64,000 nt of DNA from Phycisphaerales bacterium (GTDB lineage: Bacteria; Planctomycetota; Phycisphaerae; Phycisphaerales; UBA1924), in NCBI GenBank assembly GCA_029260495.1, contig JAJDDD010000009.1:434266-498265 (forward strand), written 5' to 3'. The notes beneath the pieces are model-generated. The model saw nothing but the letters and a program-made list of their open reading frames with translations. It had not been told where the DNA came from and searched no databases. The position numbers and the translations under genes were made by a program. Every line of letters starts with the position of its first letter. Within the stretch, counting starts at the first letter, position 1. Positions 1 to 64,000 of the stretch are shown here, one piece after another.

Positions 1-1
1 C

Positions 2-1021
2 TTTGAGGAAACCTTCGCCCAGCAGCCCTTCCACCCGCTCTATCTTGAGCGCCTTTCGCCTTTCCAGGTCATTCGCTTCATGGATTGGCAGCGCACCAAT
101 GACTCCATCAACATCAACTGGGCCGATCGCACTCGTGCGGACGCACGCTCCCAGGGCGGCAAACGCGGCGTCTCGGTCGAGCACATGGTGCAGCTCGCCA
201 ACACCCTCGATATCGATCCATGGTTCTGCATGCCCCATCTCGCCACTGACGACTACATTCGCCAGTTTGCGACATTGGTGCGTGACACGCTTGAACCCGA
301 TCAGCAAATCTACATTGAGTTTTCTAATGAATGCTGGAACTATATCTTCCCGCAGACATGGTGGGTTCAAGAGCAGGCTGATCAACTGGGCATCTCCGCC
401 CGCCGGTTCTACGCTCAGCGCTCCGCCAACATGTTCCGCATCTGGGAAGAGGTTTTCGGCGGCTCCGATCGTCTCGTCCGCGTGCTTGGTTCGCAGGCCG
501 CCAACAGCGGCATCACTGGCCAGATCGTCAACGGGCTCCCCGATGGCGCCGAGGCTGACGCCATCGCAATCGCGCCGTATTTCCACGTTCCGCGCCTTGG
601 CGAAGACCCCGCCGTTCGCAGCTTCACCGTTGATCAACTCATCGATTCTGTCATCGAAGACCTCGATCAGCAGGCCATCGGATGGATGCGCGACACCAAG
701 CAGATCGCCGAACAGGCCGGATTGCGCCTCATCGCTTACGAAGGTGGTCAGCACTTCGTCGCGACCGGCGCCATGCTCAATGACGACCAGGTCACAAGCC
801 TCCTGAATGAGGCCAACCGCTCTCCGCGCATGCACGATCTCTATAAGAGCTACTTCCGCGCTTGGAATGAAATTTCCGGCGACGTCTTCGTTGCATTCAG
901 CTTTGTCGGACCCTACTCCAAGTGGGGATCCTGGGGTCATCTTGAATACATGACCCAGCCCATCAGCGAGGCGCCCAAGTTCCAGGCTCTCCTGGAGATC
1001 GCGCAGGTTCCCGAAGAGTGA
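2..1021 (+). CDS. 5'-truncated CDS continuing upstream of the window. Putative TIM-barrel glycoside-hydrolase-like protein with an FSNECWN motif.
   Basis: The frame is open from position 2 with no stop before the first Met at 80, so the gene begins upstream of the window. EFSNECWNY resembles the clan GH-A NEP/NEx catalytic acid/base motif. The functional call is weak. Confidence 0.35.
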   Translation, partial: FEETFAQQPFHPLYLERLSPFQVIRFMDWQRTNDSININWADRTRADARSQGGKRGVSVEHMVQLANTLDIDPWFCMPHLATDDYIRQFATLVRDTLEPDQQIYIEFSNECWNYIFPQTWWVQEQADQLGISARRFYAQRSANMFRIWEEVFGGSDRLVRVLGSQAANSGITGQIVNGLPDGAEADAIAIAPYFHVPRLGEDPAVRSFTVDQLIDSVIEDLDQQAIGWMRDTKQIAEQAGLRLIAYEGGQHFVATGAMLNDDQVTSLLNEANRSPRMHDLYKSYFRAWNEISGDVFVAFSFVGPYSKWGSWGHLEYMTQPISEAPKFQALLEIAQVPEE

Positions 1022-1055
1022 TCGCAGCAGTGCGTCACAACACAATGAAGATCTT

Positions 1056-1119
1056 GACGCGCCAATCCAATGCGCTCCGACCGCTCTTGACGAGCAGCGT
1101 GAGCGCATTGGATTGCGTC
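1056..1119. promoter_or_regulatory. Near-perfect 15-16 bp inverted repeat (CCAATCCAATGCGCTC / GAGCGCATTGGATTG) with a ~23 nt loop, in the 119-bp leader ahead of the EPS operon
   Basis: Read directly in the sequence. TTGACG hexamers sit at 1054-1059 and 1086-1091. No T-run follows, so it is not a classic terminator. It is a candidate operator or attenuator. Confidence 0.4.
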
Positions 1120-1140
1120 ATTTCATCATATTCATAAAAC

Positions 1141-2409
1141 ATGTCTTCGGACCCACAGCAAAAGATTGGCATCCTTATTCCGGAGTTTCCGGGACAAACT
1201 CACATCTTCTTCTGGCGCGAACTGCGCGCACTGCGTGAGATGGGAGTCGATGTTGAGGTGATCTCAACGCGCCGCCCCGAGCGATCGTGGATTTGTCACG
1301 AATGGTCGAAGGAAGCAATGCAGACAACGACGTACCTGCGTGAATCTTCGATCCTCGACATTGCAGTGTCGCTCCGTCAGCTTCTCACCGTAGGCCCGCG
1401 CGGGTGGATCAAGAGCCTGCGCCTCGCGATTCTTTCGGACGCTCCAACTCTTAAGGATCGTCTTCGCGCCATCGCAGCCATTCCCGTCGGCGCTCGTCTC
1501 GCAACGATCGCGCGCCGCCGCGGCCTGGTGCACATCCACGCCCACTCTTGTGGCGCCTCAGCTCTTATCGCGCTTCAGTCAAACCTGCTCGGCGGCCCCT
1601 CATACAGCCTGACTCTTCACGGCCCACTTTCAGATTACGGCCCCGATCAACGCCAAAAGTGGGGGGGCGCCGCCTTCGGCATCATCATTACGCAAAAACT
1701 GCTCGCAGAAATGCGCACGCTCCTCGCTGACGCTCTCCCCGATCGCATCGAAATTGCTCCAATGGGTGTGGAAGTAGATCGCTTCGTGCGCACAACGCCT
1801 TATCAACCGTGGGCCGGTGAGGGCGAGCTGCGCCTCGTTTCCTGCGGCCGACTTAATGCCTGCAAAGGCCATGATGACGCCATCCGCGCCGTTGCCCAAC
1901 TTCGCGGAAAGAACATTACCGCGCATCTGGACATTCTCGGTGAAGGCGCCGAGCGGGCCAAACTTGAAACGCTCATCACAGATCTTGATCTTGCAGATCG
2001 CGTCACACTTTCCGGCGCCATTGCTGAAGAACAGGTGTGCGAGCGCTTGGAGCACGCGCACATCTTTGTCCTCGCGAGTCATCACGAACCACTCGGCGTC
2101 GCCATCATGGAAGCGATGGCGATGCAAACGCCTGTCGTCGTCACCGGCGCCGGCGGGGTGAAGGAGCTGATCGATGATCAAGTCGATGGAATGCTTGTTT
2201 CGCCGCATGATCCACAGGCGCTCGCCTCTGCTATAGAACAGGTCGCTCGCGATCCCGGGCTCGCAGCATCTTTGTCAGCCAGCGCCCGCGCTAAAATCGA
2301 GCGCGACTTTCACTCTCGCCGCAGCGCAGAAACCCTGCTGGGCTTGCTCAACGTCATACCCCGCACAGTGCCTGCCGAAGAGTGCACACCAAACGAGTGC
2401 GCCGCATGA
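1141..2409 (+). CDS. GT4 family glycosyltransferase, resembling the PEP-CTERM/exosortase-associated sugar transferase (stp-like) class
   Basis: N-terminal IGILIPEFPGQTHIFFWRE and HIHAHSCGAS...LGGPSYSLTLHGP motifs. C-terminal GT-B EAMAMQTPVVVTGAGG. It is a paralog of the 11028..12332 product. Confidence 0.8.
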   Translation: MSSDPQQKIGILIPEFPGQTHIFFWRELRALREMGVDVEVISTRRPERSWICHEWSKEAMQTTTYLRESSILDIAVSLRQLLTVGPRGWIKSLRLAILSDAPTLKDRLRAIAAIPVGARLATIARRRGLVHIHAHSCGASALIALQSNLLGGPSYSLTLHGPLSDYGPDQRQKWGGAAFGIIITQKLLAEMRTLLADALPDRIEIAPMGVEVDRFVRTTPYQPWAGEGELRLVSCGRLNACKGHDDAIRAVAQLRGKNITAHLDILGEGAERAKLETLITDLDLADRVTLSGAIAEEQVCERLEHAHIFVLASHHEPLGVAIMEAMAMQTPVVVTGAGGVKELIDDQVDGMLVSPHDPQALASAIEQVARDPGLAASLSASARAKIERDFHSRRSAETLLGLLNVIPRTVPAEECTPNECAA

Positions 2410-3758
2410 GTAAGAGTCGTCCATCCGTCCTGGTTATCGCCGAATCATGCAACCCCGAATGGGTCAGTGTGCCGCTCGTGGGTTGGTTCCACGCTCGCGC
2501 TTTGCGCGAAGTCGCCGACGTTCATCTCGTCACACAGATCCGCAACCGCGATGCAATCTCGCGCACCGGCCTAATCGAAGGCGAAGATTTCACAGCGATC
2601 GATTCCGAACGCGTCGCTCGCCCCGTGTGGAAAATGGCCAACTTCTTCCGCGGCGATTCCGGCAAGGGATGGACCACTGCAACAGCGGTCAGTGCTCTCT
2701 CCTACTACTACTTCGAGCGCCTCGTCTGGCGTCGCTTCGCCGACGACCTCGCAGCCAAACGCTTCGATCTTGTCCACCGCGTCACGCCGCTCTCTCCAAC
2801 CCAACCCAGCACCATAGCTCCCAAATGCGCGCGCCTCGGCGTCCCATTCGTTCTCGGCCCGCTAAACGGCGGCCTCCCCTGGCCCCGCGGTTTTGACGAC
2901 GTTCGTCGGCAGGAACGCGAATGGCTCTCCTATCTTCGCCGCGCCTACAAGCTGCTGCCGGGTCTGAAACGCACCTACCGCGTCGCCTCCGCAACGATCG
3001 TCGCGTCACGCGCCACATTGGACCAACTACCCGCCAGCGCACACGATCGCGCGATCTACATCGCAGAGAACGGCGTCGCGCCGGAACGATTTACCGTCAA
3101 GCGCACCCGGAAAGCTCAGCGCCCCCTGAAACTCCTTTTCCTCAGCCGGCTCGTGCCCTACAAGGGCGCTGACATGCTCATCGACGCCGCCGCGCCTCTG
3201 CTCCAAAGCGGTGACATCCAGCTGGAGATTGCAGGCGAAGGCCCGCAGCGCGATCAACTCACTCAAAAACTCCGTGCGCTCAATCTTGAGTCTGAGTCAA
3301 TCCTCACCGGATGGGTCCAGCATGAAGACGTCCAGCGCAAGCTGATCAAAGCCGACGTCTTTGCCCTTCCCAGCATCCGAGAGTTCGGTGGCGGCGCCGC
3401 GCTTGAAGCAATGGCCGTCGGCGTGCCTCCCATCGTGATCGACTACGGCGGCCCGGCTGACCTCGTCACAGAGCGCACGGGCTGGCTTGTTCCTCTCGGC
3501 TCGCGCGCTCAAATCATCGAGCGCCTGCGCCAAACTCTGGTGCACATCGCGACGCGCCCGGATGTTGTTGACGAAAAAGGCGCCGCCGCGCTCCGGCGCG
3601 CTCATACGCAATTTTCATGGAATACCAAGGCTCAGCAGACCCTCCAGGTGTACGAATGGGTTCTGGGCCGGCGCAGCGACAAGCCCAGCTTTCCACTCCC
3701 CACGCCAGACATCGAACCCAGTCAGGTAGCTCCAGAACCAGCCAGCGCTGCAACATGA
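2406..3758 (+). CDS. GT4 family glycosyltransferase
   Basis: ATG at 2406 overlaps the upstream TGA (ATGA). The longer GTG 2382 start was rejected. GT-B C-terminal domain LEAMAVGVPPIVIDYGGPADLV. Confidence 0.75.
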   Translation: MSKSRPSVLVIAESCNPEWVSVPLVGWFHARALREVADVHLVTQIRNRDAISRTGLIEGEDFTAIDSERVARPVWKMANFFRGDSGKGWTTATAVSALSYYYFERLVWRRFADDLAAKRFDLVHRVTPLSPTQPSTIAPKCARLGVPFVLGPLNGGLPWPRGFDDVRRQEREWLSYLRRAYKLLPGLKRTYRVASATIVASRATLDQLPASAHDRAIYIAENGVAPERFTVKRTRKAQRPLKLLFLSRLVPYKGADMLIDAAAPLLQSGDIQLEIAGEGPQRDQLTQKLRALNLESESILTGWVQHEDVQRKLIKADVFALPSIREFGGGAALEAMAVGVPPIVIDYGGPADLVTERTGWLVPLGSRAQIIERLRQTLVHIATRPDVVDEKGAAALRRAHTQFSWNTKAQQTLQVYEWVLGRRSDKPSFPLPTPDIEPSQVAPEPASAAT

Positions 3759-5203
3759 CCGCTGTCAAACCCATCACAGATCCGCTCGAGCAGCAGACTG
3801 ACCCACCGCTCGAAAGCGATACGCCGATCGAGAACGCCCCAGCCCACGAACAGCCGGCCGGTGACGGCTCACTCAAAAAACGCGCCGTCTCGGGAAGCAA
3901 ATGGACCGCAGCGCAATATATTATCAGCCAGGTTCTTCGCCTCGCGAGCAACATCATCATGGCTCAGATTCTCGCTCCCGAGGATTTCGGTCTGGTGGTC
4001 ATTGTCACGGTCGTCATCACAGGTCTCTACATGCTCTCCGATCTGGGCACCGGTCCCGCCATTGTCCAAAGTGCGCGCGGCGAAGACCCAACCTTCTACA
4101 ACACCGCCTGGACGGTTAATGTGATTCGCGGCCTGTGTATCGCCGGGATTGTCGCTCTGCTCGCGCACCCCATCGCGATCCACTACGGATCTCCCATGCT
4201 CAGCGGCCTGCTCCTCGTCGCGGCCCTCGGGCCATTCATAAGCGCCTTTACATCCACCGCAATTTCTGTCCTCTACCGGCGAATGGACTACGCCAAAATT
4301 ACAATTCTTGAACTGGCAAGTCAGATCGTCGGCATCGCGGTAATGATTGGAACCGGTCTCATCACGCGATCAGTGTGGGCGCTTGTCGTCGGAGCGCCGG
4401 TCAGCGCGATCTTGCTTGTCGTAGCCAGTCACATCGTCGTCAAGGGTCATCACAATCGCCTCAGCTTTGATCGCGCTGCATTCTCAGAGCTATGGCGTTA
4501 CAGCAAGTGGATATTCCTGAGCACCGCAGTCTGGTTCCTCGCCTCCAATGGCGATCGAATCGGTCTTTCCAATCTGATCGATGAGGCGACGCTTGGCGTT
4601 TATTACTTCGCCTTCATGCTCAGCGAAGCCTTTGCCAAACTCGTCGAGACGCTCGCGGGGCGTGTTGGTTTTCCCGCGATATCTGAAATCGCCCGGCGCG
4701 AACCGCATCGGCTTTCCGAGATCTACTACCGCATCCGCCTGCCTCTCGATGCAATCGGTATGACCGCGGCTGGGGGTCTCGTCATCGCTGGCGCCGCCGT
4801 CGTCAACCTGCTCTACAACACCGAGTACGCCGCCGCCGGCTGGATGCTCCAGATACTCGGCATCCGCGTTGCCCTAACCTGCTTATCGGCGACCGCTACA
4901 CAATGTATGCTCGCCGTAGGCCAGTCCAAACAGACCTTCACTTCCAATCTCGCTCGCACTGTCTGGCTTCTGAGCGGCATTATTCTGGGATTTGCATACT
5001 TCGGCGTCCCCGGCGCCGTCTGGGCGATCGCTACCTCGGAAGTCGCCGCCATCTGCGTCCTCTGGATCGCACTCGCCAAGCGCAACCTTCTTCGCCCCGT
5101 CCTTGAGTTGCGATCAATCGCTTTTCTCGCGATTGGCGCTGGCGCCGGGGTGGTCGCTATTCCGATATTGAGCCATCTCGCCACGCTCGTTGGTCGCGCC
5201 TGA
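3755..5203 (+). CDS. Wzx-type polysaccharide flippase (polysaccharide biosynthesis protein / PST family)
   Basis: ATGA overlap at 3755. About 12 predicted TM helices. WTAAQYIISQVLRLASNIIMAQILAPEDFG is typical of Wzx/PST N-termini. The ATG at 3617 was rejected because it lies 141 bp inside the previous gene. Confidence 0.75.
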   Translation: MTAVKPITDPLEQQTDPPLESDTPIENAPAHEQPAGDGSLKKRAVSGSKWTAAQYIISQVLRLASNIIMAQILAPEDFGLVVIVTVVITGLYMLSDLGTGPAIVQSARGEDPTFYNTAWTVNVIRGLCIAGIVALLAHPIAIHYGSPMLSGLLLVAALGPFISAFTSTAISVLYRRMDYAKITILELASQIVGIAVMIGTGLITRSVWALVVGAPVSAILLVVASHIVVKGHHNRLSFDRAAFSELWRYSKWIFLSTAVWFLASNGDRIGLSNLIDEATLGVYYFAFMLSEAFAKLVETLAGRVGFPAISEIARREPHRLSEIYYRIRLPLDAIGMTAAGGLVIAGAAVVNLLYNTEYAAAGWMLQILGIRVALTCLSATATQCMLAVGQSKQTFTSNLARTVWLLSGIILGFAYFGVPGAVWAIATSEVAAICVLWIALAKRNLLRPVLELRSIAFLAIGAGAGVVAIPILSHLATLVGRA

Positions 5204-5222
5204 ATCGGTCTGATTTGATCTA

Positions 5223-6593
5223 ATGTCAACCACAATATTTGTCCCCATCGCGATGTACGGCTGGGCGCCCCTGGTGCTGCTCATGTTCCTCATCATGCCT
5301 CCCCGGCGCGCGGTCATCACCGCCTTCCTTGCTGCATGGCTCTTCCTGCCCATGGCGAGCTATTCGATCGAGGGGCTGCCTGACTGGTCGAAAATGACAG
5401 CCACTTCATTTGGCGTCATGGCTGGTGTCCTTCTCTTCGATCCAGCTTCCCTCTCAGCCTTTCGCGCCAAGATCATTGATCTGCCGATCATTGTGTGGTG
5501 CCTGACTCCCTTCATCGCATCAGTCACCAATGGCTTCGGCGTCTACGATGGCGTCTCCGCGATTGTGTTCAAAACCATCATCTGGGGGCTGCCATACTTT
5601 ATTGGTCGTCTCTACTTCTCTGATCTCGCCGGTCTTCGTGAGCTTGCCGTCGGTGTCTTTGTCGGTGGGCTCGTGTATGCGCCGTTCTGCATTATTGAGG
5701 TTGTTCTATCGCCGCAACTGCATCGCTGGGTGTACGGCTATCATCAGCATCAGTTTGCACAGACGATGAGGCTTGGCGGCTACCGCCCGATGGTCTTCAT
5801 GCAGCACGGGCTCGCTGTCGGCATGTTTATGATTAGCGCCTCGCTGGCTGGGATTTGGCTCTGGAAAACACGCAGTGTGCACAAAGTGCAGGGGATTCCC
5901 ATCGCAGTTCTCCTCGTGCCGCTGCTTATTGTCACTATTGCGATCAAGTCCCTTGGAGCGCTTATTCTCTTGGCTGTTGGCCTCATGGCGCTCGCCGCGA
6001 CGCGCTACGCCCGCACGCGCGCCCTTCTCATTGTGCTCGCGATCATGCCTCCCCTATATATCGCTGCACGAGGATTCCTCGGTTGGTCAGGGCGAGATCT
6101 CACTGCAATCGCGAGTCTGGTGAGCGCCGACCGGGCTGCATCTCTGGAGCACCGCATGGTCAATGAAGACATGCTCACCAATAAAGCCAAGCAGAAAATG
6201 CTCTTCGGATGGGCAAGTTGGGGAGGCAGTCGCGTATACAACGAAGAAGGAAAAGATATCTCAACGACGGACGGCATGTGGATCGTCGCATTCGGCAACT
6301 ACGGCGTCGTCGGACTCTCCGCGTTCATGCTATTCATCGCGCTGCCCGCGTGGGTGCTGCTCCGCCGCGCACGCGCGCCAGCCTGGGCTTCATCCCAGAT
6401 GGCGCCGGCGGCAATCTGCGCCACGCTTCTGCTCCTGTATTCCATCGACAACGTGCTCAACGCCATGATCAACCCGATCTTCGTTCTTATGGCAGGTGGC
6501 GTTGGCGGCTTGGTTTTCGGCGCAAGAACCGCAAGTTCCCGTCGCGCATCCCGGAGTCAGTCCACATTTTCGTATAGCTTGGGTTCAGGGTAG
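5223..6593 (+). CDS. Wzy/O-antigen-ligase-like polytopic membrane protein, possibly an exosortase-associated O-glycosylation ligase
   Basis: Multiple TM helices with a large loop near the C-terminus (NEDMLTNKAKQKMLFGWASWGG...). It sits immediately after Wzx. Confidence 0.6.
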   Translation: MSTTIFVPIAMYGWAPLVLLMFLIMPPRRAVITAFLAAWLFLPMASYSIEGLPDWSKMTATSFGVMAGVLLFDPASLSAFRAKIIDLPIIVWCLTPFIASVTNGFGVYDGVSAIVFKTIIWGLPYFIGRLYFSDLAGLRELAVGVFVGGLVYAPFCIIEVVLSPQLHRWVYGYHQHQFAQTMRLGGYRPMVFMQHGLAVGMFMISASLAGIWLWKTRSVHKVQGIPIAVLLVPLLIVTIAIKSLGALILLAVGLMALAATRYARTRALLIVLAIMPPLYIAARGFLGWSGRDLTAIASLVSADRAASLEHRMVNEDMLTNKAKQKMLFGWASWGGSRVYNEEGKDISTTDGMWIVAFGNYGVVGLSAFMLFIALPAWVLLRRARAPAWASSQMAPAAICATLLLLYSIDNVLNAMINPIFVLMAGGVGGLVFGARTASSRRASRSQSTFSYSLGSG

Positions 6594-6624
6594 ATCACAA
6601 CCGCTGAAGACGGAGCAGCACTGC

Positions 6625-7884
6625 ATGTACCTTGTCGCGATTCACGTTCCCATATTTCTTGACGGCGATCGCCCGCTGATCGCTACCGATTGGTTGCGCT
6701 CCCTCCGGCTGCTGCGCGACTCCTTTTCCGGTCGGTTCGGCCCCATCACCGTCGTCGCGCCCAGCCTTTCCACAAGCCATCCATCCGCAGAGCAGAAGCT
6801 CGAAGCCCCGGCGCCTGATGAAGACATCGTGCTGGAGCCATCCTTCGATTTCAGCGGCCGATGCAGAGATTTCTGGCTCCGTGATCGCAAGCAGTGGATC
6901 GCAGACGTTGATCGCCTGCTGCCAAACGCACAGGTAGTCCACGCAGGCCTCGATGATGTTTTTCGACCGGTCTCATATTCAGGTCACGCCCGCGCCGTCG
7001 CAGCAAACAAGCCCACCGTCTTCGTGCAGGACGTCGATATATCACTCCGCGCCCGACAGCTCGCCACCACACCCGTCGCTGCGATCAAGGCGAATCTCTA
7101 TGCGCTCCACTACGAACGCCTCGCGCGCAAAGGCGTGCAGGCGGCCGATCTCAGCCTTCTCAAAGGCCGCAGCATCATGCGCCGTTTCGCTTCCACCGCG
7201 CGCAACCCGCACACCTTCCACGACACCTCCTACCTCTCATCCGAAATCGTTCCAGCAGATGTCGTCGAGCGCCGACACGCTCGACCGGCTGACAGCCCCT
7301 TCCGGCTCGTCTATTGCGGCAGAATCGCTCGCGCCAAAGGCGTCTTCGAGAGTGTCGATATCATCGCCCGCGCACGCCGCCTCGGCCGCGACATCCGCTT
7401 CGACATGATCGGCGACGGTGAAGATCGCGCTGCGATCGAAAAAATCATCTCCGAGCAAAACCTGGATAGCTACATCCGCTGTCTCGGACCGCAGGCATAT
7501 GGGCCAGAGCTCATCCGCAAACTTGCTGAATGGGACGCCCTCCTCTTCACTCCCCCCGGCGAAGAAACACCGCGCATGATCTTCGATGGGTTCGCCGCCG
7601 GCCTGCCCCTCGTTGCCTTTGCTATCGAATATGTCGTAGAGCGCGCCGACGAAGACGCCGCCGCCTGCTTGCTCCCCAACGACAATCCACAGCAGGCAGC
7701 CCAACTCATCAATGATCTAGCCGCCGATCGGGAAAAGATCGCCAAACTCACCCGCGCTGCACACCAGGCCGCCCACAAACACGCAGCCGATGTCTGGTAC
7801 CAGCGCCGTGCCCAATGGACGATCGAAGCAGTCGAAAAACGCATCGGCGCTGCCAAAACCACAGTCAAGCTCTCCGCTGCCTGA
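6625..7884 (+). CDS. Glycosyltransferase, GT4-like (GT-B fold)
   Basis: First ATG after the Wzy-like stop, with a GGAG 9 nt upstream. The TTG at 6496 was rejected because of overlap. C-terminal LVYCGRIARAKG...GDGEDR...FDGFAAGLPLVAF pattern. Confidence 0.6.
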   Translation: MYLVAIHVPIFLDGDRPLIATDWLRSLRLLRDSFSGRFGPITVVAPSLSTSHPSAEQKLEAPAPDEDIVLEPSFDFSGRCRDFWLRDRKQWIADVDRLLPNAQVVHAGLDDVFRPVSYSGHARAVAANKPTVFVQDVDISLRARQLATTPVAAIKANLYALHYERLARKGVQAADLSLLKGRSIMRRFASTARNPHTFHDTSYLSSEIVPADVVERRHARPADSPFRLVYCGRIARAKGVFESVDIIARARRLGRDIRFDMIGDGEDRAAIEKIISEQNLDSYIRCLGPQAYGPELIRKLAEWDALLFTPPGEETPRMIFDGFAAGLPLVAFAIEYVVERADEDAAACLLPNDNPQQAAQLINDLAADREKIAKLTRAAHQAAHKHAADVWYQRRAQWTIEAVEKRIGAAKTTVKLSAA

Positions 7885-7902
7885 AATATTGCATAAGTCA
7901 CA

Positions 7903-8976
7903 ATGCCCACCGCGCTGCAAAAATCTCCCATGACGACGGACGAGCCAATCAATCCCGCTATCTCCGCCAGCGTATGCCGCGCCGCCGATCGCCTCCTCGT
8001 CGTCATCGTCAACTTTCACACCGCTGAACTAACCATCGACGCCCTGCGCTCACTTGCGCCCCATCTCGAGCCCGCTCGCGACGCCGTCGTCGTCGTTGAC
8101 AACGACTCCGGCGATGACTCTGTCCAGCGCATCAGCCAAACAATCGAACAAGAGCAACTCTCAGACGTCGCATCCGTCATCCCCGCCGGCTGCAACGGCG
8201 GCTTTGCGTTTGGAAACAACGTCGGCGCCAAACTCGCCTTCGCCGATGATCCCCATCCCAAATACATCCTACTCCTCAACCCCGACACGCTCGTCCACGA
8301 CGGCGCCATCCAGCACATGCGCTCCTTCATGGATACTCACCCTCAAGCAGGCATCCTCGGCTGCAAGATTGAAGACCCCGACAGCGTCGAACAAACAGCA
8401 GCCTTTCGTGCGCCGAGTCCGCTTTCCGAAATGGATTACGGCTTCCGTTCTGGTCCAATCTCCCGTGCACTCTCCCGCTGGAGTGTCTCGCTCGCGCCGG
8501 CGCAAAACGCCATTCAGTGCGATTGGGTTTCCGGCGCCTGCATGATGATCCGCTGCGACGTCATCAGCAAAATCGGCCCGCTCGATGAAGGCTACTTTCT
8601 CTATTACGAAGAGCTCGACTACTGCCTCCGCGCGCGCGACGCTGGCTGGGAAATCTGGCACACCCCCGCCGCAACCATTACACACTTCGAAGGCGCAGCT
8701 ACCGATATCCACGCCGCCCGCAAACGCCGCCCGCGATGGTGGTATGACTCCCGCCGTCGTTTCTTCGTAAAACGCTACGGAACCCTCGGCCTTCTCACCG
8801 CAGACGCCCTATGGGCGATCGGCCGGTCATTCCTGCATTTGCGCCGTCTGCTTCATCTCGGCGGAGATGTCTCCTGCGATCCAGCCCATCTTTCACGTGA
8901 TCTTCTCGGCGGCGACCTTCGCGCCGTTCTTTCCGGAGAAACCCGGCGAATCAAGCTGCAGGCGGTGAAAAAATGA
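7903..8976 (+). CDS. GT2 family glycosyltransferase (WbbL/rhamnosyltransferase-like)
   Basis: LLVVIVNFHT, VVVVDNDSGDDS, GFAFGNNVG and WVSGACMMIRCDV...YYEELDYCLRA motifs. Confidence 0.75.
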   Translation: MPTALQKSPMTTDEPINPAISASVCRAADRLLVVIVNFHTAELTIDALRSLAPHLEPARDAVVVVDNDSGDDSVQRISQTIEQEQLSDVASVIPAGCNGGFAFGNNVGAKLAFADDPHPKYILLLNPDTLVHDGAIQHMRSFMDTHPQAGILGCKIEDPDSVEQTAAFRAPSPLSEMDYGFRSGPISRALSRWSVSLAPAQNAIQCDWVSGACMMIRCDVISKIGPLDEGYFLYYEELDYCLRARDAGWEIWHTPAATITHFEGAATDIHAARKRRPRWWYDSRRRFFVKRYGTLGLLTADALWAIGRSFLHLRRLLHLGGDVSCDPAHLSRDLLGGDLRAVLSGETRRIKLQAVKK

Positions 8977-9971
8977 AAGCCGGCGTTATCATCATCGGAC
9001 GCAACGAAGGAGAGCGCCTCATTCGCTGTCTCGATTCACTCGCGACCGCGCGCAAGAACGGCTCGCTTCTGGTTTACGTTGACTCCGCCTCCTCAGACGA
9101 CAGTGTCGAAACATCCCAAACTCGCGTAGATCACGTCATCGCGCTCACCAATGACAAACCTCTCTCCGCAGCCCGCGCTCGCAATGCTGGCATCTCCTGG
9201 CTCCTTGACCACGACATTGACCTCATTCAGTTCATCGATGGAGACTGCGAACTCCATCCGGATTGGCTCGCCCGCGCTGCCGCAGCTCTGGAACAGAACA
9301 CACAAGCCGCGATCGTCACGGGCCGCCTGCGCGAAAAGCATCCCGATCGCTCGCCCTACAATCGCCTCTGCGATATGGAATGGGATTGCGGCGTCGGTGA
9401 GATAGAAGCGTGCGGCGGTGTATTCTTCGCCCGCGCACAGGCAATCCACGATGTCGGCGCCTTCCGCGAAGACATTCCCGCTGGTGAGGAGCCGGAACTC
9501 TGCTTGCGCCTCCGCACCGCTGGCTATACGGTTTTTGCAATTGACGCTCCCATGGCTCTGCATGACGCTGATCTCATTTCGTTTTCCCAGTGGTGGCGTC
9601 GAATGACGCGCACCGGCTATGCGTTCGCGCTCGGCGCCTCGCTTCACGGCGCCGGTCCCGAGCGACACTGGGTTCGTCACGCGCTTCGCCCCTGGCTCTG
9701 GGCCGTCATTCTTCCGTTGCTCGCGATCATCCCCGCCTGGCCAACCGCTGGACTCAGCCTCGCCGTTCTCCTCGCGTACCCAATACAGTTCCTGCGCATC
9801 ACCAAGGACCGCCAATCGCGAGGGGACTCCGCCTCGAGCGCACGCCTCTACGCCTTCTTCACCCTGCTTTCCAAGTTTCCCGAAGTCATCGGACAGACTC
9901 GTTTTTACTTCGAGCGGTTCACCGGCAGATCACCCAGCATCATCGAACACAAGAAAGCCTGCGTCGTCTGA
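8973..9971 (+). CDS. GT2 family glycosyltransferase
   Basis: ATGA overlap at 8973. MKAGVIIIGRNEGERL...VYVDSASSDDSVE GT-A N-terminus with a DxD-like FIDGDCE. C-terminal TM helices. Confidence 0.7.
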   Translation: MKAGVIIIGRNEGERLIRCLDSLATARKNGSLLVYVDSASSDDSVETSQTRVDHVIALTNDKPLSAARARNAGISWLLDHDIDLIQFIDGDCELHPDWLARAAAALEQNTQAAIVTGRLREKHPDRSPYNRLCDMEWDCGVGEIEACGGVFFARAQAIHDVGAFREDIPAGEEPELCLRLRTAGYTVFAIDAPMALHDADLISFSQWWRRMTRTGYAFALGASLHGAGPERHWVRHALRPWLWAVILPLLAIIPAWPTAGLSLAVLLAYPIQFLRITKDRQSRGDSASSARLYAFFTLLSKFPEVIGQTRFYFERFTGRSPSIIEHKKACVV

Positions 9972-11020
9972 TGAAGAGCGCCATATGGAAAACCTTGTAC
10001 TCGCGTTGGAGAGGCCAACTGCAGCGCCCGGAGCCGGGGCTGTCGCTCTTGCTTCTGACCCCGGGCGATCTTCCTGTCTTTCTTAAGATCGCCCTCGCCG
10101 TCTGCGCGCGTCAGAACGGATCGTGCCTGCGCGAAACACTCGTCATACCGGATGTTAAAACCACGGGACTCACCGATCTTGTCGCCAGCAGCGCCCGCGA
10201 CTGGCCGCACGGCGAGATGCGCATCGTTGATCTTCCCCTCATTGATCGTCTCATCATTCGCCGCTTTCACAATCCACACTTCAACTGCTGGCTGCAGTTC
10301 ATTCGCGGGGTCGAAGCAGCCCGCTCAACCCATGTCCTCTGGCACGATGCTGATCTCTTCATCTCTGACCCAGCATTCCTCGACGCGCAGCATCAGCGGG
10401 CGACAGAGGAAAATTTGGACTGTCTCGGCGTCAGCCCTGTGTGGGATTCCTGGTTCCGCGAGCGCGGGCTTGACCATGTCACCGCGACGTGGGAACTCAT
10501 GCTGCGAGCCGACTGGATTCGCTCCTTCAAGCCATGGGAGCACCGTGGTCACGACGCAGATTGGCATGGCGATCGCCACACCTTCGATATCTCGCTTCTC
10601 CCACAAGCAAGAACCCCGCCCGAGCGTGTGGGCCGCTCCGATGTCGCCGATTCCTTCATTCATTTCAACTACGTCATCTGCACCTACCGCTGGTTCCAGC
10701 AGTCTGATGGTCCATACGAGGATGAGAACTTCCGAATCCTGCTCGTGCGCTTGCTGATTGATGCCTTCGATGACTCCGGTTGGGAGTACGAGGCGCCCAG
10801 CGTCGAGGATCTCGCCCGCGGCTTGACCAATGCAGATCTTCCGGTCACCTATCTCAAAAAGAGCACCCGTGACAACTATTCCGAATTTCGCAACAAGCTC
10901 CAGCAACTTATCGAGTCAACTATTCTCACGACCCAGCAGTCCGAGACTCTCTCAGAAGGTGTGTCTGTCTTCGACCGCTTGTTGAACTGGTCCAATCAAC
11001 AGGCGCCAGCAGCCGTATGA
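9971..11020 (+). CDS. Hypothetical protein of unknown function embedded in the EPS operon. No recognisable family.
   Basis: TGATG overlap start at 9971. The in-frame 9590 start was rejected because it would overlap the upstream gene by 380 bp. No TM helices. Contains WHDADLFISD. Confidence 0.5.
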   Translation: MKSAIWKTLYSRWRGQLQRPEPGLSLLLLTPGDLPVFLKIALAVCARQNGSCLRETLVIPDVKTTGLTDLVASSARDWPHGEMRIVDLPLIDRLIIRRFHNPHFNCWLQFIRGVEAARSTHVLWHDADLFISDPAFLDAQHQRATEENLDCLGVSPVWDSWFRERGLDHVTATWELMLRADWIRSFKPWEHRGHDADWHGDRHTFDISLLPQARTPPERVGRSDVADSFIHFNYVICTYRWFQQSDGPYEDENFRILLVRLLIDAFDDSGWEYEAPSVEDLARGLTNADLPVTYLKKSTRDNYSEFRNKLQQLIESTILTTQQSETLSEGVSVFDRLLNWSNQQAPAAV

Positions 11021-11027
11021 GCCCAAC

Positions 11028-12332
11028 GTGAAGATTGCATATCTCATAAACCGATATCCCGCGGTGAGCCACAGCTTTATCCGTCGAGAGATCGCGGCGC
11101 TCGAAGAGATCGGCGTCGCCGTCGAGCGATTCTCCATCCGCGATTGTGCGCACGAAGTTGTTGATGAGCACGATCGCGAAGAAGCCGCCCGAACACAGGT
11201 TCTGCTCGACAATGGCGTGAGGGGCTTATTGGCGCCGACACTCCGGGCTCTGTTCAAGACGCCGCTCGGATTCATGCGATCGCTCCGTGCTGCAGTTCAA
11301 CTGGGATGGAAATCAGATCGCGGCGTGCTTCGGCATCTCATCTACCTCAGTGAAGCCTGCGCACTCAAAGGACGACTTGCTGAATCCGGCTGTGACCACG
11401 TCCATGCGCACTTCGGCACCAACTCGACTGCGGTCGCCATGTTATGCAGAACTCTCGGCGGCCCCAGCTACAGCTTCACAGCGCACGGACCAGAGGAGTT
11501 TGACAAGCCTCTCCAGATCGGACTGGCGGAAAAGATTCACCACGCTTCATTTGTCGCCGGTGTTTCCAGTTTCGGCAGGTCACAGCTCTACCGCTGGTGC
11601 GCATGGAATGAGTGGCCCAAAATCAAGGTCATCCATTGCGGTGTTGACAACTCATATCTCACGCGGGCCCCGACTCCGGTTCCAGAAGCGTGCACGCTCG
11701 TATGCGTCGGCCGGCTCTGTGAACAAAAAGGCCAAGGCATCCTCATCGAAGCCACAGCCCAACTCGCAGCGCAAAATCACAACCTCGAGTTGGTGCTGGT
11801 GGGTGATGGGCCGATGCGGGGGGGGCTTGAAGAGATGATCGCGAGAAGGGGACTTGCTGATCGCGTGCGCATCACCGGGTGGATGACAGGAAAAGAAGTG
11901 CAGCAGGAGCTGCTGCGTGCGCGCGCCCTGGTGTTGCCGAGCTTTGCGGAGGGGCTCCCGGTGGTAATCATGGAGGCGCTGGCGATGGGCCGCCCTGTCA
12001 TTTCAACATACATCGCAGGGATTCCAGAGCTTGTCGAAGACGGTGTGAACGGCTGGCTGATCCCAGCGGGGGATATAGAACAACTGGCAACCGCGATGCG
12101 GACCGTGATTGACGCGACACCTGAAAAGCTGGGGCGGATGGGCCGCGAGGGTGCGCTCCGTGTTGCAGAACGGCACGATGCGCACAAAGAAGCTCAAAAA
12201 TTGGCGATGTGCTTCACTTGTGCGCTCGGCGCCGACAAGGAAACAGACCATGTGTCCGGTGATGTAGGTCATGAACCCGGGGCGCCCGCCCCGGTGTCGC
12301 AAGCTGGAAAAAGCCTTGGCAGCATGAACTGA
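11028..12332 (+). CDS. GT4 family glycosyltransferase, stp-like. Paralog of 1141..2409.
   Basis: GTG start. KIAYLINRYPAVSHSFIRREIAALEEIGV and HVHAHFGTNS...LGGPSYSFTAHGP motifs mirror the first gene. GT-B C-terminus EALAMGRPVIST. Confidence 0.8.
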   Translation: MKIAYLINRYPAVSHSFIRREIAALEEIGVAVERFSIRDCAHEVVDEHDREEAARTQVLLDNGVRGLLAPTLRALFKTPLGFMRSLRAAVQLGWKSDRGVLRHLIYLSEACALKGRLAESGCDHVHAHFGTNSTAVAMLCRTLGGPSYSFTAHGPEEFDKPLQIGLAEKIHHASFVAGVSSFGRSQLYRWCAWNEWPKIKVIHCGVDNSYLTRAPTPVPEACTLVCVGRLCEQKGQGILIEATAQLAAQNHNLELVLVGDGPMRGGLEEMIARRGLADRVRITGWMTGKEVQQELLRARALVLPSFAEGLPVVIMEALAMGRPVISTYIAGIPELVEDGVNGWLIPAGDIEQLATAMRTVIDATPEKLGRMGREGALRVAERHDAHKEAQKLAMCFTCALGADKETDHVSGDVGHEPGAPAPVSQAGKSLGSMN

Positions 12333-12333
12333 T

Positions 12334-13632
12334 TTGTTGCTTCATCTCATGAACATCTTACTCGCGGTTTGTGCGATTGTGCTTGTGATTCCGATGATGG
12401 TGTACATCATCGAATGCGCTGCTGCGATTGTCCCTCGGCGCGCGCGCAAGTTGGATTCGAACGGGGAGCGAGCTGGAGCGACGATCATTATTCCTGCGCA
12501 CAATGAGGCAGGGTCAATCGAGCGGACGGTTGCGTCTGTACAAGAGGAAATGAGCGCAGCGGATCGGCTCATTGTGATTTCGGACAACTCGACAGATGAC
12601 ACCGCGGCGCGCGCAAGAGAGGCGGGAGCGGAGGTCTTTGAGCGCAATGACGCAGAGAGGCGCGGCAAGGGGTATGCGCTTTCTTTCGGGCTTGATCAGA
12701 TCGCGGTCAATCCGCCTGCAGTTGTCGTGTTTGTTGATGCGGATTGTGAACTTGCGTTTGGAAGTCTCAATGCGCTGGTGCGGCAGGCAACGCGCACAGG
12801 GGCGCCTGCGCAGGGCGTGTATCTGCTCGCGGGCGATGAATCGCCGAGCTCGCGCGAGGCCGTCTCTCGGCTGGCGTTTGTCGTGAAGAATCTGGTGCGT
12901 CCTATGGGGCTCGATCATCTGGAGCTTCCATGTTTGCTTACGGGGACGGGGATGGCGTTCCCGTGGGAGATGATCCGGGCGGCGCCTTTGGCGGGTGGGA
13001 ATATTGTTGAGGATATGCAGCTTGGTATAGATCTTGCGATCGCGGGATCGTCGCCGCGATTGTGCGCCGGAGCGCACATACGGGGCGCCTCGGCGACGAA
13101 TGATGACTCCGCCCGTGCGCAGCGCACGCGGTGGGAGCATGGGCATTTGCGGACGCTTACCTCTCAGGGGCCGCGTCTGGTTCGGGCTGCGGCGATGCAG
13201 GGTCGGGGCGATCTTCTGGCGCTGGCGCTGGAACTCACTGTTCCTCCATTGTCATTGCTTGTGGCGGTCGTGTTTGTTGGGACTGTTCTTGCGACATTTG
13301 CAGCGCTTTTGGGAGCATGGTGGTGGCCGGCGAGTTGGCTTGCATCAGGGCTTGCGGGCGTTGTTGTGGTGACGCTGCTGGCCTGGTGGAAGCATGGTCG
13401 TGCGCACGCGCCGGGACGGGCGCTGCTGGCGGCGCCGGCGTACATCCTGTGGAAGCTCCCGTTGTACGCGAAGTTTTTCGTGAAGCCAGAGACAGAATGG
13501 GTGCGCACCGAGCGCGCGGGTGAGCGCACAAATAATAGAGATGAGAGCGCGGATGCAGCTTCAGCTTCGACGTCTGCCGAGGATGAGTCTTCGCTTGATG
13601 AACCGATCACCGAGCGGAGGGCGGCTTCGTGA
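12334..13632 (+). CDS. Membrane-anchored GT2 family glycosyltransferase (N-terminal TM, central GT-A domain, C-terminal TM helices)
   Basis: IIIPAHNEAGSIERT, VISDNSTDDT and VFVDADCE motifs. TTG start at 12334. An in-frame ATG at 12349 is an equally plausible start. Confidence 0.7.
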   Translation: MLLHLMNILLAVCAIVLVIPMMVYIIECAAAIVPRRARKLDSNGERAGATIIIPAHNEAGSIERTVASVQEEMSAADRLIVISDNSTDDTAARAREAGAEVFERNDAERRGKGYALSFGLDQIAVNPPAVVVFVDADCELAFGSLNALVRQATRTGAPAQGVYLLAGDESPSSREAVSRLAFVVKNLVRPMGLDHLELPCLLTGTGMAFPWEMIRAAPLAGGNIVEDMQLGIDLAIAGSSPRLCAGAHIRGASATNDDSARAQRTRWEHGHLRTLTSQGPRLVRAAAMQGRGDLLALALELTVPPLSLLVAVVFVGTVLATFAALLGAWWWPASWLASGLAGVVVVTLLAWWKHGRAHAPGRALLAAPAYILWKLPLYAKFFVKPETEWVRTERAGERTNNRDESADAASASTSAEDESSLDEPITERRAAS

Positions 13633-14468
13633 TGGGGGCGGTCGTGACAACTGAAGAGAGCGCGACGGCGGCGAAGGCATTAGACGTCTTCGGCGCGGTC
13701 GATTTATGTGGCGTTGTGCTGCACAAGGTGACCGAGCGAGGGTGCATTGATTGGATATTGATTGAGCTGAACTCGGGGCGCGGCGGTTGGGTGGTGACGC
13801 CGAATCTTGAGATTGTGCGGCGTTGTGCGAAGAGCGCCGAAGAGCGCGACCTTGTGGCGCGGGCGGATCTTCGAGTGGCGGACGGGATGCCGCTCATTTG
13901 GGCGAGCCGGGTTCGCGGTGAGGCGCTGCCTGCTCGTGTGGCGGGATCGAGCTTGATATTGACGTTGTCTGAGGCAGCGGCTGCGAGGGGGCGATCGATT
14001 TTTCTGCTGGGGGGCGAGCCTGGGTCAGCGGAGGAGGCTGCGCAGGAGTTGGCGAAGCGCAATAAGGAGTTATCGGTCGTGGGAACTTATTGCCCGCCGA
14101 TGGGCTTTGAGCGCGACGCTGAGGAGATGGCTCGGATTCGGGAGGCGCTTGTCGATGCGAACCCGGACATCGTCTTCGTTGGACTTGGCTTCCCGAAGCA
14201 GGAGCGATTGATCGCGGAGGTCCGAGAACTCCTCCCGCAGGCATGGTGGCTGGGCGTGGGCGTGAGTTTTAGCTTTGTGAGCGGCCATGTGCAGCGGGCG
14301 CCGGGCTGGATGCAGCGGTGCGGCGTTGAGTGGTTGCACCGACTGTCGCAGGAGCCGGGGCGGCTGGCGAGGCGATACCTGATCGACGGAATTCCTTTCG
14401 GGATGCGGCTGATGATCGGCTCGGCAGCGTGTCGATTGAGGGGGAAGCGTCAAGGAGCTGTCCGATGA
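13632..14468 (+). CDS. WecB/TagA/CpsF family (GT26) glycosyltransferase
   Basis: VVTPNLEIVRR...ADGMPLIWASR...IFLLGG...VFVGLGFPKQE matches the WecG/TagA pattern. The start overlaps the upstream stop (GTGATG). Confidence 0.75.
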   Translation: MGAVVTTEESATAAKALDVFGAVDLCGVVLHKVTERGCIDWILIELNSGRGGWVVTPNLEIVRRCAKSAEERDLVARADLRVADGMPLIWASRVRGEALPARVAGSSLILTLSEAAAARGRSIFLLGGEPGSAEEAAQELAKRNKELSVVGTYCPPMGFERDAEEMARIREALVDANPDIVFVGLGFPKQERLIAEVRELLPQAWWLGVGVSFSFVSGHVQRAPGWMQRCGVEWLHRLSQEPGRLARRYLIDGIPFGMRLMIGSAACRLRGKRQGAVR

Positions 14469-14962
14469 GCCTATCTGTGCGAACCATTTCGAGTGCAAGC
14501 TGTTCTGTGGAGGATGCGTACAAGCGCGCGTCTGCGGAAGTGGAGCCGGTGTTTGTTCCTGCGAAGATTTATACGGACGATCGAGGGTGGTCGCTGATGA
14601 ATCAGATGCAGGGTGTGATGCGCCCTGAGGGGCAGCTCAACTACTCGGTGCAGTACCCGGGCGTCATCAAGGCGTGGCATCGGCATGCGAAGCAGACTGA
14701 TTTCTGGATGTGCATCCAGGGGCACATGAAGATGGGCGTGTATCGGGATGATGGCGCCGCGTGGATGTTGGTTTCGGGTGAAAAGAATGCAGGCGTGGTG
14801 ATCGTGCCTCCTACATTGTGGCACGGAGCAGCGACTGTGGGACCGACGAGCGCGGGGCTTCTCTACTTTGTGACGCACGCGTACGACCCGCAGGCGCCCG
14901 ATGAGGAGCGAATGCCATTTGACGAGGTTGAGGGGTTCAACTGGGGTGTTGAGTGTCGCTAG
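14465..14962 (+). CDS. Cupin-fold sugar-nucleotide isomerase/epimerase (RmlC / FdtA-WxcM C-terminal-like)
   Basis: ATGA overlap at 14465. A ~166 aa all-beta protein with KAWHRH...DFWMCIQGHMKMGVY. The family assignment is from memory only. Confidence 0.45.
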   Translation: MSLSVRTISSASCSVEDAYKRASAEVEPVFVPAKIYTDDRGWSLMNQMQGVMRPEGQLNYSVQYPGVIKAWHRHAKQTDFWMCIQGHMKMGVYRDDGAAWMLVSGEKNAGVVIVPPTLWHGAATVGPTSAGLLYFVTHAYDPQAPDEERMPFDEVEGFNWGVECR

Positions 14963-14963
14963 C

Positions 14964-15911
14964 GTGACGAAGGACGACGATGAGACGAACAGTCGCGCGA
15001 AGGAGTGCGCGGTCGTTGCGTGTGTGTTGCTCACGGGTGGATTGCGTCCGTCGCCTCTTGTGACTGCGGCGCGACGGTCGGTGTTGGATCTATTTCTCAC
15101 GCCGGAACGAACGGTATTGGGCGTGTGGCTCGATCATCTTCGGAATCTGAATCATGGATCAGCGGTTCCGTGTCGGATTGTGCATGGGGGCGATGGGCCA
15201 ATGCCTTTCGGCGCGGCGATCGGAGAGGGAGCAGCGGTCACGTTCGAGAAGGAGCATGGTCAATATCGGGGGCCAGCGGGCGCGTTGCGGGATGCTTGCG
15301 GGATGTACGGCGAAGAGGACGTGGTGTTGGTTGCTGACGGGGCGCGGTGGGTTTCGGCGTCGTTGGATGGGTTGGTGGCGGCTCATCGTTCGCATGGCGC
15401 GGATGTGACGGTTGCGGCGAATCCGGATGGCTCGCCGACTGGGGCATACCTATTGAGCCGGCGCGTAATTGACCTGACGCCGACCAAGGGATTCATGGAT
15501 TTGAAAGAGCAGTTGCTCGAGAAAGCGTTGCAGTCCGGGATGAGGATTCGAGTTCACACGCTGGACGGCGGCTCGAAGCCACTGCGAACGAGGAAGCAGT
15601 TTTTGGGGGTGTGCGCGGAAATTGGAAGGCGGGAAGAGCAACGTCCGAAAACTGCTGGAGAGTCTGCGAGGCTGGAGGGGGTGAGTTGGCGTGCTGCTGA
15701 CGGTGAGTTGGGGGCAGGCTGCGTGCTGGTGGACTCTGTGGTGATGCCGGGGGCGGTCGTGGGAGAAGGGGCGGTGGTGGCGAGAACGATCGTTTGTCCT
15801 GGGGCCCGGGTCCAGCCCGGGGCGCGTGTGGTCGATGCTGTTGTGAGCGCGGAAGGTGTAAGATCAGGAGACGAGCGGCCGGCTGTTGGCCGCTGGAAGG
15901 TTCGGTCATGA
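14964..15911 (+). CDS. Nucleotidyltransferase-fold protein with a C-terminal left-handed beta-helix (hexapeptide repeats)
   Basis: A GTG follows 1 nt after the upstream TAG. CAVVACVLLTGGLRPSPL resembles the NTP-transferase G-rich loop. C-terminal VLVDSVVMPGAVVGEGAVVARTIVCPGARVQPGARVVDAVV hexapeptides. Confidence 0.5.
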   Translation: MTKDDDETNSRAKECAVVACVLLTGGLRPSPLVTAARRSVLDLFLTPERTVLGVWLDHLRNLNHGSAVPCRIVHGGDGPMPFGAAIGEGAAVTFEKEHGQYRGPAGALRDACGMYGEEDVVLVADGARWVSASLDGLVAAHRSHGADVTVAANPDGSPTGAYLLSRRVIDLTPTKGFMDLKEQLLEKALQSGMRIRVHTLDGGSKPLRTRKQFLGVCAEIGRREEQRPKTAGESARLEGVSWRAADGELGAGCVLVDSVVMPGAVVGEGAVVARTIVCPGARVQPGARVVDAVVSAEGVRSGDERPAVGRWKVRS

Positions 15912-16774
15912 TCCAGCGTCGGGCGTGGAGATTTTCGGACGGTGTGCTGCTCGCAGCGTTGGTGGGGCTGGCGATCGTTGCGACCCGTGAGATATGGCGC
16001 GATATCTTTCGTATTGGTTGGCACAACGAAGAGCAGTCGCACATTCTGCTGGCGCCGTTGATCGCGCTGTGGTTGATGTGGGTGCGTCGGGAGCGGCTGC
16101 GATTCTGCAGGCCGTGCTGGACGTTGCTCGGGCCGTTGGTTGTTGGCGTGGGTTGGGCGCTGGCGTGGTATGGGTTTCATGGATCGACGACAGTCTTTTG
16201 GCATTTCGGGGCTCTGCTGATTGTCGCGGGGGCGGCGATTACGGTGGTGGGGGTTGAGTTTGTTCGGAACTTTGCGCCGGCGATGATTGCGTTGGTGTTC
16301 TTGATGCCGGTTCCTGGGGATATCCGCGGGGACATCGCGGTGCCATTGCAGAAGGTGACAGCGACGGTGACGCAGTTCGGGATGGAGCTTTTTGGCGTGC
16401 CGGTGACACGGGCGGGGAATCAGTTGTCTTTGAACGGGCAGGATGTCGCGGTGGCCGAGGCGTGTAATGGGATGCGCATGGTGGCGGCGCTGGTGCTGGT
16501 GAGTTTTGCGTTTGTGTTTTCGACTCCGATGCGGCAGGGGGTTCGCATATTTATTCTTGCGATTAGTCCGCTGGTTGCAATTGTGTGCAATGTGATTCGC
16601 CTGGTGCCGACGGTGTTGCTTTATGGATATTCGAGCAAGGACGCGGCGGACACATTCCATGATGTGAGCGGGTGGGCGATGCTGTTCGTTGCGCTGGGGA
16701 TTTTGTGGGGTATTTTCGGCGTTCTGCGATGGATTGAGATTCCGATTACGCCGTATGCAGTGGCGGAGGAATAG
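15908..16774 (+). CDS. Exosortase (Xrt family transpeptidase for PEP-CTERM proteins)
   Basis: ATGA overlap at 15908. 8 TM helices. VAVAEACNGMRMV carries the conserved exosortase Cys. A conserved Arg/Asn-containing segment lies downstream (NVIRLVPTV). Confidence 0.8.
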   Translation: MIQRRAWRFSDGVLLAALVGLAIVATREIWRDIFRIGWHNEEQSHILLAPLIALWLMWVRRERLRFCRPCWTLLGPLVVGVGWALAWYGFHGSTTVFWHFGALLIVAGAAITVVGVEFVRNFAPAMIALVFLMPVPGDIRGDIAVPLQKVTATVTQFGMELFGVPVTRAGNQLSLNGQDVAVAEACNGMRMVAALVLVSFAFVFSTPMRQGVRIFILAISPLVAIVCNVIRLVPTVLLYGYSSKDAADTFHDVSGWAMLFVALGILWGIFGVLRWIEIPITPYAVAEE

Positions 16775-17470
16775 ATGGGCACAAGCAGGTGGTACAACGT
16801 GTTTGGTCGGGTAGCGCCGGGGGCGAGCGCTGTGATTCTCGGAGCGGTTTTAGTTGTCGGGGGGATTGATGCGGAGTCTTTGCCGGGAGCGGGGAAGTAT
16901 CACAAGGCGGTGAAGGTGGCGATCGAGGGTGTGCCTTACCGGATTGGGCAGTGGGTGGGGACGGACGTGGACACGCCGATTGAGGCGGTCAAGCTGCTGC
17001 GGCCGAATGAGATTTTGCATCGCCGGTTTGTGAATACGACGACCAACGAGACGGTGGCGCTGCTTGTTGTGCATTGCACGGACACCAATGACATGTTGGG
17101 GCACTACCCGCCACAATGCTACCCGGCGCACGGCTGGAGACGGGAAGGCACACAGCAAACGACGCTGGAGTTTGAGGATCAGCTTTATCCAGCGACGGAG
17201 TACGAGTTCAATCGGATGGTGCAGGGGCGCGAACAGCGTATGAGCGTGTTCAGTTTTTTTGTGCTGCCTGATGGATCGATCGTGGCGGATATGAAAGGAT
17301 TGAAGAGCGCATCGGGGCGGAAGTCGGCTTCGCAGCTTGGCGCTGCTCAGGTGCAGATTGTCGGTGGAGAAGACTTGCCGGCGGAGAAGCGCAGGGAAAT
17401 CGTGCATGAGTTTGTGCGTGCGATAGAGCCGACGATCCGAGTAGTCGCGGAGGGGATCAAGAATGGATAA
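16775..17470 (+). CDS. EpsI-like exosortase-associated protein
   Basis: ATG directly after the exosortase stop. Signal-anchored ~230 aa protein in the position EpsI occupies next to XrtA. The family call rests on position and size. Confidence 0.5.
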   Translation: MGTSRWYNVFGRVAPGASAVILGAVLVVGGIDAESLPGAGKYHKAVKVAIEGVPYRIGQWVGTDVDTPIEAVKLLRPNEILHRRFVNTTTNETVALLVVHCTDTNDMLGHYPPQCYPAHGWRREGTQQTTLEFEDQLYPATEYEFNRMVQGREQRMSVFSFFVLPDGSIVADMKGLKSASGRKSASQLGAAQVQIVGGEDLPAEKRREIVHEFVRAIEPTIRVVAEGIKNG

Positions 17471-19667
17471 GTTTTTAATGAATGGCCAGGCTTCTGCGGA
17501 AGGCGGAGGCGAGGCGCCTGAAAACCTGCTGCATGTGGTGCATCGGCGGCTGCGCGGACGGTATCCGTGGGCGATTGCGCTTGGGCTGGTTCTGTCGCTG
17601 CCGTTCGCGGCGCTGGGATGGAAAGCGAAGCAGCCGGAGTTTCGGAGCACGGGTTTGGTTAATGTTGAAGATCAGGCTGAGTCGGTGCTTTTTGCAGATG
17701 TTCATACTCCGATCCGTCGGTTTGACACATTCGTGAACAAACAAGCGACGTTCCTTCGCGGGCGACGCGTAATTGACAAAGCGGTGGAGAATGAGGAGCT
17801 CCTGGATGTTGGTTGGCCACAGGGTCAGGAGGGCATTCGCCTGCTTCAAAAGAAGCTGTCGATCGGGTATGCGCGCGGGGAGTCATTGATCAGTGTCAAT
17901 GTTTCGCATCCGGACCCGACGATGGCGCGGATAGCGGTGAATGCGGTTCTGGACGCTTACAATGAGCTGTTCGGCGAGACAGGCGCGCTGCGAGCGACTG
18001 AAAAGGAACGCACGCTCCAGGAGCGCGAGCGGAAGCTCCTCAATGAAATTTCGGCGCTGCAAAGGCAGAAAATCGCCCTTTCCGAAGAGTTCGGCCAAGA
18101 CCAGCTAAGCACCATGCATGCGCGCAAGGTGGAGGAGCTCAGTGAAATTGATCGGGAAATGTCGCGCGTTGATGTCGCGATCAGCGAAGCGGAGCTACGC
18201 GATGAAGATGAGCAGAGTCGTGAGTCGCAGATCGCGAGCGTTGTTGAGACATTGTCCGAGCGTGATCCGGTGTTGAACACGTTGCAGCGTGACCTTGAAA
18301 CGCTGAGGGCTCAGTACGCGGGGCTGACAAATCTGGGCGAGAGGCATCGAACGAAGCGGCGTCTTCGCACTGAAATCGAGGTTAAACAGGCGCAACTTCA
18401 GAATCGATTTGACGAGTTGATTGAACAGGCTGGGGAGATGGGACAGTCTGAGCTTGGGACATTGCAGTTGCAGACGCCGCAACGGCTGCAGGCGTATCGC
18501 GAGCGGCTGATCGAGCGTCAGGAGGCCGTGCGCAATGACGCAAGCGAGCTGAACAAGAAACGACTTGAGCTGGACTTGATCAGCGAACAGATCGCGGAGA
18601 AAACGAAGATTCGGCTGTTGACAACCCAGCGGCTCGATCAACTTCGTGTTGAGCGCGAAAGCAGAACTGAGGGTCATGTGACCATCGCGCAGCACGGCGA
18701 CATTCCGGTGGACATCGAGGACAAGCGCAAGATGTTTGCAGCAATTGGCGCTATGTTTGGTGGCGGACTTGGCGTGGGGATCGTCTTTCTCCTTGGTCTG
18801 TTTGATAGCAGGCTGCGGTATATCGACGATCTTGAGCGAGAGGCGCTCGCCGTGCCATTGCTTGGCACGCTTCCTGATCTGGGATCGAAGAATCTTGAGC
18901 ATGATGAAATCGCGGCGCTAGCTGTGCATAATCTGCGCAATATGTTGCAGCTTCAGGCGTCTCCCGGGGACGGCAATTGCAGGGTGTATACGATCACGAG
19001 CGGTTCGCCGGGTGACGGCAAGACAAGTCTGGCGCTGGCGATGGGGATGTCGTTTGCATTGTCAGGACAAAAGACGCTGCTCCTGGACGCCGACCTGGTT
19101 GGGCATGGACTCACGCACGAGCTTGGGCATGATGGGGCGCAGGGATTGTGCCAGGCGGTGCGGGAAGAGGATGCGAAGACGCACATTCAGAGTACGACTA
19201 TTGAGAATTTGTGGACACTTCCGTGTGGCAGGCAAAATGTGATCGACGCGAAAAACCTCTCGCAGGAGATGATGCAGCATGTGATCGGGCAGTTGCGCCA
19301 GGAGTACGACACGATTATCGTGGACACGGGGCCGCTTCTTGGCAGTCTGGAGGCGAACTTGATGGCATCATTGTCCGACGGAGTCGTGCTGACGATCTCG
19401 CGTGGGCAGAACCATAAGTTTGTCAACGCCTGTCTAGAGAGGTTGCGGCAGATGAACGCGAAATGCGCGGGGCTGGTCTTCAACAAGGCGGAGGCGAGGG
19501 ATTTCAATCGGAGCGTGAGCGCTGCTTCAGTGTGTTCGCAGTCGATTCGGAATCAGTCGCTTCTGGATAAGTCTGCCAATGCGCCGGAGCGTAACGCGCG
19601 CGGCGCGTTGGTGCGGGCAGTGATCGGCGGACCTTCAGACGCCAATGAGGAAAAGCCGGCGGCGTGA
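17463..19667 (+). CDS. GumC/Wzc-like polysaccharide co-polymerase (chain-length determinant) with a C-terminal P-loop ATPase (BY-kinase-like) domain
   Basis: N-terminal TM, long coiled-coil periplasmic region and a second TM. Walker A TSGSPGDGKTS, A' LLLDADL and B IIVDTGPLL. No C-terminal tyrosine cluster. Confidence 0.75.
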   Translation: MDKFLMNGQASAEGGGEAPENLLHVVHRRLRGRYPWAIALGLVLSLPFAALGWKAKQPEFRSTGLVNVEDQAESVLFADVHTPIRRFDTFVNKQATFLRGRRVIDKAVENEELLDVGWPQGQEGIRLLQKKLSIGYARGESLISVNVSHPDPTMARIAVNAVLDAYNELFGETGALRATEKERTLQERERKLLNEISALQRQKIALSEEFGQDQLSTMHARKVEELSEIDREMSRVDVAISEAELRDEDEQSRESQIASVVETLSERDPVLNTLQRDLETLRAQYAGLTNLGERHRTKRRLRTEIEVKQAQLQNRFDELIEQAGEMGQSELGTLQLQTPQRLQAYRERLIERQEAVRNDASELNKKRLELDLISEQIAEKTKIRLLTTQRLDQLRVERESRTEGHVTIAQHGDIPVDIEDKRKMFAAIGAMFGGGLGVGIVFLLGLFDSRLRYIDDLEREALAVPLLGTLPDLGSKNLEHDEIAALAVHNLRNMLQLQASPGDGNCRVYTITSGSPGDGKTSLALAMGMSFALSGQKTLLLDADLVGHGLTHELGHDGAQGLCQAVREEDAKTHIQSTTIENLWTLPCGRQNVIDAKNLSQEMMQHVIGQLRQEYDTIIVDTGPLLGSLEANLMASLSDGVVLTISRGQNHKFVNACLERLRQMNAKCAGLVFNKAEARDFNRSVSAASVCSQSIRNQSLLDKSANAPERNARGALVRAVIGGPSDANEEKPAA

Positions 19668-21109
19668 ACTCGCTGCACGAGAGCGTGGTGATGCATCAGA
19701 GGCCGGCTGAAATTTCAGCGGATCGGTGGTCACGCGCCCATACTCGAGTGTGGGGGCTTTCCATTGAGGAAACCCATGATCGTTATTGGGCTTCCAAAGG
19801 CGTGCAGGTTGTGCGGCCTGGCGGGGCGGCGGTGATTGGCCGGGGCCCGATGCTGTACCTGCTTCTTCGGCGTGGCGAGCTGGTGCTGTTCAAATTCGCA
19901 CCTGTGGTCAAGCGGCTGAACTGGATTCGATCGCGCGCGATGCGTTTACGGATCGTTGATCTGGACGCGGACTCCTATGTTGAGCGGGTGATTGCAGATG
20001 ATGATGGCGGATTTATTGCGATTCGCAGGGACTACAGCGTCGAGACGCACGGCTCGACGCGCGCCGCGGTCACAGGCGAAGCAAAGCTTGCGCGGCAGTG
20101 GCGCGATGCGGACAACGCGCGGGAGGGATGGCGAGCGATTGTTGCGCGAGCGGGGGCGGATCGGACGAGTGTGCATCGTTGCGTGGGGCGGATATTTGAC
20201 GCTGAGGATGATGAATCGCTTGAAGAGTGTCTGACAAGCCTGATGCAGCGGTGGAAAAATCCAACGCTGGGTTTGGATGGCGTTTATGAGTTCATGCCTG
20301 GCGTTCTTTTGCATGAGTCTGCGGAAGTTGAATCTGGAGCAGTGCTGCTGCCTCCGGTGTGGATTGGAGCCGGTTCGCGCATTGGTGGACAGGCGGTGGT
20401 CGTTGGGCCAACTCTTACGCCCGATGAGCCTGATGCCCAGCCAACACAGCGGGAAGTATCGTGGGAGCGGATTCAGTATCCCGGTTGGCGTCCGACACCG
20501 AGGTTGCGCGGGCGATGGTTCCGCATGAGCAAGCGCGTGTTTGATATTGGTTTCAGCCTTGCGGTGCTCGCGGCAACGGCGCCGATCTATCCAATCGCAA
20601 TCGCGTTGATTTTTCTGGAGGATGGGTGGCCGCCCTTTTTTGCGCACAGGCGGCAGACACGGCGGGGGCGAACGTTTCCGTGCTACAAGTTTCGCACGAT
20701 GTCTCGCGGGGCGGATTCAATGAAGGAGGAACTGGAAGCGAGCAATGTCTGCGACGGGCCGCAGTTCTATATAGAGGTAGACCCGCGTGTGTCGAAGGTT
20801 GGCAAGTGGCTTCGGCGGTTTCAGATTGATGAACTACCACAGTTTTGGAATGTGTTGCGCGGGCATATGAGCGTCGTTGGGCCGCGCCCGAGCCCGGACA
20901 GTGAAAATCAGTATTGTCCTGCGTGGCGTGAGGCGAGGCTGAGCATTCGGCCTGGTGTGACGGGCCTGTGGCAGGTGCGGCGCACGCGGGAGCCTGCGAC
21001 GGATTTTCAGGAGTGGATTCGGTATGACCTTGAGTACGTTCAGCATGAGAGCTGGCGTCTGGACCTTTGGATCATTCTCAAGACGATTGGGAAGGTCATC
21101 AAGAGCTAG
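19664..21109 (+). CDS. Priming sugar-1-phosphate transferase (bacterial sugar transferase family, WbaP/EpsE-like) with an atypical ~285 aa soluble N-terminal domain
   Basis: GTGA overlap start. The C-terminal ~195 aa (RVFDIGFSLAVL...KFRTM...DELPQFWNVLRGHMSVVGPRP) is the conserved catalytic domain. The N-terminal domain has no TM helices and an LbH-like stretch. Confidence 0.8.
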   Translation: MNSLHESVVMHQRPAEISADRWSRAHTRVWGLSIEETHDRYWASKGVQVVRPGGAAVIGRGPMLYLLLRRGELVLFKFAPVVKRLNWIRSRAMRLRIVDLDADSYVERVIADDDGGFIAIRRDYSVETHGSTRAAVTGEAKLARQWRDADNAREGWRAIVARAGADRTSVHRCVGRIFDAEDDESLEECLTSLMQRWKNPTLGLDGVYEFMPGVLLHESAEVESGAVLLPPVWIGAGSRIGGQAVVVGPTLTPDEPDAQPTQREVSWERIQYPGWRPTPRLRGRWFRMSKRVFDIGFSLAVLAATAPIYPIAIALIFLEDGWPPFFAHRRQTRRGRTFPCYKFRTMSRGADSMKEELEASNVCDGPQFYIEVDPRVSKVGKWLRRFQIDELPQFWNVLRGHMSVVGPRPSPDSENQYCPAWREARLSIRPGVTGLWQVRRTREPATDFQEWIRYDLEYVQHESWRLDLWIILKTIGKVIKS

Positions 21110-21118
21110 GAACGAGCT

Positions 21119-24100
21119 ATGACGAATCGGGCGAAAAAAAGACTTTTGCTGTTGGGTGTGTCGGTTGTCATCGCGGGCGGCGGCGTGGTGGGATTGCAGC
21201 AACTGCGCAATATACAGTCTGCGCGCACACTGAAGTCGAATTTTGAAGAAGGGATGGCGGCGCACGAAGCAGGGCGTCATAAAGATGCCTCTACAAAGCT
21301 CTGGTATTATGTGACTGTCGCGCAGTCGGACGACGTGGATGGTGAAGCTCTGCTCGCGTTTGTCGAGAGTCGCCGGCAGACACCGGACGAGAACGGAAAG
21401 CATTTGCTTGAATCAATCCTGGTGGCGAAACGCGCAAGGGATTTAATGCCGAGCGACGTGCGGCCGCTTGAGCATTTGCTTGCGCTATATGGCATAACAG
21501 GGCAGTTTTCGGAACGGCTGGACGCTGCGAACCGATTGCTCGCGATTGATGACAAAAATTACGAAGGGATGAAGGCGAAGATCTCGTCATTTTGGCGATT
21601 GGGCGAGCGTGATCAAGCTCTCCAGGTTGCGCAGTCGATGGCGGAGGTGTACGAGGATGACATTTTTGCGCATTCCTTGGTCTTGCAGCTTTATGAGGAT
21701 CTCGACAAGCCAAAGCGCGAAATGCTGGATTATGCGCAAGCGGTCTCGAAGAAATACCCGGACGATGCGCGATTCACACTTCTTGTCGCGCAGGTGCACG
21801 CGGCTGCGAATGAAGATCAGAAGGCGAGGGAGATCGCGCAACAGGCTCTTGGGATGGATATTTCCGACGCGGTGACATTGCGGGAGTTGCTGCTCGTGCT
21901 CGACCGGCTCGGTATGACCGCTGAGGCGGCGGCGGTGATTGACCGAGAGACGGCGAAGGAAGGTGTGAGTGATGAGTTCTATGCGATCGCTGCGGAGCGG
22001 GCGTGGAAGGAGTCGCGCATCTCGAAGTCGCTCGAGTACATCAGGCGGGCGTCAGTTGATCCGGAGTCGGCCAAGGATAACGTCCTGGGATGGCGGGCGT
22101 TCCTTGAACAAGGAGCGACGGATGTAAGCGAGCGTGAGAGTATTGTTGAAATTCTGCGCGGGCGGGGAACTCCGGAGGCAGCGACGTGGATTTCATTGCT
22201 TCGGGCGCAGGATGCGATGGCGCAAAGCGATTGGGCGTTAGCGCAGGAGGAGCTGCGCACAGCGCAGACGACAGATGATGGAAACTCGCTCGCCATCTAC
22301 ATGATGGGTGAGACTGAGCGCCGGCTGGGCGAGTGGCGGGCCGCGATTGAGCGCTGGGGTGAGCTGCGCAAGACCGAGCCAACGTGGGTTCGCTTGCATG
22401 TTGATTTGGCCTCTGCGCTGCTCGACCATGAGTTCCCTGCTGAGGCGTACATCATCGCGGCGCGTGGGGCGCAGGTGGCGCCGAACCAGGTTGTGATGGC
22501 GCCTGTGCTCGCGCGGGCTTCTATGGAAGTGATCGAGCGCCAGATATTGACGGGAACGGAAGCTGAAACTCCGCTGGCGTTTCTTGAAGAGCTACGAGAG
22601 AAGCTTCCTCCATCGGGATTTGTACAGTCGCTTTTGGCGCGGGCGTATGCAGCTTTAGACAGGCCGGCCGAAGCGAAGGAGGCCATTGAAGTTATTTTCA
22701 AGAACGATCTTGAGGCGCCATCTGACTCGCTGGGGCCGCTCCTTGCGATGAACAAACGGTATGAATGGGGGTTTGCCGAGCAGATTCGTGCGGTGAGTCC
22801 GGAATCGCCCGCGAGTGTATTTACGCTGGCGATCGAGGCGCACCAGGCAGGTGACACGAAGGCAGGAATGCGCATGTTGCGCAATGCGGTCGAGTCGCAC
22901 GAAGGCGGCGAGCGGCTGGCGTATGAGCTTCGTCTCGCGGCGTATCAGGATCTTGTAGATGCGCCAGAGGCATTGGAGAATTTGAGCCGGATCGGCGCGG
23001 ACAACCCACAGTCAGCTGAAGCGCAGCGGCTGGTGCTCAACTCACGGGCGGCCTGGCGGGATGAAAAGATCGTCAGCTCCGCGATCGCGAGCTTGCGGAA
23101 TCTGGCTGGGAACAAGTCATCGCTCTGGCGCGTCGCGGAAGCGCGGCGACTGTTGACGTTTAGCGATCCGAACAATCCGAACGATCGGCAGGACAAGGCT
23201 GCCCGCGTCGTCAACGACGTATTGAAATCGGTCATTACGAATGATCCGCGGGCAGGGCGGGCGCATGAGCTTGCTGCTGAAGCCTGGCTTATTCTTGATG
23301 AACGCAATAACGCGATCCATCACCTGGAGCTTGCGCTCGCGGCCCAGCGCGATGCGATACGTCTGTATCCAAAGCTGATTTCACTCTTTCAGCAAGCAGG
23401 CGATGCGGAAGGCGCAAAGCGGTATCTTCAGAAGTTTTCACAGCAAACAAACATCACTCCTGAAATGCAACGACGGCGAGCTGCGCTGCTCGTTTCGCAG
23501 AACATGATTGATCCAGCGATGGATGATTTTCGCAGCCTGGCGCAGGCGGGCGACGTGAGAGCACAGGTTTCGCTGGCTGCATTGCACTCTCGCCTGGGTG
23601 AGGTCGGTCAGGCAAGAGAGATGTACGAGCAGGCGCTGAGGCATGATGACGAGTTGGCGCCTTTTGTCGCGGAAGCTGCTGCGGAGTATTTTGCTTCGCA
23701 AGGCGAGATGGATCGAGCGCGCAGCATTTTGACCGAACATCTCAAGGATGCGGGACGCGAGGGGATGCTGGCCGCGCTGCTCATGAGGCACGGTCTTGCC
23801 GGTGAAGCTGAAGATATTTACACCCGCTTGGCGCAGTCTGAAAACTCGGGGGCAGCATGGAGCGATCTTGCCCGATTCTACCTTTCACAGCGGCGCGTCG
23901 ATGAGGCAGAGCAGGCAATTAGCCAGGGGCTTGCCGTAGCGCCTGATGATGAAAATCTTATACACACAGCGAGCATGGTGTCCATGGCGGGCGGTGAGGA
24001 GATCGCAGCAGAGGGGCTCTCTGATGCGCTGACCGCGTTTGGACTCGATCCGGACAGTCGCTCGGGCATCGCGCTTCAGGAGGCGCTGGATCATATCCAG

Positions 24101-25297
24101 GCGAACCCGACGGACCTTGACGGCTACATTGACCGGCTGCGTCGACTGGTGGAGCGAGATGCGACGTTTTATCCAGCCTGGCAGATGCTTGTGCAAGCCC
24201 ATATGCGCAAGGGTGATGTTCCCTCGGCGCTGGAGGTTGCGCAGTCCGCGACTCAATCACTTCCAGCTGACCCACGTCCGGCGAAAATGGTGACCGAGCT
24301 TCTCATGCGCCAAGGGCGCACGGATCAGGCGATTGCAGCGGCGAAACTGTGGCGCGAACGCGCGCTTGCGAATCCGTACCCCACCGATCTGCTAATTGCG
24401 CAGTTGAATGACCGAATGGGTCGTTATGAGGAAGGACTTGGATGGCTGGCGCCCTACCGTGATCGGATTATTCGTGAAGGAGACACGGCGCCGACGCCTC
24501 TTGAGTTGCTCGCATCGTTGCACGCAGGAGCCGATCAAGAGGAGATTGCTCTTGAGTTGCTTTGGGATCGGGCCCAGGAAAGTCAAGCGTGGCGGGGAGG
24601 GTACCTCCGCGCCGGCTATCGCATGTTTGATCGCCCGGCCGAGGCACGGGAGTGGTTTGAGCGCGTGACGCCGCTCATGCTCAGCACAACTTCAGAACGA
24701 ATCGCGATGGGGCGGGCTTGGTATGACCTTGGCGTGCAGCATGTGACCAGAGAGGACTTCCAGCGCACGGTGGACATCGTTGAGCCGGCGCTGGATGATC
24801 CGGACGCGCGTGGGGCGGCTGCGGCGTTTTGTGCTGCGTGCTATGAGCAACTGAATCAGCCGGAAGAAGCGGAGCGGCTGTATCGGGTTGCAATCAGTGA
24901 AAATCCGGGCCAGGCGGATCTCAAAAACAATCTTGCGTTTCTGATTCTGACGCAGGGCGGCTCGCTGGAAGAGGCGTTGGCGCTCGCGACGAGCGCGACA
25001 GAATCCTCGTTGAACATCGCGACGTTCTTCGATACGAAAGGGCAGGTGCTGTTCAAACTCGGGCGGGCGGAGGAAGCTGAGACAGCGTTCCGCCAGGGGC
25101 TGGAGATTGATCCGGCGGATCCCTTGCTCCTGATCGGCCTGGCGGAAGCGTTGCATGCGCAGAAGGAGTTCGGCGAAGCGCAGCGCGTGCTTTCGCTGCT
25201 TGAAGCCATGAACAACTTTCGGTCCGGGCTGAGCGGTGATCTGACTGCTCGCTACAACAGTGTGAAGAGTCAACTTCGCGCCAGTGGGGGGGATTGA
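21119..25297 (+). CDS. Very large TPR-repeat protein (1392 aa) with an N-terminal signal anchor. PrsT-like PEP-CTERM-system TPR protein.
   Basis: AGGAA RBS. KKRLLLLGVSVVIAGGGVVGL anchor. Repetitive A/L/E/R-rich TPR-like helices throughout. Sits adjacent to the exosortase core. Confidence 0.7.
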   Translation: MTNRAKKRLLLLGVSVVIAGGGVVGLQQLRNIQSARTLKSNFEEGMAAHEAGRHKDASTKLWYYVTVAQSDDVDGEALLAFVESRRQTPDENGKHLLESILVAKRARDLMPSDVRPLEHLLALYGITGQFSERLDAANRLLAIDDKNYEGMKAKISSFWRLGERDQALQVAQSMAEVYEDDIFAHSLVLQLYEDLDKPKREMLDYAQAVSKKYPDDARFTLLVAQVHAAANEDQKAREIAQQALGMDISDAVTLRELLLVLDRLGMTAEAAAVIDRETAKEGVSDEFYAIAAERAWKESRISKSLEYIRRASVDPESAKDNVLGWRAFLEQGATDVSERESIVEILRGRGTPEAATWISLLRAQDAMAQSDWALAQEELRTAQTTDDGNSLAIYMMGETERRLGEWRAAIERWGELRKTEPTWVRLHVDLASALLDHEFPAEAYIIAARGAQVAPNQVVMAPVLARASMEVIERQILTGTEAETPLAFLEELREKLPPSGFVQSLLARAYAALDRPAEAKEAIEVIFKNDLEAPSDSLGPLLAMNKRYEWGFAEQIRAVSPESPASVFTLAIEAHQAGDTKAGMRMLRNAVESHEGGERLAYELRLAAYQDLVDAPEALENLSRIGADNPQSAEAQRLVLNSRAAWRDEKIVSSAIASLRNLAGNKSSLWRVAEARRLLTFSDPNNPNDRQDKAARVVNDVLKSVITNDPRAGRAHELAAEAWLILDERNNAIHHLELALAAQRDAIRLYPKLISLFQQAGDAEGAKRYLQKFSQQTNITPEMQRRRAALLVSQNMIDPAMDDFRSLAQAGDVRAQVSLAALHSRLGEVGQAREMYEQALRHDDELAPFVAEAAAEYFASQGEMDRARSILTEHLKDAGREGMLAALLMRHGLAGEAEDIYTRLAQSENSGAAWSDLARFYLSQRRVDEAEQAISQGLAVAPDDENLIHTASMVSMAGGEEIAAEGLSDALTAFGLDPDSRSGIALQEALDHIQANPTDLDGYIDRLRRLVERDATFYPAWQMLVQAHMRKGDVPSALEVAQSATQSLPADPRPAKMVTELLMRQGRTDQAIAAAKLWRERALANPYPTDLLIAQLNDRMGRYEEGLGWLAPYRDRIIREGDTAPTPLELLASLHAGADQEEIALELLWDRAQESQAWRGGYLRAGYRMFDRPAEAREWFERVTPLMLSTTSERIAMGRAWYDLGVQHVTREDFQRTVDIVEPALDDPDARGAAAAFCAACYEQLNQPEEAERLYRVAISENPGQADLKNNLAFLILTQGGSLEEALALATSATESSLNIATFFDTKGQVLFKLGRAEEAETAFRQGLEIDPADPLLLIGLAEALHAQKEFGEAQRVLSLLEAMNNFRSGLSGDLTARYNSVKSQLRASGGD

Positions 25298-25349
25298 AAA
25301 TGTTATTCGTGGGGCGCATTGATTGTTGCTGTGTTTTCGGAAGGAGTCG

Positions 25350-26123
25350 ATGATGAAGGGTGTCATCCTGGCGGGCGGGCTTGGAACCAGGCTGCGCCCG
25401 CTGACGCTTGTGACGAATAAGCATCTGCTGCCGATCTACGATCGGCCGATGATCTACTATCCGATTCAATGCCTGCTGAACGCGGGGATTGATGAAATCC
25501 TTCTGGTGACTGGTGGTGAGCACGCGGGAGACTTTCTCAAGCTCCTTGGCAATGGGAAATCGCTTGGCATCAAGGAACTGCACTACACCTATCAGGAAGG
25601 TGAAGGAGGCATTGCTGATGCGTTGTCGCTGGCGGAAGACTTTGCAGACGGTGGAAAGATTGTCGTAATTCTGGGTGACAACATTATCGAACGCAATATC
25701 GCGCGGGCGGCAGAGGACTTCTCCACGCAGGCAACCGGCGCCAAGATTCTGTTGAAGGAGGTCGCTGATCCTGAGCGGTTCGGCGTCGCGCGGGTTGAGG
25801 GCGAACGAGTGGTGGAGATCGTTGAAAAGCCCGAAAACCCAGCATCGCGCCTCGCGGTGACAGGCATTTATATGTACGACAACACCGTTTTTCAGATCGT
25901 TCGCGGCGTTAATCCCAGCGATCGCGGAGAGCTTGAGATAACGGACGTTAATAATGCGTATATCAAGCGAAGCGATATGACGTACGAAACGATGGCTGGC
26001 TGGTGGACGGACGCAGGGACGTTCCAGAGCCTCTACCGGGCGAATCAGATGGTCGCTGAGGGCGGAGCCAATCATATGGATGCGGCGGCGCCCAAGGCGG
26101 GGAAGGCAGCGTCGATAGCATAA
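25350..26123 (+). CDS. Glucose-1-phosphate thymidylyl/uridylyltransferase-like sugar nucleotidyltransferase (RmlA-like short form)
   Basis: GGAAGGAG RBS then ATGATG. MKGVILAGGLGTRLRPLT...KHLLPIYDRPMIYYPI is the canonical RmlA N-terminus. Confidence 0.8.
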   Translation: MMKGVILAGGLGTRLRPLTLVTNKHLLPIYDRPMIYYPIQCLLNAGIDEILLVTGGEHAGDFLKLLGNGKSLGIKELHYTYQEGEGGIADALSLAEDFADGGKIVVILGDNIIERNIARAAEDFSTQATGAKILLKEVADPERFGVARVEGERVVEIVEKPENPASRLAVTGIYMYDNTVFQIVRGVNPSDRGELEITDVNNAYIKRSDMTYETMAGWWTDAGTFQSLYRANQMVAEGGANHMDAAAPKAGKAASIA

Positions 26124-26160
26124 GCACGCGTACTTGATATCCCATAGTTATCACACTTAA

Positions 26161-26197
26161 CGGAGCTCCTCGCGATGGCGGGCGGCTCCGTTTTTTT
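26161..26197 (+). terminator. Rho-independent terminator ending the EPS operon
   Basis: CGGAGC...GCTCCG stem followed by seven T residues, 38 nt after the RmlA-like stop. Confidence 0.6.
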
Positions 26198-26570
26198 ATG
26201 CGCACAAATCCATTGGCGGGTTCTCGGACATACGAACCATGTTGGCAAGTGAAAACAATCGACTGATAACAAAGATGTTGCACAACTGCGCGCACTGGCG
26301 CTGGACGTTCACTGGGGCGCGTATATCTCTTGGGCAGCGCAGGTAAGAGAGTTGTCAACTTTATCAGAGGCCCCTGTGGGAATAGCGAATCTGGCGCGAA
26401 TATGCCGGCGCTGAATCTGCAAGAGGCTGGCGAAACGGTTGACCACTCTCAGCCCTGGTGTACTTAGAAGTAAGTGACTGACTTTCGGCGAGCGTCACCG
26501 ACTCATGCTCGCTTCATGTATTTCTGATCCCGTTTACCGGCGCTGTGTCGCCCGAGTCGGACGGGGAGCA

Positions 26571-27350
26571 ATGGAGAAGTTAGAAATGAAAAATGGGATC
26601 ATTCTTAGTGTTGGAGCGGCTGCACTGCTTGCCTCTGCGGGCGCTGCGCAGGCTGCGACCGCGAGCATCGACGGTCTTGGTGGCGAAGTTCAGATCGTGT
26701 CCGGCGTTATTGACGGCGTGTTCGGCACATCGTCGCCCGATATGTCGCCCAGCGCCCTTGCGAACATCCATGGAACGCTGATGGATGACGGCATTGAGAC
26801 GAATGGCAAGGTCACCAGCGTTTTCCTCGAAACCGATAACGGGCTCGCATGGGTCATTCTCGTTGACAAGCAACTCTTTGGCGACGACGATCGCGGTGGC
26901 CCCGCGGCGAGCCTTCTCTTCGCGAGCACAGCTGACGGCGATAAAGATCCCTTCATCAACGATGATGAAGAAATGGAAATCGCAGTGTTCGGCGGTGGAC
27001 TTCAGGCCGCCAATGGTCAGTTCAACTGGAACTCCGATGGTGAGGGCGATGGCTTCGCCTGGGCTGGTCTTGAGCCTGGTGACTTCATGACCTTCCAGTT
27101 CGAGGAAATCAAAAGCATCACCACACAGCGCGGCGGAACGGCTCCAACCTCCCCGGGTCTGGACAGCACCGATACGTTCCAGTTCGCCTCATGGACGGGC
27201 GATTCATTCGAACTGATGCCTGACATGGGCAGCTTCTCGATCGACAATCAGTTCGCTTACAGCGTGACGATTCTTCCGCTGCCGCAGCCCGCGATGCTCG
27301 GCCTGGCGGGTCTGGCCGGCCTCGGCGTGATCCGCCGTCGCAAGGCCTGA
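26571..27350 (+). CDS. Secreted PEP-CTERM domain protein (putative exosortase substrate), acidic and Asp/Gly-rich
   Basis: Signal peptide MKNGIILSVGAAALLASAGAAQA. C-terminus TILPLPQPAMLGLAGLAGLGVIRRRKA is a P-x-P motif, hydrophobic helix and Arg cluster. An alternative start is 26586. Confidence 0.75.
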   Translation: MEKLEMKNGIILSVGAAALLASAGAAQAATASIDGLGGEVQIVSGVIDGVFGTSSPDMSPSALANIHGTLMDDGIETNGKVTSVFLETDNGLAWVILVDKQLFGDDDRGGPAASLLFASTADGDKDPFINDDEEMEIAVFGGGLQAANGQFNWNSDGEGDGFAWAGLEPGDFMTFQFEEIKSITTQRGGTAPTSPGLDSTDTFQFASWTGDSFELMPDMGSFSIDNQFAYSVTILPLPQPAMLGLAGLAGLGVIRRRKA

Positions 27351-27472
27351 TATCAACAAACCAAACTTGTTGTTTGGGACACATACACGCACGGGGCCGA
27401 CGCAAGTCGACCTCGTGTTTTTTTAATCGTTCAAAGCGATGGGATCGCGGTCGCGCCTCATCTTGTGTTGGC

Positions 27473-28459
27473 TTACACGAATCGCGGCGTGATGGTTTCG
27501 ATCTTCTCGAGCGCTGCTGCGAGGTAGCGCGGGCTTCCCTCGCGATGCAAGAACGCTGGAACACATGCCGCCATGAGCACCCGGCGAATGTCTGCGAGGT
27601 CAGCGTAATCAGCGTCCAACTCGAGGCCGTTCTCTCGGCGGGCGTGCGCGATGAGCTTGACCGGCTTGAGATCGTGAAGCGATTCGGGATGACCCCAATA
27701 GATGCGCTCGAGATAGACCGCATCTTCGATCCAGTGTCCCGGATGTGTTTCTGCAAGATCAAGCAGAATACAACCTGCCGGACCCCAGGGTGAATTTTCG
27801 TCGCGGCGCATCGCATTGCCCGCGTGTACATCGCCGTGACACCACGCATTCATGGGTCGATTCAGCCAGAGGCGCAGAATATTTGGAAGAGCTTTGGCTG
27901 TCTGTTTGAGGGCTTTGCTCCATCGCTGAGCTTCAGAAATCGGATTGTCGCGGACGGCTTGGCGGGCTTGTTCAAGAAGCGATTCCCAGTCCGCGACGGG
28001 GCGGGCGACGCCCGTCGGCGCGACGGGCGTGGCGTGCTGGTGAAATCGAGCGGCGGCATCGGTGAGTTCAAGAATTACATCCTTGTGCCGATCGGTCGCC
28101 AGGGGGTCACCCGGCAGGCGCTCCATAACGAGCCAGGCGAGGTCATACCCGCCGATCTCGGTGCCCTCGGCAGCGATGCGGGGCGTAGGAGCTTTTGTCT
28201 GCGCGAGCACGGTCGTAAACCGATGTTCGCGCGGCCCGACCGGGAACTTGATCACCACTTCGCGCGGATCCGCTTCACCATCAAATGTAAACGTGGAATA
28301 GCCAGTCGCGGCGCCTCCCCTCTGCCAGTCCGCCTTGAACCAGCGAATTGGACCAAGCTGCCCCTCACAGGCATCGCGCAGCGCCGGAGCAAGAGCGTGG
28401 GCCAACTCGTGCGGCGCCGAAATCTGCGGTGACGTTCCATCCTCCGTCATCATCTTCAT
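27473..28459 (-). CDS. Aminoglycoside-phosphotransferase (APH) / protein-kinase-like fold small-molecule kinase
   Basis: CHGDVHAGNAM catalytic loop (Brenner HGD motif) and a downstream D-x-A metal-binding region. Overlaps the upstream aminotransferase stop by 4 nt. Confidence 0.7.
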   Translation of the reverse strand: MKMMTEDGTSPQISAPHELAHALAPALRDACEGQLGPIRWFKADWQRGGAATGYSTFTFDGEADPREVVIKFPVGPREHRFTTVLAQTKAPTPRIAAEGTEIGGYDLAWLVMERLPGDPLATDRHKDVILELTDAAARFHQHATPVAPTGVARPVADWESLLEQARQAVRDNPISEAQRWSKALKQTAKALPNILRLWLNRPMNAWCHGDVHAGNAMRRDENSPWGPAGCILLDLAETHPGHWIEDAVYLERIYWGHPESLHDLKPVKLIAHARRENGLELDADYADLADIRRVLMAACVPAFLHREGSPRYLAAALEKIETITPRFV

Positions 28460-29931
28460 GATAGGGGCGCCTCCATGCTTCGGGGGTGAACGGTCGAAAC
28501 CTTTGCGTCAGTTCCGCAAGTACGGATCACTGCAATGAGGATGTCCAGCATGCGATCGAGCGTTTCAAGCGGCATCGCTGGGGCGGGCATCAGAATGACG
28601 ACATTACCGAGCGGCCGGATCATCAGCCCGCGCTGGCGCGCCAGTTCACAGACCTGGACCGCCAGTCGATGCTCCGGGTCCAGCGATCTCCACGGCGAGC
28701 GCGACGCGACCAACTCGATCCCGGCCATCACGCCGCGAATACGCACATCTCCGACAGTTGGAAGATCCGCAAGCTCAGCCCGCAGCCGCGATCGTAGGCG
28801 CTGCTGAAGCACACCAACATTGCTGAGAATGTCGTTTTTCTTGAAGAGATCAAGCGATGCGAGCGCGGCGGCGCAGCCGAGTTGGTTGCCTGTATAGGTG
28901 TGCCCGTGGTAGAGCGTGCGGCGTTCGTGGTGTTCACCTTCGAAAGAGGCTGCAATGTCGTTCGTGCAAAGTGTCGCAGCGAGCGGGAGATAGCCGCCGG
29001 TGATTCCCTTCGCCAGGCACAAGACATCCGGGCGGACGCCTTCTAGTTCGCACGCGAACATCGCGCCCGTCCTGCCGAACCCAACGGCGACCGCATCAGC
29101 GATGAGCGGGATATTCCGAGAGCGAGCCGCCCGCGCGACGCCAGCGAGAAAGCCTTCAGGCTGTTCGATCATGCCCCCGGCGCCCTGCATGAGCGGCTCA
29201 ATCACAACGCCCGCAGCATGTTCGCCGACCTCATCCAGCACGCGCTCAAACTCCTTGAGAGCATGATCGCACACGCGCACACGCCGCTCCTGATCCCAGG
29301 ACGGCCATTCTCTCGGATCATTGGTCGGCGCATCCGTTCTGCATACGTCAGGCGCCGGCGCCCAAACGGTGCGAAAGGTGAGTTTCCGGTACGGACGATG
29401 AAAGGCATCGACATAGCCGACGCTCATCGCGCCGATTGTGTCGCCGTGATACGCGCCGGAGAAGCCGATGAGCGTATCGCGTTCGGGATGTCCCGAGTGG
29501 TAGTGATGCCCAACGACCATCTTGAAGGCGACCTCCGTCGCGGTGGCGCCGGCGTCGGAAAAGAACACTCTCTCCAAACGCGCGCCGACCAATGGAGGCT
29601 CGGCGCCCTCGGTCGGCGTGTTGACAGTTTCAACCAGGCGAGCGGCAAGCTCAATCGAGGGCGCATTGGAAAAGCCCAGCAGGGTTGAATGGGCGACGCG
29701 CGAGAGCTGATCCGTGATCGCACGATCAATCTCCGGCACACGATGCCCATGCACATTGCACCACAACGAAGAAAAGCCGTCGATATACCGATTGCCATGC
29801 GTGTCGATGAGCTCAAAACCGTCCGCCCGATCGACAATCAGAGGTTCGTGCTCACGCCATTGGCGCATAGGCGTAAACGGATGCCAGACATGGGCGTGAT
29901 CGAAGTGGGCGAGGCGCTGCGTCTCATCCAT
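28456..29931 (-). CDS. Class-III PLP-dependent aminotransferase family protein (BioA/AGXT2L-like). A phospho-lyase role is possible.
   Basis: HAHVWHPFT N-terminal motif plus PLP-lysine region. About 490 aa, longer than typical BioA. ATG at 29931 preferred over the TTG at 29937. Confidence 0.75.
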   Translation of the reverse strand: MDETQRLAHFDHAHVWHPFTPMRQWREHEPLIVDRADGFELIDTHGNRYIDGFSSLWCNVHGHRVPEIDRAITDQLSRVAHSTLLGFSNAPSIELAARLVETVNTPTEGAEPPLVGARLERVFFSDAGATATEVAFKMVVGHHYHSGHPERDTLIGFSGAYHGDTIGAMSVGYVDAFHRPYRKLTFRTVWAPAPDVCRTDAPTNDPREWPSWDQERRVRVCDHALKEFERVLDEVGEHAAGVVIEPLMQGAGGMIEQPEGFLAGVARAARSRNIPLIADAVAVGFGRTGAMFACELEGVRPDVLCLAKGITGGYLPLAATLCTNDIAASFEGEHHERRTLYHGHTYTGNQLGCAAALASLDLFKKNDILSNVGVLQQRLRSRLRAELADLPTVGDVRIRGVMAGIELVASRSPWRSLDPEHRLAVQVCELARQRGLMIRPLGNVVILMPAPAMPLETLDRMLDILIAVIRTCGTDAKVSTVHPRSMEAPLS

Positions 29932-29966
29932 TGACAAGAGTGTACCGTGCCGGGAAGCTCGCGCGC

Positions 29967-30875
29967 ATGGAGCAAAAGACTGACATGGGGCCGGTGCTGA
30001 TTCTGGACGGCGCCACCGGCACGGAACTGGCCCGGCGGGGGTTTGACACCTCGCTTCCGCTCTGGTCCGCTCGGGCGGTTATTGAAAAATCGCCCCTCTT
30101 GGGGGAGATTCACCGGGCGTATCTGGACGCTGGCGCCGACGCGATCACCACCTGCACGTTTCGGACGCACGCGCGGAATTTGGCGATTGTTCACATGGCG
30201 GATCGCGCCGCTGAGTTGACACGCCGAGCGGTTGAAATCGCGCGTACAACTCGGGATGAGATCAACCCGAAGGCAGAAGTGCTCGGCTCGGTGGCGCCGC
30301 TTGAGGATTGCTACTCCCCGGAGCTTGCGCCGAACTACGAAACATGCCGCCGCGAGCATGGCGCGATGATTCAGCATCTGTTGGAGGCCGGTGTTGACAC
30401 CATATTGATCGAAACGATGGGAACTATTCGCGAGGCGGTCGCTGCGGCGGAAGTCGCGGCCCAGTGCGCGCCGGGGAAGTGGATGTTGAGTCTTTGTGCG
30501 CATGGGCAAGGCGCCCCGGGCGAGCTGTTGTCCGGCGAGGCGATCGAAGTGTTGTTCAGTCATCTGCGCGGCTCGCTGGGTGAAGACGTCGGCGGCGTGC
30601 GCGCGATTGGCTTGAACTGTGTGCCCGCGCCGGCGCTGGCGTCGGAGGTCGCTCACCTGCGACGTACTCTTGACGACGCAATCCCAATTATCGCCTATGG
30701 CAACGTCGGCAGGCCTGATCCCGATCAAGGTTGGGTGAACACCGATGCGATCGAGCCGGAGCGGTATGCTGTATACGCCCGTGTGTGGGCTGTCGCTGGC
30801 GCCCGCATGATTGGCGGGTGCTGTGGGACGACGCCGGAGACGATCGCGGCGTTGCGCCTGAATCTCAAGAACTGA
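29967..30875 (+). CDS. Homocysteine S-methyltransferase domain protein
   Basis: ILDGATGTELARRGFD...PLWSA...YLDAGADAITTCTF...GGCCGTTPETIAAL. The start is uncertain between 29931, 29967 and 29985. Confidence 0.75.
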   Translation: MEQKTDMGPVLILDGATGTELARRGFDTSLPLWSARAVIEKSPLLGEIHRAYLDAGADAITTCTFRTHARNLAIVHMADRAAELTRRAVEIARTTRDEINPKAEVLGSVAPLEDCYSPELAPNYETCRREHGAMIQHLLEAGVDTILIETMGTIREAVAAAEVAAQCAPGKWMLSLCAHGQGAPGELLSGEAIEVLFSHLRGSLGEDVGGVRAIGLNCVPAPALASEVAHLRRTLDDAIPIIAYGNVGRPDPDQGWVNTDAIEPERYAVYARVWAVAGARMIGGCCGTTPETIAALRLNLKN

Positions 30876-31210
30876 TTACAGAAGCGGGCAAACAAGGTTT
30901 GGATGTCCCAAATATGGTTTCCAGGGACATAGAACGGGATTACCGAAAGACAGCCTCTCACGCTCCGAAATAGAATACGACGATGGATTGAGCCTTGAAT
31001 CAAACTCGCTCGACTCATTCGCACGCGGCGATTTGCTGCGTCGGCGAACCTCGTGATCCAAAACGGAAGTCAGAGGTTGGCGGCCGACGTGCCTGACGAA
31101 CGATGACATCAGAGCTGCGATTTCCTCTCAAGAAGGGGAATCGTTGCATCACACCGACCCCCAGCCCCCGCGAGGTCGCTGGCTCGGGTCGAGAAGAAGG
31201 AGATACTTCC

Positions 31211-32791
31211 ATGTTGACCATTGTGACAGTGACTATTGGCGTCGTGATCGCATTCGCGATTCTGAGCACGCTGCCCAAGCTTCCGACGAACTCCGCCAAG
31301 GGTGGAGCGATCGCGCTGGCGCTCATTGTGTTTGTGCTCTCGCTTGTAATTGGGTCGTTTCGTTATGTAGCGAGTGACGAAGTGGGAATCGTCATTAAAA
31401 ACGTCGGAACAAAGAGTCTTCCAGCTGGCAGTATTATCGCAGTTAACGGCGAGATGGGCCCGCAAGCGCGCATTCTTGCGCCGGGCTGGCATCCCTGGCT
31501 CTGGCCTGGCGTCTACACCGTGAAAAAAGCGGGTGTGACGCGAATCCAGGACAACACCGTCGGGCTCATTGTGGCTCGTGATGGTCAGCCGCTGCCGCCG
31601 GAGGTCGTGTATGCGCCTGAATGGAAGCCGGATGAGGTTGGGCAGATGCTCAACGCGATGCACTTCCTCACCGACGGCGCCGGGCACAAGGGCCCGCAGA
31701 CGACTGTGCTGACACCGGGCAGCTATCGCATCAACACGGCGCTCTTTGAGATTCGAGAGGTGTCGGTCACCAATGTCGAAAAAGCAACTGTCGGCGTTAT
31801 CAAATCGAACGTTGGCGCGCGCACACATAGTGACATAAAAATTGGCGCCGTATCGCTTGTCGATCGTGGGGAAGTCGGCATTTGGCGCACGCCTTTCAAG
31901 CCTGGCAAGCTTTACCTCCATACGGACGCCTTTGAGGTCACAATGATCTCGACGGAGTTGAAGACGACTCGGTACACCAAGGCAGACTCTGCAGGGGAAG
32001 AGAGCGAGATCACGGTGCGCTCTATTGACGGATTTACTTTTCCTGTTGATGTCCGTATTGAATATCAGATCGATCCAGGACATGGACCGCTCGTCGTCGC
32101 AAACTTTGGCGACGATGGCGCAAAGCTGCGCGAACGTCTCAACTCAGTCGTGCGAGCGGTCTTCCGAAACAACGCGGAAGGCGTCAAAGCGCTGGACTAT
32201 GTGCGCCAACGCTCGATTCAGGAGCAGCAGTCTCGTGAGATGATCGCCAGTGAGATGCAGGCGATGGGCGTGACGGTGACCGCCGTGCGTATCGGCGACG
32301 TGGGTGATGAAAAGACGCTGGGGTCGCTTCTGAAGACGCAGACCGATCGCGAGATCGCCGTGCAGGAGCAGATCACGTTTCAAGAGCAACAGCGAGCCGC
32401 TGAACAGCAGAAGGCGCTTTCGCGCACCTTGCAGGAAGCTGAGGAAGAAAAACGTCTGGCGACGGCTCAGTATCAGGTCCAGATCGCCGAGCGTGAGAAA
32501 GAGCGCCAGATCATTGGCGCCGAGGCTCAGGGCGAGCAAATTCGCATCGAAGCTGAGGCCCAGTCTCAAGCCTTCAAGCTGCTCGCCGAGCAGATCGGGC
32601 GTGGGAATGCTGCACTTATAGAACAGCTCAAGATCATCGGCGAGAGCGGAATACAAATTACGCCGCGCGTGATGGTCGTGAACAGCGGCGCCAGTTCAAC
32701 TGGCGAACCGTTGTCCGGCTCCGGCGAGACGACGGCCCTGATCGGCACGATGCTGGATTCCATGTTGGATCGCTCCGCGGGTACGAACTGA
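31211..32791 (+). CDS. SPFH/band-7 flotillin-like protein with a C-terminal coiled coil
   Basis: GAAGGAG RBS 10 nt upstream. N-terminal TM, SPFH core and an EQQ/AEA-rich flotillin-type heptads region. Confidence 0.75.
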   Translation: MLTIVTVTIGVVIAFAILSTLPKLPTNSAKGGAIALALIVFVLSLVIGSFRYVASDEVGIVIKNVGTKSLPAGSIIAVNGEMGPQARILAPGWHPWLWPGVYTVKKAGVTRIQDNTVGLIVARDGQPLPPEVVYAPEWKPDEVGQMLNAMHFLTDGAGHKGPQTTVLTPGSYRINTALFEIREVSVTNVEKATVGVIKSNVGARTHSDIKIGAVSLVDRGEVGIWRTPFKPGKLYLHTDAFEVTMISTELKTTRYTKADSAGEESEITVRSIDGFTFPVDVRIEYQIDPGHGPLVVANFGDDGAKLRERLNSVVRAVFRNNAEGVKALDYVRQRSIQEQQSREMIASEMQAMGVTVTAVRIGDVGDEKTLGSLLKTQTDREIAVQEQITFQEQQRAAEQQKALSRTLQEAEEEKRLATAQYQVQIAEREKERQIIGAEAQGEQIRIEAEAQSQAFKLLAEQIGRGNAALIEQLKIIGESGIQITPRVMVVNSGASSTGEPLSGSGETTALIGTMLDSMLDRSAGTN

Positions 32792-32833
32792 GATTTCAAA
32801 ATCTCACTGATTCATAGTACTGAGCATCCCATA

Positions 32834-32861
32834 GGGGTCAGCCTGGCGCTGGCCCCTTTTT
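32834..32861 (+). terminator. Rho-independent terminator after the flotillin gene
   Basis: GGGGTCAGC-ctggc-GCTGGCCCC followed by TTTTT. Confidence 0.55.
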
Positions 32862-32929
32862 CATTCCTGCGTCTTCTTTCCAATAGCTAAGATGATTCCT
32901 TATGATTCGGTTTTGTCGCGAAACGCTCG

Positions 32930-33568
32930 TTGAAAGTATTGGCATTTGGTGCAATGACCCCAGGTTCAGCGGACATACGCATGGTGATGGGACAAGCCGC
33001 CAGCCCAGGTGAGGGCGAAGAGAACGCCTCGGTTGCCGAGTTGCTCACACGCGATGGGTTTGCGCAGGAGTTCTCCGGCGCTTCTCGGACGCTGTGGTGC
33101 GTGGCGGCGGCGGTGCTGCGCGATCGGTCGCGGGCGGATGATGTTGTGCAGGAGGCAGCGATTGTCGGACTGCGGAAACTGGATGAGTACACACCCGGCG
33201 GAAGTTTCGTCGCGTGGATGAGCCAGATCGTGAGATTTGTCGCCCTCAACGAGGGGCGGAAAGAGCAACGACGACGGACACATGGGATGGACCCCGAGAC
33301 GCTCGCGAGCATGACGATGTCGGAATCGACGCACAGTGGGGGGGGCGCTGAAGGTGAGCTTGATGTGCAGGTGCAAGAGGCGATTGACGAGCTTCCCGAG
33401 GCAGCCCGCGTATGCCTGGTCCTGCGAACGGTGCGTGAGATGTCTTATGCCGATATCGCTGTTTCACTGGGAATCCCAGAGGGCACAGCGATGAGCCATG
33501 TTTATCGAGCAAGGAAGGCGTTGCGGGAGAAACTGCAGAACAGCCTGCCTGACAGAGATATGGAGTAG
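32930..33568 (+). CDS. ECF-type RNA polymerase sigma-70 factor
   Basis: Region 2 (DDVVQEAAIVGLRKLDEY...FVAWMSQIV) and region 4 (LPEAARVCLVLRTVREMSYADIAVSLGIPEGTAMSHVYRARKALRE). Confidence 0.75.
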   Translation: MKVLAFGAMTPGSADIRMVMGQAASPGEGEENASVAELLTRDGFAQEFSGASRTLWCVAAAVLRDRSRADDVVQEAAIVGLRKLDEYTPGGSFVAWMSQIVRFVALNEGRKEQRRRTHGMDPETLASMTMSESTHSGGGAEGELDVQVQEAIDELPEAARVCLVLRTVREMSYADIAVSLGIPEGTAMSHVYRARKALREKLQNSLPDRDME

Positions 33569-33577
33569 TTTGATCTG

Positions 33578-34321
33578 ATGGCCAATGAGTTTGCGGACAA
33601 TCAGGAGCAGGCGCTGAACCGTTATTTCGACGGCCAGATGACGCCGGAGGAGCGCGCCGCCTTTGAGGAAGCTGCCCGAAACGATACTGATTTGGCCCGT
33701 CAGATCGAGATGCAAGGTCGCGTTGATGATTCGCTGCGCTCAATGTTCGCGCCGCCCGATGATCTTGAGTCGCGTTTCGTGCTGCCCGAAACGCCTGTGA
33801 TCGCGCACCTGCCACGGACTCCATCGCGCATGTGGGTTCGGCTAGCTCTTGCTGCGGTTCTGGCATTGAGTGCCGTTGGCGCCTGGTTCACATACCGACC
33901 CGGTTCCTCGACTCGCTCACCCTATGAACCGCTGTCTCTCACTGAAGTTTTCTCAGTTGTCGAAGCAAAGAACTGGCATCCGAGCACCGTATGCACAAGC
34001 GATGAGGCATTTCGCAGCTTTGCCCACAAGCAGATTGGGCGTGAAGTGTTGGTGGTGCAGACCTGTACGCTTTCGGCCCTGGGTTGGGAATATGGCCAGT
34101 GGCTGTTGTCAGAGCCGACAGCGGTCGTGCTGATGCGCGATGGGGATGAGCACGTCATGGTGTTGATGGGTGAACTCAAAGGGCACAACCCACCTGAGAT
34201 TGATGCAACCAGTGACCTGCGCGTGTATCGCCGCGACCTGGCTCCCATCGTGCTCTACGAGATTTCTCGTCTTGACGAGCCGCACACGCTCGACGCGTTT
34301 TATCTGCCTGAAAGCGAGTAA
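33578..34321 (+). CDS. Anti-sigma factor (single-pass membrane protein) cognate to the upstream ECF sigma
   Basis: Starts 9 nt after the sigma gene. N-terminal anti-sigma helix (MTPEERAAFEEAARND) and one TM (WVRLALAAVLALSAVGAWF). Confidence 0.55.
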   Translation: MANEFADNQEQALNRYFDGQMTPEERAAFEEAARNDTDLARQIEMQGRVDDSLRSMFAPPDDLESRFVLPETPVIAHLPRTPSRMWVRLALAAVLALSAVGAWFTYRPGSSTRSPYEPLSLTEVFSVVEAKNWHPSTVCTSDEAFRSFAHKQIGREVLVVQTCTLSALGWEYGQWLLSEPTAVVLMRDGDEHVMVLMGELKGHNPPEIDATSDLRVYRRDLAPIVLYEISRLDEPHTLDAFYLPESE

Positions 34322-34361
34322 GACAGCTGTATTGAAAGATCCTGCACAGCGTGTGAGGTGT

Positions 34362-35285
34362 TCATGCCTCGCGCGTGCGAATTGCTTCAATAAGTTCGCC
34401 TGTATGTTTGCGCAGGCCTGCGTCGCCGCGATTGAGAGGAACGCCGAGAAACTCAGCGCTCGCGGTCTTGCTGAACATGTTCTTCGCCGGCGGGCCGGTG
34501 TCGGGCTCGACCATGGATTCGGGAAGCCCAAGAATGTCTCGAGCGTGCTCAGCAAAACGGGTGAACTTGGCGTAGCAGTCAGCCAGGTGGAACGCGCGGC
34601 CCGCGGCCTCAGCCTGTTCGCAGGAGCGCAGAATCGCTAATGACACGTCTTCCACATGGACAAATTTTCCGCCGCCCGGTTTATCTTTCGGGGTGACGCA
34701 TTCGCCATTGAGGAGTTTTTTCACCAGGCGGTAGCCGTGACTTCGCTCCAGATTCACAGGCTCGACACCGTAGACCGCACAGGGCCGGAGGGCGACGATC
34801 TCCATCCCCCAGCGCGCCTTGGCGGACCAGAGATGGGCCTCGACAGCGGCCTTGTAGGCGCCATACAGCCCGCCAGGACGCAGCGGATGTTCCTCGTCAA
34901 TCTGCCCACCCCATCGGGGGAGCATTTCGTTGTGGGTCGCGACGGAGGAGAGGAAAACAAAGCGTTTGACGTTGGCCCGATAAGCCGCCTCCAGTAGGCA
35001 AATTGAGCCGATAAGATTGGACTGGAGATGGCTGTGAAGGTCGCTTTTTTCCAGAGATGCCCAATCGACGGAGTTATGAACGATCGCATCGCACTGATCG
35101 AGAAGATCCGGCCAGATTTCGGGATCCGCATGGTCACCTACTACGAATCGCTTGATGGCGCCCTCGATGGGTCCGCGCGCTGACGTTGGGCGAACGAGGC
35201 CGACGACCTCGTGCCCGTGTTGATGGAGCGTATGTGCTGCGTCGGCTCCGATGAATCCGGAGGCGCCTGTTAGAGCAATGAGCAT
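34362..35285 (-). CDS. NAD-dependent epimerase/dehydratase (SDR) family protein
   Basis: MLIALTGASGFIGAD Rossmann motif at the chosen start. The longer ORF reaching 35516 was rejected as an N-terminal over-extension. Confidence 0.7.
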   Translation of the reverse strand: MLIALTGASGFIGADAAHTLHQHGHEVVGLVRPTSARGPIEGAIKRFVVGDHADPEIWPDLLDQCDAIVHNSVDWASLEKSDLHSHLQSNLIGSICLLEAAYRANVKRFVFLSSVATHNEMLPRWGGQIDEEHPLRPGGLYGAYKAAVEAHLWSAKARWGMEIVALRPCAVYGVEPVNLERSHGYRLVKKLLNGECVTPKDKPGGGKFVHVEDVSLAILRSCEQAEAAGRAFHLADCYAKFTRFAEHARDILGLPESMVEPDTGPPAKNMFSKTASAEFLGVPLNRGDAGLRKHTGELIEAIRTREA

Positions 35286-35388
35286 GCTGGATCGTACCGA
35301 AGTAACCGAATCAGAGCACGCCGGATTGACACCTTCGCCGCACACTTCTAGTTTTCGTTCAGCCCCAACGCATGGGGCCAAGACGTCG

Positions 35389-36714
35389 ATGACATCTGAT
35401 TCATCACAACCCGCTAGCTCCGGTCCTGAGAAGCTGAAGATGCCGGATGAGTCGCACGCAGGCGACTCGAAGGGGGATTCTGCAGGCGGATCGCGCAGCG
35501 GCGCGAGCGTGGACACCGTTCTGGGCCGGCTCGTCGTTGAGCAGGGGCTCGCGACTCACAATGAGGTTGACGATTGCCTGAAGAGCAAAACACCTGAAGA
35601 TTCTCTCGCTTCGTTGCTCGTGAAGGGTTCCTTTGTGACGCCTTCACAACTCGAACGGCTGAAGCGCGTCGTCGAGGCCGAGCGATCAGGCCAGCAGATT
35701 CCGGGGTTCCGCATTCTCGGAAAGCTCGGCGCCGGGGCGATGGCCACAGTGTTCAAAGGCAAACAACTGAGCTTGGATCGAACCGTCGCGATCAAGGTGC
35801 TGCCACGAAAGTTCTCAAGCAATGCTGAATTTATTGAACGGTTCTACGCCGAGGGCCGCGCCGCGGCCCAGCTCAACCATCCCAACATCGTGCAGGCGTA
35901 TGACGTCGGCAAGGCGGGCGAGTTTCACTATTTCGTGATGGAATTTGTAGAAGGCTCGACCGTCTATGAGCAGATTGTGCGCGCCAAACGGTACTCCGAA
36001 GCTGATGCAATCAACATCGCGATTCAGATGGCAGAAGCCCTCGAACACGCGCACAGCAAGGGGTTGATTCATCGCGATGTGAAACCCAAGAACATCATGC
36101 TCACCAGGAGCGGGATCGCCAAGCTCGCGGATATGGGTTTGGCGCGCGGGATTTCCGACAAGGAGGCAGCCGAGCAGGAAGCTGGGAAAGCCTACGGAAC
36201 GCCTTATTACATCAGCCCCGAGCAAATTCGGGGTGAGCGCGTATTGACACCCGCAGCGGACATTTATTCGCTGGGCGCGACGCTGTATCACATGGTGACG
36301 GGGAATGTGCCTTTCGATGGAAAGAATCCGTCGGATGTGATGCACAAGCATCTGAAGACGGCTTTGATCCCGCCGGATCATGTAAATCCGAAACTTTCAG
36401 CCGGCATCAGCCAAATCATCGAGATGATGATGGCCAAGGATCCGCGCGAGCGATATACGAGCTGCGCAGATGTGCTGACGGATCTTCGTTCGGTTCGTGC
36501 AGGTGATCGCCCAATTTTTGCGCGCAGCGAAGTGGTGGCAGCGGATCTTTCTACGCTAGCTGCTGAAGCGGAGAGCGCCTCGATCACCGAGATTCCGATC
36601 GATCGCTTTCGCACTCCGTCGCCGTGGAGTCACCCCTTGGCGCAGGTGTTCGTGTATTTGCTGATCGTGAGTGTGATCGCCAACGCAGTGTTGTTGATTC
36701 TGTACTTGTCCTAG
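35389..36714 (+). CDS. Hanks-type serine/threonine protein kinase with a C-terminal TM anchor
   Basis: GAGAMATVFKG...AIKVL, HRDVKPKNIML, DMGLAR and APE-like GTPYYISPEQ motifs. Start uncertain: in-frame Mets at 35251, 35278, 35389 and 35440. Confidence 0.8.
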   Translation: MTSDSSQPASSGPEKLKMPDESHAGDSKGDSAGGSRSGASVDTVLGRLVVEQGLATHNEVDDCLKSKTPEDSLASLLVKGSFVTPSQLERLKRVVEAERSGQQIPGFRILGKLGAGAMATVFKGKQLSLDRTVAIKVLPRKFSSNAEFIERFYAEGRAAAQLNHPNIVQAYDVGKAGEFHYFVMEFVEGSTVYEQIVRAKRYSEADAINIAIQMAEALEHAHSKGLIHRDVKPKNIMLTRSGIAKLADMGLARGISDKEAAEQEAGKAYGTPYYISPEQIRGERVLTPAADIYSLGATLYHMVTGNVPFDGKNPSDVMHKHLKTALIPPDHVNPKLSAGISQIIEMMMAKDPRERYTSCADVLTDLRSVRAGDRPIFARSEVVAADLSTLAAEAESASITEIPIDRFRTPSPWSHPLAQVFVYLLIVSVIANAVLLILYLS

Positions 36715-36739
36715 CTGGAGAAGAGCGGGATCAATCCGG

Positions 36740-37201
36740 CTACTCCACCTCAAAGATGAACTCAATTTCAACCGGCGCCCCAAGCGGCAGGGCGACCGAT
36801 CCGACTGCGGCCCTCGCATGCCGGCCTGCTTCGTCAAATATCTCAAAGAGCAGATCGCTCGCACCATTCGCGACCTTCGGTTGATCGGTGAAGCCGGCCT
36901 CACAGGAGACGAAGCAGCCCAGCCGAACGACCCTGCGGACCCGGTCGATCGACCCAATCTCCGCTGTTAGGGCAGCGAGAGCATTGAGCAGGCATTGGCG
37001 GGCACACCGCTGAGCGTCCTCCAGAGGGACATCTCCGGGGACATTGCCGGTCGCAAGGAGCTTCCCCTCAGACATGGGCAGCTGCCCGGAGACAAAGACC
37101 AGCGAGCCCGTGCGGACCGTGGGGAGGTAGGAAGCGACGGGTTTGGCCGGCTCCGGGAGCGAAAGTCCCAGCTCGGCGAGGCGGGCGGACGGTGTGGACA
37201 T
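36740..37201 (-). CDS. RidA/YjgF/Endoribonuclease L-PSP family protein
   Basis: About 154 aa. PVASYLPTVRTGSLVFVSGQLP...GCFVSCEAGFTDQPKVANGASDLLFEIFDEAGRHARAAVGSVALPLGAPVEIE is typical RidA. GAAGGG RBS. Confidence 0.75.
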   Translation of the reverse strand: MSTPSARLAELGLSLPEPAKPVASYLPTVRTGSLVFVSGQLPMSEGKLLATGNVPGDVPLEDAQRCARQCLLNALAALTAEIGSIDRVRRVVRLGCFVSCEAGFTDQPKVANGASDLLFEIFDEAGRHARAAVGSVALPLGAPVEIEFIFEVE

Positions 37202-37271
37202 CAGTTTCCCTTCTTCTCTAGCGTTCGCAGCTTCACAAATGCAGCAAACAGTTTCCGGGAACCGCAACGCC

Positions 37272-37299
37272 TTGACAAGCGAACGGACAAGCGTAGAAT
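37272..37299 (+). promoter_or_regulatory. Near-consensus sigma-70-type promoter: TTGACA, 16 nt spacer, TAGAAT
   Basis: Read directly. It lies ~370 nt upstream of the DUF1559 gene. A T6 run at ~37489 follows a weak stem. Confidence 0.4.
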
Positions 37300-37667
37300 T
37301 TGTATATCGGGGCTCCGGCTCCGTGTGGTGAGTTGCGGACAGTAGTGCATACACCTTCATCGGTGTAATCCTGCCCTTATTCGGACCCGCAGTTGGTTTC
37401 AGCTGCTAGATCATTTGATCCATACGCGGTCCGCAAGCCTCACTGACAACTTGAAGCTGCACAGCGTGGCGCCCTTGGTTGCTCTTCGATCTTTTTTCGC
37501 GGAGTAGCTTTCGGATGCCCGTGACGCGGTGCAGCAGGGAAAACCATGCGTGGCGCGCATGCTTTGGCATGGTGCGCAAACGCAACTGTTGTCGGATACA
37601 GGTACAGTTAAACAACAGCTGAGCTTTCTATCAGGGCGCACACGGGTGTTCGGGAAAGAGCAGCGAC

Positions 37668-38759
37668 ATGACAATGGAGATGCAACGTATGCATACGAAC
37701 AAGAAGCGTGGTTTCACGCTCATCGAACTGCTGGTGGTGATTTCGATCATCGCGCTGCTCATCGGCATTCTGCTTCCGGCCCTGGGTCGGGCGAGAAAGA
37801 ATGCGCAGGCTCTGAAGGACAGCGCGCAGATCCGCCAGATCCATACGGGTCTGTCAGTGTGGTCGACCAACAACAAGGATCGGTACCCAATGCCCTCAAC
37901 TGTCGACCGTCAGGGGTTTACAGAGGGTGTGGAGATCACGGATCCCAACACACCAGATCCGAACGCCTGGGAGAAGAATCGGACGTCGGCGATGTTCGCG
38001 ATTTTGATTACCAACGGCAACATCGTTCCGGAGATCTGCGTAGCTCCGCAGGAGCCGAACGGCCAAATTACCCCCGATGATGATTACAGAATCAACTTCG
38101 GCAGCACTGTCACAGCTCCGCCAAATGTGCCGGCCCGCGCACTGTGGGATCCGTTCTTCAAGTCAGTTCCTGGGCTGCCCAACAGCCCATTGGCCGGTAG
38201 CCAGAACTATGTCATCGGTCAGCTGGACTCCCTCGCCAACTCGAGCTACGCACACACGGCGCTGTGGCCCGTTTCTGGTCGAGGCGGCCACTGGAACTCG
38301 AATTTCAACTCTAACTTCGCCATTCTGGCTGACCGTGGGCCGCTCTACGCAGCTGATGGCGGCGGATCGGGTGATAACTTCCTCGAATCTCCAGACACAG
38401 GAACCTGGGATCTGGCAGACGGCATTCAGGGCACTTCCTCAGATACGCTCCGCTTTGCGGGCAGCGCTCGCGAATGGGGCGGGAACGTTGGCTACAACGA
38501 TGGTCATGTCACCCTCGAACAGACTGCAGATCCGACGAACCTCACGTTTATTGACGAAGCCGAAGATGAAACCAAACGTGACAACATCTTTGTCGACGAA
38601 ACCAACCAGTTTGATTCCGGGCTTCCGAGCCAGCGGTCAAATCATATTCTTCGTGTATGGTCCTCAGGCATCGATACCTCCGCGGACATCACGGAGTCCG
38701 CTTTTGAAGATGACATGTATTGGGACGGCAAGAGCGGCGTCAGCGGTCCCGGCGGTTAA
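37668..38759 (+). CDS. DUF1559-type protein with an N-terminal prepilin-like cleavage/methylation domain (type II/IV pilin-like signal)
   Basis: KRGFTLIELLVVISIIALLIGILLPALGRARKNA is the class-III signal. C-terminal GGNVGYNDGHV resembles the family C-terminal box. Confidence 0.75.
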   Translation: MTMEMQRMHTNKKRGFTLIELLVVISIIALLIGILLPALGRARKNAQALKDSAQIRQIHTGLSVWSTNNKDRYPMPSTVDRQGFTEGVEITDPNTPDPNAWEKNRTSAMFAILITNGNIVPEICVAPQEPNGQITPDDDYRINFGSTVTAPPNVPARALWDPFFKSVPGLPNSPLAGSQNYVIGQLDSLANSSYAHTALWPVSGRGGHWNSNFNSNFAILADRGPLYAADGGGSGDNFLESPDTGTWDLADGIQGTSSDTLRFAGSAREWGGNVGYNDGHVTLEQTADPTNLTFIDEAEDETKRDNIFVDETNQFDSGLPSQRSNHILRVWSSGIDTSADITESAFEDDMYWDGKSGVSGPGG

Positions 38760-38789
38760 TTTTGATTTCACATTGACTGCATAAATAAT

Positions 38790-38823
38790 AAAGAGCCGGG
38801 CGTTCGCGTCCGGCTCTTTTTTT
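38790..38823. terminator. Bidirectional rho-independent terminator between convergent genes
   Basis: A-rich tract, AGAGCCGG-gcgttcgcgt-CCGGCTCT stem, T7 run. Confidence 0.6.
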
Positions 38824-39559
38824 ACCGCTGCATGCTGAGGGAAATAAAGCGGCGCAGCAGGCAGTTGGCGTCCGGTGTCGGTCGAAGCCGCTCATCGTTC
38901 TCTGTGAGTTTGGGCTCATCCGCGAGGTACTGAGCGCTGTACACCTCAAGACGCTCCGCCAGGCGCTGCTCGGTCATCTCGATGTGAAACTGAGTTCCGT
39001 AAATCGGCTTCCCCTCGAACCGAAACACCTGATTGCCGCAAACGTCAGACTCACACAACTCGATCGCGCCAGCGGGGAGATCGATCACGCGATCGTGATG
39101 GCCCATGTGCGCATGGAACTGGAGCGGGGCCTCAGCGAACAGTTCATCACGACGCCCAGCCTTCGTCTGGCAGACGAGCCTGGTGCCGACTTCCGAATGT
39201 GCATGGTCTGTCTCGACACGTCCCCCCATCACCTTGGCGATGAACTGGTGCCCCCAGCACAAACCGATGAGCGGGCGAGACTCTGCAACCAGCCCGCGCA
39301 CAACTTCAGCGAGCGAATCGGTGAAGTCATACTGGTTCGTCACGGAATGCACGCCGGCGCCGCCAATCAGAACGACGTCGCCTGAAACATCCCCCAGTGT
39401 GATGTTGGGACTCGAGACAACATTCCAGGCAGCGATTTGCTCCATCGAGACGCCCACCTGCTCCGCGACGCACTGCTGTTCATGCAGAGCGACATCCTCG
39501 CGCTCACGAATCTGAATAAGAAATAGCCGCGGATTGAAAGGGGGGTTGGGCAAGCTCAC
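38822..39559 (-). CDS. Class I glutamine amidotransferase-like protein
   Basis: GLCWGHQFIA nucleophile elbow with Cys, and a downstream His (FHIEMTEQ) region. Confidence 0.7.
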   Translation of the reverse strand: MSLPNPPFNPRLFLIQIREREDVALHEQQCVAEQVGVSMEQIAAWNVVSSPNITLGDVSGDVVLIGGAGVHSVTNQYDFTDSLAEVVRGLVAESRPLIGLCWGHQFIAKVMGGRVETDHAHSEVGTRLVCQTKAGRRDELFAEAPLQFHAHMGHHDRVIDLPAGAIELCESDVCGNQVFRFEGKPIYGTQFHIEMTEQRLAERLEVYSAQYLADEPKLTENDERLRPTPDANCLLRRFISLSMQR

Positions 39560-39598
39560 TCCGGATTGAATTTAAGGGGTCAAACAGCAGGAGACCGT

Positions 39599-40417
39599 TT
39601 AGAAACGCACCGTCACTCCGCTGAACAGATTAACGTCATCCGCGTCACCAGTCAGCCCAATGTTGACGCCAGCATCGAGAATCATGTTGTCGGTCAGTTG
39701 GTAGGTGACGCCAACACCGAGAATGCCACGATAATCTACATCCGAATCGGTGCTCGCAATCCCGATGCCTTCAATATACGCGCCGAGATCCTCAGTGATG
39801 TCAAATCCAACAGCGCCCGTCGTGATAAATTCCGTGTCGAAGCTGTCATCCACTTCGTCGTAGACGAAATCAACCTCAAACATCAAGCCGAGCCCGATCC
39901 CCTCCGCAAGATCAGTGGCGAAGGGAAAGATAATTCCCCCTTCGACATGATCGTTGCCAAGATCATCCGACGCGGTGGGCGCCTTGATGAATGGCATGAT
40001 GGCAAAAGCGGCGCCCCCGCCATCGTTGCCCCACAGGTTTATTTTCAGCCGAACCTGTGTATCGCCAACGCCATCATGAGTTTCCGCTCCGTCATCAGCG
40101 TGAATGAACGGATCAAAGACAAGCTGTAAATCAACATTGTTTAGTAGGCCCAGCTTCAGATTCGCCGGCGCTGCGGTGAGGGCTTTCGCATCGCCGTTCT
40201 TCGCATAGTCGATGAAGCTCAGTTCCAACTGGACAGCGCCGGCGTCAACTGTGACTGGGCTCTCGGTAAAATCAGGTCGGTCAGCGCTGATCGGGCGCCA
40301 AAGCTCCCGCGGCGTTGGGTTGAACAATGAGTACTGGCTCTTGTCGGTCGATGCTGGCTCTGCTTGCGCATGCACTGTCAAAATGGCGAGCGGGAGCAGG
40401 ACGCGTGTCCATCTCAT
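39599..40417 (-). CDS. Outer-membrane beta-barrel protein (alternating amphipathic beta strands, C-terminal Phe)
   Basis: Signal peptide MRWTRVLLPLAILTVHAQA. Ends ...GVTVRF. AGGAGA RBS. The longer N-terminus to 40543 was rejected. Confidence 0.55.
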   Translation of the reverse strand: MRWTRVLLPLAILTVHAQAEPASTDKSQYSLFNPTPRELWRPISADRPDFTESPVTVDAGAVQLELSFIDYAKNGDAKALTAAPANLKLGLLNNVDLQLVFDPFIHADDGAETHDGVGDTQVRLKINLWGNDGGGAAFAIMPFIKAPTASDDLGNDHVEGGIIFPFATDLAEGIGLGLMFEVDFVYDEVDDSFDTEFITTGAVGFDITEDLGAYIEGIGIASTDSDVDYRGILGVGVTYQLTDNMILDAGVNIGLTGDADDVNLFSGVTVRF

Positions 40418-40443
40418 GATAATTCTCCTGGTGAAAGTTGCAG

Positions 40444-40496
40444 GGTCGGCAGATATGTAGCCTGTGCTACAGATGGCGAGCAATATGTAGCACTCG
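40444..40496. promoter_or_regulatory. Two tandem 22-bp imperfect palindromes ATATGTAGC-N4-GCTACAGAT/ATTT, 31 bp centre to centre, 27-79 bp upstream of the OMP start
   Basis: Read directly. The cores TGTAGCctgtGCTACA and TGTAGCactcGCTACA are perfect 6+6 inverted repeats. Confidence 0.45.
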
Positions 40497-40594
40497 CTAC
40501 ATTTGCTGTCAAGGGCACAAATCGCCGCCCCTCTCTGGTTCACTCACGAATGACATTTATTAAAGTGGCCAGGAGAAATCCCAAAACCAAGCGG

Positions 40595-41554
40595 TTATGG
40601 TGTCGCAAGACTCTCGGCAGCCGCACGCCGTTCGCGCTCAATCAGACGCTCATAGAGAGCGATCAGGTGCTCGGAGAACTGCTCGCTTTGTGTCTCCGGC
40701 GCTGTGCGGTCACTCAACATGCGAACGCGCCAGAGGTGATACGCAGCCCCTTCAAGATCATCCAATCGCTCCAAAGCGTCAGCGAGCAGAAGATGCGCCG
40801 AGCAATTGTCACCATCAATCAGCAGGGCTCGCTGCAGAACGCCAGCGGCTTCAGCGGGGGCGTCGCGGGCCAACTCAACTCGACCCAGGCCGATCAGCGA
40901 GGCGATGTCAGCCGCGTCGGCCCGGATCGCGTTGCGATACGAATTCGCTGCCTGCTCGTATTGGCCCAACCGAAAAAGACACTCGCCTAGCAAGGCGTTC
41001 GCCATCGGGTCGGCGGAGTTTCGTTGCAGCGCCTTGCGCAATGAGTGCTCCGCCTCGACGAGCGAATCGTCAGCGAGCAGGTGTGCTCCCATCGCAGCCA
41101 GCGGCTCGGCGGCACGAGGATTCTCCGTCGCTGCCCGCTCGAGCCTTTGCATCGCCTGCTCACGATCACCTCGTTCCATCTCGATCGCTGCGAGGTTGAT
41201 CGCGGCGCGGAGATTCTCCGGCCTCTGGCGAAGCACCTCGCGATATTCCTGCTCAGCTTCGGCGACAACCCTCGCCCGCTCGTCAGAATGTTTGCGTTGC
41301 GCCTGTGTTTCAAGCGCAATCGCCAGATTGAAACGAGCGCGATAGTCATCGGGCGATTCATCCAGCGCCAAGCGATACTCACGGATCGCTTGTTCAACGT
41401 CGCCATTGGAATAGAGATAAACGCCTTTGTTGAAATGCGTGCGAATTGGCGTAATGCCGCCCCCACCGCAGCCGGGCAGAGCGAGGGCCGTCACCGCGAC
41501 ACAGAGGCATAGGCGGACGTTCGAAAGTCGATTATCCGCCATCATCATTCTCAT
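40595..41554 (-). CDS. TPR-repeat lipoprotein
   Basis: MRMMMADNRLSNVRLCLCVAVTALALPGCGGG lipobox. Multiple TPR-like helices (EQAIREYRLALDESPDDYRARFNLAIALE...). Confidence 0.6.
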   Translation of the reverse strand: MRMMMADNRLSNVRLCLCVAVTALALPGCGGGGITPIRTHFNKGVYLYSNGDVEQAIREYRLALDESPDDYRARFNLAIALETQAQRKHSDERARVVAEAEQEYREVLRQRPENLRAAINLAAIEMERGDREQAMQRLERAATENPRAAEPLAAMGAHLLADDSLVEAEHSLRKALQRNSADPMANALLGECLFRLGQYEQAANSYRNAIRADAADIASLIGLGRVELARDAPAEAAGVLQRALLIDGDNCSAHLLLADALERLDDLEGAAYHLWRVRMLSDRTAPETQSEQFSEHLIALYERLIERERRAAAESLATP

Positions 41555-42758
41555 CGCGCTGCATGTAAGGCCGGACTCTGCCCGTCGTTCGGTTGCCGGT
41601 TTCGTCAAGACTGGATTCTTCCAGGATTGATTCACTATCACCGAAAAGAAGGAAGGCTGGGTTGGCGCGGATCTTTCGCATCGCCATCTCCGCCTGCCAC
41701 ATGGTCCGGCGCAGGCGGCGAATTGTCTCTGCGACTTCCGGGCGATTCTCCGCCAGCATCCCACTGCCCAGTTTCAACGCTTCTTGAGCTTCCGCGGTGA
41801 GCTGCGCAAGGTAGCCATCCAGATCCGTCGCGGTGTCATTCAACTGGGCGACGAAAGAGTCAATATTGGCGCGATTGTCTGCGATCAGATCTTCGACCGC
41901 CTGAGTAACTTCCTGCGCGCTGGCGAGCGCCGCAGAACCCTCATCGAAAATGGTCTTGACACGATCTTCGATCTCATTGACGTAGCTCTCGCGGAGTGTC
42001 GTCAACGTTTCATCAGCGTTTTCGAGCACCTTATTCGCTGGATCAACGAGCATCTGATGCATGCCATCAGTGTTTTCCTTATCGAAAAAAGATCGAACAT
42101 CGGCAATCGCCTCATCCAAACCAGAGATGGTGTCCGCGATGCGATCCAGATTCCGAGAAGTAAGCAACCTGTGATCGACCTTCGCCATCATGCTATTCAG
42201 TTTGCGAATGACCGGCTGGAGTTGTGTAAAGAGCTCAACCATGCCGGCGCTGTCGAGCGCCCGAATGGCAATAGGCTGATCCGTCGGCTCAATGGGCGAT
42301 CCTTCCTCCCAGTAGCCAGCGTCCAGCGAAATATAGTTGTCGCCGAAGAAACCATCCTGCGCGATGCGCACCGTCGCAGTGGATGCGTCAATGCGCAGCT
42401 CGCTGTGGCGAATATGAAACTCCACACGGACGACCTGCCTGGTCATTCCCGCAGCGATTGTCGAATAGGCGACGTCGCCAAATGTTTCGATCAGGCGTTG
42501 GGCGTCATTCTCACTCAATGGCGCCTGCGAGATTTCAAGCCGAGTCACCTCACCGACTTCTAGTCCCGCGACCGAAACACCGGCGCCCTGAGAGAGCCCC
42601 TTGACATCGCTGAACTCCGCTGCATACAGAACGGGCTTTGGGCCGTACAGCTTGGTGAGGTCGAACTCAGTGACGCGAAAGGAAAACAACGCGAACACAA
42701 CGATCGCCGCCGTCACGAATACACCGGATACGATTTCACTTTTGGTGTACGCCGCCAT
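41532..42758 (-). CDS. mlaD: MlaD/MCE-domain protein (ABC lipid-transport periplasmic component) with a long helical C-terminal extension
   Basis: N-terminal TM then an MCE domain (VKGLSQGAGVSVAGLEVGEVTRLEI). Genomic context with MlaE and MlaF. Confidence 0.7.
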   Translation of the reverse strand: MAAYTKSEIVSGVFVTAAIVVFALFSFRVTEFDLTKLYGPKPVLYAAEFSDVKGLSQGAGVSVAGLEVGEVTRLEISQAPLSENDAQRLIETFGDVAYSTIAAGMTRQVVRVEFHIRHSELRIDASTATVRIAQDGFFGDNYISLDAGYWEEGSPIEPTDQPIAIRALDSAGMVELFTQLQPVIRKLNSMMAKVDHRLLTSRNLDRIADTISGLDEAIADVRSFFDKENTDGMHQMLVDPANKVLENADETLTTLRESYVNEIEDRVKTIFDEGSAALASAQEVTQAVEDLIADNRANIDSFVAQLNDTATDLDGYLAQLTAEAQEALKLGSGMLAENRPEVAETIRRLRRTMWQAEMAMRKIRANPAFLLFGDSESILEESSLDETGNRTTGRVRPYMQRDENDDGG

Positions 42759-42778
42759 AAGCCTGCCGTGGCTCCTTC

Positions 42779-43582
42779 CTACATCAGAAGGTCATCAAGA
42801 TACTGATTTTCCGTGAGCACGCCGGCGTTGGGCCCAGCGACCTCACCCGTGAGAAACTGTCGTACGCGTGGGTCGGAACTGTTTTCAAGATCGTCGAGGT
42901 CGCCATCAAGAATCACCAACCCCTTGTCAAGCATGATGATATGGTCCGCGATTCTTCGCACGCTCTCAAGCACATGGGTGACGACGACGCTGGTCATCCC
43001 CATGCTGTCGCGCAAGCGGTTGATGAGCTGATCAATCCGCGTCGTGGCGATCGGGTCGAGCCCCGCCGATGGCTCATCATAGAAAAGCACTTTGGGATCC
43101 AGCGCCAACGCCCGTGCGACGCCGGCGCGTTTCAGCATACCGCCCGAGATTTCGCTGGGCCGCCGATCCGCAGCATGAAGAAGATCCACCTGGTGCAGCT
43201 TGATCTTCACCATTGTCTCAATGGTTTCCGAATCAAGTTGGGTGTGATATTCAAGAGGCAAGGCGATATTCTGGGCGATGGTCATAGAGTTCAGCAGTGC
43301 GCCGCTCTGGAACATGACGCCGAAGCTGCGTCGAGCTTCGTCAAGCGCTCGTCCTCGCAGGCAGCAGATGTCCTTCCCGCCAATCGCAACAGCGCCCGAC
43401 GTGGGTTTGTGAACGCCGATCATCACCTTGAGAAGAGTGGTTTTCCCCCCGCCCGAGCCGCCGAGAATGCAGACAGTCTCACCTCGCTTGACAGTGAATG
43501 AGACGCCATGCAGTACATCAGCCGCGCCGAAGCTCTTGTGGACATCATCCACGACGATCATGTGTTGGGCAGTGTCATTCAC
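42779..43582 (-). CDS. mlaF: ABC transporter ATP-binding protein, MlaF-like
   Basis: Walker A GGSGGGKTT, signature LSGGMLKRAGVARAL, Walker B VLFYDEPSAGLD. Confidence 0.85.
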   Translation of the reverse strand: MNDTAQHMIVVDDVHKSFGAADVLHGVSFTVKRGETVCILGGSGGGKTTLLKVMIGVHKPTSGAVAIGGKDICCLRGRALDEARRSFGVMFQSGALLNSMTIAQNIALPLEYHTQLDSETIETMVKIKLHQVDLLHAADRRPSEISGGMLKRAGVARALALDPKVLFYDEPSAGLDPIATTRIDQLINRLRDSMGMTSVVVTHVLESVRRIADHIIMLDKGLVILDGDLDDLENSSDPRVRQFLTGEVAGPNAGVLTENQYLDDLLM

Positions 43583-44436
43583 AGGAAGTAGTTAATCAAC
43601 AACGCGGTGAGCAAAGCATCCGCAAGCACGACGACAACCAGACACGTCACGACCGAAACCATAATATTCCTGCCCAGCCCCGTCGGACCGCCTTTGGAGG
43701 TGAGGCCGAAATAGCAGCTAATCAGACTGACCAACAGCGAAAAAACAACCGCCTTCAGTATGCCGCTCAAAACATCGGACATCGAGAGAAAATCAAAGCT
43801 CTGGCGGATGTAAAACGCCGTTGAGATATCGTACAGCGCCCAAGCGGAAATCCACCCGCCCGCCATCCCGACGATATACGCGAAGAGCACCAGGCAGGGA
43901 GCCATCACAATCATCGCGAGGATGCGCGGCGCCACGAGATAACCGATCGGGTTGATCGCCATCGTCTCCAGCGCCGTGATCTCATCATTAATGTTCATCG
44001 AGCCAAGCACCGCTGTAAACGAAGCGCCAACACGAGCGATCAGCACAATCGCCGTCATCAGCGGGCCGAGCTCCCGCGTCATCGAGAGCGCCACCATGCC
44101 AGGCGCCTGATCAATCTGTCCATACTGTTGCAGAACATCGCCGGTCTGCAGGATCAAGATGGAGCCCATGAGTATTGCAACCAACGAAACAATGGGCAGC
44201 GACCGCACGCCCACATTGGTCATCAGCGGGAAAAGCTGGGCCCGCAGCCGGCTCTCGCCGCGCATCGGGCCGATGGTTGAGAAATAGACCGCTTGCATAA
44301 ACAGATGCCACATGCCCCCTGTCACGCCAAAGCATCGCTCCGCCCATGGGACGACGCCAAGCGAGATGCGCCCGATTTCGCCAAAAAAAGCGCCCGGCGA
44401 TCGTAGGACAGCGTTAACAGCCCCCATCGCTTGCAC
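43579..44436 (-). CDS. mlaE: ABC transporter permease, MlaE family
   Basis: Polytopic with MlaE-like helices. ATGA overlap with mlaF. Confidence 0.8.
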   Translation of the reverse strand: MQAMGAVNAVLRSPGAFFGEIGRISLGVVPWAERCFGVTGGMWHLFMQAVYFSTIGPMRGESRLRAQLFPLMTNVGVRSLPIVSLVAILMGSILILQTGDVLQQYGQIDQAPGMVALSMTRELGPLMTAIVLIARVGASFTAVLGSMNINDEITALETMAINPIGYLVAPRILAMIVMAPCLVLFAYIVGMAGGWISAWALYDISTAFYIRQSFDFLSMSDVLSGILKAVVFSLLVSLISCYFGLTSKGGPTGLGRNIMVSVVTCLVVVVLADALLTALLINYFL

Positions 44437-44737
44437 CGCTGTGTTCTATAGAAAAAACCCGATCCAGTCGGGCAAGCTCCATCACCGCCATCACCCTCGG
44501 GCTGGGATCTCGCAAAATAAACTCAACACCACGCTTGCGCGCGAGCTTGAGTCCCTGAATAAGCACCGCGATCCCGGAAGAGTCAATGTACGTCACATCC
44601 CCAAGATGGACGATAAATTTCTCGATCCCGATCAATCCTGCGGAAATGTGATTGGCTAACTCCGGGGAAACCTGCAAGTCCACTTCACCGCGCACCAGCA
44701 GCAGCCGGAGCGAGCCTTCGCTGCGCGTCTCAAACAT
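44414..44737 (-). CDS. STAS-domain protein (MlaB-like / anti-sigma-antagonist fold)
   Basis: ISAGLIGIEKFIVHLGDVTYIDSSGIAVLIQGLK is a STAS core. Heads the Mla-like operon. The start may extend to 44806. Confidence 0.6.
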   Translation of the reverse strand: MFETRSEGSLRLLLVRGEVDLQVSPELANHISAGLIGIEKFIVHLGDVTYIDSSGIAVLIQGLKLARKRGVEFILRDPSPRVMAVMELARLDRVFSIEHSGASDGGC

Positions 44738-44960
44738 GCCAGGCTCCTTCGCCGAGCGTGATGTATGAGGAAAACATGTTCTCCATATTCCGGAGGCGCC
44801 TCTCAATATGGACCAAAATCAGTGGGACGCGCGAGTCTGTCATACTATGGTAATGCACAACGCCGCGTTGCGGTGGTGATCGGGGTTCTGGCGCTCTGTT
44901 CATACACGACCATATGCCAAAAAAAACCGCCCAGCGTCTGCCGGACGGTGTGCTCGTCAA

Positions 44961-45031
44961 CTGGGGATCAAGGATTCGAACCTTGACTAACTGATTCAGA
45001 GTCAGTCGTGCTACCGTTACACCAATCCCCA
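44961..45031 (-). tRNA. tRNA-Gln: tRNA-Gln (anticodon CUG)
   Basis: Manual fold of 5'-UGGGGAU...AUCCCCAG. 7-bp acceptor stem, anticodon stem ACUGA/UCAGU with loop CUCUGAA, T-arm CAAGG-UUCGAAU-CCUUG. The CCA end is not encoded. Confidence 0.8.
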
Positions 45032-45106
45032 AGGATTGGTTCATCGTATCACGTCGGCAGATGGTCAGGCAAATCGTCCAGCGAGAGCTGGAGCCACCAA
45101 GTCGCC

Positions 45107-46267
45107 TCAGCCTTGCCATTCATCTTGCCAGCGGCGGAAATGCTCAATCTTCACCCGCCGTGCCGTCGCACCGTCGCTGGGCCTCGACGCCTTGACAATG
45201 TCAGCGAGAAGCTCGCTCGTCAGTGCAGCAGCATGCCCCTGCCAGCGGATTGTCCAGTCCGGACTAATAACCATAACGTGCGGAATGCCGCGCACGCCAA
45301 TTGAGTTCGCAACACGGTGGTGCGGATCTGCCGCCACCGCATAGTTCATCATCTTCTTTTGGGCAAAGTTGCGCACAACTTGCGCACTCTCAGAAGACAG
45401 CCCCACAACCTGCACACTGTCACTGAACTCAGCAGCCAGGCTGTTCATGTGCGGGATCCCCGCAACACACGGCCCGCACCACGTCGCCCAGAAATCCACA
45501 ACAACCACTTTCCCAGCCAGACTGTCCGGCTCGTTCTGCACCCATTCGCCGACCACAAGCCGCGGCGCCTTCTTGCCTTGCATATTCCGTGCGCTCAGCC
45601 GCCCTCGATTCGCAGGGGGGTAAGAGGCTGTCGTAACAGCCGGCGTCTCGATAACAATCTCCCCTTCCGGCGGCGCGGGAATCGCCGACACCTTCACCGT
45701 GGAGTCCACCGTTTCGCCAATGAGCTTCTGAACAGCGCCCTGCACGCCGCGCGCAGTCAACCCCGCGTAGCGCACCTCGCCATTTCGATCCAGCACCAGC
45801 GTCGTTGGTCTTCGATACACACCCAGCTCATCGAGATACGCGCCCGTCGCGTCAACCGCGATATGCACGCCCTCGATGGTCACATTGCTCAGAAACGCAT
45901 CAACATTCTCGGCGCCTTCCGGCGTGTGGATCGCGATCATCGCGACCTCATCACCGTACCGATTCAGACGGCTCAGCCGATTCGCAGCAGCCCGTCCCAG
46001 TGCGCTCTTGCTCGTCCATGTTTGCACCACCACGATCTTGCCGCGCAGCGCCCCCAGACTCAATGCCTCGCCATCCACCCATTCCAGCGAGTCAGACAAC
46101 TCGGGCAACGCATGCCCGCGCACATGGTCAAGCCACAGCCTGTCCTGCTCCGCAATACCAGGGTCCGCCCATCCCGTTGGAAGTGGCGCTGAATTCCCAG
46201 CGATCGCCAGCGGACTGCCTGCAAGCGCCAAGCCCATTGCCAGGCTTCCGAGAAGGCGTGCGAACAT
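45107..46267 (-). CDS. Periplasmic TlpA/ResA-like thiol:disulfide oxidoreductase with tandem thioredoxin-fold domains
   Basis: Signal peptide MFARLLGSLAMGLALAGSPLAIAG. WATWCGPCV CxxC motif in the second domain. The first domain lacks CxxC. Confidence 0.7.
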   Translation of the reverse strand: MFARLLGSLAMGLALAGSPLAIAGNSAPLPTGWADPGIAEQDRLWLDHVRGHALPELSDSLEWVDGEALSLGALRGKIVVVQTWTSKSALGRAAANRLSRLNRYGDEVAMIAIHTPEGAENVDAFLSNVTIEGVHIAVDATGAYLDELGVYRRPTTLVLDRNGEVRYAGLTARGVQGAVQKLIGETVDSTVKVSAIPAPPEGEIVIETPAVTTASYPPANRGRLSARNMQGKKAPRLVVGEWVQNEPDSLAGKVVVVDFWATWCGPCVAGIPHMNSLAAEFSDSVQVVGLSSESAQVVRNFAQKKMMNYAVAADPHHRVANSIGVRGIPHVMVISPDWTIRWQGHAAALTSELLADIVKASRPSDGATARRVKIEHFRRWQDEWQG

Positions 46268-46451
46268 GGAGTGTTCCTTTCGATGAATTCGAGTCTTCGT
46301 AGGGCTGCCAAACGCCCTCAGGCGCCGGGTTTTCCGTGTGTGATCAATGTTGGCCCGCCTCCTGGCGGTTCGTCTTGTCAACAAGACAAACCACCACGGC
46401 AGGCTGATTATTCCGATTGCGTCAGCCAAACGGCCCGTGAGTCTGACCCCC

Positions 46452-46907
46452 TCATCCCGCGCCGCTGCCTCGCTCCACAGCCGTGATCGCCTCCATCACG
46501 TCCCTGCAGATTGGAAAAACACGATCCAGCTGTGTCAATCTGAATAGATACGAAACTGACTGGGCGGCATTCGTCAGCGCGATCCGGCCGCCCGATTTCT
46601 GCAGCAGCGTAAGCATCTCCACCAGCGCTCCGATACACGCTGAGTCCATATAGCTGACGCTCTGCAAGTCAAACACCACGTGGCGAATCCCGCCGGCGCC
46701 AATGTGCTGGAGCAGATCCGCAATCAGTGTCTTCGCATCAAGTCCGGAAATCTCCGTCACCGTCACGGTCACCACGACCGTCTGACCGAGCTTCTCTAGC
46801 GTTGCGAGATTTTCCGGTGGTGGGGGAGCAGCGACGTCCGGGAGTCGCTCCTTGGCGAGCTCCTCCATAGCATTTTCAGTGCGCTTGGCTTGTTTTGACT
46901 TAAACAT
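46452..46907 (-). CDS. STAS-domain anti-sigma-factor antagonist-like protein
   Basis: GGAGG RBS. VTVTEISGLDAKTLIADLLQHIGAGGIRHVVFDLQSVSYMDSACIGALVEM is a SpoIIAA-like core. Confidence 0.6.
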   Translation of the reverse strand: MFKSKQAKRTENAMEELAKERLPDVAAPPPPENLATLEKLGQTVVVTVTVTEISGLDAKTLIADLLQHIGAGGIRHVVFDLQSVSYMDSACIGALVEMLTLLQKSGGRIALTNAAQSVSYLFRLTQLDRVFPICRDVMEAITAVERGSGAG

Positions 46908-47031
46908 GGTGAGCCTCCGTTTGGTTCTCCAACCACGCAGGCCAACTGCCTCATCGACATAACTCCTCGCCCGCTGAACATGCAGGTCAGGAGTCGTCGT
47001 CAAGAAGCTCCCATGATTCGGATTGCAACGG

Positions 47032-47280
47032 TTACCCGACCCGGCGATGAATCGCAGACGCCGATCCATTCGATTCGGGAGGACGATTTATCGGCGTCGC
47101 CCTGCCCGGCCGATCCGGTGGCAGCGTGTCCGGTCCAGACGACTGGCCGCCCTGTGGCCCCGCGGGCGCCGGGCTCGGTGTCTGCGTTTGCAGTCGCCGC
47201 GAGCGAGCCTCGTCAATGGAAGCGTCCAGTTTCCGCAGGATGTCCTTCACCTGGTCATATGACTTCTTTGACGTGCTCAT
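47032..47280 (-). CDS. Small hypothetical protein (82 aa) with a helical N-terminus and a P/G/Q-rich tail
   Basis: AGGAGG RBS 10 nt upstream of the ATG at 47280. No recognisable family. Confidence 0.35.
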   Translation of the reverse strand: MSTSKKSYDQVKDILRKLDASIDEARSRRLQTQTPSPAPAGPQGGQSSGPDTLPPDRPGRATPINRPPESNGSASAIHRRVG

Positions 47281-47513
47281 CTCTTGACGCCTCCTTGCGT
47301 TTGCGATATCGGCCCGTGCAGGGGGTGTCTTGCGTCGTCGTGGACCTCTTTTGGCGACGGAACGCCGGTCTGTGTGGTCTGGGCGAGAAGCCAACCAGCA
47401 TGTCCGCCCGATAAGGCGTTGAAATCAGTCGCTCCACTTCATCGGGGCCCTCGCCACCTCGCTACAGTTGTGCCCTCGCACTGATCCCCGTAAGCGCTAC
47501 CCAGGAGTGAATC

Positions 47514-48695
47514 ATGTCGCCCCAGACTGCCCGCCCCGCCATTGATCTCTCTGATCTCGCTGTCAACGGCGCCCCGCCGATCTCAAACACTTCGATCGGC
47601 GTCATTTCAGTCACGCTCACCGAAGCGGATATCGACGCCGCCGTCAGCGTGTTGCGATCAGGCATGCTCGCCCAGGGACCCCACGTCGCGGAGTTCGAAG
47701 AGCGATTTGCGAAAATAACCGGCGCCAAACACGCCGTCGCCTGCGCCAATGGCACCTGCGCCCTCCAACTCGCCTACGGCGTCCTCATCAATCCCGGCGA
47801 CGAAGTCCTCGTCCCCGCCTGGGGCTACATTGCGACTGCATCTATGATCGTCGCAGCCGGCGCCAAACCCATCTTCTGCGACGCTGATCCAACCACCTAC
47901 AACATCGATCCTCAAGACGCCGCTCGCAAGATCACCAGCCGCACAACCGCAATCGCAGCGACGCATCTCTACGGAGCGCCCGTTGATATTAATCGCTTTG
48001 ACGCGCTCGCAAAGGAACGCGACCTTCACATCATCTATGACGCCGCCCAGTCTCATCTCGCGACATTCAACAACACCGGGCTCGGCGCGTTCGGCGACGC
48101 CGTCACCTACAGCTTCTATCCCACAAAAAACATGACGACCGGCGAAGGCGGAATGGTCACCACCAACGACCAAGAAGTCGCCAATCGCCTGCGCCAGCTT
48201 CGCAGTCACGGCGAAACAGAAAAATACGTCCACGGAACCATCGGCTTCAACTACCGAATGACAGACCTTGAAGCTGCCATCGGGGTCAGCCAGCTCTCGC
48301 GCCTGCCTGACCTCACCGGCCAGCGCCAACACAACGCCCGCGCGCACGACGCTGCCATCGCCAAAATCGAAGGACTACACGCGCCCGTCACAGCGCCAAA
48401 CAGTGAACACGCATATCACTTGTATGCAGTGCGCATGGAAGTCGATCGATTCAAATGCACTCGCGATGAGTTCTGCGCCGCGCTCAAAGCTGAGGGCGTG
48501 GGGTCAGCAATTCACTATCCACGCTCGCTGACACGCCAGCCTGTCTTCGCCAGCGAAATCGCTGATCATCCCCCCGTGGCCGATCGTTTGGCTGAATCCC
48601 TCTTCTGCATTCCCGTGCATCCAGCCCTCTCAGAGCAGGAAGTCGCCCTTGTCGGCGAGGCGCTCGCGAAAGTTGCCGCTGCGTATCGCATGTGA
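47514..48695 (+). CDS. DegT/DnrJ/EryC1/StrS family PLP-dependent sugar aminotransferase
   Basis: AGGAG RBS. Family pattern (…GDEVLVPAWGYIATA…, active-site Lys region FYPTKNMTTGEGG). Confidence 0.85.
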   Translation: MSPQTARPAIDLSDLAVNGAPPISNTSIGVISVTLTEADIDAAVSVLRSGMLAQGPHVAEFEERFAKITGAKHAVACANGTCALQLAYGVLINPGDEVLVPAWGYIATASMIVAAGAKPIFCDADPTTYNIDPQDAARKITSRTTAIAATHLYGAPVDINRFDALAKERDLHIIYDAAQSHLATFNNTGLGAFGDAVTYSFYPTKNMTTGEGGMVTTNDQEVANRLRQLRSHGETEKYVHGTIGFNYRMTDLEAAIGVSQLSRLPDLTGQRQHNARAHDAAIAKIEGLHAPVTAPNSEHAYHLYAVRMEVDRFKCTRDEFCAALKAEGVGSAIHYPRSLTRQPVFASEIADHPPVADRLAESLFCIPVHPALSEQEVALVGEALAKVAAAYRM

Positions 48696-48728
48696 TTGGC
48701 AAATGAACAGCCTCATACTGCGCCGTTC

Positions 48729-49739
48729 CTACTGCGGAAAGCGAATATCAAGCACGATCGCTGCGTCATCCGCCTCAAGTGTCGCAGGGCCCAACCCCGC
48801 CGGCGCCAGCGTTGTGTTCCCCGGGTGTAGGTGATGCAGCCGCCAGCTTCCATCTGTTGATCGCAACCGCGCCGATCCCTCAATGCACATAAGAACCGCC
48901 GGTGCGCCATCACTCTCAAGAGTGTGCATGTCGCCTTGGCGCGAACGCAGCTCACGAATCACGAAAAATTCCGTGCGCACAAGCTCCGTAAGCCCGGCGC
49001 CTTCCCCCCGCGCCGGCTTCATCGGTGTCGGCGTCTCGAAATCAATGCAGGCCAGCGCCTGCTCAATGTGCAGCTCGCGCCCCGCTCGTCCCCAATCAAA
49101 AACGCGGAACGTCGTGTCGCTTGGCGTTTGCACTTCAGCTACCAACACACCCGCGCCGAGCGCATGAACCGTCCCGCTGGGCAGATTGTGACAATCACCG
49201 TTCTTCACAGGAACCGCGATCAAATCCTCCACGACTGTTCCATCTTCTATGTGCGCGCGAAAACGCTCAGTCGTCACGCCAGGCTTGACCCCCTTATAAA
49301 TCACCGCGCCGGGTTCAGCCTCAACTACGTACCACGCCTCGGTTTTTAAGTGAGCATCAGTGTGGCTCCGGGCGTATTCCGGACTCGGATGCACCTGCAC
49401 CGAAAGGTCTTCGCGTGCGTCAAGAAATTTGATCAAAAGTGGAAAGCCATCTTCGGGCGCCGTTGAGATCCGCCCCATGAACTGATCGCCCCATGCTTGC
49501 ATCACCTCGCGGATCGTTCGTCCCTGCATAGCCCCGCTGTCGATGATGGAGTGGGCCGACCCGCCTCCTCCGCCTGACGGGCTCGTGGAAGCAAGATCAA
49601 CAATCTCCCACGATTCGCCAACCTTCGCTTCCGGCGGCAGTTTTTTCCCGAGTCTCTCCAGCCGCCGCCCGCCCCAGACCTTCTCCATCAGGATCGGCGT
49701 GAATGTGAGCGGCTCAATCGATTGTGGCGTCTCAGTCAT
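48729..49739 (-). CDS. manA: Type I mannose-6-phosphate isomerase (cupin)
   Basis: LMEKVWGG, PLLIKFLDAREDLSVQVHP and AWYVVEAEPGAVIY zinc-ligand regions. Confidence 0.75.
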   Translation of the reverse strand: MTETPQSIEPLTFTPILMEKVWGGRRLERLGKKLPPEAKVGESWEIVDLASTSPSGGGGGSAHSIIDSGAMQGRTIREVMQAWGDQFMGRISTAPEDGFPLLIKFLDAREDLSVQVHPSPEYARSHTDAHLKTEAWYVVEAEPGAVIYKGVKPGVTTERFRAHIEDGTVVEDLIAVPVKNGDCHNLPSGTVHALGAGVLVAEVQTPSDTTFRVFDWGRAGRELHIEQALACIDFETPTPMKPARGEGAGLTELVRTEFFVIRELRSRQGDMHTLESDGAPAVLMCIEGSARLRSTDGSWRLHHLHPGNTTLAPAGLGPATLEADDAAIVLDIRFPQ

Positions 49740-51009
49740 GGGCAGGATTGTGACCTTCCCCCGCTCCCGGCTCAAACGTCGCCGAGCCGCCTTTGTCAGC
49801 TTCCGGCTCGGCAGTCTCTTTGTGACGAGCTGCTCGCCGCATCAAACGGGCAAGTTCCTCGGCAGTCGGAGTGTGCTCACCCAGCCTGACGAACGCATCC
49901 GTTCGGCGACTCTGAGCCAGCAGCACATGATGGCTCACCAGCCCGATGGTCTCCTGGGCGGCGTCACTGATGGGCCCCATGCGCACACGGCCCTCGAACG
50001 TGCGCACCTGCACGAGCGATTCTGCAACGGCTCCCCGATCCGCCGGATCCAGATCACAGATCGGCGCCGCCAAACTCGGCGTGATGAGCCAGAGTCGAAT
50101 CCAGCCTTTGCGAGCGCAACGAACCAGCGCCAGCCAGCGAAAGTCCTCCAGTTCGCCAACGCCGCCAAACTCAGATTTGCTGAATGGGCCCAGGGCATCG
50201 AGTTGGCCCTTGAGCTGCTTCGCCTGCTCGAAGCTCTGCTCTTCCGCTGCCCGTCGCATTGTGTCGTTGATGCGGTCGATGTGCGCACTGATCGGCTCAC
50301 GAGAAAAAGCGATCGCCTGCGCGAGTCGTTCCTTGTACACAGCCATTGTTTCGCTTCCGTCGCAGGGCGCCGGGCACTTGCCCATTTCCTTATATGCGCA
50401 CGCTTGCCCATTGGGCGCCTGCTCAAGAATGTGCGGAAACCGGCACAGATCAAACAGATCGTCGAGCAGATCGGTGAACCGGGTGAGCTTGTGTTTATCG
50501 CGGAAGGGTCCGATGAGGGCGGTTCCTTCGTCGCAGCTGACGTCCTTCGTCAGTGACCATCCGGGCAGCGCTGTTTTGGTCCAGCGCGGAAAAGGCGCCT
50601 TCCGGTCGACATGGGCAAACCACGCCTGCCATCGCGAGATCGCCGCTCGGTGTGTGTGCGGCGCCAACCGGCGGGCCAGATGCAGGAATATCAGATCGCG
50701 CTCAAAGACACTCGATGACGAAACCACCAGGATTCTGCGCACAAGCCCGCGAAGCTCCGCCAGCGCCGGCGCCGGGCTGGCAGCGTCTTCGAGGCCGAGC
50801 TTCCGACACACATGCGCACGGGCGCTGCTTGTGCAGGCGATGAGCACGGTCTCTAAGCGCGCAGATTGAAGGATGACGACGCCGCCCGTCGTCGGGATGC
50901 GCGCGACAGCTTCCTTGATGGAGCTGTCTTCAATCGTGATATTGACATCAGGCGAGAAACAAGCGTCAAGCGCACTGTGCAAGCAAGCTTCCCGGCTTTG
51001 GCTGGGCAT
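49732..51009 (-). CDS. UvrC-like protein covering only the N-terminal half (degenerate GIY-YIG, Cys cluster, UVR domain). Lacks the C-terminal nuclease and HhH half.
   Basis: CAYKEMGKCPAPC matches the UvrC C-x-Y-x4-C-x2-P-C box. AEEQSFEQAKQLKGQLDAL is UVR-like. The GIY-YIG tyrosines and GKA are replaced. The start may be internal. Confidence 0.45.
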   Translation of the reverse strand: MPSQSREACLHSALDACFSPDVNITIEDSSIKEAVARIPTTGGVVILQSARLETVLIACTSSARAHVCRKLGLEDAASPAPALAELRGLVRRILVVSSSSVFERDLIFLHLARRLAPHTHRAAISRWQAWFAHVDRKAPFPRWTKTALPGWSLTKDVSCDEGTALIGPFRDKHKLTRFTDLLDDLFDLCRFPHILEQAPNGQACAYKEMGKCPAPCDGSETMAVYKERLAQAIAFSREPISAHIDRINDTMRRAAEEQSFEQAKQLKGQLDALGPFSKSEFGGVGELEDFRWLALVRCARKGWIRLWLITPSLAAPICDLDPADRGAVAESLVQVRTFEGRVRMGPISDAAQETIGLVSHHVLLAQSRRTDAFVRLGEHTPTAEELARLMRRAARHKETAEPEADKGGSATFEPGAGEGHNPAHD

Positions 51010-51018
51010 CCGGTTGTG

Positions 51019-51564
51019 TCACAACGCCGTGGGAGCGATATCGTTCAGAACCATCCCGGTGATTTTGCTCTCAAAGACGAGTTTGTCGTCAACGACGCCC
51101 TGAATACGCGTGATGAACCGGCGCGGACGATAGTGAACTTCCCTGCACAGGAGCAGCAGATCATCGCCGGGGGAGACGGCGCCTCGAAAGGTAGTGTCTT
51201 CAATTCGTGTGAATCCAGCGACGCAGGGCACACCAAGGCGCTTGTAGAAGAGATAGCTCGAAAGCTGTGCGCCGGCCTCAACCATCAGAACGCCAGGGAG
51301 CACAGGCTTGCTGGGAAAGTGTCCCTTGACCCAGAACTCATCATGACGGACATGCTTGACCGCGATGCCTGCTTCATAGCCGGGCAAATGCCAGAGGATT
51401 GCATCCAACTGCACGATTTCGCCGCGGTGCGGGAGTATTTCGCACACCTGCTCACGTGTGAGTAGCGCATGCGACAGGTCCAACTCCTTGTAGTCCAGGA
51501 TAAACCCGGATCGAGAGTCGCAGGAAGGCAGGGGCGCCAAGGGTGTTTGGGCCTTGCTGGGCAT
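51019..51564 (-). CDS. fabZ: 3-hydroxyacyl-ACP dehydratase FabZ (hotdog fold)
   Basis: HFPSKPVLPGVLMVEAGAQ matches the FabZ active-site motif. Confidence 0.8.
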   Translation of the reverse strand: MPSKAQTPLAPLPSCDSRSGFILDYKELDLSHALLTREQVCEILPHRGEIVQLDAILWHLPGYEAGIAVKHVRHDEFWVKGHFPSKPVLPGVLMVEAGAQLSSYLFYKRLGVPCVAGFTRIEDTTFRGAVSPGDDLLLLCREVHYRPRRFITRIQGVVDDKLVFESKITGMVLNDIAPTAL

Positions 51565-51603
51565 TGCTTCCGGTGAATAAGGGTTGTTGGGCCTGGCCTG
51601 ATA

Positions 51604-51855
51604 TCAATCCTGGCGCAGGTCCAGCACCTTCACCCGAACCTCCTGGGCGGTGTTTTTGATGTCCTGCATCACTTTGCGGATGCGGGTGCCAGCGGCTTTG
51701 TTGCCGCCTTCAGCTTTGCGAATATCTTCATCAATTTCTGAGATCAACTGCTTCAGACGCTCGAATGCCTCCACGCTCAGTCTCCGTTCGCTAAAAGGGG
51801 CGGATTGCGGCGCACCATGGCCGGCGAAGACGGCAATTTGACCGATACCGGCCAT
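51604..51855 (-). CDS. Histone H1-like protein, Hc1 family
   Basis: LKQLISEIDEDIRKAEGGNKAAGTRIRKVMQDIKNTAQEVR aligns with chlamydial Hc1 (LKAEKGNKAAAQRVR). The ORF can extend to 52050 with an Arg-rich N-terminus. Confidence 0.5.
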   Translation of the reverse strand: MAGIGQIAVFAGHGAPQSAPFSERRLSVEAFERLKQLISEIDEDIRKAEGGNKAAGTRIRKVMQDIKNTAQEVRVKVLDLRQD

Positions 51856-51937
51856 CTTGGCAAGTCGCCCCCTCACAGAGAGCCTCTGGCGGGGGGCCGG
51901 ATGGCCAAAACGCAACCCTGTGGAGTCTGCGACTGCC

Positions 51938-53125
51938 TCAATGCCACGGGTCGATCGCCCCCTGCTCGTCACACTCGCCCTCAGCTCCCGCACTTGGGCC
52001 AAAAGTGATGGCGTTTTTGCCCTGACTCTTGGCCTGAAGGGACAACTCATCAGCCCGGGCTATCAGAGAAGAGGCATCGTGGCCATCCCAGGGAAAAGTC
52101 GCCATTCCAGCGGAGATAGTCAATGTCTGGGGGGCCTCGGCGCCGAGCTTGGGGAACCGATGTTCGCAGATTTGCTGCTGGAATCGTCTGGCGATCTGGC
52201 CAATCTCCGCCGGGGGCTGGCTCGCGGGGCTGCGCGGCCCCTCGGGGCTGTCGAAGACGACGACAAACTCGTCACCGCCGAGCCGGCAAACGCGATCGGT
52301 GGGGCGAATGACGGATTGCAACAGCCTGACCGATTCTCGAAGGATTTCATCGCCGGCGGCGTGCCCGTAGCGATCGTTGTAGCTCTTGAAGTCATCAATA
52401 TCAAAGAGCATAACCGTCACCGTGACGCGCATCGCGCGAGCCCGCGCGAGAGCAGCCGGCAGGAAGCGGTCGAGGTATCTCCGGCTCCATGCTCCGGTCA
52501 GTGAATCAGTGAACGCAGCGAGGCGCAGCTGGCGCTGTTGCTCAACGAGCGCAAGCCACGGCGCGAGAATGCTTGCTTCATGAGTGAGGGTCGCCTGGTC
52601 TGTTGCGTCGCCAATGAGCCAGCCGAAACGGTGGCCGAGGCGCTCGACGGGCGCGCGCGCCGCAGACGGGGTTGTATCGTCGCTTGGTTCGTTCTCCGAA
52701 GAAAAGCGGAGTGTGTCGTCCTGCGTGCGCACTCGGGCGGCTTCAAGCAGACACTCTGTCGGATCCCCGCCAGTGAGGATGTCTTCCAGCGTGCGCACGT
52801 CTGGAACCGGCGCAAGGTCAGCAGTTGCCGCGGCGGGAGCTTTGCCGTTTTCAAACGCGATGCTTTCGTTCTCGAGGACGCGCAGCTGGACATCGGCGCG
52901 AATGCAGCGCGCGGCTTCGAGGAACCGGGCGCGCTCGTTTGATTCGAGAAGGCCTGCAGGCATGACGATTTCGCACGGATGCTGCCCGGGAGCTTCGCGC
53001 AGCGCCAAGAGCGAATCGACGGGCGATTCTGCATGAAAGGCGAGCGATTCCTGTGGGTCAACTGAATCGGAGGCCAGCCCGACGCTGATCAACGTGGTGT
53101 CACTCTGTTGGCGATCGCTGGTCAT
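51938..53125 (-). CDS. GGDEF-domain diguanylate cyclase with an uncharacterised N-terminal domain
   Basis: RYGHAAGDEILRESV and RLGGDEFVVVF (GGDEF) motifs. Confidence 0.8.
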   Translation of the reverse strand: MTSDRQQSDTTLISVGLASDSVDPQESLAFHAESPVDSLLALREAPGQHPCEIVMPAGLLESNERARFLEAARCIRADVQLRVLENESIAFENGKAPAAATADLAPVPDVRTLEDILTGGDPTECLLEAARVRTQDDTLRFSSENEPSDDTTPSAARAPVERLGHRFGWLIGDATDQATLTHEASILAPWLALVEQQRQLRLAAFTDSLTGAWSRRYLDRFLPAALARARAMRVTVTVMLFDIDDFKSYNDRYGHAAGDEILRESVRLLQSVIRPTDRVCRLGGDEFVVVFDSPEGPRSPASQPPAEIGQIARRFQQQICEHRFPKLGAEAPQTLTISAGMATFPWDGHDASSLIARADELSLQAKSQGKNAITFGPSAGAEGECDEQGAIDPWH

Positions 53126-53128
53126 TGT

Positions 53129-53833
53129 TCACACGCCCTCCTGATCGGGGGCATCAAGGTCGTCGCGCAGAAGCATGGCGAGTTCTTCGCTCGTGAGTGA
53201 CGCCCGGGCTGGGGGCGCGTCGTCTGTGTGCTGAAGGGGGGAGCCCAGGCTCTCGTCTTCGCCGGGGAATTCAACATCAAGCATGCCATCACGAAAACGC
53301 AGTGATTCTGCCTGTTCATGCTTATTCGGTTTTTCGCCGTTGCGATTTGGCGCCGCTGATGAAGCGTCTGTGCGCAAATTGTCGGGATCAGCATTGGATT
53401 GATTGCGAGAACGCGGGGAAGAGAAATAGCCACACAACTGTGGGCGCTCTGCGGCGCAGAAGCGCCAACACACCACGTCCGGCGCACGGGTTCGCAGCGC
53501 TTTGGCGAGTTCATCAGCGCGGGGGACGCGATCGGGCTCAACGATCACCACCGCTTGCCCTGTTTGCGATTCAGCCACCAGAGCAGCCGCTGCGAAGACA
53601 TCTGAAACGATCGCAAGCGTAGCGCCGCGACTTTCCAGTGTGCGCACCAGCTCATCCGGTGCTCGCGCGCCGGCGCAGATCATGACGCATTCGACAGGAT
53701 CGCTGGAGGGCGACTTGTGTCGGTCCGCGTCAGTTTTCTCGGCCGGTCGGGGCATACCGAAGTCTAGCACGCGCTGGGGGTGGAAATGGACCGGATGATG
53801 CATCGCGGGGAACGGGGGATAAAGGCTTTTCAT
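53129..53833 (-). CDS. Hypothetical protein
   Basis: ORF abutting the GGDEF and murG genes on the same strand. Low-complexity acidic C-terminus. No recognised motif. Confidence 0.35.
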   Translation of the reverse strand: MKSLYPPFPAMHHPVHFHPQRVLDFGMPRPAEKTDADRHKSPSSDPVECVMICAGARAPDELVRTLESRGATLAIVSDVFAAAALVAESQTGQAVVIVEPDRVPRADELAKALRTRAPDVVCWRFCAAERPQLCGYFSSPRSRNQSNADPDNLRTDASSAAPNRNGEKPNKHEQAESLRFRDGMLDVEFPGEDESLGSPLQHTDDAPPARASLTSEELAMLLRDDLDAPDQEGV

Positions 53834-54987
53834 TTCAGCAGCAGTTCTGCGATGCGGCGTCCTCCGTCGGCAGGGCCGAGCGCGCGCAGGGCTTCAGCCA
53901 TCTTGCCCCGCTTTCCAGGGTTTGTCAGGAGTTCCTGAAGCGTTTTGGCATGGGTTTCCATGTTCTTGTCGCCGGCGATTTCGTCGTGGGCGATGATGAC
54001 GCCTCCTCGGCTGGCGAGCGGCTGGGCGTTTAGGCGTTGATGTTCGTCGCTGTGATATGGGTACGGGAGAAGCAAGGCCGGGGTGACGCTGGCCCAGATT
54101 TCCGCGATGGTTCCGGCGCCGCAGCGGGCGATGGAAAGGTCTGCTGCCGCCCATGCGGACGGCATATCGTCGATGAACTCGGTGACGATGGCGCGAAGGT
54201 CTGCTTGCTCGTATGTCTCGCGGAGGTGAGAAATATTGGCGCCGGCGCCTGTCTGGTGGAGAATCTGCCAGTCGGCGAGCGTTTGCTTTCTCTCGCGTAC
54301 GAATGCTGAGAGAAAATCATTGATCGATCGGGCGCCCTGGCTGCCTCCTGTGATGAGGAGTGTTGGTTTGTTCTCGTCGAGGCCGAAGGATTGGCGGGCC
54401 TGGGCGACGGTTCGGGAACCGGCAGCAGCGTCGCGAACAATGGGTGGGACAGCGATTGTCTTGCTCACTGATCGCGCTTGCCAGGCGAGGTCGCCATCGA
54501 TCGCCGCGGCGGGTGAGGCGTCGATGAGTGTGTGCGCGCGGCGGGCGATGAATCGGCTCGCGAGCCCGAGCCTGGCGTCGAGGTTGATCGCGACGAGCCG
54601 GCAGCGCTCTGCGCGGGCTGCCTGCGCCGCTGGAGCTGCGACAAAGCCACCGAGCGAGACGAGCAATGGCGACAGATTGCGATCTTTGAGCGATCGCAGC
54701 GCTGCCCGGGTTTTTCTGACGCTTGGTCCCCAGGATCGGGCGAGGCGCCAGACTCCTCTCGGCGTGGCGCGCAACGGCTGAGCGGGAAGGGGGTCAAATA
54801 TTTCGTTGTGTGCGGAGAGAATCTGATGATCAATAGTGCGCGTTGAGCAGAGGAACTGGATGTTGGTTGTGGCGTCGAGCAGTCGGATTTGTTCAGCGAT
54901 GGCGAGAGCTGGAAAGATGTGTCCGCCGCTTCCACCGCCGGCGAAGATGATGGCGACGCCTTTTTTTTCACCATCATCCGTGTTCAT
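53830..54987 (-). CDS. murG: Undecaprenyldiphospho-muramoylpentapeptide beta-N-acetylglucosaminyltransferase MurG
   Basis: FAGGGSGGHIFPALAIA N-terminal motif. ATGA overlap with upstream ftsW. Confidence 0.8.
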   Translation of the reverse strand: MNTDDGEKKGVAIIFAGGGSGGHIFPALAIAEQIRLLDATTNIQFLCSTRTIDHQILSAHNEIFDPLPAQPLRATPRGVWRLARSWGPSVRKTRAALRSLKDRNLSPLLVSLGGFVAAPAAQAARAERCRLVAINLDARLGLASRFIARRAHTLIDASPAAAIDGDLAWQARSVSKTIAVPPIVRDAAAGSRTVAQARQSFGLDENKPTLLITGGSQGARSINDFLSAFVRERKQTLADWQILHQTGAGANISHLRETYEQADLRAIVTEFIDDMPSAWAAADLSIARCGAGTIAEIWASVTPALLLPYPYHSDEHQRLNAQPLASRGGVIIAHDEIAGDKNMETHAKTLQELLTNPGKRGKMAEALRALGPADGGRRIAELLLK

Positions 54988-56360
54988 TCGTCGACCGCGC
55001 GCAGCAGGGCGTCTTGACGATCGAGCATGGCGCGAGCGGTCCCGGGCCTGACGATCACCTCAACGAGCGGCTCATTTTCCTCGAAGTCTACAGATCTGGT
55101 TCGCGCTTCGTCTTCAGCTTCCGGACTAGCTGAGAGCGTCTGCGCCGCCTGGCGGTAGTCGATTGCGACGAGCAGGCCGAGCGCTCCGGCGGTCAGGATC
55201 CAGCCCGTGCCTCCGGCGCTCATGAGGGGGAGCGCGATTCCCTTGGTCGGGCCGAGCCCGGTGACGACCATCAGGTTCATGAGTGCCTGAAGTCCGACGG
55301 TTGAAATCACGCCCAGGCCGATCAAGCGCAGCGTCTGTGAGCGTTCGGATCGCACGATAGTCCAGCCGGACCAGAGCAGCGTGAGGTAGAGGAAAATCAC
55401 AACGCTTGCGCCGGCGAGGCCGAGCTCTTCGCAGATGACGGCGAAGAGGAAGTCGCTTTCGTCGGCGGGGAGGTAGCCGAATTTTTGCAAGCCGAAGCCA
55501 AGCCCGCGTCCAAACCCGCCTCCGTTGGAGATCGCAACCATGGACTGGATCATGTGATAGCCAGCGTCCTGGGGGCTGGCGAAGGGATCAAGGAAGGCGG
55601 TGAGGCGCTGGAGGCGGTAGGGGCGTGTGATCACGGCTGCGACGAGCCCGAGGACAGCGATGGGGGAGAGCGCGACAAAGTGGACCAGTCTGGCTCCAGC
55701 GGAGAGGAGCACGATCGCGCTGGTGAGGGCGATGAGGGTCGCGGTGCCGAGATCTTCCAGTGTAATGAGGCATGCGAGCAGCCCCACCGCGATGATCGCC
55801 GGTGTGAGCCCGGGCCAGAAGGATTGGAGCTTTCGTCCCTGGGAAGCGGCGTAGGCGCCAAGGGCGATGAGCAAACCCCACTTGGCGATCTCGCTTGGCT
55901 GGATCGTCACGACGCCGAAACCCGGGATGGAAGCGCCGAGCCATCTGCGGGCGCCGTTGAGCTCGACGCCGAGCATCGGAACGTAGACGAGCAAGCAGAC
56001 GCCTGCGAGAAGTCCAGCAGCAAGCAGGAGGGCTATCGGGTTGCCGAGCGAGCGTGTGATCCACTCGAGGGGCAGGCGCGACATTAGCAGCAACGTGAGG
56101 GCTGATGCGAGCAGGTAGATCGTTTGTCGTGACCGGAGAAGGGAGCCGATGGAGAGGGCGCTATCAGCGCCGATCGTCAGCCCTGCACTTGTGACCATGA
56201 CAGCCCCAAGGCTGAGCAGCGCTAGTGCGCACAAAATTACCGCGTGCCCCGGGCGCATATGCGAAGCATCATCGGATTGCAGGGCGGTCAGGCTGCACCG
56301 ATTGGGAATGGCAGCGTGAATCGCGATCGGTTTAGTCCTCGGGCACGCCGATGTCCTCAT
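54984..56360 (-). CDS. ftsW: FtsW/RodA (SEDS) family peptidoglycan glycosyltransferase, FtsW by context
   Basis: 10 TM helices and SEDS motifs. An alternative start at 56258 (MRPGHAV) gives a typical short N-terminus. Confidence 0.75.
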   Translation of the reverse strand: MRTSACPRTKPIAIHAAIPNRCSLTALQSDDASHMRPGHAVILCALALLSLGAVMVTSAGLTIGADSALSIGSLLRSRQTIYLLASALTLLLMSRLPLEWITRSLGNPIALLLAAGLLAGVCLLVYVPMLGVELNGARRWLGASIPGFGVVTIQPSEIAKWGLLIALGAYAASQGRKLQSFWPGLTPAIIAVGLLACLITLEDLGTATLIALTSAIVLLSAGARLVHFVALSPIAVLGLVAAVITRPYRLQRLTAFLDPFASPQDAGYHMIQSMVAISNGGGFGRGLGFGLQKFGYLPADESDFLFAVICEELGLAGASVVIFLYLTLLWSGWTIVRSERSQTLRLIGLGVISTVGLQALMNLMVVTGLGPTKGIALPLMSAGGTGWILTAGALGLLVAIDYRQAAQTLSASPEAEDEARTRSVDFEENEPLVEVIVRPGTARAMLDRQDALLRAVDE

Positions 56361-56793
56361 TCCAGAGATCCGGGCGTTCGGCGATGAAAGCCGTCATGAG
56401 TGCGATACAGCGAGGATCATTGAGGACATGTACCTCGATGCCGTGTTCGAGCATCAGGTCTTCAGCCCCCATGAATGTCTTGTGCTCGCCGATGATGACA
56501 CGAGGGACGCGGTGCAGCAGGGCGGTCCCGGTGCACATGATGCATGGGCTGAGTGTGGAGGCGAGGGTGAGTGTGTGCCAGTCCCTGCGGCGGCCTGCTC
56601 TTCGGATGCAGGAGACTTCAGCGTGGGCGGTGGTGTCGCCGGTCTGGACGCGCTCATTGTGGCCGGCGGCGATGATGACGCCATCTGGCGATCCGAGGGC
56701 GGAGCCGATTGGAATCCCGCCTTCTCGCTGTGATTTGATCGCCTGCTCTAGTGCAGCGTCGAGCAGTTCGCCGTCGAAGGCTGTGAGAGCCAT
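56332..56793 (-). CDS. Cytidine/deoxycytidylate-type nucleoside (tRNA adenosine / guanine) deaminase
   Basis: HAE...PCIMCTG zinc-binding motifs. AGGAGG RBS. Confidence 0.75.
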   Translation of the reverse strand: MALTAFDGELLDAALEQAIKSQREGGIPIGSALGSPDGVIIAAGHNERVQTGDTTAHAEVSCIRRAGRRRDWHTLTLASTLSPCIMCTGTALLHRVPRVIIGEHKTFMGAEDLMLEHGIEVHVLNDPRCIALMTAFIAERPDLWNEDIGVPED

Positions 56794-56853
56794 TCTTTAT
56801 CCTCCTTTTTCGACACAGCGGAATGGGCTGAATGCCGCCCTACAATCTACGCG

Positions 56854-57312
56854 ATGGCTGATGAGCAAGAGTGGTATGCCGACGGATTGAAGTTTGAATG
56901 CACGATGTGCGGCGCGTGCTGCACGGGGCGCCCGGGGTACGTTGCGTTTACGGACGAGGAGGCGCGGGGAATCGCCAAGCGGCTGGGCATCAGCGTGGCG
57001 GCGTTCTACCGCGATTATGCGCATGAGACGGAGATGGGGTGGTCGTTTACGGAAGTGCACACAGAGCACGGGCATGATTGCGTGTTTCTGGACCGGGAGT
57101 CGATGCCGGGGAAGGCGGTGTGCAGCCTGTATGAAGCGCGGCCGCTTCAATGCAGGACTTTTCCGTGGTGGCCTGAAAATTTGAAGAGTCAGCGGACGTG
57201 GCGCGAGGTTGGGCAGGAGTGTGAGGGGATTGGTCGCGGCGATTTTGTGCCGATCCAGCAGATTCGCATCCAGCGGGATCTGCATCGCAATGAGGATGGC
57301 GATGGCGTCTGA
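56854..57312 (+). CDS. YkgJ-like Zn/Fe-chelating CxxCxxCC domain protein
   Basis: CTMCGACC cluster plus additional conserved Cys residues. A TACAAT sits 8 nt before the ATG. Confidence 0.6.
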   Translation: MADEQEWYADGLKFECTMCGACCTGRPGYVAFTDEEARGIAKRLGISVAAFYRDYAHETEMGWSFTEVHTEHGHDCVFLDRESMPGKAVCSLYEARPLQCRTFPWWPENLKSQRTWREVGQECEGIGRGDFVPIQQIRIQRDLHRNEDGDGV

Positions 57313-57832
57313 GGTGCGCGCATGGCTTGCGTCGGCGCGAGATGTGCGCATCGCGGCGGAGCTGGAGGCGGTCTACGCGGAGGCGGCTGAAGAGACTATT
57401 CGGCGCGGTCCGGCGTGCTGGGCGTCGGGACGCTGTTGCAACTTTGAAAAAACAGGTCACCTCCTTTATGTGACGGGACTCGAAGCGGCGTACACAGTTG
57501 TGCGTTTATCGACTTCGGAAAAAGAGGCGGCGACCGGGGCGCTTGGGGACATGCGGCTGCCCGTGCTTGAGACTGGAAAGCTTGTCGCGGCGACGAATCA
57601 CGACGGGTGTCCGTTTCAGTCAGCCAACATTTGCACGGTGCATACGATCAAGCCACTGGGATGCCGACTTTATTTTTGTGATCGATCTGCACAAGACTGG
57701 CAGCACGAAGCGCTTGAACGTCTTCATCGGCGCATTCGCCTGCTTCATGATGAGCACTCGATTCCGTATTCCTATGGCGAATGGCGCAGCATGCTTGCGC
57801 TGCTGGGCGATGAGGATGGACTCACTTTTTGA
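57302..57832 (+). CDS. Second YkgJ-like Cys-rich protein (paralogous architecture)
   Basis: ACWASGRCCNF and GCPF...CTVH...GCRLYFC clusters. Start uncertain between 57284 and 57302. Confidence 0.5.
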   Translation: MASEVRAWLASARDVRIAAELEAVYAEAAEETIRRGPACWASGRCCNFEKTGHLLYVTGLEAAYTVVRLSTSEKEAATGALGDMRLPVLETGKLVAATNHDGCPFQSANICTVHTIKPLGCRLYFCDRSAQDWQHEALERLHRRIRLLHDEHSIPYSYGEWRSMLALLGDEDGLTF

Positions 57833-57848
57833 GAAACATCGGTTGTCT

Positions 57849-58670
57849 CTACAGGCCGGCCATCAACGTTGTGCGCACATGCTCGTGCAGTGCGGCGTTT
57901 GTCCCGACGGCGCCGCCGGTTTCAATGGATTTCCCGCCTGAAAAGTCTTGAAATGTGCCTCCCGCTTCCTCGATCATGACTGCGAAGGGCGCGATGTCCC
58001 ATGTTTGGACGCCGGCTTCGAGCCAGGCTTCGGCTCTGCCGTCAAGAAGCATGGAGCACCCGGCGAGATCGTTTCCGGCGATGGTGTAGCTTGCGGTTTC
58101 GATCAGCTTGAGGACGCCTGCGCGATGCGGGCCGGCGAGCAAACGCGAGATGGAGCCGAGGCTCAGATTCGAGCGCGACCAGTCGGTTTCGCTGGAGACA
58201 CTGACGCGCTTGCCGTTGCGCCAGCAGCCGAGCCCACGTCCGGCCCAGTAGGCGACACTCTGTGTCGGCAGGCCCATCGCGCCGGCGATGACCTCGCCGT
58301 TGTGCTGGAGTGCGATGAGCGGTCCCCAGAAAGGCAGCCCGCGCGCAAAGCGATGTGTGCCATCAAGGGGATCGACGATCCAGCGGGTATTGGGGTCACC
58401 TTCATGCAGGCCGGTTTCTTCAGCGAAGATGGTGTGGCGGGGAAAGGCCGCGTGAATCGTTTCGACGATGACACGCTCTGACTCGCGGTCAGCGGTTGTC
58501 ACGGGCGTGCCGTCAGTTTTCCAGTCAACATCAAAGGAAGCGCTGTGAAAGGAGTGAAGCTGTATTTCACCTGCGCGCTGGGTGGCGAGGCGGGCGATTT
58601 CCATCGTGCGCTGTACAAAGTCCGTATCTGCTGGCGCCGCCATAGTTAGAACCCCGCCAACTGGAGCCAT
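57849..58670 (-). CDS. Inositol monophosphatase family protein
   Basis: IVDPLDGT and WDIAPFAVMIEEAGG motifs. Confidence 0.8.
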   Translation of the reverse strand: MAPVGGVLTMAAPADTDFVQRTMEIARLATQRAGEIQLHSFHSASFDVDWKTDGTPVTTADRESERVIVETIHAAFPRHTIFAEETGLHEGDPNTRWIVDPLDGTHRFARGLPFWGPLIALQHNGEVIAGAMGLPTQSVAYWAGRGLGCWRNGKRVSVSSETDWSRSNLSLGSISRLLAGPHRAGVLKLIETASYTIAGNDLAGCSMLLDGRAEAWLEAGVQTWDIAPFAVMIEEAGGTFQDFSGGKSIETGGAVGTNAALHEHVRTTLMAGL

Positions 58671-59311
58671 TCAGAGGGCGCTGTGTCCATGGCTGAGGCG
58701 ATGACAAGCAGCGATTCGAGGCTGGGAAGGTGGGCGCCTCGCTCGATGGAGCTGAGCTGACTGACGCTGACGCCGCTGTGCTCGCTGAGATCCTTGAGGG
58801 TCCAGCCGCGAGCAGTGCGAGCCAGGCGCACCTGCCTGCCCAGCGCCGCGCGCAGGCGATCCTGAGGGAGCCCACCGAGGTTGAAATCGGTGGCAGCCTG
58901 ATGGAGCGTCCCGCGCAGCTCCTCGAGAGAAAAGGGCTTGGCGAGGTAGTCGAAGACATCGCGTTTGAAGGTTTGCCGCATCGTTTCGAGCGATGGATAT
59001 CCGGTGACAACGATGACACAGAGTTTGGACCAGCGTTCACGAATCCGCGCGAGCACTTCTTCGCCGGTGTGCTTGCCCATTTTGATATCGAGGAGCACGA
59101 CCTCCGGGAGTCTCTCCTCGCACATTTGGTAGAACTCGGTCGGGGTCGCTGCGACGCGCACGTCGTGGCCTTCGTGTTCGAGGACGCTGCGGACGTAGTC
59201 ACGGAAATCTGCGTCGTCATCGAGCGCAATGATGGCTAAGTGCGCTGGTGCGGCGGCGCCGCTGTTCGTCGATGAGCCGGCTTCGGGATGAGGCGAAGGA
59301 TCCGCCGTCAT
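58646..59311 (-). CDS. Response regulator with an N-terminal REC domain and a C-terminal XRE-type HTH
   Basis: DDDADF...LLDIKMGKHTG...VTGY receiver. LARTARGWTLKDLSEHSGVSVSQLSSIERG HTH_XRE. ATGA-coupled to the upstream histidine kinase. Confidence 0.7.
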   Translation of the reverse strand: MTADPSPHPEAGSSTNSGAAAPAHLAIIALDDDADFRDYVRSVLEHEGHDVRVAATPTEFYQMCEERLPEVVLLDIKMGKHTGEEVLARIRERWSKLCVIVVTGYPSLETMRQTFKRDVFDYLAKPFSLEELRGTLHQAATDFNLGGLPQDRLRAALGRQVRLARTARGWTLKDLSEHSGVSVSQLSSIERGAHLPSLESLLVIASAMDTAPSEWLQLAGF

Positions 59312-60849
59312 GTCTTGATCGCTGCTCCCGTCTTGCTGATGGTTTCATCGAGATGCTCGAGGGCGGCGCCCTGGACGGGCAGCATAACCTCGAAGACCGC
59401 TCCGCCCGTCGGCGCGTTTCGTGCGAGGAGCACGCCGCCGTGCTCGCGGACGATTCCCTCGGCGACGGCGAGCCCGAGGCCTGTGCCGTGCGCATCGAGG
59501 CGGGTGCTGGTGAAAGGCTCGAATAGCCGGGGGAGGACATCGGGATCAATCCCCGGCCCGTCGTCAGCGCATCTGATGGTCACCCACTCGCATTCATCGC
59601 GGTGCTCGTGTTCGGCGGCGATAACAATCTTGCCGTCGCCATTCATTGCGTCCGCGGCATTGCGGAGCAGGTTGACAAAGACCTGCGTGAGCCGATCTTC
59701 ATCGCCGATCACCTCGGCGCCTGAGGGGACTTCATTGACAAGCTCGACGTCGCGCGCCTCCCGATCGATGCGCACGAGTGTCCACGCCTCCTCGATAATC
59801 GTGCGCAGATCCACCGGCGACTGCTCGGGCGGGCGCACGCGGGCAAAGTCCAGGAGGCTCTCGCTCAGTCGCTCGAGGCGATGGACTACGCGCTGCATCA
59901 GGGCGGCCTGAGCGGGATCCACGCCGGCGCCTGGATTTTCAGCCAGCCTTTCCACCGACCCCTTCAACACGGCGAGCGGCGTGTTCAGCTCATGCGCGAG
60001 CCCAGCAGAAAGCAGGCCGAGACTGACGAGACGGTCTTGATCGGCCATGTTTCGCTTAGCGGTTTCAAGGAGATGATTCTTGCGTTTGAGATCCATCGCG
60101 ACGTCTTCGAGCTGGTCCAGGGCTTCTGCCAGAGCGCGCTCGTGCTCGCGAATATTCATGATGGATTCATTGCGCGATCGCATGATCTCGCCGAGCTCGT
60201 CGGCGGGGATGGCGGCCTCGGGAATTAGCTCGTGATCTCGATCGCCCGACTGTACAGCGAGGTCGGCGGCGAGCAGGCGACGGATCGGGCCGTACACCTG
60301 CCTGGGCAGCACGAAGACCTCGAGCGTCGCCGCGATCAGGAAGTACACACCGACAACGGCGGCAACGACCAGCAGATACAGGCGCAGGACCGCCGCACGA
60401 GCCGCGCTGGCGCGGACGGAGGCTTCGAAGAACTCTTCGCGGTCGGCGTCCCACATGACTGCGCGAGGCCAGCCGGCCGCTGTCTTGCCTATGACCACAT
60501 CATTGGCACTGGCGCGGGCGCGGCTTGCAAGCTCAGGAGGCAAGTCGAGCGCGGCGGCCGGGCCGGTGTTTGTCGTAATAGTTTCGCGCAGTGATGACAG
60601 GCTCTGGCTCGCAGGATCAACTGCGAGCAGGCGCACAGCGAGTGTGCAACTGACCTCTTCGCTTTGTGCGACGACATCACGAATCGCAGGCCTTTCTGCG
60701 AGAAAGAGGACGAGGGCGAGCGTGATCGAGAAGCCTGTGTGCAGTAGAATCAGCTTCTTCCGAATGCGCATTCCTCTGAGGATGCTCACAGCCGGCGGCC
60801 TTGTTCCGGGTCGGCATTGAGCTGCGTCCTGGCTGGGAAGGGTGTTCAC
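59308..60849 (-). CDS. Sensor histidine kinase
   Basis: H-box LAHELNTPL. HATPase N, G1 and G2 boxes (DDGPGI, GTGLGLAVA). N-terminal TM region. An alternative start is 60771. Confidence 0.8.
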   Translation of the reverse strand: MNTLPSQDAAQCRPGTRPPAVSILRGMRIRKKLILLHTGFSITLALVLFLAERPAIRDVVAQSEEVSCTLAVRLLAVDPASQSLSSLRETITTNTGPAAALDLPPELASRARASANDVVIGKTAAGWPRAVMWDADREEFFEASVRASAARAAVLRLYLLVVAAVVGVYFLIAATLEVFVLPRQVYGPIRRLLAADLAVQSGDRDHELIPEAAIPADELGEIMRSRNESIMNIREHERALAEALDQLEDVAMDLKRKNHLLETAKRNMADQDRLVSLGLLSAGLAHELNTPLAVLKGSVERLAENPGAGVDPAQAALMQRVVHRLERLSESLLDFARVRPPEQSPVDLRTIIEEAWTLVRIDREARDVELVNEVPSGAEVIGDEDRLTQVFVNLLRNAADAMNGDGKIVIAAEHEHRDECEWVTIRCADDGPGIDPDVLPRLFEPFTSTRLDAHGTGLGLAVAEGIVREHGGVLLARNAPTGGAVFEVMLPVQGAALEHLDETISKTGAAIKT

Positions 60850-60901
60850 AGTGCTTGAATGGTACTCAATGATATGGAGGGGCTCGCTGAATAAGTTTGG
60901 T

Positions 60902-61645
60902 TTACGTCAGCACGATCACAGTGCCGGCGCCGATGCCTGCGATGAATAGCAGGGCGAGGATCCAGAGAGCCAATGTGTGCACGCGTCGAGCTCGTTTGGC
61001 CGTTCGCATGCGAACGATGAAATCATCCGCGTCAAGCCCCAGCGCCGCGGCGCGGAGGTCAGCGACGGCCCGATTGTGTCGCTCGTCCAGTTCGCGCTCC
61101 ATGATTTTGCGAGCTTCCTGGGCGTGACGAACGACTGCCTGCTTGGAGCAATCCATCGCCCGCGCCATCTCCAGTACGTTTTTTCCATCAATCTCTGTGA
61201 GAATCCATGCTTCCATGAGCTGGCGTTTGATCGCGTGGAGCACCATCGACGCGCGGGCGGCTTCGCCTGTCATGAGCGGCTGGTTGAGAGCCGGGCGCCC
61301 GGGGGCTGCGGGTGTCACCTGCCGACCCCAGGTTGGAACGGGGTCAGGGCGCTCGATTTCATCGGTCTCGGCGCTCTGGCGCGAAGCGGCGTGGGCAGAG
61401 CGAAAATCTTTGAGGCGCAGGTGAATCTTTCGCTTTCGTGGGGCTCGGCGGGAGGCCGCGTCTGAGCGCATCGTCTCGCGCGTTCGAAGGATGATGAGCC
61501 GATCCAGGTGATCGGCTGAGGGCAGCGCGGATAAGTCCGTGTTTCTGGTGATATCCCCAATGAGCCACTCTGCGACGGCAGTGTCACCCGTCAGGAGGAC
61601 GGCCAGCCGCCACGCACGTCGGATTGCTGCTTCTTCTGCTCGCAT
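60902..61645 (-). CDS. ECF-sigma-like HTH protein with a C-terminal TM anchor. Function uncertain.
   Basis: LMEAWILTEIDGKNVLEMARAMDCSKQAVVRHAQEARKIM resembles sigma-70 region 4. C-terminal LALWILALLFIAGIGAGTVIVL helix. Confidence 0.35.
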   Translation of the reverse strand: MRAEEAAIRRAWRLAVLLTGDTAVAEWLIGDITRNTDLSALPSADHLDRLIILRTRETMRSDAASRRAPRKRKIHLRLKDFRSAHAASRQSAETDEIERPDPVPTWGRQVTPAAPGRPALNQPLMTGEAARASMVLHAIKRQLMEAWILTEIDGKNVLEMARAMDCSKQAVVRHAQEARKIMERELDERHNRAVADLRAAALGLDADDFIVRMRTAKRARRVHTLALWILALLFIAGIGAGTVIVLT

Positions 61646-61750
61646 GGCGCCATTGTCACGCGCCGAGCGTGAGCTTGCACTAGGCTTTGCCCGGTCGGCT
61701 GGAAAAGTCGTTCCTTTTGGACTTCCTTCGTCTCCCCTGCAGGTTTCTTT

Positions 61751-62746
61751 TTGATGGCACGCCGCAAGCTTCTGGTCATAGTGATGTGCACGCTGCTGCT
61801 GGCGGGCTTGGTGCTGCTGCGTCTGGCGCTGGCGCCGGACATTGTGAACGGGGGAGCGAGCATCGAGTTTCCAATGGAAGGACAGGATTGGTCGCTGCGG
61901 GGGGCGCGGGTGGCGAGCGCGCTTACCGTTGGGACGGCGCTGGCGGTCGCGGGCGTATTGCTACAGGCTCTGCTGCGCAATCCGCTGGCTGCTCCGAGTG
62001 TGCTGGGGCTGACATCTGGCGCGAGTTTGGGAGTTGTAATCTCGCTGTACGTTGGTTTTCTTGTGACGGGTCAGCTGAACGTGTATCACCGGCCGGTGGT
62101 CCCGGCTCTTATCGGCGCGTTCGCCACGCTTGCGATCGTGTACACGCTGGGGCAGCGGCGGGGGCTTATCCATCCCGTGTCGCTGATTCTGGTCGGGGTG
62201 GTGATCAGTGTGATCTGTGGAGCGGCGATTGAGTTCATCCAGCAACTGCTTCCGGATCGCGGCTGGACGGTCGCGATGCAGTGGCGTCTTGGGGCGATTT
62301 CTGACGATCTTTCCTGGACGTTCATTTTGATCGCTGCGGCGATGACACTTGTTCTGGTGGGTGTTTCGGTGGCGCTGGCGCCGGCGCTGGATGCGATGTC
62401 GCTTGGCGATGATGAGGCGATCGCAGTGGGGACGCCGCTTGGGCAGGTTCGGATGATTTGCTTTGGGATTGCGGGGATTTTGGCGACGATCGCGGTGGCG
62501 GTCGCGGGGCCGATCGGCTTTGTTGGGTTGATTTGTCCGCATGTTGTGCGCGTGCTGGCGGGTCCGTCGCATCGGTCGCTGCTCATCGGAGCGGCACTGG
62601 CGGGTCCGTGTCTGGTGATCGCTGCGGATGTGCTGGTGCGCGCGATTGATCTTGGCGCCGGACGGATGCCGATTGGCGTGTTGACGGCGATGGTGGGGGG
62701 GCCGCTTTTTCTTCTGTTGATCCGCCGTGGGTTTGTTCTGAAATGA
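61751..62746 (+). CDS. Iron-chelate/B12-type ABC transporter permease (FecCD family)
   Basis: Polytopic with FecCD motifs, including C-terminal GGPLFLLLIRRG. Confidence 0.8.
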   Translation: MMARRKLLVIVMCTLLLAGLVLLRLALAPDIVNGGASIEFPMEGQDWSLRGARVASALTVGTALAVAGVLLQALLRNPLAAPSVLGLTSGASLGVVISLYVGFLVTGQLNVYHRPVVPALIGAFATLAIVYTLGQRRGLIHPVSLILVGVVISVICGAAIEFIQQLLPDRGWTVAMQWRLGAISDDLSWTFILIAAAMTLVLVGVSVALAPALDAMSLGDDEAIAVGTPLGQVRMICFGIAGILATIAVAVAGPIGFVGLICPHVVRVLAGPSHRSLLIGAALAGPCLVIAADVLVRAIDLGAGRMPIGVLTAMVGGPLFLLLIRRGFVLK

Positions 62747-63546
62747 CAATGCGCTTTGACAATGTGAGTTTCAGCTACCGCGCGGGGTTGCCGGTGTTGC
62801 GTGATGTTTCATTCGAGTTTGAGCCGGGCGCGGTGACAGCGATTGTTGGCCCGAATGGCGCGGGGAAGTCGACGCTGATGCGCCTGGCGATTGCGGCGCT
62901 GGCGCCAGACTCGGGAGCTGTTGTGCTCGACGGAGCGCCATTGCGGCAGATCAAGGCGCGCGCACGTGCGCGGCGCCTTGCGTATATCGCGCAGCAGCCC
63001 GAGGTCGCCTTCGCGTTTACGGTTCGGGAGGTCATCTCGCTAGGCCGGCACGCCCTGCCTCGATCTGATGCGGCCATCGAGAGTGCGCTTACCGCATTCT
63101 CTATCGAGTCGCTCGCGGAATCGCCTTTTCACAAACTCAGCGTCGGTCAGCAGCAGATGACGGCGTGTGCGCGGGCTCTGGCCCAGCTTGATGCGCAGGC
63201 AGATGACCTGACGGGCAAGATTTTGCTGGCGGATGAGCCCGCGTCCGCGATGGATCCGAAGCATGCCCTGCGCACGCTGGAGCTGTTTCGATCGCTGGCT
63301 CGCAGAGGGTTGGCGGTGGGCGTGGTGCTGCATGATCTGACTATGGGGCGCCGATTTGCGGATCGGGCGATCGCGCTGGACTCTGACGGCAGGATTGCAG
63401 CGACGGGCGACGCTGCGAGTGTTTTGGCGCCGAAGACGCTGGGCGAGCTCTTTCGAGTGACGTTCCTTGAAGCGAGCACGGAGGCGGGCGTGGTGCTCAC
63501 TCCCACACTTTCAACGCTCCCGGCGCCGGAAGAGCCGATAGAATGA
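62743..63546 (+). CDS. ABC transporter ATP-binding protein (FecE/BtuD-like)
   Basis: Walker A GPNGAGKST, signature LSVGQQQM, Walker B LLADEPASAMD. ATGA overlap with the permease. Confidence 0.85.
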   Translation: MTMRFDNVSFSYRAGLPVLRDVSFEFEPGAVTAIVGPNGAGKSTLMRLAIAALAPDSGAVVLDGAPLRQIKARARARRLAYIAQQPEVAFAFTVREVISLGRHALPRSDAAIESALTAFSIESLAESPFHKLSVGQQQMTACARALAQLDAQADDLTGKILLADEPASAMDPKHALRTLELFRSLARRGLAVGVVLHDLTMGRRFADRAIALDSDGRIAATGDAASVLAPKTLGELFRVTFLEASTEAGVVLTPTLSTLPAPEEPIE

Positions 63547-63553
63547 ATCGCAC

Positions 63554-64000
63554 ATGAGCACACAGTTAGTCGTCATTCTGATCATGATCGGCATCTCCTT
63601 TGTGAGCTGGATTTTCGGCAAAGCGAAGGAGCAGCGGGAGATTCAGCGCATCAATCGTGCGCGCAATCAGCAGCGGCAGGAGGCTTTGCGGACAGGGCGA
63701 GGGCTCGGGGAGCCTTCTGCTGGGCAACGCGCGCCGGCGATCCAATCACAACAGAAAACGACTGAGGCGCAGACGCTGGCTGAGCGACGCCAGGCGCAGC
63801 TTCGCGCATTGCGGGAACAGCAGCTGGCGCGGATGCGGTCACAGATGGGCGGTCAGCAACAACGATCGACGCCCACAGCGCCTCGGCGCGCTCCGCGTCC
63901 TGCTCCTGCGCCGCCCGCCCGGCGTGCGCAGCCATCAGCAAGCCAGACTCCTGCAGCTCGCCCACGTCCCAAGCAAACACCGTCGAGGTCTGCAGGCGCT
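63554..64000 (+). CDS. 3'-truncated CDS. Membrane-anchored protein with a Q/R/A-rich low-complexity region.
   Basis: ATG at 63554. N-terminal TM LVVILIMIGISFVSWIF. The frame stays open to the window end, so it is absent from the stop-delimited ORF list. Confidence 0.4.
   Translation, partial: MSTQLVVILIMIGISFVSWIFGKAKEQREIQRINRARNQQRQEALRTGRGLGEPSAGQRAPAIQSQQKTTEAQTLAERRQAQLRALREQQLARMRSQMGGQQQRSTPTAPRRAPRPAPAPPARRAQPSASQTPAARPRPKQTPSRSAGA

What the first reader, a model, noticed from the sequence alone, without database searches (positions are those of the whole stretch)
26571..27350. Solitary PEP-CTERM cargo, acidic and Asp/Gly-rich, with its own transcription unit
The protein has a cleavable signal peptide, a very acidic body with D-rich stretches (DDDRGGP, DGDKDPFINDDEEME, NSDGEGDGFAWAG) that look like Ca-binding or beta-roll-like segments, and a C-terminal LPQP-hydrophobic-RRRK sorting signal. 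It lies after the operon terminator, behind a 380-bp lower-GC spacer. That spacer holds a weak TTGACC-N16-TACTTA candidate promoter at 26440-26467. It is the only PEP-CTERM protein in 64 kb, so it is the likely dedicated substrate of this exosortase. It could be an EPS-anchored or glycosylated surface protein.
Basis: partly seen in the sequence, partly recalled or inferred. Interest (0 to 1): 0.6.

Follow-up and report, generated by a model that had tools for sequence, protein, structure and literature searches.

The report
Exosortase-linked acidic secreted protein, PLP tail
This is a real gene for a small, very acidic secreted protein whose C-terminal tail looks like a variant (Pro-Leu-Pro instead of Pro-Glu-Pro) of the sorting signal cut by exosortases; it sits just after an exosortase/exopolysaccharide operon and belongs to an unnamed family from Phycisphaerales bacteria, so it is an ordinary kind of gene with some unclassified details.

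Summary
It encodes a 254-aa protein with a signal peptide ending in A-Q-A and a core of pI 4.05. Its tail is LPLPQP, then 14 hydrophobic residues, then RRRK. Strong terminator hairpins bracket the gene. It is the only such tail in the 64 kb.

The tail fails every curated sorting-signal model: PF07589 scores 15.3 against a cut-off of 20.7, TIGR02595 gives no hit, and VPLPA-CTERM scores 17 against 25.35. The Glu of PEP is missing. A profile search nevertheless finds about 140 sequence clusters of the same roughly 245-aa family. Their tails read [VI]-P-[L/A/T/S]-P, with PEP only rarely, so this is a PEP-CTERM-class signal closest to VPLPA-CTERM.

In 10 of 13 distinct lineages the gene lies within 8 kb of the 3' end of an exosortase-EpsI-kinase-transferase-TPR operon, in three different arrangements. 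That supports "exosortase substrate". It does not support "dedicated" substrate, because related genomes carry other PEP-CTERM ORFs and tandem paralogues.

Verdict: a new, unmodelled member of a known kind, of modest interest.

The parts
26586..27350 (+). Gene for the 254-aa secreted acidic protein (stop codon included). An alternative, less likely start is at 26571.
   Evidence: ORF list. Identical to database protein P0001, 254 aa. Homologues align from MK.G. Scores 265 bits against the family HMM.
26586..26654 (+). Signal peptide, residues 1-23: MKNGIILSVGAAALLASAGAAQA. SPase I cleavage after A-Q-A is inferred.
   Evidence: Sequence. A21 and A23 are conserved in 83% and 88% of the family. 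No predictor was run.
26655..27269 (+). Acidic beta-sandwich core, residues 24-228. The conserved residues are T72, G86, L92, D94, N125, D126, W148, D155, W159, D166 and Q199, plus a family-conserved Trp that aligns with F208 of the window protein.
   Evidence: AlphaFold2 with 84 sequences gives pLDDT 89 and pTM 0.85. No Pfam or NCBIfam model covers it.
27270..27347 (+). C-terminal sorting-signal-like tail, residues 229-254: I-L-P-L-P-Q-P, then the 14-residue hydrophobic stretch AMLGLAGLAGLGVI, then RRRKA.
   Evidence: Sequence. The model predicts a helix at 234-253. P231 is invariant and P233 is 98% conserved. The family tail consensus is [VI][IV]-P-[LATS]-P-[GAP]-A. All curated models score below threshold.
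26159..26199 (+). Intrinsic-terminator-like hairpin plus U7 that ends the upstream EPS/exosortase operon after the rmlA-like gene.
   Evidence: -23.8 kcal/mol, z -3.9, 0 of 200 shuffles fold as well.
26439..26466 (+). Candidate promoter TTGACC-N16-TACTTA. Function is unproven.
   Evidence: Sequence. It is not called by the generic scan. A similar motif recurs upstream of orthologues at -102 to -122 in L001, L005 and L017.
26302..26327 (+). Second conserved promoter-like block, TGGACG-N14-TATATC. The CGCTGGAC 8-mer is shared by all four close orthologous spacers.
26488..26512 (+). Hairpin in the 5' leader, conserved in L003 with one compensatory pair. Its role is unknown.
   Evidence: No Rfam match.
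27389..27425 (+). Intrinsic-terminator-like hairpin plus U7 after the gene, lying between it and the convergent APH-like gene.
   Evidence: z -4.25, 0 of 200 shuffles fold as well.
15794..16774 (+). Exosortase, the presumed processing enzyme. The true start is probably some tens of codons into the ORF.
   Evidence: TIGR02602 scores 129 bits against a cut-off of 105.55. The TIGR04178 signature scores 57.6 against 23. XrtA scores 130.6, below 208. XrtD scores 115, below 400.
16775..17470 (+). EpsI-like exosortase-associated protein.
   Evidence: TIGR02914 scores 37.7 bits, E 1.4e-9, just under its cut-off of 42.8. The orthologues carry PF11984 EpsI.
17463..26123 (+). Remainder of the operon between the exosortase and the cargo gene: chain-length/tyrosine-kinase protein (17463-19667), priming sugar transferase (19664-21109), 1392-aa TPR protein with a PrsT-like C-terminus (21119-25297), and an RmlA-like nucleotidyltransferase (25323-26123).
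   Evidence: The same gene order is seen in L001 and L005.

Best explanation
The gene encodes a substrate of the exosortase pathway.

**Proposed mechanism**
1. The precursor is exported by Sec, and the signal peptide is cut after AQA.
2. The acidic beta-sandwich domain is held at the outer face of the inner membrane by the C-terminal helix, with RRRK on the cytoplasmic side.
3. The exosortase of the adjacent operon recognises the [V/I/L]-P-L-P motif at the membrane interface and removes the anchor.
4. The domain is released, or transferred to an acceptor, so that it ends up with the exopolysaccharide made by the same locus.
5. There it most likely acts as a matrix or adhesive protein that keeps the polymer bound to the cell. 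The experimental precedent is the small PEP-CTERM protein PepA.

**Shown here:** the domain architecture, family membership, the exosortase in cis, and conserved linkage to that operon.

**Inferred:** Sec export, cleavage at P-x-P, the identity of the processing enzyme, the final location and the function.
For: - **Architecture.** The tail has the three-part layout defined for PEP-CTERM in PMC1569441: motif, 14 hydrophobic residues, basic cluster, at the extreme C-terminus of a protein with a signal peptide.
- **Family tails.** The family has 140 clusters at E<1e-3 and 109 at E<1e-10, almost all 230-260 aa. It keeps the tail with P231 invariant and P233 at 98%. Tails include VPLPA-like, VPAPGA and rare canonical VPEPS/APEPGS forms.
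- **Weak model hits.** The only HMM hits are to PEP-CTERM-type families: EDSAP-1, VPLPA-CTERM, NF038129 and floc_PepA.
- **Exosortase in cis.** An exosortase above the curated cut-off and an EpsI-like gene (37.7 bits, just under its 42.8 cut-off) lie in the same operon as the EPS genes.
- **Linkage.** Ten of 13 distinct lineages have the gene within 8 kb of the operon's TPR end.
  - Adjacent on the same strand: window, L001, L003, L005, L025.
  - Convergent at 1-2.5 kb: L009, L011, L026.
  - About 7 kb away: L012, L018.
- **Divergence rate.** The protein is 42-49% identical to its orthologues, like the TPR (37%) and kinase (43%) genes, while the flanking enzymes are 58-79% identical. This fits a surface-exposed protein.
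- **PepA precedent.** PepA is a protein of under 29 kDa encoded next to prsT. It shifts EPS from the soluble to the bound fraction and is processed post-translationally (PMC9850573).
Against: - The Glu of the PEP motif is absent.
- All curated sorting-signal HMMs are below threshold: PF07589 15.3 against 20.7, TIGR02595 no hit, TIGR03370 17 against 25.35.
- The exosortase fits no defined subtype, so no known enzyme-signal pairing applies.
- Three lineages carry the family gene with no exosortase locus within 5-10 kb.
- Much of the close-clade linkage could be plain synteny, since the flanking housekeeping genes are syntenic too.
- No experimental data exist for this family.
- The fold gives no functional clue.
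Confidence: 0.68

Rival explanations
1. It is one general exosortase cargo among many, not the dedicated substrate of this locus. Its position next to the operon would be inherited synteny. The genome would hold further PEP-CTERM-class proteins elsewhere, and possibly other exosortases.
For: - PEP-CTERM proteins have a median of eight per genome and are scattered (PMC1569441).
- Unrelated PEP-CTERM ORFs sit beside the family gene in L011 (8278-8970) and L013 (9041-9817; 13274-14002 on the minus strand).
- Synteny in the close clade extends through the APH, aminotransferase, methyltransferase and Band_7 genes.
- The family gene lies away from any exosortase locus in L013, L014 and L023.
Against: Linkage survives three different arrangements and divergence down to about 35% identity. 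Those arrangements include direct fusion into the operon after the TPR gene, with a tandem paralogue, in L025. That is more than passive synteny predicts.
Confidence: 0.3
2. It is a C-terminally anchored periplasmic or inner-membrane protein that is never cleaved. The P-L-P segment would be just a helix-breaking linker before a tail anchor.
For: - All curated sorting-signal HMMs are sub-threshold, and the Glu of the PEP motif is missing.
- Cleavage has not been demonstrated.
Against: - Both prolines are essentially invariant across about 120 divergent tails, while the rest of the tail varies.
- Canonical PEP tails occur at the same position in some members.
- The gene is linked to an exosortase.
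Confidence: 0.12
3. It is a calcium-binding beta-roll/RTX-like protein.
For: High Asp/Gly content and pI 4.05.
Against: - There are no GGxGxD nonapeptide repeats in the sequence.
- The confident model is a two-sheet beta-sandwich with one helix.
- DDDRGGP is in a non-conserved loop with indels.
Confidence: 0.03

Closest known systems
PEP-CTERM / exosortase (EpsH) sorting system (TIGR02595, PF07589; Haft et al. 2006, PMC1569441)
   Same: N-terminal signal peptide. A C-terminal motif-TM(14)-basic tail. An exosortase and EpsI encoded among EPS genes in the same locus, with a PrsT-like TPR protein nearby. A core with no recognisable domain, which is typical of PEP-CTERM proteins.
   Different: The motif is P-L-P, and P-[L/A/T/S]-P across the family, rather than the near-invariant P-E-P. 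HMM scores are below the curated cut-offs. The exosortase is not XrtA by the curated cut-off. No sigma-54 or PrsK/PrsR signature was found upstream.
VPLPA-CTERM sorting domain with exosortase XrtD (TIGR03370 / TIGR04152)
   Same: The family tail consensus V-I-P-L-P-[A/G/P]-A is closest to VPLPA. Some members read exactly VPLPAP (L009, P0008, P0010, P0014). Four of 84 members hit TIGR03370 at E<0.01, best 4.6e-5. The exosortase and the EpsI protein each match parts of the XrtD model.
   Different: The window tail is LPLPQPA and scores 17 bits against a cut-off of 25.35. XrtD is a single roughly 486-aa fusion protein, whereas here the exosortase and EpsI are separate genes that score 115 and 26 bits against a cut-off of 400.
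PepA, flocculation-associated PEP-CTERM protein of Zoogloea/Aquincola (NF033554; PMC9850573)
   Same: A small (about 250 aa), single-domain, signal-peptide-bearing PEP-CTERM protein encoded beside a PrsT-type TPR gene of an exosortase/EPS system. This is the best functional analogy, as a matrix protein that keeps EPS cell-bound. Twenty of 84 family members give weak hits, some spanning 100-180 residues.
   Different: Scores are 17-23 bits against a cut-off of 80, and the window protein itself gives no hit. PepA has a VPEP motif and an RpoN-dependent promoter. Homology of the cores is unproven, because no PepA sequence was available for a profile-profile test.
EDSAP-1 family PEP-CTERM protein (NF041538)
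   Same: It is the best single NCBIfam hit of the window protein, covering residues 148-258 (E 1.6e-4).
   Different: It scores 21 bits against a cut-off of 100, and only 3 of 84 family members hit it. The protein is not a member.

Membership tests
PEP-CTERM sorting domain (TIGR02595 / PF07589) | Near-invariant Pro-Glu-Pro tripeptide at the start of the domain | tested here: not met
   The window has P231-L-P233. In the family the counts are PLP 59, PAP 29, PTP 12, PSP 7 and PEP 1 of 119 tails.
PEP-CTERM sorting domain (TIGR02595 / PF07589) | A hydrophobic stretch of about 14 residues followed by a basic cluster at the extreme C-terminus | tested here: met
   AMLGLAGLAGLGVI (14 residues) followed by RRRKA. 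The model predicts a helix at 234-253.
PEP-CTERM sorting domain (TIGR02595 / PF07589) | HMM score at or above the curated threshold | tested here: not met
   PF07589 scores 15.3 against 20.7. TIGR02595 gives no hit at E<=10. Only 4 of 84 (PF07589) and 1 of 84 (TIGR02595) family members hit at E<0.01.
PEP-CTERM sorting domain (TIGR02595 / PF07589) | N-terminal signal peptide on the same protein | tested here: inconclusive
   The n-h-c layout and A-Q-A site are visible, and the A-x-A positions are conserved. No signal-peptide predictor was available.
PEP-CTERM sorting domain (TIGR02595 / PF07589) | The genome encodes an exosortase (EpsH family) | tested here: met
   ORF 15794-16774 scores 129 on TIGR02602 (cut-off 105.55) and 57.6 on TIGR04178 (cut-off 23).
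PEP-CTERM sorting domain (TIGR02595 / PF07589) | Exosortase-dependent removal of the C-terminal anchor | not testable with these tools
   This needs mass spectrometry or an exosortase mutant.
VPLPA-CTERM / XrtD | TIGR03370 at or above 25.35 bits, with a V-P-L-P-A motif | tested here: not met
   It scores 16.9-17.0 bits, and only profile positions 11-24 align. The motif here is LPLPQPA.
VPLPA-CTERM / XrtD | The partner exosortase is XrtD (TIGR04152 at or above 400 bits, fused EpsI-like domain) | tested here: not met
   The exosortase scores 115 bits and the separate EpsI gene 26.4 bits.
floc_PepA (NF033554) | Whole-protein score at or above 80 bits | tested here: not met
   The window protein gives no hit. 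Family members score at most about 23 bits.
RTX / beta-roll calcium-binding repeats | Tandem GGxGxDxUx nonapeptides forming a parallel beta-roll | tested here: not met
   No such repeats are in the sequence. The predicted fold is a beta-sandwich. There are no beta-roll structural matches.

The most novel reading that the evidence does not exclude
The roughly 245-aa acidic domain would be a previously undescribed fold family. It would act as the cognate matrix protein of a distinct, so far unclassified exosortase subtype of Phycisphaerales. That subtype would recognise a Glu-less V-P-L/A-P signal, giving a new enzyme-signal-cargo triad comparable to XrtD/VPLPA-CTERM, with the cargo gene travelling with the operon.
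Probability: 0.3. Interest if true: 0.45.

Novelty: new member of a known kind. Interest (0 to 1): 0.3.

Why it matters
Exosortase systems are widespread in environmental bacteria. Even so, almost no cargo has a known function, and for most exosortase subtypes the recognised motif is only inferred.

This locus offers a compact, testable pair: one exosortase operon and one small, monocistronic cargo gene with a Glu-less P-x-P tail. It comes from a phylum, Planctomycetota, where surface and matrix biology is poorly known.

The family, at least 140 clusters at 50% identity, has no Pfam or NCBIfam model and no structural neighbour. A family model and a structure would therefore fill an annotation gap.

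None of this overturns current understanding. It extends a known system.

Tried and rejected
- **Sigma-54 promoter.** PEP-CTERM genes in Proteobacteria are RpoN-dependent. TGGCAC-N5-TTGCW with up to 2 mismatches gives 23 hits in the window against 36 expected, and none lies in the spacer.
- **Riboswitch or known RNA in the 390-nt leader.** There is no Rfam match, even at E<=1.
- **Beta-roll.** Rejected by the sequence and by the structure prediction.
- **Structural neighbours.**
  - Foldseek PDB finds nothing at E<0.04, with TM no higher than 0.23.
  - The PDB sequence profile search finds nothing.
  - The AFDB library was not available.
- **Profile-profile test against PepA.**
  - No PepA sequence could be obtained.
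  - The 20-aa peptide printed in PMC9850573 is too short for the search tool.
  - The supplement holds no sequence.
- **Extending beyond the window to count other PEP-CTERM genes.** Look-ups with the two edge proteins found no exact record. The P0001 look-up returned only a 4.4-kb contig.
- **Second homologue search.** The profile search with the 84-sequence alignment was limited by the word index and added only P0144 and P0145.
- **Metagenome scan.** The scan with the 5-sequence alignment gave 2 loci.
- **Minus-strand ORF 27118-27849.** It overlaps the 3' end of the gene and has no support, so it was treated as spurious.

Full report
**1. What is in the sequence**

The + strand ORF 26505-27350 contains two in-frame ATGs, at 26571 and 26586. 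I take 26586 as the start, for three reasons.
- All homologues begin MK.G at the aligned position.
- The identical database protein P0001 is 254 aa.
- A GGAG lies 10 nt upstream of 26586, against 2 nt upstream of 26571 (read).

The product has the following features.
- **N-terminus.** MKNGIILSVGAAALLASAGAAQA|ATAS has the layout of a signal peptide. The A-x-A positions are conserved in 83% and 88% of 84 relatives. No signal-peptide predictor was available, so cleavage is inferred.
- **Core.** Residues 24-228 have pI 4.05, with 34 Asp/Glu against 6 Lys/Arg, 28 Gly and no Cys.
- **Tail.** The last 26 residues are ILPLPQP-AMLGLAGLAGLGVI-RRRKA. That is a proline motif, exactly 14 hydrophobic residues and a basic cluster.

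The gene is bracketed by two strong terminator-like hairpins with U7 tracts.
- 26159-26199 lies after the upstream rmlA-like gene (-23.8 kcal/mol, z -3.9).
- 27389-27425 lies after the gene itself (z -4.25).

The spacer between the first terminator and the start has GC 0.51-0.555, against a window mean of 0.596. Neither a regex scan nor a tail HMM run over all six-frame ORFs finds another such C-terminus in the 64 kb.

**2. Surroundings**

ORFs from 1141 to 26123 on the + strand form one exopolysaccharide locus. It contains:
- several GT4 and GT2 glycosyltransferases (EpsE/EpsH/EpsD/EpsU/EpsA-like) and a Wzx-type flippase;
- an exosortase at 15794-16774. It passes the general exosortase model TIGR02602 (129 bits, cut-off 105.55) and the signature TIGR04178 (57.6, cut-off 23). 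It fails XrtA (130.6, below 208) and XrtD (115, below 400);
- an EpsI-like gene at 16775-17470;
- a chain-length/tyrosine-kinase protein;
- a priming sugar-phosphate transferase;
- a 1392-aa TPR protein whose C-terminus matches PrsT;
- an RmlA-like nucleotidyltransferase.

The cargo gene follows. Downstream, an APH-like kinase gene and an aminotransferase gene converge on it.

**3. Is the tail a PEP-CTERM domain?**

By the curated models it is not.
- PF07589 scores 15.3 bits against a gathering score of 20.7.
- VPLPA-CTERM (TIGR03370) scores 17 against 25.35.
- The best NCBIfam hit is the EDSAP-1 PEP-CTERM family, at 21 bits against a cut-off of 100.

The near-invariant Glu of the motif (PMC1569441) is replaced by Leu.

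The comparative evidence nevertheless places the tail in the PEP-CTERM class.
- The word-indexed search found only five close relatives at 48-49% identity.
- A full HMMER profile search found 140 cluster representatives at E<1e-3, and 109 at E<1e-10, nearly all 230-260 aa.
- Their tails align position for position. P231 is invariant and P233 is 98% conserved, and the pattern is [VI]-[IV]-P-x-P-[GAP]-A ... RRR.
- The middle residue is L in 59, A in 29, T in 12, S in 7 and E in 1 of 119 tails.
- Several members read exactly VPLPAP (L009, P0008, P0010, P0014). Many read VPAPGA. A few are canonical, such as PVPEPSTLL in P0068 and APEPGSMALL in P0136.

The window's LPLPQPA is thus a lineage variant of a VPLPA-like, Glu-less PEP-CTERM-class signal.

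**4. Linkage to the exosortase**

I collected 13 distinct lineages with usable flanks.
- **Directly after the operon on the same strand:** window, L001, L003, L005 and L025. In L025 the gene follows the TPR gene with no rmlA between, and a tandem paralogue follows it.
- **Convergent with the operon end at about 1-2.5 kb:** L009, L011 and L026. L026 again has two tandem copies.
- **About 7 kb from the operon end:** L012 and L018.
- **No exosortase-operon gene within 10 kb:** L013 and L014. L023 has none within about 5 kb.

Linkage that survives inversion and insertion, down to about 35% identity, argues for a functional tie rather than passive synteny. It is not a one-to-one tie, for three reasons.
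- Unrelated PEP-CTERM ORFs lie beside the family gene in L011 and L013.
- Paralogues exist.
- PEP-CTERM genes are normally multiple and scattered, with a median of eight per genome (PMC1569441).

I could not scan the rest of this genome. "A substrate of this exosortase" is well supported. "The dedicated substrate" is not.

Where the sequence records name an organism, the family members come from Phycisphaerales/Phycisphaeraceae MAGs, with one bin labelled Isosphaeraceae.

**5. The core domain**

With five sequences AlphaFold2 gave pLDDT 67. With 84 it gave pLDDT 89 and pTM 0.85, and all five models scored at least 87.5. The model is an all-beta sandwich of about 12 strands with one helix (residues 55-67), followed by the C-terminal transmembrane helix (234-253).

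No close relative was found by any route.
- Foldseek finds nothing at E<0.04.
- A PDB sequence profile search finds nothing.
- No Pfam or NCBIfam model covers the core.

The "beta-roll" idea is rejected. There are no GGxGxD repeats and no beta-roll matches. The DDDRGGP stretch sits in a variable, indel-rich loop.

The other two D-rich stretches do contain family-conserved residues: N125/D126 in F-I-N-D, and G154/D155/F157/A158/W159 in GDxFAW, plus D94 and D166. A metal or sugar site built from these is possible but untested.

Twenty of 84 members give weak hits to the flocculation protein PepA model. Some span 100-180 residues, but they score only 17-23 bits against a cut-off of 80. This is a lead, not a demonstration of homology.

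**6. Transcription unit**

The two terminators support a monocistronic unit. It fails a generic sigma-70 scan, but a very similar T[TG]GAC.-N15/16-TAC[CT]T motif occurs 102-122 nt upstream of the orthologues in L001, L005 and L017.

A second block, CGCTGGAC...TATATCT (26299-26328), is shared with L003. Its CGCTGGAC 8-mer is present in all four close spacers, which are otherwise unalignable.

A leader hairpin at 26488-26512 is conserved in L003 with one compensatory pair. There is no sigma-54 site and no Rfam family.

Which promoter is used remains open.

**7. Mechanism, comparison and verdict**

The most likely mechanism has four steps.
1. Sec export and signal-peptide cleavage.
2. Transient anchoring by the C-terminal helix.
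3. Recognition of the V/I/L-P-L-P motif and removal of the anchor by the exosortase encoded in cis.
4. Association of the acidic beta-sandwich with the exopolysaccharide made by the same locus.

The functional analogy is PepA. This small PEP-CTERM protein is encoded next to prsT, shifts EPS from the soluble to the bound fraction, and shows post-translational processing (PMC9850573).

What is shown is the architecture, the family, the exosortase in cis and the conserved linkage. Processing, the acceptor, the final location and the function are inferred.

The protein works like a PEP-CTERM cargo. It fails two formal membership criteria, the Glu of the motif and the HMM thresholds, and it fits neither the VPLPA-CTERM/XrtD models nor PepA.

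It is best described as a new, unmodelled family within the known exosortase-cargo kind. It is of modest interest and is useful mainly as a clean, testable enzyme-cargo pair in Planctomycetota.

Noticed in passing
window 26488-26512 (+); L003 about 1456-1480: A hairpin in the 5' leader of the gene (GCGAGCGU / loop CACCGACUC / AUGCUCGC) is conserved in the orthologous leader of L003 with one compensatory A-U to G-C change. The loop sequence CCGACUC is complementary to GAGUCGG at 26555-26561, just upstream of the ribosome-binding site. There is no Rfam match.
   Followed up: partly
window 26299-26328 and 26439-26466; L001 -109, L005 -102, L017 -122, L003 -257 relative to the start codons: Two promoter-like blocks recur upstream of orthologous genes in spacers that are otherwise unalignable. 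They are T[TG]GAC.-N15/16-TAC[CT]T and CGCTGGAC...TATATCT. They may reflect the promoter architecture of this lineage.
   Followed up: partly
L025 9869-11494; L026 9875-11995: Tandem paralogues of the family sit next to the exosortase operon in two metagenomic relatives. In L025 the two copies directly follow the TPR gene, with no rmlA gene in between.
   Followed up: yes
L011 8278-8970 (+); L013 9041-9817 (+) and 13274-14002 (-): Unrelated small ORFs with VPAPG-type PEP-CTERM tails lie beside the family gene in relatives. These genomes therefore carry several exosortase-type cargos.
   Followed up: partly
window 5223-6593 (+) and 9590-11020 (+): Two long ORFs inside the EPS operon (456 and 476 aa) have no NCBIfam match at E<=1e-5. 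They might be Wzy-type polymerase or ligase-like membrane proteins. This was not examined.
   Followed up: no
window 14901-15911 (+) and 15794-16774 (+): The ORF upstream of the exosortase overlaps the listed exosortase ORF by about 118 nt. The exosortase model matches begin at residue 51 or later, so the real exosortase start is probably further downstream than 15794.
   Followed up: no
window 21119-25297 (+): The 1392-aa TPR protein has only its C-terminal ~120 residues as its best-scoring match to PrsT. It is conserved in size (1395-1412 aa) but only 26-37% identical across relatives, which makes it unusually large for a PrsT-type protein.
   Followed up: no
window 44960-45032 (-): tRNA-Gln (anticodon CTG). 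It is the only RNA gene found in the window, by Rfam at gathering threshold and by ARAGORN.
   Followed up: yes
window 27118-27849 (-): A 243-aa minus-strand ORF overlaps the 3' end of the cargo gene and the APH-like gene. No homology or context supports it, so it is probably an artefact of high GC content.
   Followed up: no
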